A DNA stretch of 64,000 nt, from NCBI GenBank assembly GCA_036568505.1, contig DATCSK010000027.1, positions 8,828 to 72,827 of the forward strand. Reading direction: 5' to 3'. Position numbers and translations under genes: made by a program. Below are positions 1 to 64,000 of this stretch, in pieces. The stretch comes from Pseudomonadales bacterium. GTDB taxonomy: Bacteria; Pseudomonadota; Gammaproteobacteria; Pseudomonadales; M0112. Below the pieces are notes generated by a model that worked only from the letters and a program-made list of their open reading frames with translations, was not told where the DNA came from and searched no databases. Position 1 is the first letter of the stretch, and every line of letters starts with the position of its first letter.

Positions 1-5
1 TATTT

Positions 6-656
6 GTGAATCGGGCCGGTCTGAAAGCAATCGACCTTTCCATTGAGCAAGCCGCCTACTATTTGCTCAATGGGCGCCTGAAAGCGCTGAACCATCAGCG
101 CCCTTTCAGCAAAGTCTATCTGCAGCAGACCGCTCAACTGTTGCAGCAATACGAAGCCTTCGTCGACCGCGATAAACTGGAACTGGAGCACGAACGCAAA
201 CGGGCAGAAAAAGAAGAGCGCGAGCGCATCGTGGCCGCTGAAAAAGCCCGCCGCGAAGCGGAGGAATCAGCCCGCCGTGAAGAATCGGCCCGATTGAAAG
301 CTGCCGAAGAGGCTCGCAAGGCAGAGGAACGCCGTCTCAACGAAACCATTGCCAAAGAACGCCTGGAGCTGGAGGCGATCGAGAAAGCCTACGTCGATGC
401 CATCAATGCCATGACACTGGGTACCTGGGTCCACTTTTTTGATGATCAGGGCGAGTCCACCGAATGCAATCTGGCCTTAAAAATGCGCTCGACCGACAAG
501 TACGTGTTCGTCAACCGGGCCGGCATTAAAGTGGCCGAGAAAAAAGGCCATGAGCTGCTGGCCTTGATGAAAGACGGTAAATTTGACATTGTGGACCAAG
601 CATCCATTGCCGACAGTGCCATACAGCGTTTGATCGGGTCACTGAAACGCGACTAA
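6..656 (+). CDS. C-terminal part of a DUF1631-like protein (5' end probably outside the window)
   Basis: The frame is open to the left window edge. A Glu/Arg/Ala-rich coiled segment is followed by GTWVHFFDD...KYVFVNRAGIKVAEK, which resembles the DUF1631 C-terminus as I recall it. Family call is from memory only. Confidence 0.45.
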   Translation: MNRAGLKAIDLSIEQAAYYLLNGRLKALNHQRPFSKVYLQQTAQLLQQYEAFVDRDKLELEHERKRAEKEERERIVAAEKARREAEESARREESARLKAAEEARKAEERRLNETIAKERLELEAIEKAYVDAINAMTLGTWVHFFDDQGESTECNLALKMRSTDKYVFVNRAGIKVAEKKGHELLALMKDGKFDIVDQASIADSAIQRLIGSLKRD

Positions 657-683
657 CCGGCACTCAACCCTTGAGAAAGCACC

Positions 684-1061
684 ATGACAACACCTCAAAA
701 CAGCCGCAGTGAGTTACGCTTGAAAGGCAACTTCACCGTACTCATTGAGACTTACTCTGCCGCGCCGGGTGATAACACGGCACCCAAAGTGGTTATTTGC
801 AGCACCATTGATATGTCTGCGAACGGCCTGATGATTTGCATGGATGAGGCGCTCACCCCCGAGGCCATTTTCCAACTCTATATTGAATCAAACGACCCGC
901 CCTACCGCTTTCATCTGGTCGGTGAAGTGCGCTGGTCTCGCCCTACCAACGACGGGCAATTCATGACCGGCTTTACGCTGTATGAATCAGAAGGCACCAA
1001 TATTGCCGAATGGAAGACCTTGGTTGCCAGTTTATTGGAAAAAAACGCACCGCTGGCCTGA
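684..1061 (+). CDS. PilZ domain protein (putative c-di-GMP binding)
   Basis: RxxxR motif (RSELR) lies about 30 aa before a DxSxxG motif (DMSANG). The 125 aa size is typical of a stand-alone PilZ protein. Confidence 0.6.
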   Translation: MTTPQNSRSELRLKGNFTVLIETYSAAPGDNTAPKVVICSTIDMSANGLMICMDEALTPEAIFQLYIESNDPPYRFHLVGEVRWSRPTNDGQFMTGFTLYESEGTNIAEWKTLVASLLEKNAPLA

Positions 1062-1065
1062 CCTG

Positions 1066-2145
1066 CTAGCGACCCTGTTGCTGCTCTCGCTTGAGCAAGC
1101 GCTTGTTGTAATCAAGCGCCGGTTTCTCCAGCCAATGCCAGCTGACATACGCCAATGCGGCAACCGTCGGCACGCTCAAGACCAAAACGCCCAGCGGACC
1201 AATCCCTGGCAGCAATGCAATCCAGCTTTGCTGCACGGGAAACGCATACACATAGGTGCCATACGAGAAGTCGCCCACGCGGTTATAGCCACGAATCCAG
1301 CCCTTGGGCACATACGCCACGTACAACAACCAGAAGGTCGCGGCGGCGGCCATAAAAAACGCGTGGAAATGCGTATTCTGCGTGACCCAGGCCAACGCCG
1401 ATAACAACAAGGCCACCAACAAGCCGCCCCGCCAGTCCATCGGTATCCAGCGCGCGTGCATCTGGAAAAACGCGCCCATAAAGAAATAAATGGAAATGCG
1501 CACAAACTGGTCGCGCTCGGTGACCTCACCGCCAAACCATTCCGGGCGAAAAAACACCGCGAAGTACCACGCCAGAAATCCCGCTGCACACACATAAAAC
1601 TTCCAGCGATGCCGTAACGCACCCACGCAGCCAATCAACGCTGCAATCGCATACATTTTTAATTCATAGCGCAACGTCCACAGCGAGCCATTCACCGCCG
1701 GCGGATCATACGGATTGCTTTCGAACACACCCGGCAAGTAATACATGGTTTTGGTAAGCAAAATATTTTTATAGATATAACGCCACACTTCGCCGTGTGA
1801 GAAATAATCGGCCAAACTCAGCGTGGTCATCAACGGCCCGATCATCAACGCGCCCAATACAACGGCGGCAATCAATGCCGGCATCAGGCGTAACATGCGC
1901 GCGCGCATAAAACGCATTAAATGCCCTTGGCGCACATAACTTTGGGTGATGAGAAAACCGCTAATGGCAAAAAAAAGATTCACCGCCATTTCACCAATCC
2001 AGAACATCGCGGGATAGACCGATGCGGCCTTGGCACCAATCAGCAAGCCAAAACAATGCGCCAACAACACAAAATAGGCAGCCCCCACCCGGATGAGCGA
2101 AAAATTATTGTCGTGCCCACGGGCAAGCTCTTCCAGACGAATCAC
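1066..2145 (-). CDS. Acyltransferase family 3 membrane O-acyltransferase
   Basis: N-terminus NNFSLIRVGAAYFVLLAHCF with conserved His. The protein is polytopic and hydrophobic throughout. The GTG start overlaps the upstream small ORF stop as GTGA. Confidence 0.75.
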   Translation of the reverse strand: MIRLEELARGHDNNFSLIRVGAAYFVLLAHCFGLLIGAKAASVYPAMFWIGEMAVNLFFAISGFLITQSYVRQGHLMRFMRARMLRLMPALIAAVVLGALMIGPLMTTLSLADYFSHGEVWRYIYKNILLTKTMYYLPGVFESNPYDPPAVNGSLWTLRYELKMYAIAALIGCVGALRHRWKFYVCAAGFLAWYFAVFFRPEWFGGEVTERDQFVRISIYFFMGAFFQMHARWIPMDWRGGLLVALLLSALAWVTQNTHFHAFFMAAAATFWLLYVAYVPKGWIRGYNRVGDFSYGTYVYAFPVQQSWIALLPGIGPLGVLVLSVPTVAALAYVSWHWLEKPALDYNKRLLKREQQQGR

Positions 2146-2330
2146 AATGCAGTCTCTCGTTCGGTGTCGCGCAAGCGACGCTCGGCGACACGCTCAAGCA
2201 CCATCGCCAGCACCAGAAACAACACCACCGGCCACCAGTTGATGTGATAGACCGCCTGCGCCAATAGCGGCACCGCCAACCAACCCAGCGTTGTTTCAAG
2301 GCGCGCTTCGATGCGACTCAAATCTTTCAT
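2142..2330 (-). CDS. Small hydrophobic protein (62 aa), hypothetical
   Basis: Its ATG overlaps the prfC stop (ATGA) and its stop overlaps the acyltransferase GTG (GTGA). It has two hydrophobic stretches. No homology recognised. Confidence 0.4.
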
Positions 2331-3922
2331 GCTTCACCCGTCAAATGGTGCTCACGCGTTGCCGCAAACTCGATGTCCGTCCATTTTTCTTCTGCCAATG
2401 ACAAGTTCACGCGCGTTGGCGCCAGGTAGGCCAGGCAGCCACCGCCATCAACCGACAGATTTGCCGATGCTTTGCGGCGCAATTCTTCCAGCTTGCGAGG
2501 ATCTTTCGCCTTTAACCAACGCACGGTATACACATTCACCGGCTCATACGCGGCCTCAACCTTGTACTCATCTTTCAAGCGGAAAGCGACCACTTCAAAC
2601 TGCAACACACCCACCGCACCGACAATAATGTCGTTATTGTCCAGCGGAAAAAACACCTGCGTCGAACCCTCCTCAGAGAGCTCCTGCAAACCTTTGCGCA
2701 GCTGCTTCATCTTGAGCGGATCGCGCAAACGAATACGCCGGAACAATTCAGGCGCAAAATTAGGAATGCCGCTGAACTGCAGTGATTCCCCTTCGGTGAA
2801 GGTATCGCCAATCTGAATCGTGCCGTGGTTATGCAAACCAATGATGTCGCCGGCAACCGCTTCTTCAACGTTCTCGCGATCACCGGCCAGAAAGGTCACC
2901 GCATCGGCAATACGAATGGTTTTGCCTTGACGCACATGCAGCATTTTCATGCCGCGCTCGTAGCGACCCGAGCAAATACGCAAAAACGCAATACGGTCAC
3001 GATGCCGCGGATCCATATTGGCCTGAATCTTGAACACAAACCCGCTAAACGCAGATTCATGGGCATCCACCTCGCGCGTGAAGGTCGCGCGCGGCAAGGG
3101 CGATGGCGCCCATTCCACAAAACCATCGAGCATTTCACGCACCCCGAAATTGCCCATGGCCGTGCCAAAAAATACCGGCGTTTGTCGACCTTCCAGATAC
3201 GCCTGCTGATCAAACGCGTGACTCGCACCGCGCACCAGTTCGATTTCATCCAGCAGGGGTTGGTATTCATCGCCCAAGGCTTGCTTTGCCTCATCGGAGA
3301 ACAGCCCTTGAATGCGCCGATCGTCCGGGATGCGGCTCCCCTGCCCCGGGGTATACAGGTGCACGGTGTCGGTATAGAGGTTATAAACGCCACGAAAGAA
3401 CGTGCTCATGCCAATGGGCCAGTTAATCGGTGCCGCTTCAATTTTAAGGACCGCTTCGATTTCATCGAACAGATCGATGGGGTCACGAATGTCACGATCC
3501 ATCTTGTTGATAAAACTGAGGATCGGTGTATCACGCAGGCGGCACACATCCATCAGTTTGATCGTGCGTTCTTCGACACCTTTGGCACCATCAATCACCA
3601 TCAAGGCCGAATCGACCGCTGTCAGGGTGCGATAAGTGTCTTCAGAAAAGTCCTCGTGACCGGGGGTATCCAGCAAATTCACCATGCGACCGGCATACGG
3701 AAACTGCATCACCGAGGAGGTCACCGAAATACCGCGCTGCTGCTCCATGGCCATCCAGTCGGAGGTTGCGGCCCGATCGGTCTTTTTGCCTTTCACCATG
3801 CCGGCGACCTGAATCGCCTGTCCGAACAACAGCAGCTTTTCAGTCAGCGTGGTTTTGCCCGCATCCGGGTGCGAAATAATGGCGAAGGTGCGTCGTAACG
3901 ACACCGATTGGGATTCTGTCAT
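2327..3922 (-). CDS. prfC: Peptide chain release factor 3
   Basis: GTPase G1 motif [19 protein letters not shown]. The 531 aa length is RF3-like along the whole protein. Confidence 0.95.
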
Positions 3923-4047
3923 GCAAACGCCACGTCAAATGTTTCAGGAAACCGCTGCATTATACGGGCATGTCCGGTTGGCTTCACACTACCTTGCCCG
4001 TATGCAGGTGCTATGCCAAGATGCGGACAGCATCAATGGGGAAGCAC

Positions 4048-4365
4048 ATGTTCTGGAAACGCAAAAAACAGCCCGCCATCACCGGCCCTGACGAGCAACC
4101 ACTGTACGAATGCAATCCCGCCGATCTGGATCTGGAAATGCTGCACCACCTGCAAGCCGGACTCACCGCGAAACTGTTGATGGCCAACCGCGAGATCGTC
4201 ACCCACTATGAGCAGGTACTCACACAAGCCGGTGCGGAATCCCTACAGGATACCCGCACCACGGAGCTGGCCGAACTCACCGAACGCCTGAAAAAAATCA
4301 ACGTGGTACTGGAAAGCGAGCTCGCCCGCTTCCAGAAAGGCTTTACGCAACCCACCCGCCACTAG
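4048..4365 (+). CDS. Hypothetical protein (105 aa)
   Basis: Internal ATG preceded by GGGGAAG. The helical, charged C-terminal half reads as coding. No family recognised, and the longer track start at 3970 has no RBS. Confidence 0.35.
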   Translation: MFWKRKKQPAITGPDEQPLYECNPADLDLEMLHHLQAGLTAKLLMANREIVTHYEQVLTQAGAESLQDTRTTELAELTERLKKINVVLESELARFQKGFTQPTRH

Positions 4366-4368
4366 GCG

Positions 4369-5622
4369 CTATTTCAGCTTGCGGCCTTTGCTGGCGGCGA
4401 TACGAAGCCGTAAAGCATTCAGGCGAATAAACCCTTCAGCATCTTTCTGGTTGTAGGCGCCGGCATCGTCTTCAAACGTGGCAATCGTGGCATCAAACAA
4501 CGAATCATCCGACTGGCGGCCGGCCACAATCACGTTACCCTTGTACAGCTTCAGGCGCACCACGCCATTGACCTGCAACTGCGACTCATCAATGAGGTTT
4601 TGCAGCAGCAAACGCTCAGGGCTCCACCAGTAACCGTTATAAATCAGGCTCGCATAGCGCGGCATCAACTCGTCTTTCATGTGCGCGACTTCGCGATCGA
4701 GCGTTAACGATTCAATCGCCCGATGCGCTTTCAGCATGATGGTGCCACCCGGCGTTTCGTAACAACCGCGCGATTTCATGCCCACATAGCGGTTTTCAAC
4801 CAGATCCAGGCGGCCGATACCGTGTTTACCGCCGATCTCATTCAACTTGGCCAGCACTTTGGCGGCGGATAATTTCTTGCCATTGATTGCAACGATATCG
4901 CCTTTGCGATAGGTCAGTTCAATGTATTCCGGCTGATCGGGCGCGGCTTCTGGCGAAACACTCCAGCGCCACATGTCTTCTTCCGGTTCTTTCCAGGGGT
5001 TTTCCAGAATGTCGCCTTCATAGGAAATATGCAGCAGATTGGCATCCATCGAATACGGCGACTTTTTACCCGCTTTGGCAAAGTCGACCGGGATTTTGTG
5101 TTTTTTGGCATACGCCATCAGCGTTTCACGCGAGGTCAAATCCCACTCACGCCACGGCGCGATCACTTTAACGCCCGGTTTTAATGCATAGGCTCCCAGT
5201 TCAAACCGCACCTGATCATTGCCCTTGCCGGTCGCGCCGTGCGAAATCGCATCAGCGCCCGTTTCATTCGCAATGTCGATCAAGCGTTTGGCAATCAATG
5301 GCCGTGCAATCGAGGTGCCCAGCAAATATTCGCCTTCGTACACGGTGTTGGCACGAAACATCGGAAACACAAAGTCACGGACGAATTCTTCACGAAGGTC
5401 ATCAATATAGATCTGCTTGACGCCCATCGCTTTCGCTTTGGCACGCGCCGGCTCGACTTCTTCGCCCTGGCCGATATCGGCCGTGAAGGTAACGACTTCG
5501 CAGTTGTAGGTGTCCTGAAGCCACTGAACAATGACCGAGGTATCCAAACCGCCGGAGTAAGCCAACACGACTTTTTTGATGGATGGGACTTTCTTGCTGG
5601 AGGATTTCTTGCTGACTGCCAT
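4369..5622 (-). CDS. argG: Argininosuccinate synthase
   Basis: ATP-binding motif [17 protein letters not shown] and typical length. Confidence 0.95.
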
Positions 5623-5717
5623 GGGGCGCTCCGTCGGGGCCGATCAAACGAGGGGTGCATTCTAACCGCCCGCCCTTTCAACGACAATTAAAGCCGCTTA
5701 CGGTACACTTTGCGCCC

Positions 5718-6761
5718 ATGGATACCCTGACCATTACCCGCCCCGATGACTGGCACGTGCATTTTCGTGATGGTACCGCTTTGGGCGACACGGTAGCCGC
5801 CACGGCCCGCCAATTCGCCCGCGCCATCGCGATGCCCAACCTGAGGCCCCCGGTATTAACCACCGCAGACGCTGCTGCCTATCGTCAGCGCATGCTCGAT
5901 GCACTCAAGCAGAGCGCTCCCGAGCTTGCCTTTGACCCCCTGATGACGCTGTACCTGACCGACAAGACGCCGGCAGACGAAATTCAGCGGGCCCGCGATA
6001 GCGGCTTTGTGCATGCGGTCAAATACTACCCGGCCGGCGCCACCACCAACTCCGACAGCGGCGTCACCGCACTGGAAAAAGCATACCCCGCCATTGAGGC
6101 CATGGCCGACTGTGGCATGCCGCTGCTATTGCACGGCGAAGTCACTGACAGCAGCGCGGACATCTTCGACCGCGAGCGCATATTCGTCGACACGCATTTG
6201 CGCACCTTGATGGCACGCTTTCCTGCCTTAAAAGTCGTGCTGGAACACATTACGACCGGTGAAGCGGCCGATTTTGTACGCTCCGGTCCTGCGACACTGG
6301 CGGCGACCATTACACCGCATCACCTGCTCTACAATCGCAACCACCTGTTAGCCGGCGGCATACGACCCCATTTGTACTGCCTGCCCATACTCAAGCGCGA
6401 CACGCACCAGCAAGCGCTCATCGCTGCAGCCACCAGCGGCAATCCGAAGTTTTTTCTGGGCACGGATTCCGCTCCGCATGCCCGTCATAGCAAGGAATGC
6501 GCTTGCGGCTGCGCCGGCATTTATTCAGCGCACATTGCATTGGAGTTGTACGCCGAGGTATTCGATCGGGCCGGTGCACTCGACAAACTCGAAGGCTTTG
6601 CCAGCCATTTTGGCGCTGATTTTTATGGCCTGCCCCGCAATACCGATCGCATCACCTTAAAACGCGAGTCACAGACCGTTCCTGCGACACTGACCTTGGG
6701 CAACGATACATTGATTCCATTGCGTGCAGGCGAGCGTATTGATTGGCGCATCAGCCAGTGA
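5718..6761 (+). CDS. pyrC: Dihydroorotase, homodimeric type
   Basis: [10 protein letters not shown] and [13 protein letters not shown] metal-ligand motifs. Start set at [13 protein letters not shown]. Confidence 0.9.
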
Positions 6762-7393
6762 CCGAGCCCGACATCGCAACACCGCATCCCTTATCGCAGC
6801 GTTTCCGCGGTTTTTACCCGGTCGTGATTGACATTGAAACCACCGGATTTGATTGCCAGCAGCACGGCATTCTTGAAATCAGCGCCGCCCTGCCCAGCAT
6901 GGATGAATCAGGCCGCTTGATCATCAAAGACGTACTGGATTTCGCGATTATCCCGCATCGCGATGCCGTGATTGATCCGTCATCCATCGCCTTTCACGGC
7001 ATTGACCCGGCCGACCCCGATCGACACGCCCGACCCGAAGCCGATGCCTTTTGCGAGATGCTGCAAGCCGTACGGCTCGCACAGAAACAACACGACTGCC
7101 AACGCAGCATTCTGGTCGCGCACAATGCGCAATTCGACCAAGGCTTCTTGCGCGCGGCGATTGCCCGCAACCAGATCAAACGCGATCCGTTTCATCCCTT
7201 TTCAAGCTTCGATACTGCCACATTAGCCGCTTTGGCCTGCGGGCAAACGGTGCTGGCAAAAGCTTGCGAATACGCCGGTATTGATTTCAACAATAGCGAC
7301 GCGCATTCCGCTGCCTACGACACGCGCCGAACCGCCGAACTGTTTTGCTGGATTGTGAACCGCTGGACCGACCTTAGCGAAGGTCGCGGGTAA
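6758..7393 (+). CDS. rnt: Ribonuclease T
   Basis: DEDDh exonuclease motifs [10 protein letters not shown] and [16 protein letters not shown]. The GTG start overlaps the pyrC stop (GTGA) and gives an N-terminus of E. coli-like length before RFRGFYP. Confidence 0.85.
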
Positions 7394-7394
7394 T

Positions 7395-8027
7395 TTAAAA
7401 TTTATCGGGAAAATTTAACTCGCAAAGTGCTCGCAATTCTTTTTTTCCAATCACCTCAATACGATGATTTTCCTTCTCTTTCCACTCCGCAATATTCGCT
7501 TTCAATGCCGTTAAGTCCGGCACATCACCCTTGAACGCAACGCTGACAATGTTGCGTGGAAAATCATCTTTACCGCAATAATCAACGATCGACACATCAA
7601 ACGGCTTGAGTAATGACTCCAGGCCTTTCGGAGTAAATCGCCAATAATCCTCCGGATAACCATGGATCAAAAAATTCATGACCGATGTCACAATGGCCAT
7701 GCCGGGCGATGCCAGAACGCGATGAATTTCAGACAATGCCAGCCAAGGGTATTCCACGTGCTCAATCGTATCGACGCAAATTACCGTGCCCACCGAATGA
7801 TCGGGTAAATCCAGCGCATGCAGGTTCTGCAAGGAGTCCACTCCCGGACCTGCGCGCATATCACAACCGACATACTCAAGCCCAAGACCCGTTATGCATT
7901 CTCGGAAATTCGTGGCGCCATGCAGCGTTGGCGTATCAATCTCCATGGAGCCAAATTCGTATACCGGCCCCTTGGGTGGCATAGCCTGAAGCACTGCCTC
8001 GACGTAATTTCTGATCACCGGCCTCAT
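7395..8027 (-). CDS. Class I SAM-dependent methyltransferase
   Basis: Methyltransf_11-like blocks YEFGS...VGCDMRAGPGVD...DHSVGTVICVDTIEHVEYP. The gene is visibly more AT-rich than its neighbours. Confidence 0.65.
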   Translation of the reverse strand: MRPVIRNYVEAVLQAMPPKGPVYEFGSMEIDTPTLHGATNFRECITGLGLEYVGCDMRAGPGVDSLQNLHALDLPDHSVGTVICVDTIEHVEYPWLALSEIHRVLASPGMAIVTSVMNFLIHGYPEDYWRFTPKGLESLLKPFDVSIVDYCGKDDFPRNIVSVAFKGDVPDLTALKANIAEWKEKENHRIEVIGKKELRALCELNFPDKF

Positions 8028-8066
8028 GTCTGAGCCTCGCCTATCGTTATTCCCGTAACATACGCG

Positions 8067-8097
8067 AAAAAAAACGCGGGCAACAGCCCGCGTTTTT
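8067..8097 (-). terminator. Intrinsic terminator after the peroxiredoxin gene (bidirectional shape)
   Basis: A8-CGCGGG-caacag-CCCGCG-T5. Read on the minus strand, the hairpin is followed by a T-run. Confidence 0.75.
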
Positions 8098-8111
8098 CAA
8101 ATCCGTACCGA

Positions 8112-8714
8112 TTAGAGCTTATCAGCATTCTGCGACAGGTACTCGGCCACGCCGGCAGGTGATGCTTTCATACCTTTGTCACCTTGTTTCCAACCGGCAG
8201 GGCAGACTTCACCGTGCTCCTCATGGAACTGCAGGGCTTCAACCAAACGAATCACTTCATCAAAGTTACGGCCCAATGGCAGATCGTTGATGATTTGTGA
8301 ACGCACCATGCCTTTCTTATCAATGATAAACGCACCGCGGAACGCCACACCACCGGCAGCTTCAACATCATAAGCACGGCAAATATCGTGGTTGATGTCA
8401 GCGGCCATGGTGTATTTCACCGGACCAATACCGCCATCATTGATGGCCGTATTACGCCACGCATTGTGCGTAAAATGCGAGTCAATCGACACACCAATGA
8501 CTTCTACACCCAACTTCTTAAACGCATCCATACGGTGATCGACGGCGATCAACTCGGACGGGCATACGAAAGTGAAATCCAATGGCCAGAAAAACACCAA
8601 ACCGTACTTGCCATCAATGGTCTTTTTCAGATTAAAATCAGCAACGATCTTGCCGTCACCGAGCACTGCATTACAGGTAAAATCGGGCGCTGGCTTACCA
8701 ACTAAAACACCCAT
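8112..8714 (-). CDS. Typical 2-Cys peroxiredoxin (AhpC/Tsa family)
   Basis: Peroxidatic Cys in FWPLDFTFVCPSE and resolving Cys in HGEVCPAGW. Start set at MGVLVGKPAPDF, preceded by GGAGG. Confidence 0.9.
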   Translation of the reverse strand: MGVLVGKPAPDFTCNAVLGDGKIVADFNLKKTIDGKYGLVFFWPLDFTFVCPSELIAVDHRMDAFKKLGVEVIGVSIDSHFTHNAWRNTAINDGGIGPVKYTMAADINHDICRAYDVEAAGGVAFRGAFIIDKKGMVRSQIINDLPLGRNFDEVIRLVEALQFHEEHGEVCPAGWKQGDKGMKASPAGVAEYLSQNADKL

Positions 8715-8837
8715 GTTGACCTCCATTTTCAGGTTACTTGAACCGCCTGCCTTGATGGCCGACAGCGTTAAAAGGGCGTTCATCATACACCGCTCACCAC
8801 GGCATTCACACCCCGAAAATCCCTGCAAACTCAAGGC

Positions 8838-9569
8838 CTAGCAGTTTTTCCGGCGAGAACCCCAAACAAACAACCCAGAGATTCCCAGTAGCAGCATGGC
8901 CACCCCGGAAAGATCCATGAGCAATACCGTGAACTGCCCGAACAGGCGTCCGCTGTGCAAATCCAGGATGACCTGCTCCACGGTCAGGGTCGAACCTGCG
9001 GGAATATCCGGCACGCCGGGCACGCCGCGAACCTGCGTTACGACGACCACCCATGCCGGCTCCTGCCCTTCTGCCGGTGTGAATGACAGGTGCTCCGCAT
9101 CGAAAATCCACGCCTGCCCGTCCATCAACACCTGCACAATACCGTCACGGGCAGCAACGGCCTCCACCGTCCCGGGCAGTCCGTGCTCAGGACCAATGCG
9201 CTCCAACAACTGGTCACTGCCATCAAATATCCACAGCGCATTACCGCAAGCAGCCATCCAACCTTGCGGCAGACCGACTGCACCGGCAAACCAGTCACCA
9301 CACTGCACCGTGAAATGTGTGCCGCGATACAGCCGGTCTACGCCATCGTGCACCACGGGTGTGTCACCCAACATCGCGATCGATACACTTGGCGGCTCGA
9401 TGCCGTATAACGCCAACAACCACGATTGATGCACTGTCACACCCAAACCCAAGCCTTTGGTATGGTTGAGTGCGATACCGGTTATCGACACCACCATAAT
9501 GAAGGCGACCGCCATCAAACCCACCCGTCGATGCCAGCGCAACAAGAAGCCGCGCACAACCGGTTTCAT
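8838..9569 (-). CDS. PepSY-associated TM helix family membrane protein
   Basis: LRWHRRVGLMAVAFIMVVSITGIALNH near the N-terminus and DLHSGRLFG plus a final TM helix at the C-terminus. The ATG overlaps the upstream stop (ATGA). Confidence 0.7.
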   Translation of the reverse strand: MKPVVRGFLLRWHRRVGLMAVAFIMVVSITGIALNHTKGLGLGVTVHQSWLLALYGIEPPSVSIAMLGDTPVVHDGVDRLYRGTHFTVQCGDWFAGAVGLPQGWMAACGNALWIFDGSDQLLERIGPEHGLPGTVEAVAARDGIVQVLMDGQAWIFDAEHLSFTPAEGQEPAWVVVVTQVRGVPGVPDIPAGSTLTVEQVILDLHSGRLFGQFTVLLMDLSGVAMLLLGISGLFVWGSRRKNC

Positions 9570-10066
9570 GGTGTACGTCCTGCGCTGACCCGCGCATCCA
9601 GATACAGCGCCAGCCTCGCTACATTGCGCACGGCACGCACTGATAATGTGGCGCCACTGATGCCATCGATGGAGCGATCCAATTGCTGCTCATGCAATGT
9701 CGCACCCTGAAATTGCTTGGTAAAAAACGGATAGCGCACCTCACCACCGCGGCTTTCCCGATACTCTAAAACCTTCACGCGTGTGATCGCACCCGCACGG
9801 ACCACAACACCCACCGTGATCGGTCGCTCTTTGCCGATCTCATCCATGATCCACACTGTTCCGCCGTCAACCGGCCAATAACGTAAACGCAAATAGCCCG
9901 GAGCATGCCCCAGGATTTCAGTGCCCATGTCGCGATCAGCGCCATCAAGCCACCACTGCAAAGGTTCACCGGCTGACTCACTGGCGAGGAAGCGCTGAGT
10001 AGCCGATGCCAGATCCGCCTGTGATAACGCGGGCAGTAACAGCATGAGCAACAAAACATAACGCAT
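9566..10066 (-). CDS. Secreted FMN-binding domain protein
   Basis: Signal peptide MRYVLLLMLLLPALSQA. IDGISGATLSVRAV contains the [S/T]GA[T/S] flavinylation-type motif of FMN_bind domains. AGGAG lies upstream of the ATG. Confidence 0.7.
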   Translation of the reverse strand: MRYVLLLMLLLPALSQADLASATQRFLASESAGEPLQWWLDGADRDMGTEILGHAPGYLRLRYWPVDGGTVWIMDEIGKERPITVGVVVRAGAITRVKVLEYRESRGGEVRYPFFTKQFQGATLHEQQLDRSIDGISGATLSVRAVRNVARLALYLDARVSAGRTP

Positions 10067-10132
10067 ACACACTCCTGAAAAAAACACGCGACAGGAAATC
10101 CCGCCGCGTGTGATTTATCAAAACCCCTGTAA

Positions 10133-11413
10133 TCAGAAGCTAACGCCAATACCCAAGTTAAAGCCATCGTAGGCATCGTTGCCTTTGGGCGCATTCTGGA
10201 ACTGGTAATCGGCCTTCAGCACCACCTGCTCATGCAGCCAGTAATTGATACCCACATCCCACTCCTCATAACGGGTGTTATTACCGCCTGCACCCGCCTG
10301 ATTGTCCCATTCACTGTAACGCGTGAAAACACCCACTGCTTCGCTAAAGCGCCAGGACGGCTCGATATACCAACCTTCCTGCACGTTCGCACCCAAAGCC
10401 ACTTGCTCGATATCGTTATTGATATCCCAGCGCGCGATCAATGCACGCAAGCCGAACGGGCCGCTCTCATACACTGCATGCGCTTCGTACAGCCAAGCAT
10501 CGATATCTTCGCGATTGCCCAAGGCATCAATAAAGTTATCCTGATAAATATCTTGCTGATACTGCACGGTAGTCGCCAATTCCAACCCTGCAATACCGGT
10601 GTACTTCAAGCGGCCGGTATACGCCAATGCATTCGCTTCGGCTTCAGACACTTTCTGACGTCCATCACGCACTTTATAGTCGTAGGTTGCGGGCACACCC
10701 GTCACATCGGTATCCAGCCCCAAGCCACTGGTCACCGCTATGTCGTACCCGACACCCGGCACCACTTCACCACCAAGAGCCACACCGCCTTCCCACCACG
10801 TGGTCGGGATAATGTTTTTCTCTACGTTATTGCGCTCAACGCCGTAAAACGTATTCGGTTCGTGCGTTTCGTTGAGAATACCCACCGGCACCAGAAACAA
10901 ACCCGCTGTCGCGTGCTGCGTATCACTCAAATCGTATTCGATGTAAGCCTGTTCAAGTTCGACTTCACCGTTCTGATCATCACCTGCCACACTGTGCTCC
11001 AGCTCGATTTCAGAGAAAAAGCGCAGACGGTCATTGAACTCATGACCCAAGAACACCACGAAACGGTGGAAGTCTATCTCGTTTTTGTCGTTATCTTTGC
11101 CAGGCACATTGTTTTGATTTTCAAGATTGTTGTAATGCATCTCGGCATAGCCACCGACGGTGGTTTTCGCAGCCCAATTATCCAAGCCTGACGAAGAGGC
11201 GCTGACGGTTTCAACCGCCGTAGCCGTTGCTTCTACTTTAATGTCTGTTTCATGCAGCTGGGTTTGCTGTTTTTCCAATTGTTGCTGCAATACGCGGATT
11301 TGCTCTTGCTGCTGCTGAATGATTTTCCACATTTCTTCTGTGCTGGGAGCCGCCAACGCCGGCATCGCCAGCAATGCCGCAGTCAACCCCACAACCAATG
11401 GCTTGTGCATCAT
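10133..11413 (-). CDS. Outer-membrane porin with N-terminal coiled-coil segment
   Basis: Signal peptide MMHKPLVVGLTAALLAMPALA. A Gln-rich heptad segment is followed by alternating beta-strand sequence ending in a terminal Phe (GIGVSF). AGGGGA RBS. Confidence 0.65.
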   Translation of the reverse strand: MMHKPLVVGLTAALLAMPALAAPSTEEMWKIIQQQQEQIRVLQQQLEKQQTQLHETDIKVEATATAVETVSASSSGLDNWAAKTTVGGYAEMHYNNLENQNNVPGKDNDKNEIDFHRFVVFLGHEFNDRLRFFSEIELEHSVAGDDQNGEVELEQAYIEYDLSDTQHATAGLFLVPVGILNETHEPNTFYGVERNNVEKNIIPTTWWEGGVALGGEVVPGVGYDIAVTSGLGLDTDVTGVPATYDYKVRDGRQKVSEAEANALAYTGRLKYTGIAGLELATTVQYQQDIYQDNFIDALGNREDIDAWLYEAHAVYESGPFGLRALIARWDINNDIEQVALGANVQEGWYIEPSWRFSEAVGVFTRYSEWDNQAGAGGNNTRYEEWDVGINYWLHEQVVLKADYQFQNAPKGNDAYDGFNLGIGVSF

Positions 11414-11466
11414 GATTCCCCTGATTCCAGTCATCGAATACGGCCCGGACCCCCGAACCGGTCGAG

Positions 11467-11495
11467 ACTATAATCAGAATCATTACCAAATGCAA
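11467..11495 (-). promoter_or_regulatory. Sigma-70 type promoter of the porin operon
   Basis: On the minus strand: TTGCAT, 17 nt, TATAGT, about 50 nt upstream of the porin start. Confidence 0.6.
11469..11487. promoter_or_regulatory. Fur box
   Basis: TATAATCAGAATCATTACC matches the 19-mer Fur consensus GATAATGATAATCATTATC at 15/19. It covers the -10 and spacer of the predicted promoter. Confidence 0.7.
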
Positions 11496-11510
11496 ATAAT
11501 TATCATTTGA
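11492..11510. promoter_or_regulatory. Second, weaker Fur-like site
   Basis: GCAAATAATTATCATTTGA matches the Fur consensus at 12/19 and overlaps the -35. Confidence 0.35.
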
Positions 11511-11528
11511 TATTGTTGGCGCCCGCCC

Positions 11529-11554
11529 AAAAAAAAGCCCCGCCTAAGCGGGGC
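11529..11554 (-). terminator. Intrinsic terminator of grxD
   Basis: On the minus strand: GCCCCGC-ttag-GCGGGGC followed by T8. Confidence 0.8.
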
Positions 11555-11571
11555 TCTGATTCGTTTTTGAT

Positions 11572-11892
11572 TCACTCCTGGGGCGATGCCGCACGCAACA
11601 AGGGCTCGAGTTCACCGCTTTCGTGCATTTCACAAACGATATCGCAACCGCCGATCAATTCCCCTTTTACCCATAATTGCGGGAACGTTGGCCAGTTAGC
11701 ATAAGCGGGCAAGTTCGCGCGAATCTCCGGATGACTCAAGACATCAACATAAGCAAAGCGCTGGCCGCATGCCATCAAGGCTTCGACCGTACGCGCTGAA
11801 AAGCCGCACTGCGGCATGTTCGGACTACCTTTCATGTACAGAATAACGGCATTGCTCTCGATCTGTTCTTTGATGGTATCCATGATGTCCAT
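11572..11892 (-). CDS. grxD: Monothiol glutaredoxin (Grx4 family)
   Basis: CGFS active site in PQCGFSARTVEAL; 106 aa. Confidence 0.9.
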   Translation of the reverse strand: MDIMDTIKEQIESNAVILYMKGSPNMPQCGFSARTVEALMACGQRFAYVDVLSHPEIRANLPAYANWPTFPQLWVKGELIGGCDIVCEMHESGELEPLLRAASPQE

Positions 11893-12153
11893 AGTACTGC
11901 CCTACCTCTAGCGATGACTGAAACAAAGGCGGCTATGCTAGCATAAACACTGTATTGACCCGAGCCCGACCGTCGGCTTTTTCGGCCTTTTTCAAGCGCC
12001 GATACCCTTGTTTAAAGTCAGGGTTCCAAACACTTCCAAAATGCAAACGCACGGCGCAGCATGAACCCTTGATGCACTCGACTGCAACCGCCGTCACCCC
12101 CACCCTGCATGGGTTTGCCAAGCCATTTTCTTGCCTATATCATGGCTTTTTGT

Positions 12154-12179
12154 AGGCAGCCCGAGCTGCCTTTTGTTTT
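12154..12179 (+). terminator. Terminator-like hairpin 30 nt upstream of argD
   Basis: AGGCAGC-ccga-GCTGCCT followed by TTTTGTTTT on the plus strand. Its function is unknown (see findings). Confidence 0.4.
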
Positions 12180-12209
12180 CCTACTCGTTGTAACAGTTGA
12201 CCTGCCATC

Positions 12210-13391
12210 ATGAATGACCACGGTTTGATGAATACCTATGCCCGGTTGCCAGTGACCTTTGAGCGCGGCGAAGGCGTGCGCCTGTTTGACACCGAAGGCA
12301 AGGTCTATCTGGACGCTTTGAGCGGTATTGCCGTCACCGGCCTGGGCCATGCGCACCCGGCCGTCACTCGCACCCTGCAAACACAGGCCAGCCGTCTGCT
12401 GCACGTGTCGAATATTTATCACATTCAAGAACAGGAACGTGCGTCCGAGGCACTACTCGCCGCATCCGGCATGCAGCGTGCGTTTTTCTGCAATTCCGGT
12501 GCCGAAGCCAATGAAGCGGCTATCAAACTGGCTCGCCTGCACGGCCACCAGAAAGGCATTCACGAACCCGCCATTGTCGTGATGGAGGGCGCCTTCCACG
12601 GTCGTACACTGGCAACGCTCAGCGCCTCCGGCAACCGCAAAATACAGGCCGGCTTCGAACCGCTCGTCAATGGCTTTGTTCGCGCACCGTATAACGATCT
12701 GGAAGCGCTGCGTCATATTGCCGCCAATAATCAGCGTGTGGTCGCTGTGTTGGTCGAGCCGATTCAGGGTGAAGGCGGCGTACGCGTACCCGATGCCAAT
12801 TATTTAAGTGGCTTGCGGCAAATCTGCGACGCCCACGGTTGGTGGTTGATGCTTGATGAAGTGCAAACCGGCAACGGTCGTACCGGCAGTTATTTCGCTT
12901 GTCAGCAGCAAGGCGTCGTGCCCGATGTCATTACCACCGCCAAAGGATTGGGTAATGGCCTGCCTATCGGCGCTTGCCTGACCTATGGTGAGGCAACTTT
13001 CGGACCGGGCCAACACGGCTCCACCTTCGGCGGCAACCCCTTGGCTTGCGCCGTCGCGCACACCGTGGTCAACACCATCATGAACGACAAGCTGGCCGCA
13101 CAAGCCGCACAGCAAGGCGAGGCACTTCGGCAAGGGTTGCGCGCAAAACTGGCCAACGTGCCCGGCGTTGTCACCGTGCGCGGCCTCGGCCAGATGACCG
13201 GCATTGAGTTGAACATCCCGTGCGGAGAGCTCGTTAAACAGGCGCTCACGGCAGGCCTGCTCATCAACGTGACGCATGAAAAAACCATTCGCTTGCTGCC
13301 TTCGCTGATTTACAGCCAGGCCGAAACGGATGAATTGATTGATCGCCTGTGTCCGCTCATTGAGCAATTCACCCAAACAAAAGCTGCCTGA
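12210..13391 (+). CDS. argD: Acetylornithine aminotransferase (class III PLP aminotransferase)
   Basis: PLP-lysine region [15 protein letters not shown]. Directly upstream of argF. A succinylornithine-specific paralogue cannot be excluded. Confidence 0.8.
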
Positions 13392-13392
13392 C

Positions 13393-14316
13393 ATGACCCC
13401 TGTTCGCCATTTCCTGACACTGTCCGATTGCACACCTGCCGAGCTCGAATCGATTATCGAGCGCGCCATCGCACTGAAACAATTGCTGCGCGAAGGCACA
13501 CCGCATGAAACGCTGCATAACCGCATTCTGGCCATGGTGTTCGAAAAAGCCTCGACACGCACCCGTGTCTCGTTTGAAGTCGGCATGGCCCAGCTGGGCG
13601 GCCAATCGCTCTTTTTATCGCCTCGCGATACACAACTCGGTCGCGGCGAGCCCGTCTCAGATAGCGCACGCGTACTGTCGTCCATGGTCGACATCATCAT
13701 GGTGCGCACCTTCGAACACAGCATCATTGACGATTTTGCACGCTACTCTTCCGTTCCCGTCATTAATGGCCTGACCGATGATTGCCACCCTTGTCAGCTG
13801 CTGGCCGACATCCAGACCTTCGTTGAGAAACGCGGCAGCATTCGTGGCAAAACCGTGGCCTGGGTAGGCGACTGCAATAACATGTGTCGTACCTACATCA
13901 ACGGCAGTCGTGCGTTTGGCTACACCATGAAATTGGCCTGCCCCAAAGGTTATGGGCCCGATAAATCACTGCTGGCCAATAACAGCGCCGTGCAGTTGGC
14001 GAACAGCCCCACCGAAGCAGTCCAAGATGCCGATTTGGTCGTTACGGATGTATGGTTTTCCATGGGCCAAGAGTCCGAACGCAGTCAGCGCTTACCGCTG
14101 TTCACCGGCTATCAAGTCAACCCGGCACTGATGAGCCACGCCAAACCCGACGCCCTGTTCATGCATTGCCTGCCTGCCCATCGCGGCGAGGAAGTCAGTC
14201 ACGACATGCTCGATGACCCGCGCTCGGCGGTATGGGACGAAGCCGAAAATCGCCTCCACACACAGAAAGCACTGATGGAGTTCTTGCTGAATCCGGCACG
14301 CAACACCGCTCAGTAA
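13393..14316 (+). CDS. argF: Ornithine carbamoyltransferase
   Basis: [20 protein letters not shown] and [12 protein letters not shown] motifs. Start set at [12 protein letters not shown]. Confidence 0.9.
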
Positions 14317-14372
14317 GCACCTCCGGCGGCTCACCCGCCAGCCGAATTTACCCCACGCTTCCCTCCTGCGAC

Positions 14373-14381
14373 TTATCCACA
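14373..14381 (+). promoter_or_regulatory. DnaA box upstream of nrdA
   Basis: Exact 9-mer TTATCCACA. DnaA control of nrdAB is known in E. coli. Confidence 0.5.
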
Positions 14382-14419
14382 GGAAACCCACCTTTTTTGA
14401 TCTTGCAAAGACACCAAAA

Positions 14420-14435
14420 CCGCATTATCTTGTAC
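14420..14435. promoter_or_regulatory. NrdR box 1 (nrdA)
   Basis: CCGCATTATCTTGTAC matches about 10/16 of the NrdR palindrome acaCwAtATaTwGtgt. Its centre is 31 bp from box 2. It overlaps a possible promoter TTGCAA-17-TATCTT. Confidence 0.45.
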
Positions 14436-14450
14436 CTCCGAGACAAAAAA

Positions 14451-14466
14451 CCCCTATATGTTGGGG
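14451..14466. promoter_or_regulatory. NrdR box 2 (nrdA)
   Basis: CCCCTATATGTTGGGG is a palindrome whose core CTATATGTTG matches the NrdR core at 9/10. Confidence 0.65.
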
Positions 14467-14562
14467 TTTGCGTCAGGAGCATGATCCCGGATGAACAGGC
14501 CGAAAATGAAAAAAACCAGCCTGCTCAGCGGCTTAGCGTCGGCTCCGGTGACGGTTATTCGT

Positions 14563-14585
14563 AAGCCCGCAGATTGCGGGTTTTT
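14563..14585 (+). terminator. Terminator-like hairpin inside the nrdA leader
   Basis: CCCGCA-gat-TGCGGG followed by T5, about 95 nt before the nrdA ATG. Confidence 0.4.
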
Positions 14586-14679
14586 CCGTCCCGACCCAAG
14601 CCCCCATGCCCTGTCCAACACAGACTAATTCAATAGAGCATATGCCCGAGTGGCACCAATAAGGATATGGAGAGGCAGC

Positions 14680-17559
14680 ATGCAGACCCAAAGCGAATCA
14701 CGTTCCAACCCCTCAGCCCCCGTCAGCCCCGGTCATGGAGGTTCTGACATGGACATGGCTGCCACAGCCCCGGGTCACTTGCGCGTCATCAAACGCAACG
14801 GCACCGTCGTGCCTTACGAGGACAGCAAGATTGCCGTCGCCATGACCAAAGCCTTTTTGGCGGTCGAGGGCGGTACGGCAGCCGCCTCCAGCCGTATTCA
14901 CGAACTGGTCAACGAACTGGCCACTCAGGTCAGTGCAACCTTTAACCGTCGCATGCCCTCGGGCGGCTCGGTCCACATTGAAGAAATCCAGGATCAGGTC
15001 GAGCTCACCTTAATGCGCAGCGGCGAGCAAAAAATTGCCCGTGCCTATGTGCTCTACCGTGAAGAACAAAATCGCAAACGCGCACAGCAAGGCGAAGCGG
15101 CTCCGGCCATTGATGCGCGCGCCGCCGGCATTCATGTCGTTCATCTCGACGGCCATCGCGCACCGCTGGATGTGGTGCGCTTACGCACGGTCATCGATGA
15201 AGCCTGCATGAACCTGGAGCATGTCGATGCCAATCGCATCTTTGAAGAATCCCTGAAAAACCTCTACGACGGCGTATCGGCCGATGATGTCGGCACCTCA
15301 CTGGTTATTACTGCGCGCACCTTGGTAGAAGAAGAGCCCAACTACACCTACGTCACCGCACGCCTTCTGATGGATAAATTGCGTGCCGAAGCACTGAACT
15401 TTCTGGGCATTGCCAAAGTGGCTACCCAAGCCGAAATGCGTACGTTCTACCCACAAGCGCTGGCGGCTTATATCGCCAAAGGTGTTGAACTCGAGCTGCT
15501 CTCACCGAGCCTGCGAAACTTTGACCTCAAGCGCCTGGGCGCCGCACTGAAGCCCGAGCGTGATTTGAACTTCACCTATCTGGGCTTGCAGACCCTCTAC
15601 GACCGCTACTTTATTCATAGCCGCGACACCCGCTTCGAGTTGCCGCAAGTATTTTTCATGCGCGTTGCCATGGGTTTGGCCGAAGCCGAAAACGACCCGA
15701 ATGCCCGCGCCATTGAGTTCTATGAACTGCTGTCATCGTTTGACTACATGTCGTCAACCCCCACCTTGTTCAATGCCGGCACACTGCGCCCGCAACTGTC
15801 ATCGTGCTATCTGACGACGGTTCCGGATGATCTGGATGGCATCTTCCAGGCCATCCATGACAACGCCATGCTCTCCAAGTGGGCCGGCGGTCTGGGCAAT
15901 GACTGGACACCCGTTCGCGGCCTGGGTGCGCGCATCAAGGGCACCAACGGCAAAAGCCAAGGCGTGGTGCCGTTCCTGAAAGTCGTCAATGACACCGCCG
16001 TTGCGGTCAATCAGGGCGGCAAGCGCAAAGGCGCCGTTTGTGCCTACCTTGAAACCTGGCATATCGATATTGAAGAGTTTATTGAGTTACGCAAAAACAC
16101 CGGCGATGACCGTCGACGCACACACGACATGAACTCTGCCAACTGGATTCCCGATTTGTTCATGAAGCGCGTGATCAACGACGGCGACTGGCTGCTGTTC
16201 TCGCCAAACGACGTGCCGGATCTGCACGACCTCTACGGTCAAGCGTTTGAACAGCGTTATGAACAGTATGAAAAAATGGCTGCAGACGGCACCATCAAAC
16301 TGTTCAAACGCATCAAGGCGGTGAGCCTGTGGCGCAAAATGCTGGCCATGCTGTTTGAAACAGGACACCCGTGGGTCACCTTTAAAGACCCCTGCAATAT
16401 TCGCTCGCCACAAGGCCATACGGGTGTCGTGCATTCCTCCAACCTGTGCACCGAAATCACACTCAACACCAGTGCCGATGAAATTGCTGTGTGCAACCTG
16501 GGCTCCGTCAATCTCGCGCAACACATCACGGATGACGGCAAGCTGGACATCGACAAACTGGGCAAAACCGTTCGCACCGCCGTGCGCATGCTCGATAACG
16601 TGATCGATATTAACTACTACTCGGTACCGCAAGCACGCACATCCAATATGCGTCATCGCCCGGTAGGCTTGGGCATCATGGGCTTTCAGGATGCCTTGTA
16701 TCGACAACACATTGCCTACTCCTCAGCCGAGGCCGTCGCATTTGCCGATCAATCCATGGAAGCCGTCAGCTATTTTGCGATTGAAGCATCGTCTGCACTG
16801 GCCGCTGAACGCGGTCGTTACAGCAGCTTTGAAGGCTCGCTTTGGAGTCGCGGCATCCTGCCCATCGACAGCATTAAATTGTTACGTAAAGAACGCGGCA
16901 GCGACTTCCTCAATATGGATGAAAGCCAGACACTGGATTGGGACAGCCTACGCCAGACGGTGAAAACACAAGGCATGCGCAATTCCAATGTCATGGCGAT
17001 TGCACCGACGGCCACCATTGCCAACATCACCGGCGTATCGCAATCGATTGAACCGACATATCAAAACCTGTATGTGAAATCGAACCTCTCCGGCGAATTC
17101 ACCGTGGTAAATCCGTATCTGGTACGCGACCTGAAAAACCGTGGCCTGTGGGACAAAGTGATGGTCAACGATCTCAAATACTACGAAGGCAGTGTGCAGA
17201 AAATCGACCGTATCCCGGCCGATTTGAAAGCCCTCTACGCCACGGCATTTGAAGTCGAGCCACGCTGGTTGGTGGAAGCCGCCAGCCGCCGTCAAAAATG
17301 GATTGATCAGGCGCAGTCGCTGAACCTCTATATCGCCGAGGCCAGCGGCAAGAAGCTCGACATCACCTATAAAATGGCTTGGTTGTCAGGCCTCAAAACC
17401 ACTTACTACCTGCGCGCACTGAGTGCTACCGCGACAGAGAAGTCCACCATCACGACCGGTGCATTGAACGCCGTGTCCAGTGGCTCTGACGCTGTTGAAG
17501 CCGCACCGGTACCGCAGGCCTGTTCACTGGATGACCCCGACTGCGAAGCTTGTCAGTAA
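14680..17559 (+). CDS. nrdA: Class Ia ribonucleotide reductase alpha subunit
   Basis: ATP-cone RVIKRNGTVVPYEDSKI plus a second degenerate cone. Catalytic SSNLCTEITLNT. C-terminal Cys pair CSLDDPDCEACQ. GGAGAGG RBS. Confidence 0.95.
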   Translation: MQTQSESRSNPSAPVSPGHGGSDMDMAATAPGHLRVIKRNGTVVPYEDSKIAVAMTKAFLAVEGGTAAASSRIHELVNELATQVSATFNRRMPSGGSVHIEEIQDQVELTLMRSGEQKIARAYVLYREEQNRKRAQQGEAAPAIDARAAGIHVVHLDGHRAPLDVVRLRTVIDEACMNLEHVDANRIFEESLKNLYDGVSADDVGTSLVITARTLVEEEPNYTYVTARLLMDKLRAEALNFLGIAKVATQAEMRTFYPQALAAYIAKGVELELLSPSLRNFDLKRLGAALKPERDLNFTYLGLQTLYDRYFIHSRDTRFELPQVFFMRVAMGLAEAENDPNARAIEFYELLSSFDYMSSTPTLFNAGTLRPQLSSCYLTTVPDDLDGIFQAIHDNAMLSKWAGGLGNDWTPVRGLGARIKGTNGKSQGVVPFLKVVNDTAVAVNQGGKRKGAVCAYLETWHIDIEEFIELRKNTGDDRRRTHDMNSANWIPDLFMKRVINDGDWLLFSPNDVPDLHDLYGQAFEQRYEQYEKMAADGTIKLFKRIKAVSLWRKMLAMLFETGHPWVTFKDPCNIRSPQGHTGVVHSSNLCTEITLNTSADEIAVCNLGSVNLAQHITDDGKLDIDKLGKTVRTAVRMLDNVIDINYYSVPQARTSNMRHRPVGLGIMGFQDALYRQHIAYSSAEAVAFADQSMEAVSYFAIEASSALAAERGRYSSFEGSLWSRGILPIDSIKLLRKERGSDFLNMDESQTLDWDSLRQTVKTQGMRNSNVMAIAPTATIANITGVSQSIEPTYQNLYVKSNLSGEFTVVNPYLVRDLKNRGLWDKVMVNDLKYYEGSVQKIDRIPADLKALYATAFEVEPRWLVEAASRRQKWIDQAQSLNLYIAEASGKKLDITYKMAWLSGLKTTYYLRALSATATEKSTITTGALNAVSSGSDAVEAAPVPQACSLDDPDCEACQ

Positions 17560-17566
17560 CAAGGAC

Positions 17567-17597
17567 ACTGCACCGGCCCAAGAGCCGGTGCAGTTTT
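17567..17597 (+). terminator. Intrinsic terminator directly after nrdA
   Basis: ACTGCACCGGC-ccaaga-GCCGGTGCAGT followed by TTTT, 8 nt after the nrdA stop. Confidence 0.75.
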
Positions 17598-17604
17598 CCG
17601 GCTC

Positions 17605-19314
17605 ATGAATAAACGCCCGATCCACCTACACGCCGACCGCTGGGCGTGGCTCGTGTTATTTGCGTTATTCACTGCGATTATTCTTTATTCTGCACGCTCC
17701 ACCCCACTGACATTTGATTCGGCGCGTCATGCCCTGATTGCACGCAATGTGATCGAAGGGCACGGGTTTGTCGTCAGCTACCCCGACTACACGCCCCTCA
17801 CCATCACCAGCAGCGGCCCCACCCTGATACTGCCCGCCGCCCTCATCATGGCATTGACTGGAAACCAGCTATGGGTGCCGGCTTTTGCATCGGCCATATT
17901 GAATTGCAGCCTGCTCGGTATTTTTCTGTTTTACCTGCAACGCATACTGTCATCGCCTCGGAGAATGGCCGCAACAACAGCATTGCTGCTTTTTTTCTTT
18001 CTATGGTACGAGCCCATTTGGTGGACCCATTTCATCGGCGAAACCAGCGCCCTGCTCTGCCTGTTGATTGCCTGCGCCATGGCAACCAACATTCCCAGAC
18101 CTGATGCCTACAAGCACTACGGCCTGATTGGCATGATGCTGGCCTTTTCATTGCTTGCCCGCCCCATGACCATTCCCGGCATCGCAGGCCTGGGAACCTA
18201 TCTCCTGATCGCGCATATTCAGTATTACAAAGGTCGTATTTGCTGGAAAAACCTGGGGTTAATGCTGGCTGCAGGCTTGTTCGGCCTCATCATCGCCGAG
18301 ATGCCTTTCCGTTTTTACGAGGCATGGACCGTCGCGCAATACGATTCGGTCACCTACGGGCAATTCTGGGGTACGTTTATTGAGGCTTATGCCAACACGT
18401 CATCATCAGGTGTCCGCCATTTCCTGTCGGGTCACGCCGAAAACCCATTTCTCATTAACGCCAAGGCAAACCTCCAGTTATTTTCCACTGTCATGCACCG
18501 TTATGGCATCAACAACATCTTGGCGCTCGCCATCTGGGCGGGTGCCCTCATGGCCGGCTTAACGCTGTCGCTGCGCGCAAAAACCAAACTGGATCGCTTG
18601 AGCGGCATCGTAGGCTGGGGCTTGTTTTATTACAGCCTCTGGTTTTTCTTTTTGTGCCAAAGTGCTGGCATGGATCGCTACCTGATTCACCCCATATTAA
18701 TGGCGCTCATACTCATTACGTTGCTATGCGCACGTTACAGAAATATTTTAAGCACTACGATGCTCATCGGCACACTCTGCCTTGTTATGCCAACGGCCCA
18801 AAGCACACTCCTCAAGCAAATGATCACCTTCGCGGATATTGGCTGGATGGAAGGGCATAGCACCCAATACAATACTGAAGTCATTACGACTGCCGATTTC
18901 ATTGCTTCCCATTCCTTTACTTTTCCTCTCATGAACTGCGGATGGATTGGATCGACTCCCGAGTTGGAGTACCTGCTGCCCCGCACCGGCAATTTCCAAG
19001 ATTGTTTTGATGTCATTGAAGCCGCACTCGTGCCGGCCGAAAATACCACGGACCCTCAACATGCCTACCGTTGGAGGCAGCCCGTCAATTTCACGCTGGT
19101 GATTAACAAACTCCAATGGCGATTTGCCAAATTTTTCGTACCCAACCGGATACGCCATAAAACGCTCATTCAGGCTTGCGCACCCCAACCGGTGTACGAC
19201 TCCCTCTTATACCAGATCCTGGATTGCCCCTTCGAGGCTCTAGCCAAGACCATCCCGACGGACCGCAACACCCCCTTCATCGGCACCCCGCACGAATGGC
19301 TCAAAACCAATTGA
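17605..19314 (+). CDS. Polytopic membrane protein, putative GT-C fold (ArnT/PMT-like) glycosyltransferase
   Basis: At least 10 hydrophobic segments over about 400 aa, then a roughly 170 aa soluble C-terminal domain. The first loop, TFDSARHALIARNVIEGHGF, resembles the DE..Y..A motif loop of ArnT/PMT_2 enzymes. Lower GC than nrdA and nrdB. Confidence 0.45.
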   Translation: MNKRPIHLHADRWAWLVLFALFTAIILYSARSTPLTFDSARHALIARNVIEGHGFVVSYPDYTPLTITSSGPTLILPAALIMALTGNQLWVPAFASAILNCSLLGIFLFYLQRILSSPRRMAATTALLLFFFLWYEPIWWTHFIGETSALLCLLIACAMATNIPRPDAYKHYGLIGMMLAFSLLARPMTIPGIAGLGTYLLIAHIQYYKGRICWKNLGLMLAAGLFGLIIAEMPFRFYEAWTVAQYDSVTYGQFWGTFIEAYANTSSSGVRHFLSGHAENPFLINAKANLQLFSTVMHRYGINNILALAIWAGALMAGLTLSLRAKTKLDRLSGIVGWGLFYYSLWFFFLCQSAGMDRYLIHPILMALILITLLCARYRNILSTTMLIGTLCLVMPTAQSTLLKQMITFADIGWMEGHSTQYNTEVITTADFIASHSFTFPLMNCGWIGSTPELEYLLPRTGNFQDCFDVIEAALVPAENTTDPQHAYRWRQPVNFTLVINKLQWRFAKFFVPNRIRHKTLIQACAPQPVYDSLLYQILDCPFEALAKTIPTDRNTPFIGTPHEWLKTN

Positions 19315-19396
19315 CCGCCCCCTGCTCGAGGATTCAAAAAGACGCGGCTCACGCATGAAATGGCTAACCCTTTGATCTCACTGGGATTCGCAAAAA

Positions 19397-19412
19397 ACAC
19401 TATATCTAGTGT
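19397..19412. promoter_or_regulatory. NrdR box 1 (nrdB)
   Basis: ACACTATATCTAGTGT matches the NrdR consensus at 15/16 and is a near-perfect palindrome. Confidence 0.8.
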
Positions 19413-19428
19413 TGCCCGACCACTTCTT

Positions 19429-19444
19429 TCCATATATATTGTGA
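19429..19444. promoter_or_regulatory. NrdR box 2 (nrdB)
   Basis: TCCATATATATTGTGA with core at 9/10. Its centre is 32 bp from box 1. It overlaps the -10 of a candidate promoter TTGCCC-17-TATATT. Confidence 0.65.
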
Positions 19445-19638
19445 AAAATGCTTATTGGCCAGCGCGACACTGATAATAATGCGGCCGCCTCTTCCAGAGA
19501 GCCCGCTAACCACGCAGCCAGAGCTATTTTGACGTATTCATGGAGCAGCACCTGCCAGCATGATTCCAGTAATTGATTTTTCGGGTCACCCCCGGACGTG
19601 AGGACATCATGGCTGAAACAACCAAGAGGAAAAGGACG

Positions 19639-20913
19639 ATGTTGAGCTGGGATGACTACCACGCCGCCGAAGAAACCCCTGTTCAGGCTCGCCAACAGGC
19701 CATACGCGACACCCCCGTTATTGAAGAACCGGAAGAACACACTCCCCCGGCCAAGGCCCCGGTAGCCGCCGCCCAAGCCAAGGCCACTCCCGCACCGGCG
19801 ACCAGCACCTCTGCGGCGGCCAACATTGCCCGCGCACAAGCCGCGCTGGAAGCACTCGATGTCGCTCCCGGACTGGAAGAGCTTGAAATGGGCGCATCCC
19901 GCGTGGAAGTCGACGACAAGCGCATGATCAATTGCCGGGCGGATTTGAACCAGCTTGTGCCTTTTAAATACGATTGGGCCTGGCAGAAGTACCTGGATGG
20001 CTGTGCCAACCACTGGATGCCGCAAGAGGTCAACATGACCGCCGATGTCAGCCTATGGAAAAGCAGCGACGGCCTCTCCGACGATGAGCGCCGCATCATC
20101 ATGCGTTCATTGGGCTATTTCTCGACGGCCGACTCACTGGTTGCCAATAATCTGGTGCTGGCGATTTACCGCTTGATCACCAATCCGGAATGTCGCCAGT
20201 ACATCCTGCGCCAAGGGTTTGAAGAAGCCATTCATACCCACGCCTATCAATATTGTATTGAGTCATTGGGCATGGACGAAGGCGAGGTCTTCAATATGTA
20301 CCGCGAGGTGCCTTCCGTGGCTCGCAAAGCCACCTGGAGCCTCAAGCATACCCAGTCACTGGGCGATCCAACATTCCGCACCGGCACGCCCGAAACCGAT
20401 CAGGAGTTACTGCGCAATCTGGTCGCGTTTTATGTCGTCACCGAAGGGATTTTCTTCTACTGCGGCTTCACCCAGATTCTGTCCATGGGGCGCCGCAACA
20501 AGATGACCGGTGTGGCGGAGCAGTTCCAATACATCCTGCGCGATGAATCGATGCATCTGAATTTCGGCATTGACGTCATCAACCAGATCAAACTGGAAAA
20601 CCCGCATCTGTGGACCGCCGAGTTCCAGCAGGAAGTCATCCAGATGATTCTCGAGGGTACCCAGCTCGAGATCGAATACGCTCGTGACACGATGCCTCGT
20701 GGCGTACTCGGCATGAACGCTGCCATGATGGAAGAATACCTGCAATTCATCGCCAATCGCCGTCTGGCGCAGCTCGGTCTTCCAGAGCACTTCAAAGGCT
20801 CAAAAAATCCTTTCCCGTGGATGTCTGAAATTATGGATCTGCGCAAGGAGAAGAACTTCTTTGAAACACGCGTCACCGAATACCAGACTGGCGGAGCGCT
20901 CAGCTGGGAGTGA
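19639..20913 (+). CDS. nrdB: Class Ia ribonucleotide reductase beta subunit
   Basis: Di-iron ligand motifs [13 protein letters not shown] and [11 protein letters not shown]. Start set at MLSWDDY after AAGAGGAAAAGGA. An alternative ATG lies at 19609. Confidence 0.92.
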
Positions 20914-20918
20914 TTCAG

Positions 20919-20950
20919 AAACGGGGCAGCATCGCTGCCCCGTTTGCTTT
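20919..20950 (+). terminator. Intrinsic terminator of nrdB
   Basis: AAACGGGGCAGC-atc-GCTGCCCCGTTT followed by GCTTT. Confidence 0.75.
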
Positions 20951-20997
20951 ACGCACCACGGCTTTCAGGCACGACAACAACGGCCAGGAGTATCTGC

Positions 20998-21177
20998 ATG
21001 AGCGATGACAGCAGCACCGATGCCAAAAACCTGACTCTCACACTCGCCCGTCTGGCCGATGCCATTGAACGACTCAATGGTCTCGTCGAAGGTTTGGCGA
21101 TTGAGTTAACCGACTTGTCGGATGAGATGGCAACCGAGTACGAGGCCGAACCCGGACAGCCCCGCACCTTGCACTAA
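20998..21177 (+). CDS. Small acidic hypothetical protein (59 aa)
   Basis: ATG preceded by CAGGAG. The helical acidic sequence is MSDDSSTDAKNLTLTLARLADAIERL. No family recognised. Confidence 0.3.
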   Translation: MSDDSSTDAKNLTLTLARLADAIERLNGLVEGLAIELTDLSDEMATEYEAEPGQPRTLH

Positions 21178-21200
21178 ATCGTCGCCCGCAGCGTCGGCGA

Positions 21201-22022
21201 TTACTTCAGATACACCTGCACGGGAATCCAGCGGTATTGCATGGACTCCAGCCTGCCGGAGGCTTTCAGGCCGGCGAGTGCTTCATTCAAGCCTTTCAAT
21301 AACGCCTTGTCGTCTTTACGCACAGCCCACGCCAGGGACTCTTCCGTCAGCGGCCGGTACATGCTGATCAAGGTATCGGCCCAAGGTGATACTGCCAAGT
21401 CCCAGCTGGTGGGTGCATCATGAATAAAGATGTCGATTTGACCCTTATTTAAAGCATCCAAGCCTTGCTCGGCCGTTGCGTAACCCTGTTTGACCCGGAT
21501 CACGGCAGTACCATCAACGAATGCCTGACCGGTCGTATCGTTCACAAAACCAACCCGGGCACCCGACTCCAACGCCTGCATCGGCGTACGGAACCGCCCG
21601 GCATCACGAATACGGATAATCGCCATCTGCCCCAAGGTCATGTAGGAGTCACTGAACGCGACCAGCTCCGCACGCTCCTCGGTCACCGTCATGCCCGACA
21701 TGATCACATCCACATCGCCGCGCAGTAGCGCCGGAATCAGCTCACTCCACGGCATCGGTACAATGTCCTCCGCCATGCCCATCTGTGCGGCAACCACGCC
21801 CGCCAATTCAACTTCCATGCCTTTGATCACGCCATCTTCCTGATAAGCCATGGGCGGGTAATCTGGCGACATCCCCACACGCAGGATTTTGGTTGCCGCA
21901 GGCCGTGAAGCCTCCGTAGCCGAATCCGGCGTTCCTGAGCACGCGGTGAGCCATGCCAACGCCAGCAAGAAACTTGCCGCTTTCAGGTAACGCAGTGATG
22001 TGATCAGGCAAGCAGGCAACAT
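21201..22022 (-). CDS. Periplasmic substrate-binding lipoprotein, family 3 (amino-acid ABC type)
   Basis: Lipobox LTACSG. SBP_bac_3-like sequence (RVGMSPDYPPMAY...DVIMSGMT). No permease or ATPase gene adjacent. Confidence 0.7.
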   Translation of the reverse strand: MLPACLITSLRYLKAASFLLALAWLTACSGTPDSATEASRPAATKILRVGMSPDYPPMAYQEDGVIKGMEVELAGVVAAQMGMAEDIVPMPWSELIPALLRGDVDVIMSGMTVTEERAELVAFSDSYMTLGQMAIIRIRDAGRFRTPMQALESGARVGFVNDTTGQAFVDGTAVIRVKQGYATAEQGLDALNKGQIDIFIHDAPTSWDLAVSPWADTLISMYRPLTEESLAWAVRKDDKALLKGLNEALAGLKASGRLESMQYRWIPVQVYLK

Positions 22023-22156
22023 AGGGAATCCTCTTATCGGTTGTACTCATTATACGGTGCCGGAACCCAAGCATACGATATAGGAGCATACGCTGCCTCA
22101 AATGTTCAATCGTGCTACCATCGCGCCATGAAATACCCTCTGGCGTACCACTGTTC

Positions 22157-23926
22157 ATGAGCCCCACACCCGCCCCCAACAGCATTCAGCTTTACCACCG
22201 ATTGCTTGGCTATCTGAAGCCAACGTGGCTCTATTTTGCCGTCAGCATTACCGGCTTTATTGTTTTTGCCGCCACCCAACCCTGGCTGGCCAGCATCATG
22301 CAGGATGTCGAGACCACCCTCAAAGGCGGCCCCAACGTCAATTATCTGTACGTTCCCTTATTGGTACTGGGCATTGTGCTGATTCGCGGTGCCGGTGAAT
22401 TTGTGGGCAACTTTTTCATGACGCTGGTTGCCCGCAGCCTCGTCCACCGGCTGCGCACGCAAAGTTTCGATAGCATGCTGCTACTCCCCACCCGCTTTTT
22501 TGAAAGCAACTCGTCCGGGCAGCTCATCTACAAAGTCACCGCCCTCATCGAAAACGTCACCGCCGCCATCACCCGCGCATTGACCATTATCATCCGCGAA
22601 GGCGCCACCAGCATTGCCCTGCTCAGCTACATGATATGGACCAATTGGAAACTCACGCTGGTGTTTCTCGCCACCGCGCCTTTGATTTTTTTCGTGGTTC
22701 GCTGGACCAGTTCCCGCATGCGGAAGCTCAGCCGAAAGATGCAGCAGTCGCGCGGCATCTTGACGCACATCGCTGCCGAAGCCATCAGCGGTTACAAAGA
22801 AATCAAAGCGTTTGAAGCACAACATAGCGAATCTGCACGCTTTTGCGATGCCAGCCAAAAAAACATGGAGCAGGAAGTCAAACGCAGCCTGACCAGCGAA
22901 GCCGCCACCCCCATCATCCAGTTTATTTACGCCGTCGCTTTGGCCGTTTTACTCGGCATTGCACTGTACCCCGGCATGAACAGCGGCTCCATGGGTGAAC
23001 TGCTCTCCTATGTATTTGCCGCAGGCCTGATGCCAAAATCCCTACGCCAACTCACCACCGTCAATAGCGTGATTCAACAAGGCCTTGCGGCTGCCGAAGA
23101 TATTTTTGCACTGCTCGATGAGCCTGCCGAGCACGACCCCGGCTCACGCGAACTGCAGTTCACGCACGGCGAAATCACTGTTCGCGACGTGTCTTTCCGA
23201 TACCCCGGTCAGGAAAAATACGTATTGCACGATATTAACCTGCTGATTCCTGCCGGCAAAACCGTCGCCATCGTGGGTCGTTCCGGCAGCGGCAAGACAA
23301 CGCTCGCCAAACTGATTGCCCGTTTTTATGATTACCAGTCCGGTGAGATCCTGGTCGATAACGCCGACATCCGCGACTTCACACTAAAAAGCTTTCGCCG
23401 ACAAATTTCGATCGTCAGTCAACAAGTCACGCTATTCAACGGCACCATTGCCGAGAACATCGCTTTCGGTTTGTATCAAGATGCCTCTCAAGAAGACATT
23501 ATGCGGGCTGCCAAAGATGCGCATGTCACCGAATTTCTAGCACAACAACCCGACGGCATTAACACGCTGGTTGGTGAAGACGGTGTGAATTTGTCCGGCG
23601 GCCAACGGCAACGCGTGGCGATTGCCCGCGCCTTGCTGAAAAACTCACCCATTCTGATTCTGGATGAAGCCACCTCGGCGCTGGACAACGAATCCGAAAG
23701 CATGATTCAGGCCGCACTCGACAAGGTCATGCGCGGGCGCACCACGATTGTGATCGCGCACCGCTTGAGCACCATTGAAAATGCCGACCTCATTGTGGTG
23801 ATGGACGATGGCCGCATCATTGAAACCGGCAGCCACCAGCAGTTACTCGCACAGCAAGGTGCCTACGCGCGCTTGCACAGCCGGCAATTTGCTGACAACG
23901 GTGACAGCACAGCCGTCGACGCCTGA
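22157..23926 (+). CDS. msbA: Lipid A export ABC transporter (fused permease/ATPase)
   Basis: Six-TM domain plus GRSGSGKTTL, LSGGQRQRVAIARAL and ILILDEATSALD. About 590 aa. Confidence 0.8.
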   Translation: MSPTPAPNSIQLYHRLLGYLKPTWLYFAVSITGFIVFAATQPWLASIMQDVETTLKGGPNVNYLYVPLLVLGIVLIRGAGEFVGNFFMTLVARSLVHRLRTQSFDSMLLLPTRFFESNSSGQLIYKVTALIENVTAAITRALTIIIREGATSIALLSYMIWTNWKLTLVFLATAPLIFFVVRWTSSRMRKLSRKMQQSRGILTHIAAEAISGYKEIKAFEAQHSESARFCDASQKNMEQEVKRSLTSEAATPIIQFIYAVALAVLLGIALYPGMNSGSMGELLSYVFAAGLMPKSLRQLTTVNSVIQQGLAAAEDIFALLDEPAEHDPGSRELQFTHGEITVRDVSFRYPGQEKYVLHDINLLIPAGKTVAIVGRSGSGKTTLAKLIARFYDYQSGEILVDNADIRDFTLKSFRRQISIVSQQVTLFNGTIAENIAFGLYQDASQEDIMRAAKDAHVTEFLAQQPDGINTLVGEDGVNLSGGQRQRVAIARALLKNSPILILDEATSALDNESESMIQAALDKVMRGRTTIVIAHRLSTIENADLIVVMDDGRIIETGSHQQLLAQQGAYARLHSRQFADNGDSTAVDA

Positions 23927-26557
23927 TCAGGCAAATACGATGCGTTCGTTTTCCAGTGACAAGGTGACTGTATCACCCGGTCCGTAACGACCACCCAGCA
24001 TTTCCTGTGCCAGCGGATCCTCAATCAACTTCTGAATCGCACGGCGCAATGGACGCGCACCGTACACCGGATCAAACCCGCTTTCGACCAGTTTATCCAT
24101 CACCGCATCCGGCACCACCAGCGACAAATCACGCTCCTTCATGCGCTTGCGTAACTGTGCCAGCTGCAAATCGGCTATCCGCCGAATATGCGTTTTACTC
24201 AAGGGATGGAACACCACCACTTCATCAATCCGGTTAATCAACTCCGGCCGGAAATGCTGACTGACGACTTCCATCACCGCGTCGCGCATGGCTTGATAGC
24301 GGTTGTCTTGCTGAGAGCCGGCATCCGAATCGTCCGTTTCCATGGTAATAAAATCGTAGGATTTATCGGTTGCCAGATCCTGAATGCGCTCGGAACCCAG
24401 GTTCGATGTCATCACCACCACCGTATTGCGGAAATCCACCGTTCGTCCGTGCCCGTCCGTGAGGCGACCGTCTTCCAGCACTTGCAGGAGAATATTGAAT
24501 ACGTCCGGGTGCGCCTTCTCGACTTCATCCAGCAACAACACCGAATACGGCTTACGGCGAATCGCTTCCGTCAGATAGCCGCCCTCTTCATAACCCACAT
24601 AACCCGGTGGCGCGCCAATCAAACGCGATACCGATTGTTTCTCCATGAACTCAGACATATCGATACGCACCATGGCATCGCGCGTATCAAACAAAAACTC
24701 CGACAAGGCCTTACACAATTCGGTTTTACCCACGCCGGTTGGGCCTAAAAACAGGAACGAGCCATTCGGGCGGTTCGGATCCGACAACCCGGCCCGTGAA
24801 CGACGCACCGCGTTGGATACTGCGCGCACGGCCTCGTCCTGACCAATCACTTTACTGTGCAGTGCGTCTTCCATCTGCAGCAGCTTTTCGCGATCGCTTT
24901 CCATCATTTTGGAAATTGGGATGCCGGTCCATTTCGATACGACCTCGGCGATTTCTTCATCGGTCACGCGATTACGCAGCAAGGTTTTTTCACTGGATTC
25001 GGCAGACTGCGCTGCGGCCAACTGTTTCTCCAATGCCGGAATCACGCCGTACTGCAGTTCCGACATGCGCGCCAAATCACTGCCGCGTCGCGCCGCATCG
25101 AGATCAAGCCGCGCTTGCTCTAAATCCGTTTTGGTTTGCTGCGAATCTTGCAGCACCAATTTTTCAGCCTTCCAGATTTCATCGAGATCGGCGTATTCTT
25201 TCTCCAGGCGCTCAATGTCTTCATTGATTTTGGCCAGGCGCTTTTTCGATGATTCATCCTCGTCTTTTTTGACGGCCTCGCGCTCGATTTTCAGCTGGAT
25301 CAGTTTTCGATCCAGCTTGTCCATGGATTCCGGCTTGGAATCGATTTCCATGCGTATGCGACTGGCGGCCTCATCAATCAAGTCAATCGCTTTGTCCGGC
25401 AAATTACGATCCGTGATGTAGCGCTGCGACAACTTGGTTGCAGCAATAATGGCCGAATCGGTAATGTCCACGCCGTGATGCACTTCGTAGCGTTCTTTCA
25501 AGCCGCGCAAAATAGCAATGGTGTCTTCTTCGCCGGGCTCATCCACCAACACTTTTTGAAAACGCCGCTCCAGTGCCGCGTCTTTCTCAATGTACTGCCG
25601 GTATTCATCCAGCGTGGTCGCTCCCACGCAGTGCAGATCACCGCGTGCCAACGCGGGCTTGAGCATATTGCCGGCATCCATGGCGCCGTCGGTTTTACCG
25701 GCACCCACCATGGTGTGCATTTCATCAATAAATAAAATGACCTGACCGGCCTCTTGCGCGACTTCCTTTAATACGCCTTTCAGTCGCTCTTCAAATTCGC
25801 CCCGGTATTTTGCACCGGCCAGCAGCGCGCCCATATCCAAGGCCAGAATGCGCTTATTGCGCAGACTTTCCGGCACTTCCCCATTGATGATGCGCAATGC
25901 CAGACCTTCAATAATGGCCGTTTTGCCCACGCCGGGCTCACCGATCAAGACCGGGTTATTTTTAGTGCGCCGCTGCAACACCTGGATCGTGCGTCGAATT
26001 TCATCATCGCGCCCAATCACCGGATCGAGCTTGCCGCTTTCGGCACGCTCGGTCAGATCCACCGTGAATCGCTCCAGTGCCTGCCGTGCATTCTCCGCTT
26101 CTTGATCCATCACGCGTTCTCCTCCTCGTAAAGCTTCAATGGCAGCACTCAAGGCTGCTTCGGTTGCACCGTGCTCGTTTATCCAGCGACCGGCATCCAC
26201 CCCGGCTTGCACCATCGCCAACAACGCCAACTCACTGGCGATAAAGTTATCCTGCCGTTGCTGTGCAAGCTTGTCGGCTTGATTCAATACCCGCACCAGA
26301 TCATTGCCGACATGCACGTCACCGGCACGACCTTCCACACGCGGCAATCGGGCCATGGCCTCATCGGCGGCACGACGAATCGCACTGACATCGGCACCGG
26401 CTTTGCGTAGCAAAGGAGCCGCTGTACCACCGTCTTGCTGCAACAACGCTTGCAACAAGTGTACCGGCTCAATCATGGCGTGATCATGCCCCACGGCCTG
26501 CGACTGCGCATCGGCCAAGGCCTGCTGGAGCTGACTGGTTAATTTATCCATTCGCAT
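23927..26557 (-). CDS. clpB: Chaperone ClpB
   Basis: Two AAA+ Walker A motifs, [10 protein letters not shown] and [10 protein letters not shown], with a middle coiled-coil. Start set at [11 protein letters not shown] by analogy to E. coli MRLDRLT. Confidence 0.95.
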
Positions 26558-26591
26558 CACGGTTACCTGCTGGTCACTCACATGCGGTTAG

Positions 26592-26619
26592 ATATGGGGA
26601 TGCATGGTTATTATTTCAA
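26592..26619 (-). promoter_or_regulatory. Sigma-32 (heat shock) promoter of clpB
   Basis: On the minus strand: TTGAAA, 14 nt, CCCCATAT. This matches the RpoH consensus CTTGAAA-N13-15-CCCCATNT. Confidence 0.7.
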
Positions 26620-26635
26620 CAAGCGATTGCCGCAT

Positions 26636-27382
26636 TCATTGACGCAAGACAATCACGCTGGCCATGCGGCCGGTCACACCATCGCGGCGGTAGGAATAAA
26701 AACGGCCGGCATCGCTCACTGTACACAAACCGCCGCCATGCATCGATTGCACGCCGCAGGCCTGCAATCGCAACCGGGCCAAGCGGTCGATATCGGCCAG
26801 AAATCGCCCCTGCCCATCGGCACAAAACGCCTCCTGCGTGGCTGCTGCTTGATGGGGCATCGCCTCGATAAAGGCATCGCGCACTTCCGCACCCACCTGA
26901 AAAGCCGCAGGCCCAATCGCAGGCCCGAGCCATGCCAACAAGGTATCGGCCGGTGCTTCAAAGCAGCGCACCGTGGCCTCCAGAATACCGGCACACAGGC
27001 CTCGCCAACCCGCATGCGCCACCGCAACCTCACGGCCTTGTCGATCGCATAAAAACACGCTCAGGCAGTCGGCCGTCATCACCGCAATCGGTTGCTCCGG
27101 CGTCCGGGTATAGGCTGCATCGGCTTCAATCGCCGCTCCCGCTACCGTCACCACCGCACAATGATTGCCGTGCACCTGCGTGAGCCATTGCACCGGCCGC
27201 TGATAGCCCATGCGCTGCTGCAGGCGCTCACGATTGCTGGCCACGGCCTGAGGGTCATCGCCCACGTGCAACGCCGGATTGAAGCTGTCCCAAGGCGGCT
27301 GGCTGACCCCGCCCGAGCGCGTGGTGACAATGGCCTCAACCGAGGCAGGCGCGGGCCATTGCGGCTTCAGCCAATCACTCAC
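26636..27382 (-). CDS. pgeF: Peptidoglycan editing factor PgeF (YfiH/DUF152 family)
   Basis: VAHAGWRGL motif. Conserved position between rluD and clpB. ATGA overlap with rluD. Confidence 0.85.
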   Translation of the reverse strand: MSDWLKPQWPAPASVEAIVTTRSGGVSQPPWDSFNPALHVGDDPQAVASNRERLQQRMGYQRPVQWLTQVHGNHCAVVTVAGAAIEADAAYTRTPEQPIAVMTADCLSVFLCDRQGREVAVAHAGWRGLCAGILEATVRCFEAPADTLLAWLGPAIGPAAFQVGAEVRDAFIEAMPHQAAATQEAFCADGQGRFLADIDRLARLRLQACGVQSMHGGGLCTVSDAGRFYSYRRDGVTGRMASVIVLRQ

Positions 27383-28338
27383 AGTGCAGTCCCATCACGG
27401 TGAGCCCTAAGGCCCGCCAGCAATTGCTCGATATCGTCCGGCAGCGGACTTTCCCAGCTGCACGGCTGCCCTGTGATGGGGTGCGAAAACGCGAGCCTTG
27501 CGGCATGCAATGCCTGACGCGGGAATCCGGCCAATAATGCCCGCAACGCCTCATCCGAGCCCTTGGGCACCTTCAGGCGCCCGCCATAAGCCGGATCACC
27601 CACCAAGGGATACCCCAGATGCGCCAGATGCACGCGAATCTGGTGCGTGCGGCCGGTCTCCAACTGCACGTCCACCGCCGTGTGCGACACAAACCGCTCA
27701 CGCAGCCGGTAATGGGTGACCGCCGGCTTGCCACCGGCAACCACCGCCATTTTCTGACGCTGCCGCGGATGCCGGGCCATGGGCTGATCGACGGTGCCGC
27801 CTCCGGTCATCACGCCATTGACCACCGCCACGTACTCGCGACTGACCTCGCGCGCCTGAATCGCCGCCACCAGCGCCTGATGCGAGGCCGGTGTGCGCGC
27901 CACCACCATCAGTCCGCTGGTGTCCTTGTCCAGCCGGTGCACGATACCGGCACGCGGCAGCAGCCTGGCCTCGGGGTAGCGGTGCAACAGGGCATTGAGC
28001 AAGGTGCCTGACTGATGACCGGCCGCAGGATGCACCACCAAGCCAGCCGGCTTGTCGATCACCAGCAGGTCGGCATCTTCATAAACCACCCGCAACGGCA
28101 AAGCCTCGGGGGTATCGGCCGTCATCTGCGGCAAGGTGGCTGACAATCGCATTTGCTGGCCTTCGGCGACCTTGGTATTGGGTTTGGCCGGCTGCCCATC
28201 CAGCGTCAATGCGCCCTCCAGAATCCAGGCTTTCAAGCGCTCCCGCGAAAACCCTTCGATCAGGCGTGCCGCCACCTGATCCAGCCGCGCCCCGGCATCG
28301 TCGTGGCTGATTTCGCGCACTTCATCAACTGCTTGCAT
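27379..28338 (-). CDS. rluD: 23S rRNA pseudouridine synthase D
   Basis: S4 domain, then catalytic VHRLDKDTSGLMVVA. Start set at MQAVDEVREI. Confidence 0.9.
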   Translation of the reverse strand: MQAVDEVREISHDDAGARLDQVAARLIEGFSRERLKAWILEGALTLDGQPAKPNTKVAEGQQMRLSATLPQMTADTPEALPLRVVYEDADLLVIDKPAGLVVHPAAGHQSGTLLNALLHRYPEARLLPRAGIVHRLDKDTSGLMVVARTPASHQALVAAIQAREVSREYVAVVNGVMTGGGTVDQPMARHPRQRQKMAVVAGGKPAVTHYRLRERFVSHTAVDVQLETGRTHQIRVHLAHLGYPLVGDPAYGGRLKVPKGSDEALRALLAGFPRQALHAARLAFSHPITGQPCSWESPLPDDIEQLLAGLRAHRDGTAL

Positions 28339-28445
28339 GACCGCATCCGGCTTGTGAATTGCGTCTAGTATGGGGGGCGGCACCTTTGGAATAAAGGAGG
28401 CCTGTGTTTAAATAGGCGCTCTTTGAAACGACCCGGTTGCCCTTC

Positions 28446-29366
28446 ATGTTGTTCCGCCGCGTAACACTGATGATTCTGACCCTCTCACTGCTGTCGATCA
28501 TGGCCTGCTCCGGTAAAGACGAGATTGATGACTCCATTCCCGAGAGCGAACTGTACGGAACGGCGCGCAAGCAAATCGACGACGGCAATTTTTCGCAAGC
28601 CACCCGCAATCTGGAAGCCCTCGAATCACGCTACCCCTTCGGCCGCTATGCCGAGCAGGCTCAGCTCGAATTGATCTACGCTTACTACAAAAGCAGCGAC
28701 AACGAACTGGCCATCATTGCGGCCGACCGTTTTATTCGCCTGCACCCGCAGCACCCGCAAGCCGACTACGCCTATTACATGCGTGGCCTGGCCAAATACA
28801 CCCAGAATCAAGGCTTGATTGAACGCTACCTGCCCTTCGATGCCACCGAGCGCGACCCGGGCCCGGCGCGCGATTCTTTCGCTGATTTTGCGCTGCTGCT
28901 GCAGAAATACCCGCACAGCGAATACGCGGGCGATGCGCGACTGCGCATGATTTACCTGCGCAATGTGCTGGCGCGCTACGAAGTCAATGTGGCGAACTAT
29001 TATCTCTCTCGCAAAGCCTGGCTGGCCGCGGCCAACCGCGCCCGCGGCGTGGTTGAAAACTTTCCGCAAACACCGGCCGTCCCCGATGCGCTGGCCATCA
29101 TGACCCAAACCTATCTGATCATGGGCCTGAACAATTTGGCGAGTGAAAGCCTGGCCGTATTGAGCACAAACTATCCGCAATACCCGTCACTCGACGCGCA
29201 AGGCAATTTTATTCCACAGATCACCGAAGATTCGCAGGAAAGGTCTTGGGTCGAGCGTATCAGTTTTGGACTATTCGATCGCCCCGATCCGCCGGAGTTT
29301 GATCACCGCAATGACAGCTGGCTGCCGCCTTACAGCACGCCACCGGCCTCAGCCACCCCTCGCTAG
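28446..29366 (+). CDS. bamD: Outer membrane protein assembly factor BamD
   Basis: Lipobox LLSIMACSG and TPR-like repeats. Divergent from rluD, as in E. coli and Pseudomonas. Pro-rich C-terminal extension. Confidence 0.85.
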   Translation: MLFRRVTLMILTLSLLSIMACSGKDEIDDSIPESELYGTARKQIDDGNFSQATRNLEALESRYPFGRYAEQAQLELIYAYYKSSDNELAIIAADRFIRLHPQHPQADYAYYMRGLAKYTQNQGLIERYLPFDATERDPGPARDSFADFALLLQKYPHSEYAGDARLRMIYLRNVLARYEVNVANYYLSRKAWLAAANRARGVVENFPQTPAVPDALAIMTQTYLIMGLNNLASESLAVLSTNYPQYPSLDAQGNFIPQITEDSQERSWVERISFGLFDRPDPPEFDHRNDSWLPPYSTPPASATPR

Positions 29367-29374
29367 TCGGCGGC

Positions 29375-30988
29375 TTAGTCGCCGGCCTGCCAGCCGGATG
29401 TGACCGGATAACGCCGGTCACGTCCGAAACCACGGCGCGTCACACGAATACCGATCGCTGCTTGTCGGCGCTTGTATTCATTGCGATCCACCAACCGGAT
29501 CACGTGCGCGACATCCGTTTCATCGAAGCCCTCGGCAATCATCGCGCTGGCCGACATGTCGTGCTCGATGTAACGCTCCAGAATGGCGTCCAGCACCTCG
29601 TAATCGGGCAAGCTGTCGCTGTCTTTTTGATCCGGCGCCAACTCGGCGGACGGCGGGCGATCAATCACTCGCTGCGGAATCACCATCGCCTGCGTATTGC
29701 GATAACGCGACAAAGCATAGACCCGGGTTTTGGACACGTCTTTCAACACATCCAGACCGCCGGCCATATCGCCATACAGCGTGGCATACCCCACGGCCAT
29801 TTCACTCTTGTTGCCGGTGGTCAATACCAAAGCACCGGTTTTATTCGATAAGGCCATCAGCAATACACCGCGGCAACGCGCCTGAATATTCTGCTCGGTG
29901 ACATCCATGGGCAAACCGGCAAATTCATCGGCCAGGCTTTCTGCAAACGACTCGAACATCGGTTCAATCGACAATACCCGATAGTGCACGCCCAACGTGC
30001 GCGCCTCGGCCTCGGCATCTTCCAGACTCATGCTGCTGGTATAACGGAACGGCATCATCACCGCGCTCACCCGATCCGCCCCTAACGCATCCACGGCAAT
30101 CGCCAGCGTCAATGCCGAATCAATACCGCCGGACAAACCCAGCAACACCGAGGGAAAACCGTTTTTGTTCACGTAATCGCATACACCGAGCACCAAGGCC
30201 TGATACAGGCTGGCATCGGTATCGGCGATGGCTGCCACCGTGGCCGGTTGCAGATCACCGCCATCGAACGACACCGCCAGCAAGGACTCGGCATAAGCCG
30301 GCGCTCTGGCACAGACACGACCCTCACGCGATACCGCAAACGAACCGCCATCAAACACCAGCTCGTCCTGACCCCCGACCTGATTCACGTACACCACCGG
30401 CATCGCACCTTCTGTCGCGCGCTGCCGCAACAAGGCCTCACGTTCCGCCGGTTTGCCCACATGAAACGGGCTGGCGTTGATATTGAGCATCAGTGCCGCA
30501 CCGGCCGCACGGGCCTGCTGCATGGGTGACGGCTCCCAGATATCCTCACAAATACTCAAGGCAACGCGCACGCCCTTGATCTCCAACACACAAGGCTCGT
30601 GCCCGGTAATGAAATAACGTTTTTCGTCAAACACCTGGTAATTGGGCAAATGCTGCTTGCGGTACTCGACCACCCTGCGACCGCCGTGAAAAACACCCGC
30701 CACGTTCGCCAGACCTTCCGGTCCGCGCCGGGGGTAACCGCACACCACCCACAGTTCAGCAGGCAGTTTTTCGCACAATTGCTGTATGGCGGCATCCATA
30801 CGAATATCGAGACTGGATCTCAGCAACAAATCTTCGGGTGGATAGCCGGTCAAGGTCAGCTCCGGAAACACCAGCACGTCCATGCCTTGCGCCTGCGCTC
30901 GCGAGGCTTCTGCCAACACGCGCGCCGTGTTGCCGGGGATGTCCCCAACCAACGGGTTGATCTGCGCCATGCCAATCATCAACGCCAT
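29375..30988 (-). CDS. nadE: Glutamine-dependent NAD+ synthetase
   Basis: N-terminal CN-hydrolase domain plus the GLSGGIDSALT PP-loop. Start set at MALMIGMAQINP. Confidence 0.9.
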   Translation of the reverse strand: MALMIGMAQINPLVGDIPGNTARVLAEASRAQAQGMDVLVFPELTLTGYPPEDLLLRSSLDIRMDAAIQQLCEKLPAELWVVCGYPRRGPEGLANVAGVFHGGRRVVEYRKQHLPNYQVFDEKRYFITGHEPCVLEIKGVRVALSICEDIWEPSPMQQARAAGAALMLNINASPFHVGKPAEREALLRQRATEGAMPVVYVNQVGGQDELVFDGGSFAVSREGRVCARAPAYAESLLAVSFDGGDLQPATVAAIADTDASLYQALVLGVCDYVNKNGFPSVLLGLSGGIDSALTLAIAVDALGADRVSAVMMPFRYTSSMSLEDAEAEARTLGVHYRVLSIEPMFESFAESLADEFAGLPMDVTEQNIQARCRGVLLMALSNKTGALVLTTGNKSEMAVGYATLYGDMAGGLDVLKDVSKTRVYALSRYRNTQAMVIPQRVIDRPPSAELAPDQKDSDSLPDYEVLDAILERYIEHDMSASAMIAEGFDETDVAHVIRLVDRNEYKRRQAAIGIRVTRRGFGRDRRYPVTSGWQAGD

Positions 30989-31108
30989 GCTGTCACACCT
31001 TTCAAGCCGGCGCTCATTGTCACGGATGGGCGCATCAGGGTAAAGGGCGCGCCCGTCATCGCAAGCCATCGGGTATACTCAAGGCGGTTCATTCATGGAG
31101 CATGGCAC

Positions 31109-31342
31109 ATGATGCGCATCATCTTAATTGCCGCGATTATCGCCATTGTCTGGCGCCTGCTGACGGGTCGCGCCTTGATGCCCGGCCGCCATACACCGCC
31201 TCCCGCCGACACCCCGGATGACCAAGCCCACGCCATGGTGCGCTGCCAACATTGCGGCACGCACGTACCGGCCAAACGGGCCGTGCTCGAAGGCGATGAC
31301 TGGTACTGCTGTCAGGAACACCGTGATGACGCCCGTCACTGA
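31109..31342 (+). CDS. PP0621-family small protein (TM helix plus Cys-rich tail)
   Basis: MMRIILIAAIIAIVW...CQHCGTHVP...WYCCQEH. It sits directly upstream of pilS and overlaps it. Confidence 0.6.
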   Translation: MMRIILIAAIIAIVWRLLTGRALMPGRHTPPPADTPDDQAHAMVRCQHCGTHVPAKRAVLEGDDWYCCQEHRDDARH

Positions 31343-32957
31343 TATCGCGGCCACACCGCTGCGCAGTACGCCGGAAGAAACCCAGCGCCTGCTGCGCATC
31401 TACAACTGGTACCGGTTCGTTCTGTCGCTCGTCCTGGCGCTGATGTACTTTGCGCAATGGCAGGGCAAGCTGGTGGGCGAACTGTACCCGCTCTTGTATC
31501 TGGTCACTGCCTGCAGCTACGTCGGCTTCAGCAGTTTGTCATTGCTCATTCTCGGCCTGCAAAGAACCGTGCCCAGCAATGCCCAGTTATTTTTGATTAT
31601 CACCGTCGATATTGCCGTGCTGTCGTTGCTCACCCTCGCCAGCGGCGGCCTTGAAACCGGCCTTGGCATGCTGATGATCGTCTCGGTGGCGGCGGGCAGC
31701 ATTTTCTTTATTGGCAACATTGCCACGCTGGTTGCAGCACTGGCGACATTGGCGGGTCTTGGCATTGCCATCTACCTGTCCTTTTTGATCGAACGCGATG
31801 CACGGCATTTTATTCAGGCCGGTATTCTCGGTATCTTGCTGTTTGCAACCTCGTGGGTATTCCGCACCCTGTCCGAGCGCATTCGCCGTGGCTACCATCT
31901 GGCCGAAGCCCAATCCAAAAGCATTGCCAAACTCGAACAAATCAATGAAATGATCGTGCAACGCATGCGTACCGGCGTGATTGTCACCGATGCCGCGCAA
32001 CACATCCGCATCATGAATAATGCCGCCACCGAATTGCTCGGCATCGCTACCGGCAGCCCCACCGATCTGCCGCCTGAACTGATCCAGCTCATCACCCGCT
32101 GGCAACAGCAACATGAACAACCGCAACGCCCCGTGCGCGTGCGCGAGCAAGGGCCCGAACTGCAAGTGCGTTTTGCCTCGCTGGAATACGGCAATACCAG
32201 CGACGTCCTTATTTTTGCCGAAGACACCAGCCGCATTGCCCAACAAGCCCAACAAATGAAGCTGGCCTCACTGGGCCGCCTGACGGCCAGTATTGCGCAT
32301 GAAATTCGCAACCCGCTGGGCGCCATCAGCCATGCCGCACAATTGATTCAGGAATCGCCCACGCTCGACCCGGCCGACCGCCGCCTCACGGACATCATTC
32401 AAAGTCATTCGCAACGCATGAATGGCATCATCGAGAACATTCTGCAGCTATCGCGCCGTCAAGCAGCCAAGCCCGCCCGCATCAATCTATCGGAATGGAT
32501 ACCGGAATTTATCCAACAGTTTCGTGCCGGCCATGCCATGCCCAACGCCCGTATTGATGTCGATATTCCGCCCTTTTTCCATATCACCTTTGACCCGACG
32601 CATCTGAATCAGGTGCTGACCAACCTGTGTGCCAATGGCTTGCGCCACAGCCCCCATGCCCACATCACATTGCACGCCAGTATCGATCGCCAAAGCGAAC
32701 ACCCCGTACTGGATGTACTCGATGACGGCAGTGGCATTCAGAGTGAAAACCAAAGCCAATTATTTGAACCGTTTTTCACCACCGAAATCAGCGGCACCGG
32801 GCTTGGCTTATACATCTCTCGCGAACTGTGTGAGTTCAATCAGGCCAGTCTGGATTACTCGCGTACCGCGGACCAGCACAGCCGCTTCCGCATCCGTTTC
32901 TCACACCCGGATCGACGCATTGCACTAGAATTGGCAAACCCGCCTGAGATTGGATAA
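31326..32957 (+). CDS. pilS: Type IV pilus sensor histidine kinase PilS
   Basis: Six N-terminal TM helices, H-box ASIAHEIRNPLGAI and an HATPase domain. Followed by pilR. Confidence 0.85.
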   Translation: MTPVTDIAATPLRSTPEETQRLLRIYNWYRFVLSLVLALMYFAQWQGKLVGELYPLLYLVTACSYVGFSSLSLLILGLQRTVPSNAQLFLIITVDIAVLSLLTLASGGLETGLGMLMIVSVAAGSIFFIGNIATLVAALATLAGLGIAIYLSFLIERDARHFIQAGILGILLFATSWVFRTLSERIRRGYHLAEAQSKSIAKLEQINEMIVQRMRTGVIVTDAAQHIRIMNNAATELLGIATGSPTDLPPELIQLITRWQQQHEQPQRPVRVREQGPELQVRFASLEYGNTSDVLIFAEDTSRIAQQAQQMKLASLGRLTASIAHEIRNPLGAISHAAQLIQESPTLDPADRRLTDIIQSHSQRMNGIIENILQLSRRQAAKPARINLSEWIPEFIQQFRAGHAMPNARIDVDIPPFFHITFDPTHLNQVLTNLCANGLRHSPHAHITLHASIDRQSEHPVLDVLDDGSGIQSENQSQLFEPFFTTEISGTGLGLYISRELCEFNQASLDYSRTADQHSRFRIRFSHPDRRIALELANPPEIG

Positions 32958-32985
32958 AACGCAACCACCACACGAGGCCTCAAGC

Positions 32986-34347
32986 ATGTCGGATAAACGC
33001 GTACTGGTCGTTGATGACGAACCCGACATTCGTGAACTGCTGGAACTCACCCTGACCCGCATGGGACTGGTGACACACAGTGCCAGCACCTATCAGGAGG
33101 CACTCGATGCACTGCAAGCCGAACACTTCGACTTGTGCCTCACCGACATGAAATTGCCCGACGGTGACGGGCTTGCGCTGATTGAACACATTCAGGCACA
33201 ACACCCGGCCCTGCCCGTTGCCATGATCACCGCCTTTGGCAGCATGGATACCGCCATTGCCGCCTTGAAAGCCGGCGCTTTTGACTTTGTCAGCAAACCG
33301 ATTGAGCTGCCGCGCCTGCGCAAACTGGTGGACTTTGCCCTGTCATTGGCAGACACCCGCCAGATTGGCAGCTCGGGCGAAAGCCGATTGACCGGTAACA
33401 GCGCTGCCGTCGTGGCGGTGCGCGAAAAAATCACCAAACTGTCCCGCAGTCAGGCACCGGTGTATATCAGTGGCGAATCCGGCAGCGGCAAAGAGCTCGC
33501 CGCCCGACTGATTCATGCCAACAGTTCGCGCAGTGACGGCCCCTTTGTCCCGGTCAATTGTGGCGCCATCCCCAGCGAACTGATGGAAAGCGAGTTTTTC
33601 GGTCACCGCAAAGGCAGCTTCACCGGCGCGCACGCCGACAAACAAGGTCTGTTTCAAGCGGCCGATGGCGGCACCCTGTTTTTGGATGAAGTCGCTGACC
33701 TGCCACTGGCCATGCAAGTCAAATTACTGCGTGCCATTCAGGAAAAAGCCATTCGCCCGATCGGCGCCGCGCAAGAAATCGCCATTGATGTGCGCATTTT
33801 AAGCGCCACGCACAAAGATTTGGCCGCCGAAGTCCAGGCCGAGCGTTTTCGCAACGACTTGTTCTACCGCATCAATGTCATTGAATTGCACATGCCCAGC
33901 TTGCGCGAACGGCAAGAAGACATCGCCTTACTGGCGCGCTCGATTCTCGCCAAACTGGCCGCCCAAACCGCCAGCCAACCCATCACCCTGAACGACAGCG
34001 CACTGCGCGCCCTGGAGCACTACCACTTTCCCGGTAATGTGCGTGAGCTCGAAAACATACTCGAACGCGCTTCCACATTGTGCGAAGGCAACAGCATTAC
34101 GGCCGATGACTTGCAACTGGATGTCTCGATGCCACCCGCCACGGTCAGCCAAGCCGATCCCATCAGCGAGGCCCGCCTGCCCGACACGCCCGTCACCTCA
34201 CTGGAGAGCTATCTGGAGCAAGTCGAGCGGCAACTGATCACCGACGCACTCGAAGCCTGCCGCTGGAACCGCACCGCGGCCGCTGAAAAGCTCGGCATTA
34301 CGTTCCGCGCGTTGCGTTATCGCCTGAAAAAACTCGGCATCGAATAA
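32986..34347 (+). CDS. pilR: Sigma-54 dependent response regulator PilR
   Basis: Receiver domain VLVVDDEPDIREL, AAA+ motif GESGSGKELAA, ESEFFGHRKGSFTGA, and a C-terminal HTH. Confidence 0.9.
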   Translation: MSDKRVLVVDDEPDIRELLELTLTRMGLVTHSASTYQEALDALQAEHFDLCLTDMKLPDGDGLALIEHIQAQHPALPVAMITAFGSMDTAIAALKAGAFDFVSKPIELPRLRKLVDFALSLADTRQIGSSGESRLTGNSAAVVAVREKITKLSRSQAPVYISGESGSGKELAARLIHANSSRSDGPFVPVNCGAIPSELMESEFFGHRKGSFTGAHADKQGLFQAADGGTLFLDEVADLPLAMQVKLLRAIQEKAIRPIGAAQEIAIDVRILSATHKDLAAEVQAERFRNDLFYRINVIELHMPSLRERQEDIALLARSILAKLAAQTASQPITLNDSALRALEHYHFPGNVRELENILERASTLCEGNSITADDLQLDVSMPPATVSQADPISEARLPDTPVTSLESYLEQVERQLITDALEACRWNRTAAAEKLGITFRALRYRLKKLGIE

Positions 34348-34457
34348 GCGCACGCCCAGCCGCAGTAAAGTCGCACACGCATTACTGCCCATACGCCTGC
34401 CGATTCCACAACACGCTGCTTATTCTCCTTGCGCGCATTACCGCCACGGAGGGCAGC

Positions 34458-35021
34458 ATGCATTCACCCCAGACCGGTTTCACCCTGACCGAACTGCTCA
34501 CGGCATTGATGATCGCCAGCATTCTGGTCGCAACGGGCGCGCCCGCACTGAGCGCAAGCCGCGACAAAGCCCGCGCCAACCACACGACTCAAAACGCGCT
34601 GCATGCCATTCAGCACGCGCGCACATTAGCGATTCATCACCAAAGCGGTGTCATTACCCTCTGCGGCAGCAGTGACGGCCACGCATGCAGCAACGACTGG
34701 AGCCAAGGCTGGATATTGTTTGCCGACGACAACAACAACCACCGTTGGGATGCCGACGAACCACTGCACCAAAAAGACCAGCACTCCCTCGACGGTCAGC
34801 TGCGCTGGCGCGGCTCAGCCGGTCGGCCCTACCTGCGTTTTACCGCCGTCGGGTATGCCATGGAATTCGGATCACTCACTTACTGCGCGCCGGATCATGA
34901 CCCACGCCATGCACGACAAATCACCATCAATCGTCCAGGCCGGGCCCGCCTATCGCGCGACCGCAATGGCGATGGCATCCATGAAGACAGTTATGACAAA
35001 CCCCTGGACTGCGCATCGTAA
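34458..35021 (+). CDS. fimT: GspH/FimT family minor pilin
   Basis: Prepilin N-terminus QTGFTLTELLTALMIASIL. Size and position after pilR fit FimT. Confidence 0.65.
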   Translation: MHSPQTGFTLTELLTALMIASILVATGAPALSASRDKARANHTTQNALHAIQHARTLAIHHQSGVITLCGSSDGHACSNDWSQGWILFADDNNNHRWDADEPLHQKDQHSLDGQLRWRGSAGRPYLRFTAVGYAMEFGSLTYCAPDHDPRHARQITINRPGRARLSRDRNGDGIHEDSYDKPLDCAS

Positions 35022-35036
35022 AGGCATCGCACCGAC

Positions 35037-35059
35037 AAAAAAAAGCCGCCAGAGGCGGC
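35037..35059 (-). terminator. Intrinsic terminator of the minor pilin operon (after pilE)
   Basis: On the minus strand: GCCGCC-tct-GGCGGC followed by T8. Confidence 0.75.
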
Positions 35060-35110
35060 TTGAAGAACTTCAGTACATCCCTCGACCTGCGGGGGAAACC
35101 ATCATTCACA

Positions 35111-35533
35111 TCACGGGAAGCATATCCTCGGCTGGCGCTCGCCGGTATTGGTAATCGTCAAGACACTGCAATTAGCATTACCCTGCTTATCCAGGGTTTG
35201 ATTGTTTTTAGCCGTCGCCGTTGCCGTAAACGTAGAACCGTTCGCAACAACCGTGACTTGATACCACAACTCACCGGCACTCACACCTTTAGGTACGTTG
35301 ACTTTGATACTGCTATTTTCCAATGGCGTGGCATCGCCATTTTTGTACGCATTATTGGCGTTGTAGTATTTCTCTTGGTCATTCACCACCATCATCAAGG
35401 TATTAATGCCTTCTGCACGGCGCGCCTTGCGCGTATACTGGTTGTATTGCGGATAACCGATGCCGGCCAAAATGCCCACAATCGCCACCACAATCATCAA
35501 CTCCACCAAGGTAAAGCCATCAGCTTGTTTCAT
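35111..35533 (-). CDS. pilE: Type IV pilin-like protein PilE
   Basis: [23 protein letters not shown] class III signal sequence. Last gene of the fimU-pilVWXY1Y2E type operon. Confidence 0.75.
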
Positions 35534-35568
35534 ATAGTCTCCTAAGGGCAGCTAAGCCACCGCTACCA

Positions 35569-35916
35569 TCAAGGTGCCGATTGAATAATCCGCTGCACAT
35601 CGGCAACGGGACCGCTGATTTGAACCGTGTCCAGATCACCGATCGCACCGGCCTGATTGCTCAGCGCATAATTGACCCACAGGCCTTCCGATAACTGACT
35701 GGCCGATATCCACAGGCTCTTTCCATTCGGCAGGCGAACCGATACCGACGTTGCCGGCGTCAGCAAATACGCCCGACCGTCAATCACCAGATTTTTGCCC
35801 AAGCCATCCTCATCAGCCTTGATCGCAGTCACTTTGCCAGAGAACGTATCGGCCTGTACCGCCGCTGTCGCAATGACAGCGGCCAATCCTACAATCCATT
35901 TATTCATCATGATCAT
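35569..35916 (-). CDS. PilY2-position small secreted protein
   Basis: Signal peptide MNKWIVGLAAVIATAAVQA. 115 aa, between pilY1 and pilE. Call is by position only. Confidence 0.4.
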   Translation of the reverse strand: MIMMNKWIVGLAAVIATAAVQADTFSGKVTAIKADEDGLGKNLVIDGRAYLLTPATSVSVRLPNGKSLWISASQLSEGLWVNYALSNQAGAIGDLDTVQISGPVADVQRIIQSAP

Positions 35917-35925
35917 ATGCTCCCA

Positions 35926-38900
35926 TCAATTCAAATGACGCCAGGACATCCGACCCGTCGTGTCATCGACCGATTCCAGGACGTTGCTGATGCTGCCCGT
36001 ACTGCTGCTGAAGGTTTTACTCTCACTGCCATTGCCTTTCACGATCTCGGGTGACTGCAACAGACCATCGAAGAGAAGACCCGACGGCACGGTGCCATCG
36101 GCGATAGCCGATGCCAGATCGTAATCCAGATCGTCCAGATTGAAGCTGCCGTCTTTATTCAAATCAAACGGCGGATCATTCAGACGCGAGCCGGTCAAGG
36201 CGCTCATTTCCATCAGCCAGCTGTAGCCGCCCGATGAGCACGGATCTTGCGTTGGCACCCAGGTGGTAAACACGATACGGCCGCCGTCACTGGCCAGCTG
36301 CGGATCAGTGACCGAGCGTTCGCCTTCGTTTTTACCGGTCTTCACGTTCAGCAGGTTGATGTACCAACCCATATTGGGTTCATTGCTGGTGTAATCCGGA
36401 TCGGCCTTGGTGGTAATGCGGATGCCGTAGGTAATACCGCCAACCACCGCCGTCTCTTGCTGGGTAATCCGCTGCTGGAACAGATCCGCCGGCGTCAGTG
36501 TTTTGAAGCCATTCGGATCTTTCAAGTCATCCCATATCCCGTAGAAGGCCTGGGTGGGTGTGCTGGCGGTGACAATATTATCGCCAACCTCCAGGTATTT
36601 GCCGGTACCAAACAGGATGACATACCCCCCGTTCGGGTGCTTGATCGCTTTCGGCTGCACGGTAATCGGCTGGCCGGTGGCGGTCTTAAAGTGTGCTTTA
36701 CCACTGTGCGCTACGTTCCAGTCAGAAGGCAGGGCCTTGGAAATATCGAACTTCCAGAGGTTGCCTTGCAAGTCACCGGCATACACGTAATCGCCGTCCC
36801 AATCACCGTCCCAATCCACCACCACCGGGCCTGACAGACCGTTGGCCAGCGCTGCGGTTCCGAGTTCGTTGGTATCGAGCTTTTTGATCAACACACCGGT
36901 CACGGCATCGAGCACGAACAACACGGCCGAGCCGCGGCCGACAAAACCATCGGGCTCTTTGCTGTTGTAACCGTTAGCAACCAACGCACCCCAACGACCG
37001 TTGTTCAGCTTCACCACCGGAATTTTGCTTAAGACATAGCCCAAATCGACATCGTCTTCGTGCAGGAATTCCCACATGGCCAGCTTCTCGGCATTGGCTT
37101 CACTGAAGTTATCCGGATCGGTCACATTCAGCGAATAGATGCCTTGACCACCGGTGCCGAGCGCGCCAAACAACAGGGTCTGCCAACGGTAATCCCCTGA
37201 CGGGAATGTCGCGTCGTACACGTCCATGCTATTGGTCGGTGCGTTCACATAAAACTGGTGACCGTAGTTGCGATCGGCCAGCGCGGGCAAATTCGGATAC
37301 ACCATCGCCGGTACGTATGCGATCAGCTCCTTACCGCTATTGGCCATGCCACTGGTGGAATCAAAGCCGTGCAACATGCCGTCGTTCGCGCCCACGTACA
37401 CCATGGGTGTGCGGTTTTTGTATTTGTTCACGAACGAGGAGTACGGCGAACCGGCAATCGAGTTGGTGAACGCCTCATCAGGACGGCCCACGTACTCCGG
37501 TGCCGACGCAATAATATCGCCCAGCAAATGGTTGCGCGTACGGAACTTATAGGTGGTTGAACTGCCTTCTTGCGAACGCTGACCGCGCAAGTAGTTCACC
37601 AGTGCCGTGCCGTAAGCCTGATTCGCGGCAATCTCACTCGTCACCGTGGTGTTCGCCGGATACGGTGCCCGCGACAGCAAGTCGGCAATTTCGACGCGGT
37701 CGAATTCACCGACAACCGGCGCCGTATAATTTGCCGGGAAGCGGAAAGGCACGCCTTTATACGTTGCCGGGTTATAACTGATGATGTTGCGCGAAGTATG
37801 CGACATGGCATCCAGCGTGTCGTTGGCTTCCCACAAAGTGGCACCGACACCGCCGTTGACCAAAGTCTGCAATGCCCTCAGATTACCGCTCCAGTCACCT
37901 GAGTTAAATTGCGCCTGATACAGCAAGGCGTCACCCAACACACGGCCCGAGGTTGATGCCAGCGCGGAAGATGACGAAATCAAACCCGAAATCACATCAA
38001 AGATTTTTTCGAAACCGTCGAGCAACTCTTGCGGGTTACGGGCCGAAATGAACTTGCCATTGCCGTTATAGGCGGCATGCCACAAGTCATCGATTTTTTC
38101 AGGGTTTTCTTGACCGCTGGTCTCCGGCACACGCGCACCGTTCCATTCGGTGCTGCGCATCACCGCCGCCACGCCTTTAATGGCCGGGTCAATCGCCGGT
38201 GTAAAGGCCGTCGCCGGGTTGGTGCGCAAGTTCCAATCGGGCCAGCCATCCGGCGCTACGGCATCATCTTGCAACAAGCCTGGCACACCAAACGATACCG
38301 GGAAGGTCACCAGATGCTGCTGCTTGAGCTGCGTCATGCCGGCGTTATCTTTCACCGGCACGTTATTATCCATGGTGGTGTGCAAATCGTAGCCGGAGTT
38401 CAAGCCCACTTTATAGGCAATGTCCGACATTTTATCGGTTGCACCATCACCGTCTTCATCGGCCACGCCGGCAATCGATTCACCGCCAGTGTAATAACCG
38501 TCGGTCATCACAATCGCAAAGTTATGCTGGCAGGAATACAGGATCGGGTTATTGCTGCTGTTGGTGCGGCTATCGAAATAGTCCCACGCGTTTTTATACC
38601 CTTCGCGCAGCGGCGTGCCCGAGCCGTTACTGCCTTCGTTATCCAGATGGTGGTAGTACATGTTGGTGTACAAGGTAGCGTAGTTATACGGGCCGGTTGC
38701 CGCCGCCGGCATATTGACGCGCGTCACCAGTGATTTGCCACCGTTCGTGTAGGTGCGACCGGGCTCTTTCTTGATCAAGCCCAAGCCATAACGAAGCCCC
38801 GGGTTTTGTTGCACGACTTTGCCCACTGCTTCACGGGCCACGAAAGTACGCTTACGACCAAACTCGTACCACGTCGCTATCTGGTTCATCAGGTCGGTTG

Positions 38901-40086
38901 CCGTACGACCGGTGCCATCGATCACACCGTTACCGTCGACATCGCCGACCGGGTCAAGCGCATTGCCGGTGAAGCTGGCAATGTTGGTGGCCGTTTCAAT
39001 CAAACCGCCGGCGTTATCAATGGCATAGGTAATGTGATCGACTGTGACGATCGGCGTGGTACCCGACAGATCGACGCGATAGCGCAAATGCTCATCCCAC
39101 AAATCGACCCAACCGTTGCCGCCGTTCTGACGGTTATGGTTTTTAGCCGCGTTACAGCCTGGCGAGCCAACCTTCGGTTTGGTCAGGCCGGTGTTGGTAC
39201 ACCATTGGTGCGTATCCAGCCAGACGTGGAATTCGAAAAAGTTTTTATCCGACAGGCTGCTGTACGACGCACCCAAATAGGGGCTGGAGCTCAAGTTACG
39301 GGTAATGGTGTAACCGGTCATGCCTTTCATGGGGTGACTTTTTACGCTGGTAAAGCTTGGCGCGTAGCCCGCCGCCACACCGGCAGTGGTCTCGTAATTA
39401 GGCCACGGCGCGTATTGCGTGCGCGGGTTGTAATACGTGGTATTCAAGCTTGATGACAGCACACGCCAGTCGTATTTAACCACGGCGTTACCGCCGTCTT
39501 CATAATCTTCAATCGAACGGTAGGTATTCCAGTTATCGGAGTTCTCAAACACGTTATAGAAGGTGCGCATATCACCATTGCTGTAAATGTACATCTCACC
39601 ATTGGTGATCGGCTTGGTTTTGTTGCCATTGCCATCGGCATCATCGCACTTGCTGGCCGCGTAACCGCTGCTGTACACCGGGTGGTTGCGGTCGTATTCG
39701 CAGGCCATCCAGTACGGCGTGGGCAGAATCTCCCAATCCATCGAACCGGAATCATCGATTTCAAAGAAGACGTTGGCATCAACGCTTTGGGTCAAGAACA
39801 GTGGCGTGGCCGCCAAGTTCATATTGCCGCTGCTGGAGCCGCTGGAAGAAGAGGAGCTCGTGGAAGAGCCCGACGAACTGGAAGTCGACGAACTGGTGGA
39901 GGAGCTCGTGGAAGAGCCCGACGAGCTGGAAGTCGACGACGAGGTTGACGAACCCGACGAGCTGGAAGTCGACGAACTGGTGCTGCTCCCACTGCGACGC
40001 GCGTCAGCTTCCGGCGCGTGCAGCAACACCAAGGCAGGCACTGCCAATGTCATCACCATCAACCGGCTTAATTTATGCATATCCAT
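35926..40086 (-). CDS. pilY1: Type IV pilus tip-associated adhesin/biogenesis factor PilY1 (large variant)
   Basis: Signal peptide. vWA MIDAS-like FFEIDDSGSMDWE. C-terminal PilY1-type VDWDGDWDGDYVYAGD and Ca-site-like DLNKDGSFNLDDLD. Position between pilX and pilY2. Start at MDMHKLSRL. Confidence 0.85.
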   Translation of the reverse strand: MDMHKLSRLMVMTLAVPALVLLHAPEADARRSGSSTSSSTSSSSGSSTSSSTSSSSGSSTSSSTSSSTSSSSGSSTSSSSSSGSSSGNMNLAATPLFLTQSVDANVFFEIDDSGSMDWEILPTPYWMACEYDRNHPVYSSGYAASKCDDADGNGNKTKPITNGEMYIYSNGDMRTFYNVFENSDNWNTYRSIEDYEDGGNAVVKYDWRVLSSSLNTTYYNPRTQYAPWPNYETTAGVAAGYAPSFTSVKSHPMKGMTGYTITRNLSSSPYLGASYSSLSDKNFFEFHVWLDTHQWCTNTGLTKPKVGSPGCNAAKNHNRQNGGNGWVDLWDEHLRYRVDLSGTTPIVTVDHITYAIDNAGGLIETATNIASFTGNALDPVGDVDGNGVIDGTGRTATDLMNQIATWYEFGRKRTFVAREAVGKVVQQNPGLRYGLGLIKKEPGRTYTNGGKSLVTRVNMPAAATGPYNYATLYTNMYYHHLDNEGSNGSGTPLREGYKNAWDYFDSRTNSSNNPILYSCQHNFAIVMTDGYYTGGESIAGVADEDGDGATDKMSDIAYKVGLNSGYDLHTTMDNNVPVKDNAGMTQLKQQHLVTFPVSFGVPGLLQDDAVAPDGWPDWNLRTNPATAFTPAIDPAIKGVAAVMRSTEWNGARVPETSGQENPEKIDDLWHAAYNGNGKFISARNPQELLDGFEKIFDVISGLISSSSALASTSGRVLGDALLYQAQFNSGDWSGNLRALQTLVNGGVGATLWEANDTLDAMSHTSRNIISYNPATYKGVPFRFPANYTAPVVGEFDRVEIADLLSRAPYPANTTVTSEIAANQAYGTALVNYLRGQRSQEGSSTTYKFRTRNHLLGDIIASAPEYVGRPDEAFTNSIAGSPYSSFVNKYKNRTPMVYVGANDGMLHGFDSTSGMANSGKELIAYVPAMVYPNLPALADRNYGHQFYVNAPTNSMDVYDATFPSGDYRWQTLLFGALGTGGQGIYSLNVTDPDNFSEANAEKLAMWEFLHEDDVDLGYVLSKIPVVKLNNGRWGALVANGYNSKEPDGFVGRGSAVLFVLDAVTGVLIKKLDTNELGTAALANGLSGPVVVDWDGDWDGDYVYAGDLQGNLWKFDISKALPSDWNVAHSGKAHFKTATGQPITVQPKAIKHPNGGYVILFGTGKYLEVGDNIVTASTPTQAFYGIWDDLKDPNGFKTLTPADLFQQRITQQETAVVGGITYGIRITTKADPDYTSNEPNMGWYINLLNVKTGKNEGERSVTDPQLASDGGRIVFTTWVPTQDPCSSGGYSWLMEMSALTGSRLNDPPFDLNKDGSFNLDDLDYDLASAIADGTVPSGLLFDGLLQSPEIVKGNGSESKTFSSSTGSISNVLESVDDTTGRMSWRHLN
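39826..39993 (-). repeat. Tandem coding repeat (48-nt unit plus shorter copies) encoding a Ser/Thr/Gly-only tract in PilY1
   Basis: The 48-nt units at 39851-39898 and 39899-39946 are near-identical, and 39947-39982 is a 36-nt partial copy. Translation is SGSSTSSSTSSS repeated, about 56 residues of only S, T and G straight after the signal peptide. Confidence 0.85.
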
Positions 40087-40126
40087 GATTGTCGCCTCTC
40101 TCCCCGCCGTGCGGGTCACATGCCTA

Positions 40127-40738
40127 TTACTGTTTAGCGTAAATGCTTTCGAGCAGCACCACGGTATCTTCCCGACCGCCCGTGCCGCGCCCTACAATCC
40201 GATAATACGTACTCGTGGCATTGCCATCACTGATGCCCACACCGGCGCTGCCCGTGCCTGCCGCAGTCGATGTCATGAGCAGCTCCACCACGTACTGCGG
40301 CTCTTGATACACAAACCAACTGGTATCGGAGGCACCGGCACGCTTCAACGCGGTATTGAGTGCCACCTTATTGCCCTCGGTCGACCAGAAATTGGCCTCC
40401 GTTGCTTTATTCCACCAATCACTGCTGCCCACTTTGTCTTTGATGGCATCACGCGCCCACACATAGCCATCACCGGGCGATGGATCGACGGTGCCATCCG
40501 GTACAGTCAACAACGCCTGCAGCCATGCCTCACCGCCGGCCAAGGCCAGTTCCGCCATTTCAAAGGCAACCTGCTGATCTTGCAGATTACCCACCATCTT
40601 TTCTTGCGTATTGGCTGTGTTCATGGCCGCCACACCGATAAAGGTCAATAGCAGCAACATAACCAATGAAACAATCAGTACCGCACCTTGCTGGCGGCTA
40701 CCGGTGTTGATGTTCTGTGTCATTAATTTATTCATCAT
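40127..40738 (-). CDS. pilX: Minor pilin PilX
   Basis: QQGAVLIVSLVMLLLLTFIG N-terminus typical of PilX, and operon position. Confidence 0.7.
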   Translation of the reverse strand: MMNKLMTQNINTGSRQQGAVLIVSLVMLLLLTFIGVAAMNTANTQEKMVGNLQDQQVAFEMAELALAGGEAWLQALLTVPDGTVDPSPGDGYVWARDAIKDKVGSSDWWNKATEANFWSTEGNKVALNTALKRAGASDTSWFVYQEPQYVVELLMTSTAAGTGSAGVGISDGNATSTYYRIVGRGTGGREDTVVLLESIYAKQ

Positions 40739-40750
40739 TACCTTGCCTGA

Positions 40751-41887
40751 TCAAAATGCACGATTACGAAGCGTAATGGTCTTGGTGAACACCTGGCGCA
40801 CCCGTCGATCGGTCGGCGTGCTGGTGGCGCCGTTGTAAAAAATAGGCATTGGATCCGAGATGATGTTGTCTTCGACGCTGCCCGTCATCACGGTCACGCG
40901 CACACTGACCACCTTTTCCCAGTTCACGGTATCGATTTGCTTGGCCGTGACGTACACATCGGCGGACTGATCAGTGCTGGTATCAACGCCGTACATGATC
41001 TGGATATTTTCAATGCCCTCCACCAGTTCTTGGCCCGCAGCCAAACCACTATTAGTCCCCAGAGCCCGCACAAACAATGACGGCGGGTTCGCGGCATCAT
41101 CGTTGCGACGACCGACGTAATACAGATTGCCTTGCAACACATACACGCCGGCACCGACGGTCACGTTCAGATGCGCTGCGGCGATGTTGCCGGGGGTACA
41201 CCCGGCACTCAAAATGATATTCTTCGTGCTGCTATTGACGTTGCACGCCTGCACCAGGTCGGCTTTTGCGCAGTTATTCAGCAGTAAAATAGAGTCTTGA
41301 GGAATGCTGGATACATCATTTACTGTCAGCACGGTATTGGCGCCCGGTGAAATACCGTCTACCGTCACGCCCATGCCCGCACCGCCCCAGATGCGGAATA
41401 TATCGGAACCCGGCACCGCCTGAATATTGAACGGCGGCACACCGAGCGAATCAGCCCAATCGCCGTTGGTGGTGCTGACGAGCTGATTGGCCGTTAACAA
41501 ATAGGCAAACGGGTATTCCGTGGTCTGTGGCGCGGTGTAATAGGTGTTCTTGTATTCCCAACCTTCAATACCGATATCCGGGTTAAAGGATGCATCGAAA
41601 GAAGCGTCGTTCAATGTGTTATTGATTTTGACATTCTTGGTCATGCAGCCGCTGTAGCCAGCCATCTGGAACTGACGGGTGAGCATGGCCATGGTGAAAC
41701 GGCCATTTTCTTGCAGCAAGGCCATGTTGTCTTGATAGCGGGCATTAATAAAATTGCCCTGAAAAACCTGCACCACGCCGGCCATGATAATCAGACCAAC
41801 CAGCATGGACACCAGCAGCTCGATCAAAGTAAAACCGTGCTGTGCGATCGCGTTGATATTGGGTTTTTTCATCGGTTTCATCCTCAA
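40751..41887 (-). CDS. pilW: Minor pilin PilW
   Basis: HGFTLIELLVSMLVGL prepilin N-terminus, size, and ATGA overlap with pilV. Confidence 0.75.
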   Translation of the reverse strand: MRMKPMKKPNINAIAQHGFTLIELLVSMLVGLIIMAGVVQVFQGNFINARYQDNMALLQENGRFTMAMLTRQFQMAGYSGCMTKNVKINNTLNDASFDASFNPDIGIEGWEYKNTYYTAPQTTEYPFAYLLTANQLVSTTNGDWADSLGVPPFNIQAVPGSDIFRIWGGAGMGVTVDGISPGANTVLTVNDVSSIPQDSILLLNNCAKADLVQACNVNSSTKNIILSAGCTPGNIAAAHLNVTVGAGVYVLQGNLYYVGRRNDDAANPPSLFVRALGTNSGLAAGQELVEGIENIQIMYGVDTSTDQSADVYVTAKQIDTVNWEKVVSVRVTVMTGSVEDNIISDPMPIFYNGATSTPTDRRVRQVFTKTITLRNRAF

Positions 41888-42429
41888 CGCAACGTCACGA
41901 TAACGCGCGGATCGGCTGCGGTAATCGCACCGTCGCGGTTTTCATCCCACCAGATTTTGACCGCAATCAAACCACCGGTCGTCAGCGCGGTGTTATCGCA
42001 TGCTGCGGACGTTCCTTTCGCGCCATCCTGTGGTGTTGCATCCAGGCAAACAATCGACATGTCGTCCACCAATGCCGCACCGCCCGGCAAAGAACGCGCC
42101 ACGGTTTGCTTCCAGTCGTAAAGGTCCCATTGGGACATGGAAGATGTATTGCAGTTATTGCTGCCAATAGTCGCCGACCCCGAGGTCACCACGCAGTTTG
42201 CGTCGCTGGCAGACACCGCATAATAGTTACTGGTTCCGCGGTTGGCGCGAATGCGGTCGGCCATGTCTTCCGCCAGATACGCGGCTTGTGTGCGGTAGTA
42301 GGCCGATTGATTGGAGCGCACACTGGTCGTCAGCAAGGCGGCCATGCCCAGCAGCCCAACGGCCAGAATGAAGAAGGCGATCATCACCTCAAGCAGAGTA
42401 AACCCTTTGTGTGAATTCATTACGGACAT
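41884..42429 (-). CDS. pilV: Minor pilin PilV
   Basis: KGFTLLEVMIAFFIL prepilin N-terminus. An alternative ATG at 42420 overlaps the fimU stop (TAATG). Confidence 0.75.
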   Translation of the reverse strand: MSVMNSHKGFTLLEVMIAFFILAVGLLGMAALLTTSVRSNQSAYYRTQAAYLAEDMADRIRANRGTSNYYAVSASDANCVVTSGSATIGSNNCNTSSMSQWDLYDWKQTVARSLPGGAALVDDMSIVCLDATPQDGAKGTSAACDNTALTTGGLIAVKIWWDENRDGAITAADPRVIVTLR

Positions 42430-42986
42430 GTGTAGGCTACTCCCGCGTTATTTTCATGCACACCGTCCAAATCTGCATCGCGCGAATAACGCACCACGCC
42501 CGACAACTGCACCACCAGACCGCGCGCATATTCCACTTTTTTGGACTCCGGGCAAATGCGCATTTCGGTGGCCGCTGTTGCAGCACCGGATGCATTGAAC
42601 TTCACGCTTGTTGCGGTGGCCGTCACCTTACTGTTGTCGTTATACCCTTGACGCACCATGAATATTTCATCGGCATCCAGCGCGCCGTCTTTGTCTTTAT
42701 CGGCCCATGCCAGTAAACCTTCTTGCCAATCGGCGCCATTGCAACTGGTGCCATTTGAACTGCTGCAAATCGTCACGTCCGTGCGCAAAGTGGTGGCGTG
42801 ATCGCGCGCTTCGCTTAAATTGACACGCATTTCTTTTATACGGGAGCGAATCGAATTGCGCTCGACAGCATCCTTAAAGCTCGGCAATGCCAGCATGAGG
42901 AGAGCGCCCAACAGGGCAATCGTCGTCATCAGCTCGACAATGGTGAAGCCCTTCTGGGAGCTCAATGGTTGTTTTAGGTTACGCAT
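42420..42986 (-). CDS. fimU: GspH/FimU family minor pilin
   Basis: MRNLKQPLSSQKGFTIVELMTTIALLG. First gene of the minor pilin operon. The track start at 43037 is rejected as over-extended. Confidence 0.7.
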   Translation of the reverse strand: MRNLKQPLSSQKGFTIVELMTTIALLGALLMLALPSFKDAVERNSIRSRIKEMRVNLSEARDHATTLRTDVTICSSSNGTSCNGADWQEGLLAWADKDKDGALDADEIFMVRQGYNDNSKVTATATSVKFNASGAATAATEMRICPESKKVEYARGLVVQLSGVVRYSRDADLDGVHENNAGVAYTCP

Positions 42987-43109
42987 CACGGCACATGCAC
43001 CCTGCCAATACTTTTCGGTACTGTAGGTATACGCCACTTATCGTGACTAGCTCAAGGGCTTTCCGACAGGCGGATACGGCGTGGCGATAAGCGGTAACTG
43101 ACTGAAAAA

Positions 43110-44072
43110 TCAGTCAATTGGTGTGAGACGCAGTTCACGCGGCATGGAGAAGCGGATGCTCTCGGCCGCCCCTGACAGCTCAACCGGTTTGGCCGCACCC
43201 ATGGCCTGCAACGCCTCGATGACCTCCTGAACCAGCACTTCCGGGGCGGACGCCCCGGCGGTCACACCAATCGCCGTCTTGCCCGCGAGCCATTCCGGCT
43301 TAATATCTTCAGCAGAATCAATAAGATAGCTGTCTATTCCGGCGCGAAGCGCCAATTCGCGCAGGCGGTTGGAGTTGGAGCTATTGGGCGATCCCACCAC
43401 CAGCACCACATCGCAATCGGCGGTCAGCGCTTTGACCGCATCTTGCCGGTTTTGGGTGGCATAGCAGATATCGTCCTTGCGCGGGCCTTCAATGCGCGGA
43501 AACCGGCTGCGCAACGCCTCGATCACCCGGGCGGTATCGTCTACCGACAGGGTGGTTTGGGTGACGTAGGCCAAATGCGCCGGGTCGCGCACTGCCAGCG
43601 TTGCGACATCGGCCTCGCTTTCGACCAGGTAAATCGCCCCGCCCTGACTCATGTCGTAACGCCCCATGGTGCCTTCGACCTCGGGGTGGCCGGCATGGCC
43701 AATCAGAATGCATTCGCGGCCTTCGGCGCTATACCGCAACACCTCGAGATGCACCTTGGTCACCAGCGGGCAGGTGGCATCAAATACCTTGAGATCGCGA
43801 CGGGCGGCTTCATCCTGCACGGCACGCGAGACGCCGTGGGCACTGAAAATAACGATGGTGCCATCGGGCACTTCATGCAATTCGTCGATAAAAATCGCAC
43901 CGCGCTCACGCAGGCTGTCAACCACAAAGCGGTTATGCACCACTTCATGGCGCACATAAATGGGGGCGCCAAAGACATCGAGCGCACGGTTGACGATATC
44001 AATCGCGCGATCGACACCGGCACAGAAACCGCGCGGATTCGCCAGCTTGATGGGAACGGGTTGTTGACTCAT
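43110..44072 (-). CDS. ispH: 4-hydroxy-3-methylbut-2-enyl diphosphate reductase
   Basis: [18 protein letters not shown]-terminus with the first cluster Cys. Conserved operon ribF-ileS-lspA-fkpB-ispH. Confidence 0.93.
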
Positions 44073-44509
44073 GCTGCGGGTGCCTCGACTGCAATAATAT
44101 CCACGTCAAACGCCATGCTACGCCCCGCCAGCGGGTGATTGAAGTCGACCGTGACCTCGCGATCATCGATGCCGACCACCACGCCCGGCAAGGAATGCCC
44201 GCCCTGATCGGCAAAATCGACCATCAAACCGGGCTCCAACGCCAACCCGACAAAACGCGCACGCGGTACGCGCTGCAGATTCTCGGGCCGGTGGGGACCG
44301 AACGCATCTTCTGCGGCCATTGCGATGCGTTTTTGCTCGCCCGCTGTCATGCCGATCAACACGGCTTCAAAACCGGGCAACAAACTGCCATCGCCAACCA
44401 CCAGCGTTCCCGGTGCGCGATCAACGGTGGACTCCACAACGTCACCGTTCTCCAGCGTGAGCGTGAAATGCAAGGTGACGCGGCTACCCTGTGTGATGCG
44501 CTCACTCAC
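44069..44509 (-). CDS. fkpB: FKBP-type peptidyl-prolyl isomerase
   Basis: FKBP fold sequence [25 protein letters not shown] start overlaps the lspA stop. About 146 aa. ATGA overlap with ispH. Confidence 0.8.
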
Positions 44510-44993
44510 GGCGCGGCTCCGTCGGCTTCTCCAAAATGGCGTGCAGCAACACAATGGCAGCACCCGTGCTAATGGCGGCATCGGCCACATTGAATGCCGG
44601 CCAGTAATGCACGCCCCAATGCGCTGAAATAAAATCGACCACGTGTCCGAGCACGATACGGTCGTACAGATTACCGATCGCGCCGCCTAAAATCAGCGCC
44701 AATGCCAACGGCATGGCCACCGCAGGGCGCGGCAACTTGGCAATCCAGCCCGCCAGAATCACGCTGGCGATGGTGGCTATCAAGGCAAAAAACCAACGCT
44801 GCCAGCCGCCTGCCTCACTCAAAAAACTGAATGCCGCGCCGCGGTTGTACACCAAGGTAATGTCCAGAAACGGCGTGATCTCATTCGGCACACCGTACAC
44901 CAAGGCCGAAACGGCCCATTGCTTGCTGAACCAGTCGGCCGCAAACACCGCGACAGCCAGCGCATACCAGCGCCATAAGCGAAGGTCGCGCAT
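44502..44993 (-). CDS. lspA: Lipoprotein signal peptidase II
   Basis: FLDITLVYNRGAAFSFL and WPAFNVADAAIS catalytic Asp regions. Confidence 0.9.
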   Translation of the reverse strand: MRDLRLWRWYALAVAVFAADWFSKQWAVSALVYGVPNEITPFLDITLVYNRGAAFSFLSEAGGWQRWFFALIATIASVILAGWIAKLPRPAVAMPLALALILGGAIGNLYDRIVLGHVVDFISAHWGVHYWPAFNVADAAISTGAAIVLLHAILEKPTEPRRE

Positions 44994-47800
44994 CAGGCAA
45001 ACCGCCGGGCTTCACCGGGCCCTTCAATATTGCTGATGCAACGCCCGCACAACTCCGGATGCGCGGCATGAGCGCCGACATCGGCCCGATGATGCCAGCA
45101 GCGCACGCACTTGGTGTGTGCGCTCGCCGCCACACTGACTTTCAAACCGGACAACTCGGTTGCTGAAGCCCCTGCCCCTTCGGTCAACGGTTTTAATATC
45201 GCTTCCGAGGTGATCAACACAAACCGCAATTCATCCCCCAGCTGATCGAGCAACACACGCAAGGCGTCATCCACATACAAGGTGGCCTCGGCCGACAAAC
45301 CGCCACCGATCACGCCATCGGCACGGCGCGTTTCGATTTCTTTATTGACGGCCGTTTTTACCGCCAGAATGTGCTTCCAGTAACCGGCATTCATCGCCTC
45401 ATTGTCGGCCATGCGCGGCAAGTGTTCGTAGGCGGTTTCCAGAAACACCGACTCACTGCGCTCGCCGGGCAAGCATTGCCACAGTTCATCGGCGGTGAAA
45501 CTTAAAATCGGTGCCATCCAGCGCACCAGCGCTTCGGCAATGTGATACAAGGCGGTTTGCGCCGAGCGGCGCGGCTGACTGTCGGCACCGGTGGTGTACT
45601 GGCGGTCTTTAATAATATCGAGATAAAAGCCACCCAGATCCACCACGCAAAAGTGGTGCAGTTTTTGGTAAACCTGATGGAATTGATAATCGTCGTAGGC
45701 AGCCATCAATTCATCTTGCAATCGCGCGGCACGATCCATCGCCCAGCGATCGAGTGCGACCATCTGCGCAGGCGCCAATGCATCGGTGGCCGGATCAAAC
45801 CCGGCCAGATTCGACAGCAAAAAGCGCGCCGTGTTGCGAATGCGCCGGTACGAATCGGCCGTGCGCTTAAAAATCTCGTCGGAGACGGTCATCTCGGCAC
45901 GGTAATCGGTGGCCGCAACCCACAGACGCAAGATGTCGGCACCCAATGTCTTCATCACTTGCTGCGGCGCAACCACGTTGCCTTGTGATTTCGACATTTT
46001 TTTACCGTCGGCATCGACGGTAAAACCGTGCGTGAGCACGGCTTTATACGGCGCAGTCCCGTTCATGGCGACCGCCGTTAACAACGATGACTGAAACCAG
46101 CCGCGATGCTGATCGGAGCCTTCAAGGTATAAATCAGCGGGATAATGCAGGCCTTCGCGCTGCTCCAGCACACACGCATGCGTCACGCCGGAATCGAACC
46201 AGACATCCAGCGTGTCGGTGACCTTGTCGTAATCGGCCGCCTCATCACCCAGCCATTCGTCAGCAGCCATGCCAAACCAGCCGTCGATGCCTTGCTGCTC
46301 GATACGCAGCGCGACCTGCTCGATCAATTCGGCCGTTCGCGGATGCAACTCTGCCGTTTGTTTGTGCACAAACAACGTGATCGGCACCCCCCAGGTACGC
46401 TGGCGCGAGATGCACCAGTCGGGACGGTTTTGCGTCATGGCATCAATGCGGGCGCGACCCCACGACGGCATCCAGCGCACGCCATCAATGGCAGTCAATG
46501 CCTGCTTGAGCAAACCGGCTTGCTGCATGCTGATAAACCACTGCGGCGTGGCACGAAAAATCACCGGCGTTTTATGCCGCCAGCAATGCGGATAACTGTG
46601 TTGCAGTGTTTCGTGATGCACGAGCGCGCCTTCGGCCTCCAATACCTCAAGCACCGCGTCGTTCGCTTTAAACACATGCAGGCCGGCAAAGCGCTCGGTA
46701 TCGGGCAGGAACACGCCATTACCACCCACCGGGTTGTAGACTTCCAAGCCGTAACGCTGACCTACGATAAAGTCATCGGTACCGTGACCGGGCGCGGTGT
46801 GCACGCAACCGGTGCCGGCTTCGGTCGTCACGTGATCGCCGAGAATAATAGGGACTTCGCGCGCATAAAACGGATGTTGCAAGCGGTGCTGCTCAAGCGC
46901 CACTCCCTTGCAGCGGCCGGCAATGGCGTACTCGGCCACGCCGTAGCGTTTCATGGCCGATTCAAGCAAGGCTTCGGCTAACACCAGGTATTCGCGACCG
47001 GTATCGACCAACACATAATCCAGATCGGGGTTCACTGCAACCGCCTGATTGGCCGGCAGCGTCCACGGCGTGGTGGTCCAAATCACAACCGATGCACGCG
47101 TGTGCGTGGGCGCCTCGACATGAAACGCCGCGCACAAATCGGCTACATGGACCGCCGGAAAACGCACATCGATGGCCGGTGACGTTTTATCTTGGTATTC
47201 GACTTCGGCTTCGGCCAAGGCCGACGCGCAATCCATGCACCAATGCACGGGCTTGAAGCCTTTGTGCAAATGACCGTTCGCCACGATGCGCCCCAAGGAG
47301 CGAACGATATTCGCCTCGAATGCATAATCCATGGTGAGGTACGGTTTATCCCAGTCACCGAACACGCCCAGACGTATAAAATCGGCTTTCTGTTTTTCAA
47401 CCTGCGATGCTGCGTATTCACGGCACTTATTACGAAACACTTCTGCGCTGACTTTATCGCCGGCTTTGCCAACTTTTTTCTCGACGTTCAATTCAATCGG
47501 CAGACCGTGGCAATCCCAGCCCGGCACATACGGCGCATCAAAGCCGGCCAGACTGCGTGATTTCACGATCATGTCTTTCAGGATTTTATTCACGGCATGG
47601 CCAATATGAATATCGCCGTTCGCATACGGCGGGCCGTCGTGCAAAATAAACGGCTTGGCGCCCTGACGTGCTTTGCGAATACGCTGATACAGCTCCAGCG
47701 ACTGCCAACGCTCCAGCATGGCCGGCTCACGCTGCGCCAGATTGGCCTTCATCGGAAAATCCGTTGCCGGCAAATTCAATGTCTGTTTGTAATCCGTCAT
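44993..47800 (-). CDS. ileS: Isoleucyl-tRNA synthetase
   Basis: HIGH motif in [20 protein letters not shown] motif in KKMSKSQGN, and a C-terminal Zn-finger CVRCWHH...CGRC. Confidence 0.97.
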
Positions 47801-47815
47801 GCCAATCCTGTTGTG

Positions 47816-48748
47816 TTAGTGCTGTTCAAACCATGCGCGCGCTGACGCAATGTCTTTTGTAATCTGGACTTTCAAATCGTCCAGCGAATCAAACTTTTGT
47901 TCGTTGCGCATTTTCTTGCGAAAAAACACCTCGATGCGTTTGCCATAAATGGTGCGGTCGAAATCCAGCAGATGCACTTCGAGTATCGCCTTCACCCTGT
48001 CATCGACTGTCGGCCGCGTACCCACATTGGCCACGCCGGCCATCAAACCCGCACCCAAACCGGCCACCTCCACCGCATACACGCCCGACATGGCGGCTCG
48101 CAGGCGGTGCAATTGCAGATTGGCTGTCGGGGCACCCAAGGTGCGCCCCAATTGCTGACCGTAAACCACTTTGCCCGAAATCGCATAGGGCCTGCCCAGC
48201 AAGCGCTCGGCCATCGCAAAATCGCCGGCCTCCAGCGCCTTGCGAATGCGCGTACTGCTCACCCGCTCGCCGTCCACTTCACAGGTGTCGGCATCGGTCA
48301 CTTCAAAACCCCAACGCTGCCCGGCAGCCTGCAGCACATTGAAATCACCTTCACGATCACGCCCGAAACGAAGATCGTCACCGGCCATCATGAACTGGAT
48401 ATCAAGCCCTTCAACAAACACCTGCTGAATAAAATCATCGGCCGACATTTGGCTAAAACGGTCATCAAAACCAATGCGCAAGACCCGATCAACGCCCAGC
48501 TCACGCAGTGCAACAAACTTTTCACGGAAACTCATTAGCCGTGCCGGTGAACGCACCGGTGCAAAGTATTCGCGCGGCAAGGGTTCGAACACGATCACGG
48601 TGGTGGGCAGCCCTCGCGCCTGCCCTTCGGCCTCAAGATGCGCCAATACCCGCTGATGCCCTTTGTGCAGACCGTCGAACGCGCCGATGGTCGCCACACA
48701 GCCCCGATGCCGGGGGCGCAGGTTATGCAAACCGCGAATCAGCTCCAT
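47816..48748 (-). CDS. ribF: Bifunctional riboflavin kinase / FMN adenylyltransferase
   Basis: CVATIGAFDGLHKGHQ. Start set at MELIRGLHNL. The 99 aa N-terminal extension in the track is rejected. Confidence 0.92.
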   Translation of the reverse strand: MELIRGLHNLRPRHRGCVATIGAFDGLHKGHQRVLAHLEAEGQARGLPTTVIVFEPLPREYFAPVRSPARLMSFREKFVALRELGVDRVLRIGFDDRFSQMSADDFIQQVFVEGLDIQFMMAGDDLRFGRDREGDFNVLQAAGQRWGFEVTDADTCEVDGERVSSTRIRKALEAGDFAMAERLLGRPYAISGKVVYGQQLGRTLGAPTANLQLHRLRAAMSGVYAVEVAGLGAGLMAGVANVGTRPTVDDRVKAILEVHLLDFDRTIYGKRIEVFFRKKMRNEQKFDSLDDLKVQITKDIASARAWFEQH

Positions 48749-48813
48749 GGGCACCCAAGACCGTGAAAAGCCGCGATTATAACGCAGCCGACCCCGTACG
48801 GTCAGGCGCCCAT

Positions 48814-50400
48814 TCAGGCGTGACGACGAAAATCGGTGAGCCGGAAGCCGGCCAAACGCAGACCGGCAAAATACACCAGCACGCCTGCCACACAAATACC
48901 CAGCAAACGCGCCACGCGGTGATGCCAATCCCACGTAAACCATTGCTCCATCGCCGGCGTCATCCACAGAATCACGGCAGCCATCAACAGCGTCACCGCC
49001 GCCATGCGCACCACCGAGCCCCGGTATTGCACGGGCCAGCGCCACACGCCCTGCTCACGCAGGCGCTTCCAGAGCAGGCCGGCATTCAGGAATGCCGCTG
49101 CCGAGGTGGCCAGGGCCAGGCCCATATGACCCAACTGAAAGCAGTAATGCAGCGGTACGACAAACAACAGGTTCATCACCATATTGGCAATCATGGCGCG
49201 AATACCGATACCGACCGGGGTGCGCGTGTCCTGACGCGCATAAAACCCGGGCGCCAAGACTTTCACCAGCATGAACGCGGTCAGCCCCAAGGTGTATGCC
49301 CGTAAACTCCAGCCGGCCATCACCACGTCGTGCGGTGTGGTGCGGTGATACTGAAACAAGGTGGCAATGATCGGCTCCGACAGCAAAAAGAGCGCTGCCG
49401 TCGCCGGCAAGGCAATCAACATCACACCACGCACCCCCCACGCCAACGTGTCACCAAACACATCGGCCGACTGTGTGGCATGCGTGCGCGACAAGCTTGG
49501 CAACACCACCGTGGCAATCGCAATACCGAACACACCCAAGGGCAACTCGGTCAGGCGATCGGAATAATAGAGCCAGGAAATGCTGCCCGTCGGCAACAGC
49601 GAGGCCAGCATGGTATCGAGCAGCAAATTGATTTGACTGACGGACACTCCAAACATGGCCGGAATCATCAAGGTCAGCACACGCTTGACGCCGGGGTGCT
49701 GCCAGTCGGCGCGCGGACGCGGCAATAAACTGATGCGCGCCAAAAACGGCATCTGGAATGCCAGCTGCACGGCACCGGCGAGCAACACCGACCACGCCAG
49801 CACCAGTACCGGTTGCGCACTGTAACGCACGCCCAATACCACACCGGCCATCAAGCAAATATTCAACCAGACCGGAGTGAATGCCGGTATGGCAAAACGG
49901 CCGTAGCTGTTTAAAACAGCGCTGGCAAAAGCTGTTAATGAAATCAGCAGCAAATACGGGAAGGTGATTTGCAACATGCGACTGGTCAAGGCAAACAGTT
50001 CATCGTTACCGACAAAGCCCGGCGCAAACACGGCGGTGATCACCGGCGCACCCACCACGGCAATCGCCGTCATCAGCATCAAAATCAAGCCCAGGGTGCC
50101 GGAGACGGCATTCACCAACAGCTGCACTTCTGCCAGGCTGGCCTTGGCACGGTACTCCGACAGCACGGGTATAAACGCTTGTGAAAAAGCGCCCTCTGCA
50201 AACAGCCGACGCAAGAAATTGGGGATACGAAACGCCACGAAGAAGGCATCGGTGACGGCGCTAACGCCCAGCAGGTTGGCAAACAGGATGTCGCGCGCCA
50301 GACCCAGCACGCGTGACAGCATGGTCATGACGCTGACGGTGGCACCGGAGCGGAGCAGGCCTACCGGCTTGTTATCGGGTGCGGCATCACTCACGCGCAT
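48814..50400 (-). CDS. murJ: Lipid II flippase MurJ
   Basis: SVMTMLSRVLGLARD N-terminus and about 14 TM helices. Confidence 0.9.
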   Translation of the reverse strand: MRVSDAAPDNKPVGLLRSGATVSVMTMLSRVLGLARDILFANLLGVSAVTDAFFVAFRIPNFLRRLFAEGAFSQAFIPVLSEYRAKASLAEVQLLVNAVSGTLGLILMLMTAIAVVGAPVITAVFAPGFVGNDELFALTSRMLQITFPYLLLISLTAFASAVLNSYGRFAIPAFTPVWLNICLMAGVVLGVRYSAQPVLVLAWSVLLAGAVQLAFQMPFLARISLLPRPRADWQHPGVKRVLTLMIPAMFGVSVSQINLLLDTMLASLLPTGSISWLYYSDRLTELPLGVFGIAIATVVLPSLSRTHATQSADVFGDTLAWGVRGVMLIALPATAALFLLSEPIIATLFQYHRTTPHDVVMAGWSLRAYTLGLTAFMLVKVLAPGFYARQDTRTPVGIGIRAMIANMVMNLLFVVPLHYCFQLGHMGLALATSAAAFLNAGLLWKRLREQGVWRWPVQYRGSVVRMAAVTLLMAAVILWMTPAMEQWFTWDWHHRVARLLGICVAGVLVYFAGLRLAGFRLTDFRRHA

Positions 50401-50446
50401 GCTTCCTGCCAGAAAGGCGTCAGTGTAGCGGTAGCCTGCATGAGCG

Positions 50447-50992
50447 TCACCTGCTCACTGCCGGGGAAGCGGCCAATCGCCATGACTGCAGCAGCGTATA
50501 ACGCACACCGTCGGGATGACTGTCGCTGCGAAACAAAACCAGCTGTTCAATCGCCATGGTGTGCACCAACGCGCCCGCCTCCCACGAGACCGGGCAGGTC
50601 TGCCGCACCCGGGCCAGACTGATATGCGGCCGGTACGCACTGGCGTCGGCGACCATACCGGCTGCTTGCAAGGCCCGCACCACGCGCTGCTGCCATGCCA
50701 GCAAGGCCGGGCACGCTGCCGGCAACCATGCCAGCACACGCGGCTGCGCGGCCGAAGGAAACCAATCCAGCGCTTGCCAACGCACCGACAAGACCGCTTG
50801 TGCGGCAACGATGGGCGCCATGGCGCGATCCATCACCGAGACCGCATCGTCTGTAATGTGGCCTAAAAACACCACCGTCATGTGCAGGTTGTCGTCGGCC
50901 ACCCAACGCATGCCCGGTGATTGCCGTGCCCGCCACTGCCGCACCGCATCGCAGCCGGACTCGCTGACGCGAACACCCAAAAAGGCTCTCAT
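50447..50992 (-). CDS. thpR: RNA 2',3'-cyclic phosphodiesterase (2H family, ThpR/LigT)
   Basis: Two HxT/S motifs, LHMTVVFLG and RPHISLAR. The ATG overlaps the nudF stop (ATGA). Confidence 0.75.
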   Translation of the reverse strand: MRAFLGVRVSESGCDAVRQWRARQSPGMRWVADDNLHMTVVFLGHITDDAVSVMDRAMAPIVAAQAVLSVRWQALDWFPSAAQPRVLAWLPAACPALLAWQQRVVRALQAAGMVADASAYRPHISLARVRQTCPVSWEAGALVHTMAIEQLVLFRSDSHPDGVRYTLLQSWRLAASPAVSR

Positions 50993-51612
50993 GCGCTCCA
51001 CGCATCATGCACCAGTGCCTGATTCAATAGCAGCCACTGCAAGGCCACGGCGGTATGGACGTTACGCACCGATCCTTCGGCCAGTAACGCGGCAACATCC
51101 GCCAAAGCCATCACGTGCACACGAATGTCCTCATGCGCTTCAGCCAGACCGTGAATGCCGCCCGCATCAGTGGCATCGACGCGCCCGCAAAAGAGCATCA
51201 GTTGTTCACTGCTGCCACCGGGGCTGCTGTAATAACGGCCGATGGGCCACAGCGCAGTCACGCGTAAACCGGCTTCTTCTTGCGCTTCACGTTGTGCGAC
51301 ATCAATGTCGGTCTCGCCGGCTTCGACAATCCCGGCCACCAGCTCCAGTAGCCAGGGCGATTGGCTATCACGCACCGCGCCCACACGGAATTGCTCAATC
51401 AAGACCACGCATTGGCGATGCGGGTCATACAGCAGCACGCCCACGGCATCGTCACGCTCAAATAATTCCCGTGTGATGTCAGGCGACTGACCGCCCGCAA
51501 ACAAGGCATGCCGAAGGCGCAAACGACGGATACGAAAAAAACCGTCGTACGCCAGACCATCGGCCAGTAATTGGCAATCGGAGGCTGTCAATGTGGGTCG
51601 AAAGACCGCCAT
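50989..51612 (-). CDS. nudF: ADP-ribose pyrophosphatase (Nudix)
   Basis: Nudix box GIVEAGETDIDVAQREAQEEAGL. About 207 aa, as for NudF. Confidence 0.75.
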   Translation of the reverse strand: MAVFRPTLTASDCQLLADGLAYDGFFRIRRLRLRHALFAGGQSPDITRELFERDDAVGVLLYDPHRQCVVLIEQFRVGAVRDSQSPWLLELVAGIVEAGETDIDVAQREAQEEAGLRVTALWPIGRYYSSPGGSSEQLMLFCGRVDATDAGGIHGLAEAHEDIRVHVMALADVAALLAEGSVRNVHTAVALQWLLLNQALVHDAWSA

Positions 51613-51616
51613 ACAC

Positions 51617-52633
51617 TCAGAAGCGCCGCTCGGTGTACCAGTTCACATCGCGGGCATGCCGATCGACCTGATCGGCCACATCCAGAATCAGGGCAAACAA
51701 GGCCATGCGCACCAGCACACCGCTATCGGCCTGACGGAAAATCGCCAGATTGGGGTTTTCATTGAGATCGTTATCCAACTCGTTGGCTTCGGCACGCGAG
51801 TCGCGCGGCAACGGGTGCATGATCACGGTATTGGGTTCGCAGAACTGGGTGTAGACCGCCTGATTCAAACGAAAGCGACCGCGATACAGATCGGCTTCTT
51901 CGCGACTGGCGAAGCGTTCTTCCTGAATGCGCGTGGAATAGACAATATCGACCTTGCGAATACTGTCTTCCAGCTGATCGGTGACGGTGACTTTGTGGCC
52001 TGCTTCACGCAGTGCCGCTTCCAGCGACTCCGGCAATCGCAGCTCCTGTGGCGAGACCAGCACCACCTGAATATTCTGATACTGACACAACAGCTTGGCC
52101 AACGAATGCACGGTACGCCCGTAACGCAAGTCGCCGATCATGGCGATACGCAATCCATCAATCCCGTCACGACCGCGCGATTGCAGCTCATTACGAATCG
52201 TGTAGAGATCCAGCAATGCCTGACTGGGGTGTTCGTTGGCACCATCGCCGCCGTTGATCACCGGCACGCGACTGGCGGCCGCAAATTCGGCGACCGAACC
52301 GGACTGCGGATGGCGCATCACAATCACATCGGAGTAACCCGAGAGAACCCGCGCGGTGTCGTACAGCGATTCGCCCTTGGCAATTGCCGAACTTTCAAAA
52401 CCGGTGGTTTCACGCACTTCGCCGCCCAGCAAGTTGAAAGCACAACCGAAGCTGATGCGGGTACGGGTACTGGGTTCGAAAAACATGTTGCCGAGAATGG
52501 CGCCATCGAGCACTTTGGTGATGCGCTCGCGGTGTGCATAAGGCCGCATGCGGTCGGCCACTTTGAAGATACGATCAATGTCTTCGCGTGCAAACGCTTC
52601 AATACCGATGATGTGACTGCCAGGAAAGTGCAC
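51617..52633 (-). CDS. pyrB: Aspartate carbamoyltransferase catalytic chain
   Basis: FFEPSTRTRISF, NEHPSQALLDLYTI, GDLRYGRTVHS, STRIQEERF and MHPLPR. Start set at the GTG, 7 nt after GAAGGAG. Confidence 0.85.
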   Translation of the reverse strand: MHFPGSHIIGIEAFAREDIDRIFKVADRMRPYAHRERITKVLDGAILGNMFFEPSTRTRISFGCAFNLLGGEVRETTGFESSAIAKGESLYDTARVLSGYSDVIVMRHPQSGSVAEFAAASRVPVINGGDGANEHPSQALLDLYTIRNELQSRGRDGIDGLRIAMIGDLRYGRTVHSLAKLLCQYQNIQVVLVSPQELRLPESLEAALREAGHKVTVTDQLEDSIRKVDIVYSTRIQEERFASREEADLYRGRFRLNQAVYTQFCEPNTVIMHPLPRDSRAEANELDNDLNENPNLAIFRQADSGVLVRMALFALILDVADQVDRHARDVNWYTERRF

Positions 52634-52724
52634 GCAAGAACTCCTTCTCACCGGTAGGCCAAAGGCCGGAACAAAAGCATTGTAACGAAGGCCGCCTGGA
52701 ACCGGAATGGCCTACAGCACTCTT

Positions 52725-54509
52725 TTAAGCCAGCGCGGCCTCGCCGAACTGCAATTCGGCCCAGCGGGCATACAAGGGCGAGCGCGATAACAGCTCCTGA
52801 TGCGTGCCGGTGGCAACGATTCGCCCCTGATCCAGCACGACAATCCGCTCGACATCGACCACCGTGGCCAAACGGTGCGCAATCACCAGACTGGTGCGTT
52901 GCTTCATCAAGCCTTCCAATGCCTGCTGCACCACAAACTCGCTCTCGGCATCCAGCGCACTGGTGGCCTCGTCCAGCAACAGCAATTCCGGATCCAGCAA
53001 AATGGCGCGGGCAATCGCAATGCGTTGACGCTGACCGCCGGACAAACGCACACCGCCATCGCCCAGAAAGCTCTGGTACCCCTCGGGCAGGCGTTCGACA
53101 AACTCATGCGCGTGCGCGGCCTTGGCTGCAGCGATCACCTGCGCTTCCGTTGCATCGGGGCAACCGTAACGAATGTTTTCGATGACGTTGCCGGTAAACA
53201 ATGTCGGCTGCTGCGGCACAATCGCGATATGGCGACGCAAATCACTGGGATCCAATCGACTGATATCGATACCGTCCAAGCGAATCACGCCTTCTTGCGG
53301 GTTATAAAACCGCAGCAACAAATCAAACAAGGTGGACTTGCCCGCACCGGACGAGCCCACCAGCGCCACCCGGGTGCCGGGTGCCACTTGCAAATCCAGA
53401 CCATCAATTGCTGCCGTATCCGGGCGTGAGGGATACCAGAAACGCAACCCTTCAATGGCGAGCGAGCCTTCTGCTTTGCCGGGCAATTTCTCTGGATTGG
53501 CCGGCGTTGTGATTAATGATTCGGCATGCAGCAACTCCATCAAGCGCTCGGTGGCACCCGCTGCCCGCTGCAAATCACCGTACACCTCACTGATGGCGCC
53601 CACGGAACCGGCCACCATCACCGCATAAAAAATAAACGCCACCAACTCGCCACCGGTCAGGCGGCCGGCCAGCACATCGTGACCACCCACCCACAACATC
53701 ACTGCCACTGCACCCAACACCAACACGATCACGGCCACGGTTAGCCACGAGCGCTGACTGATACGCCGGATGGCCACATCGAATGCTTCTTCCACCACGC
53801 TGGAGAAATTGGCGCGATCATGCGGCTGATGATTGAACGCCTGCACGGTCTTGATGTTTTTTAATGCCTCGCCCACGTAACTGCCCACCTCGGCAACGCG
53901 ATCTTGACTGCTGCGCGACAAGGCCCGCACGCGCCGTCCAAAAAACACGATCGGCAAAATCACCAACGGCACGCTCAGCAAAACGATCGATGTTAATTTG
54001 GGGTCCGTGAAAAACATCCATACCAGACCGCCGATAAACATCAGAAAGTTGCGCAGCGCGATAGACACCGATGAACCAATCACCGTTTGCAGCAAGGTGG
54101 TGTCGGTCGTTAGACGGGTCTGGATTTCACCGCTGCCGTTTTCTTCAAAAAAGCCGGGGTGCAATTCAATGATGTGGTTGAACACCGCCTTGCGCATGTC
54201 GGCGACCACGCGCTCGCCAATCCACGAAACCAGATAAAAACGCACAAACGTGCCGACCGCCAACAAGCCCACCATCAAAAAGAAAATCAGGATGGCGACA
54301 TTCAATTGCTCGGCAGAACCGCTGGAAAAACCGCGATCAATCAGCAGTCGAAGCCCTTGACCAATCGACAGCGTGACCAGCGCGGTGAATACCAGTGCAA
54401 CACCGGCACCGGCAATCTGCTTCTTATACGGTGACAAAAACCGCAACGCCGGGCGCAAACCGCCCAACTCACCGCGTGCGCGCTCACTGCTCGGGACTTC
54501 AGTACTCAC
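52725..54509 (-). CDS. ABCB-type exporter (fused permease/ATPase, MsbA-related)
   Basis: Six-TM domain plus GSSGAGKSTL, LSGGQRQRIAIARAIL and LLLLDEATSALD. The GTG start overlaps the sbcB stop (GTGA). An alternative ATG lies at 54539. Confidence 0.8.
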   Translation of the reverse strand: MSTEVPSSERARGELGGLRPALRFLSPYKKQIAGAGVALVFTALVTLSIGQGLRLLIDRGFSSGSAEQLNVAILIFFLMVGLLAVGTFVRFYLVSWIGERVVADMRKAVFNHIIELHPGFFEENGSGEIQTRLTTDTTLLQTVIGSSVSIALRNFLMFIGGLVWMFFTDPKLTSIVLLSVPLVILPIVFFGRRVRALSRSSQDRVAEVGSYVGEALKNIKTVQAFNHQPHDRANFSSVVEEAFDVAIRRISQRSWLTVAVIVLVLGAVAVMLWVGGHDVLAGRLTGGELVAFIFYAVMVAGSVGAISEVYGDLQRAAGATERLMELLHAESLITTPANPEKLPGKAEGSLAIEGLRFWYPSRPDTAAIDGLDLQVAPGTRVALVGSSGAGKSTLFDLLLRFYNPQEGVIRLDGIDISRLDPSDLRRHIAIVPQQPTLFTGNVIENIRYGCPDATEAQVIAAAKAAHAHEFVERLPEGYQSFLGDGGVRLSGGQRQRIAIARAILLDPELLLLDEATSALDAESEFVVQQALEGLMKQRTSLVIAHRLATVVDVERIVVLDQGRIVATGTHQELLSRSPLYARWAELQFGEAALA

Positions 54510-55939
54510 GCATCGACTCCTGCACGGGCATCCACCCATTGCGTTAGCGCATCAAGAATGGCGGTATTGGTTTTATCACGGGTGCGCAACTCGGCCAATT
54601 GCTCACGCACTTGCGATATGACGCGCACACCGCCGGCTGCGGGATCGTTCAAACGCGCACGACACCAATGCTGCCATTGCTGTTGTTCTTCAGCTGACAA
54701 GGTGTGCGGAAAATTGCGCGCCCGGTATCGCAGCAGCAAAGTTTCAAGGCGCTCATCGGCAAACGCGAAGGATTGCGCTGCCAGCTGCTCGGCCGGCATG
54801 CTGCGAATATCGTCCATCAACCGTCGATCATGGTCATTAAAAAAGCCACCGCTGTAGAGCATGGCTTCCGGATCGGTGATGGGTGCAAAATCCGAATGCG
54901 CAAACACTTCACGCACCTTGGTTGCCACAGCCTTGGCTTGCAACAATAGCTTCTGGGTATGACGCTCACACACCTCGGGATCAATACCGGTGCGCGCTTG
55001 CGCCTGCGCATCCAACAAACTCGTCGGCACCACGACAGGTGCTTTATTAATATGCACTTGCTTCAAAGGAATGCGATCGACACCGTCCGGCAGTTCATTG
55101 CGCGCCGTGAAGACGCGTGTGCGAATATCCTCGACACGCAATGACAGCAGCGGCTCAGGATCAACGGACAGGTCGTACACGATAACGCTGTTCTTGTTGC
55201 TGACATGCCATGCCAATGGCAACACCATCGCCATGCAATAGCGCTCACTGCCAAAACGCGATGACACGTGCAATACCGGCTTGGCTTTGGCGGGCTCCAG
55301 CATGGCACCCACGGCATGTTTTGAGCGATTATCCAGCACCCACTGCCACAATTTGGGCTGCGCGGCTTTTAATTTGCGCGCCAACGCAATGGTGGCTTTC
55401 ACATCGACCAGGGCGTCGTGCGCACCGGCATGTTCAATGCCGTTTGCCGCGGTCAATGCTTCGAGTCTATAACTGGGTACGCCATCGACCATCGGCCATT
55501 GCAAACCTTCGGGTCGCAAGGCACCGGCCAGACGCACGGCGTCAATCAGATCCCAGCGTGAGTTGCCGTTCTGCCATTCGCGCGCGTACGCATCATAAAA
55601 ATTGCGGTACAAGGTAAAGCGCGTGAATTCATCATCGAAGCGAAGGCTGTTATAGCCCACGCCACAGGTACCGGGTTGCGCCAGCTCCTGGTGAATGCGC
55701 CGAATGAATTCGTATTCGGGCACCCCTTCGGCCTGCGCCTGCTGCGGTGTAATGCCGGTAATCAGGCACGATTGCGGGTCGGGCAATACATCGGCGGCGG
55801 GCTGGCAATACATCACCAAGGGCTCGCCGACCGGATTTAAATCCATATCGGTCCGCAGACCGGCAAATTGCGCGGGACGATCCAATGCCGGGTTAATGCC
55901 CCAGGTTTCGTAATCGTGCCAATAGAAAGTTGCGGTCAC
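54506..55939 (-). CDS. sbcB: Exodeoxyribonuclease I
   Basis: FYWHDYETWGINPALDRPAQFAG. The GTG start overlaps the fumA stop (GTGA) and gives 477 aa, close to the E. coli length. Confidence 0.88.
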   Translation of the reverse strand: MTATFYWHDYETWGINPALDRPAQFAGLRTDMDLNPVGEPLVMYCQPAADVLPDPQSCLITGITPQQAQAEGVPEYEFIRRIHQELAQPGTCGVGYNSLRFDDEFTRFTLYRNFYDAYAREWQNGNSRWDLIDAVRLAGALRPEGLQWPMVDGVPSYRLEALTAANGIEHAGAHDALVDVKATIALARKLKAAQPKLWQWVLDNRSKHAVGAMLEPAKAKPVLHVSSRFGSERYCMAMVLPLAWHVSNKNSVIVYDLSVDPEPLLSLRVEDIRTRVFTARNELPDGVDRIPLKQVHINKAPVVVPTSLLDAQAQARTGIDPEVCERHTQKLLLQAKAVATKVREVFAHSDFAPITDPEAMLYSGGFFNDHDRRLMDDIRSMPAEQLAAQSFAFADERLETLLLRYRARNFPHTLSAEEQQQWQHWCRARLNDPAAGGVRVISQVREQLAELRTRDKTNTAILDALTQWVDARAGVDA

Positions 55940-57453
55940 TTCACTTCCAGCACTTGCGTGGCAATTTGTTGCTGCCAATACGCGGGACCGGTGGTGTGCA
56001 CCGATTCACCGCGACTGTCCACGGCCACGGTTACCGGCATGTCTTTCACCGTGAACTCGTAGACGGCCTCCATACCCAACTCCGGGAAGGCGAGCACTTT
56101 CGATGCTTTAATGGCTTTGGATACCAGATACGCCGCGCCGCCCACCGCCATGAGATACACCGCCTGATTGTCACGAATCGCTTCAATGGCCACCGGGCCG
56201 CGCTCGGATTTGCCGATCATGCCGATCAAACCGGTTTGCTCAAGCATTTGCCGGGTGAATTTATCCATGCGCGTCGCGGTGGTCGGCCCTGCCGGCCCCA
56301 CCACTTCGTCGCGTACAGGATCCACCGGGCCCACGTAATAAATAAACTTGCCGGTTAGATCAACCGGCAGCGTTTCGCCCTCATTGAGCATTTCAATCAT
56401 CTTTTTATGCGCCGCATCACGCCCGGTGAGCATGGTGCCCGAGAGCAACAGGGTTTCACCGCTCTTCCATGTGGCGATATCGGCTTTGCTGATCGTATCG
56501 AGATTCACGCGGCGTGACTTCGATGCATCCCAGGTAATCTCGGGCCAATCTTCGAGTGCCGGCGGCGTAAACTCGGCAGCACCGGAACCATCCAGTTCAA
56601 AATGCACATGGCGCGTTGCGGCGCAGTTGGGAATGATCGCAACCGGCAGTGAAGCCGCGTGCGTGGGGTAATCCATGATTTTGACATCCACCACGGTGGT
56701 CAAACCGCCCAGGCCTTGCGCGCCAATACCCAGTGCGTTCACTTTTTCATACAGCTCGATGCGCAGCTCTTCAACGCGATTTTTGGGGCCCCGCGCCATC
56801 AGCTCCTGAATATCCACGGGATCCATCAGCGATTCTTTGGCCATCACCATGGCTTTTTCCGCGGTGCCGCCAATACCGATCCCGAGCATGCCCGGCGGGC
56901 ACCAGCCGGCGCCCATGGTGGGTACTGTTTTCAACACCCAATCGACGATCGAGTCGGACGGGTTCAGCATCGCCATTTTGGCTTTGTTTTCAGAACCGCC
57001 CCCCTTGGCGGCCACTTGCACATCCACGGTATCACCCGGCACCAACTGGTAATGAATCACTGCCGGTGTGTTATCGCGGGTGTTGCGCCGGGCACCGGCC
57101 GGATCGGCCAGAATCGAAGCCCGCAACACGTTATCGGGGTTTAAATAGGCGCGACGCACGCCTTCGTTGACCATCTCGTCAACGCTCATGGTGGCGTCAT
57201 CCCAACGCACGTTCATGCCCACTTTCAAAAACACGGTGACAATGCCGGTGTCCTGACAAATCGGTCGATGACCTTCGGCACACAAACGCGAATTGATCAG
57301 AATTTGCGCCATGGCGTCTTTGGCCGCAGGATTCTGCTCACGCTCGTAGGCGGCATTGACCGCTTCAATAAAATCCAGCGGGTGGTAATACGAAATAAAC
57401 TGCAGTGCATCGGCGACGCTGCTGATCAAATCATCCTGACGAATGACGGTCAT
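55936..57453 (-). CDS. fumA: Class I (Fe-S) fumarate hydratase
   Basis: About 505 aa two-domain Fe-S hydrolyase. N-terminus MTVIRQDDLISSVADALQFISYYHP. AGGAG RBS. Confidence 0.9.
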   Translation of the reverse strand: MTVIRQDDLISSVADALQFISYYHPLDFIEAVNAAYEREQNPAAKDAMAQILINSRLCAEGHRPICQDTGIVTVFLKVGMNVRWDDATMSVDEMVNEGVRRAYLNPDNVLRASILADPAGARRNTRDNTPAVIHYQLVPGDTVDVQVAAKGGGSENKAKMAMLNPSDSIVDWVLKTVPTMGAGWCPPGMLGIGIGGTAEKAMVMAKESLMDPVDIQELMARGPKNRVEELRIELYEKVNALGIGAQGLGGLTTVVDVKIMDYPTHAASLPVAIIPNCAATRHVHFELDGSGAAEFTPPALEDWPEITWDASKSRRVNLDTISKADIATWKSGETLLLSGTMLTGRDAAHKKMIEMLNEGETLPVDLTGKFIYYVGPVDPVRDEVVGPAGPTTATRMDKFTRQMLEQTGLIGMIGKSERGPVAIEAIRDNQAVYLMAVGGAAYLVSKAIKASKVLAFPELGMEAVYEFTVKDMPVTVAVDSRGESVHTTGPAYWQQQIATQVLEVK

Positions 57454-57539
57454 AGGAAGCTCCTGTAGACAAAACACACAACCCGCTGCAGCAGGCATCG
57501 GGCAAAAGGGCCATTATTTTACACCACCCGGTATTGGAA

Positions 57540-58325
57540 TTACTGAAATCCGGACGTACCCGCTGGGCGGCTCATGCTGTCAACCGACTTGCGTAAACTA
57601 TCGAGCGATTGATTGATTTGCTTGCGGTGCGTGTTAATGGATTCTATCCACTCTTCGTTGGCTCTCACGCGCTTGCCGAGTGCGACCTGCTCATTGGCCA
57701 CTTTATTAAAGCGCGTCATGGCATCATCCAGCGCTTTTTGGCGTGCTGCCGTGGATTGCTCGAGCTGTTCAATGCGCTTGCCGGTATTCGATATGCCACC
57801 GGAAAGTTCTTTCCGCATGTCTTCCAGCATTTTGGCCTGCGCCTTGAGTAAACCGTCCTGCTTTTTCAGCAAGGCCGCCTGATCACCAATGTCTTTTTGG
57901 TTGCGCCGCCAAGCCGAGGCCCAGAGCTTGTCCATTTCTTGCCACAGGGTTTCGTTCTTTTCGACCAGCTCCTTGATCTTGATGCTGATGCTGGCGCTGG
58001 ATTGATTCCAGGAATCGTCCGAGGATGACAGGCGGCGCTCGAGATCGGCGATACGAGCCTGCGCCTGCACCAAATCTTGCTGGGCCTGGCCCATCGATTG
58101 CTGCAGCAGAAAAGCCCACACACCGGCACCAAACGCCAACAGCAAGGCAATCACCAGTAAAAACCGGAGCCCGAAGCCATCGCTCGCGGGCGCAGCAGGC
58201 GGCTTGGCTTTCGGCACCTTGCCGGTGGGTACGGCCGGTCGAGTCCCTGTCGCTCCACCCATGCGCTCAGCACGCATGCCCGGCAAGTCCATAATCTCGG
58301 TGTCGTCCCGATTTGGCATAATCAC
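57540..58325 (-). CDS. Membrane-anchored coiled-coil protein, hypothetical
   Basis: Pro/Lys-rich N-terminus, one TM helix (LRFLLVIALLLAFGAGVWAFLL), then about 180 aa of heptad-like sequence. No family recognised. Confidence 0.5.
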   Translation of the reverse strand: MIMPNRDDTEIMDLPGMRAERMGGATGTRPAVPTGKVPKAKPPAAPASDGFGLRFLLVIALLLAFGAGVWAFLLQQSMGQAQQDLVQAQARIADLERRLSSSDDSWNQSSASISIKIKELVEKNETLWQEMDKLWASAWRRNQKDIGDQAALLKKQDGLLKAQAKMLEDMRKELSGGISNTGKRIEQLEQSTAARQKALDDAMTRFNKVANEQVALGKRVRANEEWIESINTHRKQINQSLDSLRKSVDSMSRPAGTSGFQ

Positions 58326-58474
58326 AGCCCTAAAAATCGTTGAAGCGCCGCATTATACACAGGCATTTCGGGGCTTGTACGGGAGTGTTGGAAAGCCACT
58401 GGCAACTTTGGTAGAGTCTCTTCCCCCTGCGGGGACAGCCCCGCATTAACCATAGGAAATACAAGGATTTAATC

Positions 58475-59047
58475 ATGGCATTCGAACTTCCTGCCCTGCC
58501 CTATGCCCAGGATGCCCTGGCTCCGCACATCTCCAAGGAAACGCTGGAGTATCACTACGGCAAGCATCATCAAGCGTACGTGACCAACCTGAACAACCTG
58601 ATCAAAGGCACCGAATTCGAAAGCAAAAGCCTTGAAGACATTATCAAGAGCGCGAGCGGCGGCCTGTTCAATAATGCAGCCCAGGTCTGGAACCATACCT
58701 TCTACTGGAACTGCCTGAGCCCGAAAGCCACTGAACCCAAAGGCGCGCTGCTGGATGCCATCAACAAGGCATTCGGCTCGGTGGATGCCTTCAAAGAAAA
58801 ATTCACGGCCAGCTGTGTCGGTAACTTCGGTTCCGGCTGGACCTGGCTGGTCAAGAACGCCAAAGGCGAGCTGGAAATTGTGAACACCAGCAATGCCGGC
58901 TGCCCGCTGACCGCCGGTCAAACACCCTTGCTGACCTGTGATGTGTGGGAACACGCGTATTACGTGGATTATCGCAATGCACGACCCAAGTACGTTGAAA
59001 CGTTCTGGAAAATCGTGAATTGGGATTTTGTCGCCAAGCAGCTTTGA
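58475..59047 (+). CDS. sodB: Fe/Mn superoxide dismutase (Fe type likely)
   Basis: [31 protein letters not shown] and DVWEHAYY. Confidence 0.93.
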
Positions 59048-59094
59048 TCTGTTTGATGACCTGTTTTACCTAGTGCTGTACGAGCAGCCTCTTT

Positions 59095-59118
59095 GGGCCG
59101 GTATCCCCGGCCCTTTTT
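59095..59118 (+). terminator. Intrinsic terminator of sodB
   Basis: GGGCCGG-tatcc-CCGGCCC followed by T5. Confidence 0.75.
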
Positions 59119-59151
59119 CTTGGCCGCTGTTTATCAAAATACACGAACAAT

Positions 59152-59180
59152 AAAAAACCCGGCACCAGGCCGGGTTTTTT
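59152..59180 (-). terminator. Intrinsic terminator of groEL (bidirectional shape)
   Basis: A6-CCCGGC-accag-GCCGGG-T6, 18 nt beyond the groEL stop. Confidence 0.8.
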
Positions 59181-59197
59181 ATTGACGCAGGAAGCAC

Positions 59198-60859
<1,662 letters not shown>

Positions 60860-60895
60860 TTAACTAACGGTTGTGAAACAGGGTGTGAGCGGCCA

Positions 60896-61186
60896 TCAGC
60901 CTTCAATCACACCGTAGAGTTCGCTTTCACTGAGAATGACCACTTCGTCATTGCCGACTTTCACGGTGTTGCCGGCGTATTGGCCAAACAGGACGGTGTC
61001 ACCGACCTTGACGGACATCGGGCGCACCGAGCCGTTCTCGGACACCGCACCGCTGCCCACAGCAATCACTTCGCCCTGAGTCGGCTTTTCCTTCGCTCCG
61101 CCGGTGAGAATGATCCCGCCAGCCGATTTCTCTTCCTGCTCCTTGCGCTTAACGACCACGCGATCGTACAAAGGACGGATTTTCAT
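60896..61186 (-). CDS. groES: Co-chaperonin GroES
   Basis: [14 protein letters not shown]; 96 aa. Confidence 0.97.
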
Positions 61187-61256
61187 AGTGTTTCATCTCC
61201 CTGATTAAGGTTGATCTTGGGTTGGATAAGTCCGGATGCCCGGATGACTGCCATCA

Positions 61257-61282
61257 ATGGGGGCAGTCAGACAGAATTCAAG
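61257..61282 (-). promoter_or_regulatory. Sigma-32 type promoter of groES-groEL
   Basis: On the minus strand: CTTGAA, 14 nt, CCCCATTG, about 70 nt upstream of groES. Confidence 0.65.
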
Positions 61283-61289
61283 GCCTGAA

Positions 61290-61316
61290 TTAGCACTCTC
61301 ATCGAGGGACTGCCAA
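61290..61316. promoter_or_regulatory. CIRCE-like inverted repeat
   Basis: TTAGCACTC-N9-GACTGCCAA compared with CIRCE TTAGCACTC-N9-GAGTGCTAA. The left arm is perfect and the right arm matches 7/9. Confidence 0.45.
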
Positions 61317-61343
61317 TCATAGCGGCGAAAGCCGCTCCGTCAA
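61316..61343 (-). promoter_or_regulatory. Sigma-70 type promoter upstream of the CIRCE-like element
   Basis: On the minus strand: TTGACG, 16 nt, TATGAT. The -10 abuts the CIRCE-like repeat. Confidence 0.5.
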
Positions 61344-61386
61344 GGCGAAAGAAGAAATAAAACCAATAAAAATCAAAATGTTGCGT

Positions 61387-61821
61387 TTACTGTGGTGGCA
61401 AGTGCCGGTCATCATCGGCACGATGCACCACCGTGTACTCGCCTTCGATCACGCCATCGCGCATACCCTGCTGCCGCCCGACCGGCACCACGCGACCCGC
61501 CCAGCGGTGCGCCACCCGTCGGCGCATCCAAGGCAATAACAGCAATAAACCCACGGCATCGGAAATAAACCCCGGCAGGATCAGCAGCAGCCCACCCAGC
61601 GCCAGCAGCGGCGCATCCAGCAGGATTTGCTCCGGATTGTTTTCGCGCATCAAGCGCTCGGGGTCAAACAACACGCCCAGTGCCTGATGGCGAATGAAGA
61701 ATACCCCCAGAAAAGCCGATGCCACCAACAACGCCACCGTCATCAGAGGGCCAATGGCCGCACCCACCTTGATCAGTAGCCACAGCTCCAACACCAGATA
61801 CAGCAGCACCAACCAACGCAT
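61387..61821 (-). CDS. fxsA: FxsA family inner membrane protein
   Basis: MRWLVLLYLVLELWLLIKVG and LILPGFISDAVGLLLLLP motifs. Confidence 0.75.
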   Translation of the reverse strand: MRWLVLLYLVLELWLLIKVGAAIGPLMTVALLVASAFLGVFFIRHQALGVLFDPERLMRENNPEQILLDAPLLALGGLLLILPGFISDAVGLLLLLPWMRRRVAHRWAGRVVPVGRQQGMRDGVIEGEYTVVHRADDDRHLPPQ

Positions 61822-61890
61822 TCCGAAATCTCCGCCCCAAGCTCAACCTTGTTATCATGGGCCCTCTACCGCGCAATTCAATAGCCACCG

Positions 61891-63156
61891 ATGAAACACG
61901 CCCAAAAACACTCTTCCGCAAGCACCGTGCTCATCGTTCTGGTTGTACTCACACTGAGTGTCATTGCCGGCTTCAATCGATTAATAGACCCTTACGGTTT
62001 TTTCGGAGACCCTGTCATAGAGGGCGTGAATGCACATAAATTCCGATTCACGGCACTGGAACCTGAAACCAAGTTGCGCGCCTTTTCGCGACAGAGGCCT
62101 TCTGCCATTGTGCTTGGCACATCACGAGCGGCACTGGGCATTCCCATGCAATCGGCTCAATGGGGCAATCAACCTGTCTATAACCTTGCCTATGCTGGTG
62201 CCGGCTCCCGCTCATTAGCATCCATTGCTCGCTATGCTTTCCGGCAGCCCGACTTAAAAACCGCCGTATTGATGCTGGATTTTTTCAGCTTCAATGCTGA
62301 CTACAGCGCCAACAACACTGAAGACGCTCGCTACCAAAGCATCCAAGACTTGCTGCCCGGCAGTGGCAATGATCTGCGCGATGCACACTTGCTGCTGCCG
62401 ACGCTGCTTTCCATGCAAGCATTCCGCGACTCGCTGTTCACCTTACAAAAACAATCCATGAATCGTCGCCATCTGGATAGTCGCGGCAACTGGGTGGGTC
62501 CTGGCATCGGGCATTTTCAACCCCAATCCATACTGTTCAATGACATTGAACGTGAATCACTCGACCTACAGTACTTTCCACCTCCCACTCGCCGCCTTGC
62601 ACTACATACCAATAACTACTCAACACTCGATGATTTCCGCTCCATCATCACAGCGGCACACCGCCACAACATCCATCTGGTGATCGGCGTATCGCCTCGC
62701 CACGTACGCTTGCAGGCTCTGCTGCAAGCCGCGGGTGCAAACACTTTGCTTGCTGAATGGCAGCAAGCCTTGGCCGACATCAACCAGACCGAAGCCTTTC
62801 AAGCCGGACGACCGCCATTCCCTTTAATTGATTTCTCGGGCCTGTCTGACTACACCACCGAGACTATTGCTCCGGCCAATGACAAAACAACCAAACTGCA
62901 ATGGTTCATTGATCCCGGACATTACACCCCCGAGCTGGGAGCGATACTCCTGCAGCAGCTGTTAACCAACACGCCGGATGGCACACTCGGCCGTGCACTG
63001 CATAGCGCGAACGCCCACGCGCTGCATCAGCATGACATGGAAGCCCTGTCAGCATGGCTTACAACACACCCCGACATCGCTCAAATTGCCGGGCGTCAAT
63101 GGCAGCGTTTCCTGAACCAGGCTCCTGCTGCCCGCGTTGAAAGCCTCCGTCAATAG
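61891..63156 (+). CDS. N-terminally anchored hypothetical protein, weakly DltD/SGNH-like
   Basis: Single N-terminal TM helix. LGTSRAALG is a possible block-I Ser, and [10 protein letters not shown] is a possible DxxH block near the C-terminus. The 421 aa size is similar to DltD. The resemblance is weak. Confidence 0.35.
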
Positions 63157-63202
63157 TGCAACAATTCCGCCCCTCAAAAATGGACCGCACAGCGAGATTC
63201 CC

Positions 63203-63964
63203 ATGGACCTGAAAGGCAAAGTCATCCTTGTGACCGGTGGGGCACAAGGCTTAGGACTCAGCATGGCCGAAGCACTGGCCCGCAAAGGCGCCCATCTGGC
63301 ATTGGTCGATTTGAACGCCGAGCGCCTTGCCGAAGCCGTGGCCACCTGCAAGCAGGCCGGGGGGGATGCCCGCGCCTACACCGCCAACATCGCCAATGAA
63401 GAAGCCGTAACGGATTTATTCGATCACGTTATTAGCGATTTCGGCACCGTCGACGGCCTCATCAACAATGCCGGCATCACCCGCGATGGATTGTTGGTCA
63501 AAGCCAAAGACGGCATCGTGGCCAAGCGCATGAGCTTGCAAGAGTGGCAAATGGTGATGGACGTGAACCTGACCGGCGTCTTCCTCTGCGGCCGCGAAAT
63601 CGCCACCCGCCTGATTGAACTCGGCAAGCCCGGCCTGATCCTGAACATTTCCAGCCTGTCCAAAGCCGGCAATATGGGCCAAACCAATTACTCGGCAGCC
63701 AAAGCCGGCGTTGCCGCGATGACGGTGACCTGGGCCAAAGAACTGGCCCGCTACGGCATTCGCTGCGCCGGCATTGCTCCGGGATTCATTGCCACTGAAA
63801 TGGTCGCTTCGATGAAGCCCGAAGCACTCGAAAAACTCTCTGCCGGCATTCCGCTCAAACGCTTAGGCACACCGGAAGAAATCGCCTTATCCGCCGTCTA
63901 CATTTTTGAAAACGATTATTACAACGGGCGCACGCTGGAGATGGATGGCGGTATGCGCATCTGA
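63203..63964 (+). CDS. Short-chain dehydrogenase/reductase (FabG-like)
   Basis: VTGGAQGLG cofactor motif and NYSAAKAG catalytic YxxxK. Start set at [13 protein letters not shown]. Confidence 0.8.
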
Positions 63965-64000
63965 TGGGCACCCACAATAAAAAAGGCAGCGAACGCTGCC

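Follow-up and report, generated by a model that had tools for sequence, protein, structure and literature searches.

A conserved porin, FMN_bind and PepSY_TM operon behind a Fur-like switch and its possible role in reductive iron uptake

The inner-membrane ferric-siderophore reductases FoxB (7ABW), FpvG, FhuB, FsrB and HiuB are PepSY_TM proteins under iron control, and the iron on which they act is periplasmic. FoxB (382 aa) has four transmembrane (TM) helices and two PepSY domains, and is partnered by a TonB-dependent receptor and by no flavoprotein. Its His198 is a ligand of the cytoplasmic haem and its Arg342 contacts a haem propionate (bioRxiv 10.1101/2021.01.28.428567). The PepSY_TM superfamily members compared so far all have at least four TM segments (PMC13038864). 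PepSY-like systems associated with flavinylation have been defined bioinformatically and proposed to act in iron reduction (Meheust, 2021, eLife, PMC8238504); in the same paper PepSY_TM proteins are described as reducing ferric siderophores in the periplasm, and the PepSY-like flavinylated clusters, Fur-repressed in Shewanella and Caulobacter, are assigned a proposed role in iron assimilation. In a typical cluster ApbE is found together with DUF2271 and DUF4198 proteins; a TonB-dependent receptor or VIT1 is part of some.

In cyanobacteria, iron is taken up reductively through porins. This route and Vibrio cholerae VciB (cited in PMC8238504) resemble the concept developed below in TonB-free entry, inner-membrane reduction and Fe(II) uptake; their proteins are unlike those of the present locus, and a dedicated three-gene operon is not described for either.

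Within the 64-kb stretch of DNA that was analysed (the window), three minus-strand genes encode a porin, an FMN_bind protein and a PepSY_TM protein (the trio; Table 1). The first-pass annotation had placed these three reading frames, the grxD terminator upstream of them and an ATGA overlap between the last two genes, and all were recovered; the FMN_bind stop and the PepSY_TM start share 4 nt. In profile searches the Porin_4, FMN_bind and PepSY_TM domains each scored above the curated Pfam cut-off, as had been suggested for checking, and grxD (11572–11892) was placed in the Grx4 family (TIGR00365, 6e-45). The window had also been said to hold neither apbE nor an Fe2+ permease gene, and this was borne out: no ApbE or FeoB domain was found with Pfam among its 36 large ORFs, and tblastn with two ApbE queries gave no match in the 64 kb (best E 1.2).

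Table 1. Positions of the features of the trio and its flanks in the window
Feature	Position	Strand	Basis
Outer-membrane porin, 426 aa, signal peptide, 16-strand barrel	10133–11413	-	Pfam Porin_4 1.9e-10
Porin N-terminal helix, conserved	residues 25–60, codons about 11234–11347	-	alignment
Porin long conserved loop, strands 5/6	residues 176–207, 10793–10888	-	alignment; AF2 model has the loop at 175–206, short helix inside
FMN_bind protein, 166 aa, predicted secreted	9566–10066	-	Pfam PF04205 8.3e-11
Predicted flavinylation motif S137-G-A-T140	codons 9647–9658	-	coordinates checked
Half-size PepSY_TM inner-membrane protein, 243 aa	8838–9569	-	Pfam PepSY_TM 2.2e-11
PepSY_TM parts: TM1, beta-rich periplasmic domain, TM2	residues 3–35, 62–179, 212–242		AF2, pLDDT 94
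PepSY_TM invariant His13, His36, His205	9531–9533, 9462–9464, 8955–8957	-	58 sequences
Sigma-70-type promoter, TTTGCA-18-TATAGT (equivalently TTGCAT-17-TATAGT)	11467–11496	-	consensus scan, 9/12
Fur operator, ~42 bp, three overlapping 19-mers	11469–11510	.	Fur consensus scan of 64-kb window
Intrinsic-terminator-like hairpin, 12-bp stem (8 GC) then T7	10077–10111	-	terminator scan + folding
grxD terminator, upstream boundary of trio	11534–11557	-	10-bp stem, 7 GC, T-run

For comparison, 80 related loci were used; they come from Gamma-, Beta-, Zeta- and Alphaproteobacteria, with an Opitutaceae MAG besides. Conservation of the trio as a unit across genomes, put forward earlier as a check, was found in about 75 of the 80 loci and in several proteobacterial classes, with the order porin, FMN_bind, PepSY_TM kept. 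The gap between the FMN_bind and PepSY_TM genes has a median of -4 nt across loci, in many of them 0 to 60 nt separate the porin gene from FMN_bind, and no other neighbour family occurs in more than 14 loci. Neighbours with an iron theme, their functions judged by eye from the sequences, were ErpA (12 loci), bacterioferritin (7 loci) and parts of FecCD-type ABC systems (8 to 14 loci), besides grxD in the window. The FMN_bind protein falls into more than 4,600 clusters at 90% identity and the PepSY_TM subunit into about 1,300 at 50% identity. Carriers include Porticoccaceae/SAR92, Halioglobus, Methylophilaceae, Methylophaga and Colwelliaceae; among cultured carriers are, besides Methylophaga, Shewanella species such as S. 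colwelliana and the opportunistic pathogen S. algae. The trio was found in many aquatic bacteria.

The promoter lies 54 nt 5' of the porin ATG, past the grxD terminator (read from the sequence), and the consensus scan returned it (11496–11467) with a one-base shift from the TTGCAT-17-TATAGT of the first-pass annotation. Fur-box-like sites were scored against the E. coli/Pseudomonas 19-mer consensus, on the assumption that the host's own Fur binds it, and were found at 11469–11487 (15/19), 11486–11504 (13/19) and 11492–11510 (13/19); together they span the -10, the spacer, the -35 and the stretch 5' of the -35. The 15/19 box over the promoter, TATAATCAGAATCATTACC, had been recognized before and proved to be the sole match of at least 15/19 in the 64-kb window, where Markov simulations expect 0.13. 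A weaker site over the -35 is likewise present, its score being 13/19 and not 12/19 as first given. The window holds no other Fur-box cluster.

The Fur box is conserved with the trio, a further point that had been marked for checking. The best match 5' of the porin gene averages 13.1/19 across loci (controls 10.8 to 11.0), and 44 of 69 loci have a match of at least 13/19 upstream of the porin, a level reached in about 10% of controls (Fisher p = 5e-20). In the same region, Fur-box words lead the de novo 8-mers (p 1e-35 to 1e-18), with AATGCAAA, AATGATAA and AATGAGAA over-represented; the enrichment is strong 5' of the porin gene only. Judged by these comparisons, the Fur box of the window is not a chance match, and Fur would be expected to bind the operator. 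The porin–FMN_bind gaps of the related loci hold no Fur site and no other conserved signal, which leaves a single regulated promoter. The interpretation of the first-pass annotation, a Fur-controlled operon for a flavin-dependent Fe(III) reductase paired with a porin, is supported in each part open to sequence analysis, the reductase activity itself being predicted.

A hairpin followed by a T-run separates the porin and FMN_bind genes (10111–10084, -26.5 kcal/mol, z = -6.1). It was absent from the first-pass account. The T-run stops about 2 nt 5' of the FMN_bind Shine–Dalgarno sequence (AGGAG), and a similar hairpin with a T-run is found in 23 of 70 related loci. With such a terminator, the porin might for the most part be expressed without the downstream pair. 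The strength and recurrence of the hairpin would also suit two separate units, a Fur-regulated porin ending there and an FMN_bind–PepSY_TM pair expressed apart, their adjacency being historical. In the window, however, the T-run abuts the FMN_bind ribosome-binding site and leaves no room for a promoter; the gap is short in many loci and without a Fur-like or other conserved signal; and the gene order is kept across classes while all other neighbours vary. We consider two units the least probable of the alternatives.

The FMN_bind protein shares its domain and the SGAT threonine with the RNF and NQR subunits RnfG and NqrC, in which the threonine is flavinylated by ApbE. It differs from them in a cleavable-looking signal peptide and in having no RNF or NQR partner genes, and the RnfG/NqrC models match it weakly (22 bits versus cut-offs of 102 to 230). 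Its N-terminus, MRYVLLLMLLLPALSQA followed by D, is hydrophobic, and as read from the sequence the SQA-D junction resembles a Sec/SPI signal; an Emcibacter FMN_bind homologue is given as SP(Sec/SPI) in the supplement of PMC8238504. The SGAT flavinylation motif claimed at first pass occupies residues 137–140 and is part of DGISGATLS, which is invariant in 24 FMN_bind homologues and fits the ApbE target motif [S/T]GA[S/T] (PMC8238504). In 5 of the 80 related loci an ApbE gene (Pfam 7e-69 and 5e-56) stands within the operon, directly after the PepSY_TM or the FMN_bind gene, and in the Emcibacter genome (PMC8238504 supplement) it is divergent and adjoins the porin gene. Motif and ApbE linkage back the prediction that the FMN_bind protein carries covalent flavin.

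The PepSY_TM protein matched PF03929 at 44.6 bits (cut-off 28.8) and PF16357 at its cut-off. The best 150 representatives of its family are about 228–364 aa long, most of them 240–270 aa. The AF2 model shows two TM helices only and not a four-TM bundle in one chain, a half-size form that the first-pass account had not noted. His13 lies on the cytoplasmic and His205 on the periplasmic side of the membrane. The family profile matched FoxB with E = 6e-5 in both FoxB repeats: the WHRR-TM1 segment aligns with FoxB 2–30 and also with 190–220, which includes His198, and DLHSGR-TM2 aligns with 337–378, including the H339-x-x-R342 segment. In this alignment His13 corresponds to the TM1/TM3 His of FoxB (His198), and His205 falls in the H339-x-x-R342 segment. 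The two types share WHR at the start of odd TM helices and LHxGR before even ones, and the haem contacts of FoxB align with His and Arg residues of the trio protein, which is probably a half-size, haem-binding unit. Since the profile matches both FoxB repeats, including the haem-ligand positions, a FoxB-like homodimer is likely; since the subunit has two TM helices, such a dimer would be required to rebuild the four-helix bundle.

The periplasmic part is unlike that of FoxB. It consists of 13 beta strands in the AF2 model, and Foldseek returned NHL, hemopexin and Kelch propeller fragments (E 7e-4 to 1e-2), with FoxB absent from the top 50 matches. Assignment of this cap to the alpha/beta PepSY domain was rejected, the fold being all-beta and partially beta-propeller-like. 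The protein differs from FoxB also in its length and in its porin and FMN_bind partners.

The FoxB-like ligands bear on a reading in which the operon spares iron. The flavoprotein would replace a periplasmic c-type cytochrome or Fe–S carrier, and PepSY_TM and FMN_bind would feed a redox enzyme, iron not being the substrate. The replacement of ferredoxin by flavodoxin is a parallel, Fur control fits sparing as well as uptake, the trio has no linked iron transporter, and many extracytosolic redox chains that do not involve iron use FMN_bind domains (PMC8238504). Yet the PepSY_TM partner would itself need haem iron, judging by the conserved ligands, no client oxidoreductase is conserved near the trio, and the strict linkage to a conserved, Fur-controlled first-gene porin is left unexplained. 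Iron sparing is in our judgement unlikely.

The porin DcaP has a periplasmic N-terminal coiled coil. DcaP of Acinetobacter baumannii (6EUS), OprP/OprO and the trio porin are all 16-strand trimeric-porin folds; for the last this is predicted from an AF2 model of moderate confidence (16 strands, pLDDT 75), which matched OmpF, OmpC, OprP and DcaP in Foldseek (E 6e-15 to 6e-13, target TM-scores 0.60–0.73). No sequence-level match to a solved porin was found. The mean column identity of the family alignment is 68%, with many invariant Glu and His residues (among them E135/E137/E139, E150/E152/E154, H93, H116, H124, H140 and H184) and an invariant pattern, EEMW..IQ.QQ..I..L, in the N-terminal helix. 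Conservation so far above that of a general diffusion pore favours a specific porin, a point absent from the first-pass account, which spoke of a dedicated diffusion porin. An arginine ladder is named in the OprP entry title (2O4V), whereas the channel residues of the trio porin are mainly Glu and His, which would suggest that cations and not phosphate pass; general porins are also acidic overall, and this weakens the argument from charge. A phosphate-selective porin of the OprO/OprP type was rejected, as the strand residues are Glu and not an Arg/Lys ladder and the window porin has no Pfam match to PF07396 (OprO/OprP) at E <= 0.01. Some homologues carry a weak precomputed PF07396 (Porin_O_P) match.

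The porin is central to the proposal that reduction takes place outside the periplasm. Fe(III) minerals or chelates at the cell surface would receive electrons by way of the flavoprotein, or of reduced flavin released through the porin, and the porin would admit the resulting Fe(II), making the trio a small assimilatory counterpart of porin–cytochrome conduits. Porin and redox proteins are indeed co-inherited, the invariant residues of the periplasmic helix suggest a specific protein contact, and there is a weak NCBIfam likeness to ExtI, the porin of a selenite/tellurite operon (2.2e-5, far below cut-off). Against this, a 16-strand OmpF-like barrel with a long internal loop is too narrow for a 15 kDa protein, and the barrels of porin–cytochrome complexes are much larger; the trio has no linked pathway for flavin secretion, and covalent FMN speaks against a diffusible shuttle. 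The proposal appears decidedly unlikely.

The conserved His and Glu residues of the porin would bind several divalent metals, and the substrate might then be a metal other than iron, such as Cu(II), whose reduction to Cu(I) has been proposed for CrpH, or another redox solute, the Fur-like sites reflecting cross-regulation. The metal linked to CrpH, a PepSY_TM superfamily homologue, is copper and not iron (PMC13038864), so that membership of the superfamily does not fix the metal, and the periplasmic cavities of the superfamily are poorly conserved. This reading is nevertheless very improbable: the operator keeps its Fur-box sequence in most loci and across classes, none of the loci examined has copper genes linked to the trio, and those neighbours that have a theme point to iron.

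On balance we favour the trio as a Fur-repressed, TonB-independent module for reductive iron uptake that spans the envelope. When iron is plentiful, Fur-Fe2+ on the operator would block the promoter; when it is scarce, transcription would begin upstream of the porin gene, and the hairpin would probably pass only part of the transcripts, giving much porin and little of the FMN_bind and PepSY_TM proteins, which would be translationally coupled. Small iron species would enter the periplasm by the porin, for instance as Fe(II) or as Fe(III) in inorganic form or in small chelates. A PepSY_TM homodimer, rebuilding the FoxB-type four-helix, two-haem bundle, would draw electrons from the membrane or its cytoplasmic side and deliver them at the periplasmic face. 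There they would be taken up by the FMN_bind protein, whose Thr140 would carry flavin attached by an ApbE with its gene elsewhere in the genome; this flavoprotein would reduce Fe(III) to Fe(II), or else pass the electrons to iron that the reductase has bound. For uptake to be completed, Fe(II) would need an inner-membrane transporter encoded apart from the trio, a step that is hypothetical because neither the window nor the loci examined have an inner-membrane Fe(II)/Fe(III) transporter linked to the trio.

In a bolder form, which we hold to be rather doubtful, the trio would be an unrecognised, self-contained class of machines for iron uptake independent of TonB, widespread in marine and freshwater Proteobacteria. 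The Glu/His-lined, cation-selective porin would dock by its invariant periplasmic helix on a half-FoxB dimer, a di-haem reductase, with the covalently flavinylated shuttle between them, the two partial beta-propellers would close into a ring, and the resulting trans-envelope assembly would capture and reduce unchelated or weakly chelated Fe(III).

Like the PepSY-like flavinylated systems, for example the Fur-repressed so1188–so1190 of Shewanella oneidensis, the trio sets an extracytosolic ApbE substrate, here a predicted one, beside a PepSY_TM-type protein. It is unlike them in its FMN_bind flavoprotein, its half-size PepSY_TM protein and the porin as first gene. SO1190 was annotated in a 2009 paper as the periplasmic component of an ABC-type Co2+ transporter and not as a porin, for which reason so1188–so1190 was taken as a different cluster. 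The main text of PMC8238504 makes no use of the word 'porin', and one porin-type cluster was found in its supplement, binned as 'OrganohalideReductase'. The first-pass annotation knew of no characterization of the three-gene combination, and no description was found in the literature searched. As the PepSY-like flavinylated class is already defined (PMC8238504), the trio is best regarded as a variant and not as a wholly unknown kind.

Which genes supply iron to bacteria of oxic, iron-poor waters that lack siderophores or matching TonB receptors is poorly understood. If porin-coupled reductive uptake is true, the trio would provide a gene marker for this process in metagenomes, a first function for the FMN_bind/half-PepSY_TM pair and an example of an iron-regulated, substrate-specific porin. 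It would also mean that a subunit of half the size, bearing another periplasmic cap, suffices to form the di-haem bundle of FoxB.

The porin, FMN_bind and PepSY_TM genes are co-directional on the minus strand, bounded by grxD and a peroxiredoxin gene on the same strand, and the FMN_bind and PepSY_TM genes share an ATGA overlap. Profile searches assigned the three products to Porin_4, FMN_bind and PepSY_TM, each above the curated Pfam cut-off. The reading frames, domains, gene overlap, grxD terminator and promoter described in the first-pass annotation were correct as written.

Coordinates of the trio and of its flanking features in the window
Feature	Position	Strand	Assignment or description
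grxD	11572-11892	-	Grx4-type monothiol glutaredoxin, TIGR00365 6e-45
grxD hairpin terminator	11557-11534	-	At 3' end of grxD
Porin gene	10133-11413	-	Pfam Porin_4 1.9e-10
Terminator-like hairpin	10111-10077	-	12-bp stem then T7; -26.5 kcal/mol, z = -6.1; directly 3' of porin stop
FMN_bind gene	9566-10066	-	Pfam FMN_bind 8.3e-11
PepSY_TM gene	8838-9569	-	Pfam PepSY_TM 2.2e-11
Peroxiredoxin gene	8112-8714	-	AhpC-TSA 4.6e-31; PRK15000 'peroxiredoxin C' 297.8 bits vs cut-off 301

The peroxiredoxin gene starts 123 nt 3' of the PepSY_TM stop codon with no clear terminator seen between them, and read-through into it from the Fur-controlled promoter is possible. It was rejected as a fourth operon member, as only three of the 80 loci compared below have one, at other positions or strand. 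A small class-I methyltransferase gene (7395-8027, minus strand; Methyltransf_11, 1e-07), with rnt on one side and the peroxiredoxin gene on the other, coincides with a local drop in GC (0.455-0.48 versus 0.55-0.60 in the flanks) and may be a recently acquired insert. Farther away, a 569-aa ORF (17605-19314, plus strand) forms an unusual insertion between nrdA (14650-17559) and nrdB (19573-20913, plus strand); it gave no Pfam match at 1e-5 and, with many hydrophobic segments, resembles by eye a polytopic membrane protein. The nrdB ORF is 446 aa as listed and its Ribonuc_red_sm domain begins only at residue 126, so that either translation truly starts farther downstream or the N-terminus is extended. 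Two other ORFs, 57540-58325 (minus strand, 261 aa) and 61891-63156 (plus strand, 421 aa), also had no Pfam match at 1e-5. The type IV pilus minor-pilin cluster at 34458-44072 (GspH/FimT-like, PilY1 of 1397 aa, PilX), downstream of pilS/pilR and followed by ispH and ribF, the two scanned members of the usual ribF-ileS-lspA-ispH block, is ordinary housekeeping context.

Eighty loci that carry a gene for an FMN_bind relative were fetched, and the three proteins of the window served as tblastn queries to determine their gene order. About 75 of these loci keep the porin gene first, FMN_bind second and PepSY_TM third. Gammaproteobacterial carriers comprised Shewanella, Colwelliaceae, Cellvibrionaceae, Porticoccaceae including HTCC2207, Methylophaga, Chromatiales and Ectothiorhodospiraceae; betaproteobacterial carriers comprised Methylophilaceae, Methylotenera and Thiobacillaceae; one zetaproteobacterium, alphaproteobacterial MAGs and an Opitutaceae MAG were also found. 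Among the cultured carriers are Shewanella algae, S. chilikensis, S. colwelliana, S. basaltis and S. inventionis, and in each of these the protein carries no annotation beyond 'FMN-binding protein'. The FMN_bind family contains 4,627 clusters at 90% identity, the porin family at least 7,884 clusters and the membrane-protein family 1,276 representatives at 50% identity (E <= 1e-30). Clustering of the neighbouring ORFs gave no conserved transporter or regulator beside the trio, any one neighbour family reaching a maximum of 14 of the 80 loci. The recurring neighbours (argC, erpA, hemJ-like, ptsP and rppH) are lineage synteny; the trio itself is conserved as a self-contained unit. Iron-sulfur or iron-trafficking genes often adjoin it (ErpA/IscA-type in 12 loci, bacterioferritin in seven, grxD in the window and four loci), and a YggX 'Iron_traffic' gene lies beside it in loci L082 and L083 (neighbour ORFs noted in L082: 8088-8495 and 6522-6803); these may represent a loosely iron-themed gene neighbourhood or just lineage synteny.

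A promoter scan found the first-pass promoter again with a one-base shift (TTTGCA-18-TATAGT, 11496-11467). Positions 11469-11487 are the sole match of at least 15/19 in the 64 kb to the E. coli/Pseudomonas Fur 19-mer consensus, against a chance expectation of 0.13 from first-order Markov simulations. Two overlapping 13/19 matches adjoin this site (11486-11504 and 11492-11510), so that 42 bp over the -10, the -35 and upstream sequence consist of Fur-type hexamers. For the cross-genome test, the 300 bp 5' of the porin start were used from the 69 of 80 loci with sufficient upstream sequence. The best match averaged 13.1/19, compared with 10.8 in random windows of the same loci and 11.0 in shuffles, and a match of at least 13/19 was present in 44 of the 69 versus about 10% of controls (Fisher p = 5e-20). 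In a consensus-free count the top enriched 8-mers upstream of the porin were AATGCAAA, ATGCAAAT, TGCAAATC, AATGATAA and AATGAGAA (p 1e-35 to 1e-18); these are pieces of a Fur box and several are present in the window's operator. The box is therefore real by two independent tests, uniqueness in the window and enrichment across the 69 loci, and the predicted Fur operator has comparative proof across genomes.

No second Fur site or promoter was found in the porin-FMN_bind gaps of related loci, and control would therefore be exerted once, before the porin gene. The window's own gap is occupied by the terminator-like hairpin, the T-run of which ends about 2 nt 5' of the FMN_bind Shine-Dalgarno sequence, leaving no space for a promoter. 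Of 70 loci, 23 have a similar hairpin, and elsewhere the gap is short. Two independent transcription units, one on each side of the hairpin, are the least probable of the alternatives considered. The hairpin likely sets a high porin:reductase ratio by partial termination, or stabilises the porin mRNA at its 3' end.

The segment DGISGATLS was invariant among 24 diverse FMN_bind homologues. It fits the [S/T]GA[S/T] site flavinylated by ApbE (PMC8238504), and Thr140 is therefore the predicted attachment residue; the N-terminus, read by eye, resembles a cleavable signal peptide. The first-pass statement that the window lacks apbE held in a Pfam scan of 36 large ORFs and in tblastn with two ApbE sequences. 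Elsewhere an ApbE gene lies 3' of PepSY_TM, the two ORFs overlapping or almost touching, in a Rhodospirillaceae MAG (locus L041; Pfam 7e-69) and an Opitutaceae MAG (L062; Pfam 5e-56), and ApbE is also 3' of the module in loci L071, L004 and L008. In an Emcibacter genome listed in the supplement of PMC8238504, a divergent apbE adjoins genes for a porin, an FMN_bind protein and an uncharacterised 1-TM protein. Because ApbE is linked to the module in other lineages, there is good comparative evidence for the FMN_bind protein as a predicted ApbE client; an ApbE encoded elsewhere in the genome presumably serves most gammaproteobacterial carriers. In L008 (8482-10053) and L004 (1976-2812), a Burkholderiales MAG and an uncultured-bacterium contig, ApbE is directly 3' of FMN_bind and no half-size PepSY_TM homologue was detected; L008 has a second FMN_bind-like segment farther downstream. 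These two loci may be variants with a different membrane partner.

The PepSY_TM protein has 243 residues, and essentially all relatives are of about the same length. Its confident AlphaFold model (pLDDT 94) begins with a long TM helix at residues 3-35, followed by thirteen beta strands within 62-179, a short helix at 197-206 and the other TM helix at 212-242. Single-sequence PDB searches gave no solved relative of the porin, FMN_bind or PepSY_TM protein. The PepSY_TM family profile was alone in reaching the ferric-siderophore reductase FoxB (PDB 7ABW; E = 6e-5). FoxB is a bundle of four helices that holds two b-haems, each by bis-His ligation; its cytoplasmic haem has His198 as a ligand, and on the periplasmic haem a propionate is contacted by Arg342 (bioRxiv 10.1101/2021.01.28.428567). 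The profile matched FoxB twice over: the WHRR-TM1 segment aligned to FoxB 2-30 and again to 190-220, and the DLHSGR-TM2 segment to 337-378 and weakly to 141-167. His13, and His205 with Arg208, align to the His198 and Arg342 positions and are invariant or nearly so; His36, where TM1 reaches the periplasm, is invariant too. Most simply, two copies would assemble into a FoxB-like di-haem bundle. The periplasmic domain had its best structural matches, all weak (E 7e-4 to 1e-2), to NHL, hemopexin or Kelch propellers, covering some three blades; as modelled, this cap is not a PepSY domain and appears propeller-like. In a recent survey every compared PepSY_TM protein has at least four TM segments (PMC13038864), and the half-size subfamily is therefore architecturally distinct.

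The porin was modelled (pLDDT 75) with 16 strands, of which 5 and 6 are joined by a long loop, and with a helix near the N-terminus (25-60). Foldseek matched it to OmpF, OmpC, OprP and DcaP (E ~1e-14); no sequence-level match to solved porins was found. Mean column identity over 43 homologues was 68%, with invariant segments including GYxEMHYNN, EIDFHRFV, SEIELEHS, GEVELEQAY and PVGILNETHEPxTFYGVERNNVE and an invariant helix motif, P-x-x-EEMW-x-x-IQ-x-QQ-x-x-I-x-x-L. Many Glu and His residues are at least 93% conserved in a wider set of 71 sequences. The protein is too conserved for a general pore and is probably a specific one. Glutamates alternate on strands 3 (135/137/139) and 4 (150/152/154), so each set should face one strand side and, judged from this sequence pattern, may form a cation path; the overall acidity of the protein (65 D+E versus 26 K+R) is also common among general porins.

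With moderate confidence, the trio is interpreted as a system for Fur-repressed, TonB-independent reductive iron acquisition. Small iron species would enter through the porin, electrons would be carried outward by the PepSY_TM haem dimer, Fe(III) would be reduced by the flavinylated FMN_bind protein and Fe(II) would be imported by an unlinked transporter. The first-pass proposal of an iron-regulated reductase trio is supported by the conservation, the Fur sites and the flavinylation motif, the activity itself being predicted from sequence. A linked inner-membrane iron transporter is absent from the window and from the loci compared, which is a main weakness of this interpretation. An iron-sparing flavoprotein carrier serving another enzyme is unlikely, as is reduction at the surface through the porin. 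Handling of a metal other than iron, for which the analogy with the copper-linked relative CrpH speaks, is very unlikely.

A class of 'PepSY-like flavinylation-associated system' has been defined bioinformatically and an iron-assimilation role proposed (PMC8238504). Unlike the trio, its typical members use DUF2271, DUF4198 and ApbE, and in some cases a TonB receptor or VIT1 as well; a porin is mentioned nowhere in the main text, and one example of the trio cluster found in the supplement is filed as 'OrganohalideReductase'. The Fur-repressed so1188-1190 of S. oneidensis was rejected as an orthologue, since SO1190 was annotated in a 2009 paper as the periplasmic component of an ABC-type Co2+ transporter and not as a porin; it appears to be the other, DUF4198-type PepSY cluster. 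SO0448 and SO0449, 'inner membrane protein' and 'iron-regulated membrane protein', are both iron-responsive (PMC2667191) and could be a candidate FMN_bind/PepSY_TM pair. Literature searches on the three-protein combination returned no description, in agreement with the first-pass annotation. The analysis adds to that annotation a predicted half-size haem subunit with a propeller-like cap, a conserved and probably specific porin, a predicted internal terminator, ApbE linkage in other lineages and comparative evidence for the Fur operator. The trio is uncharacterised, widespread and experimentally accessible.
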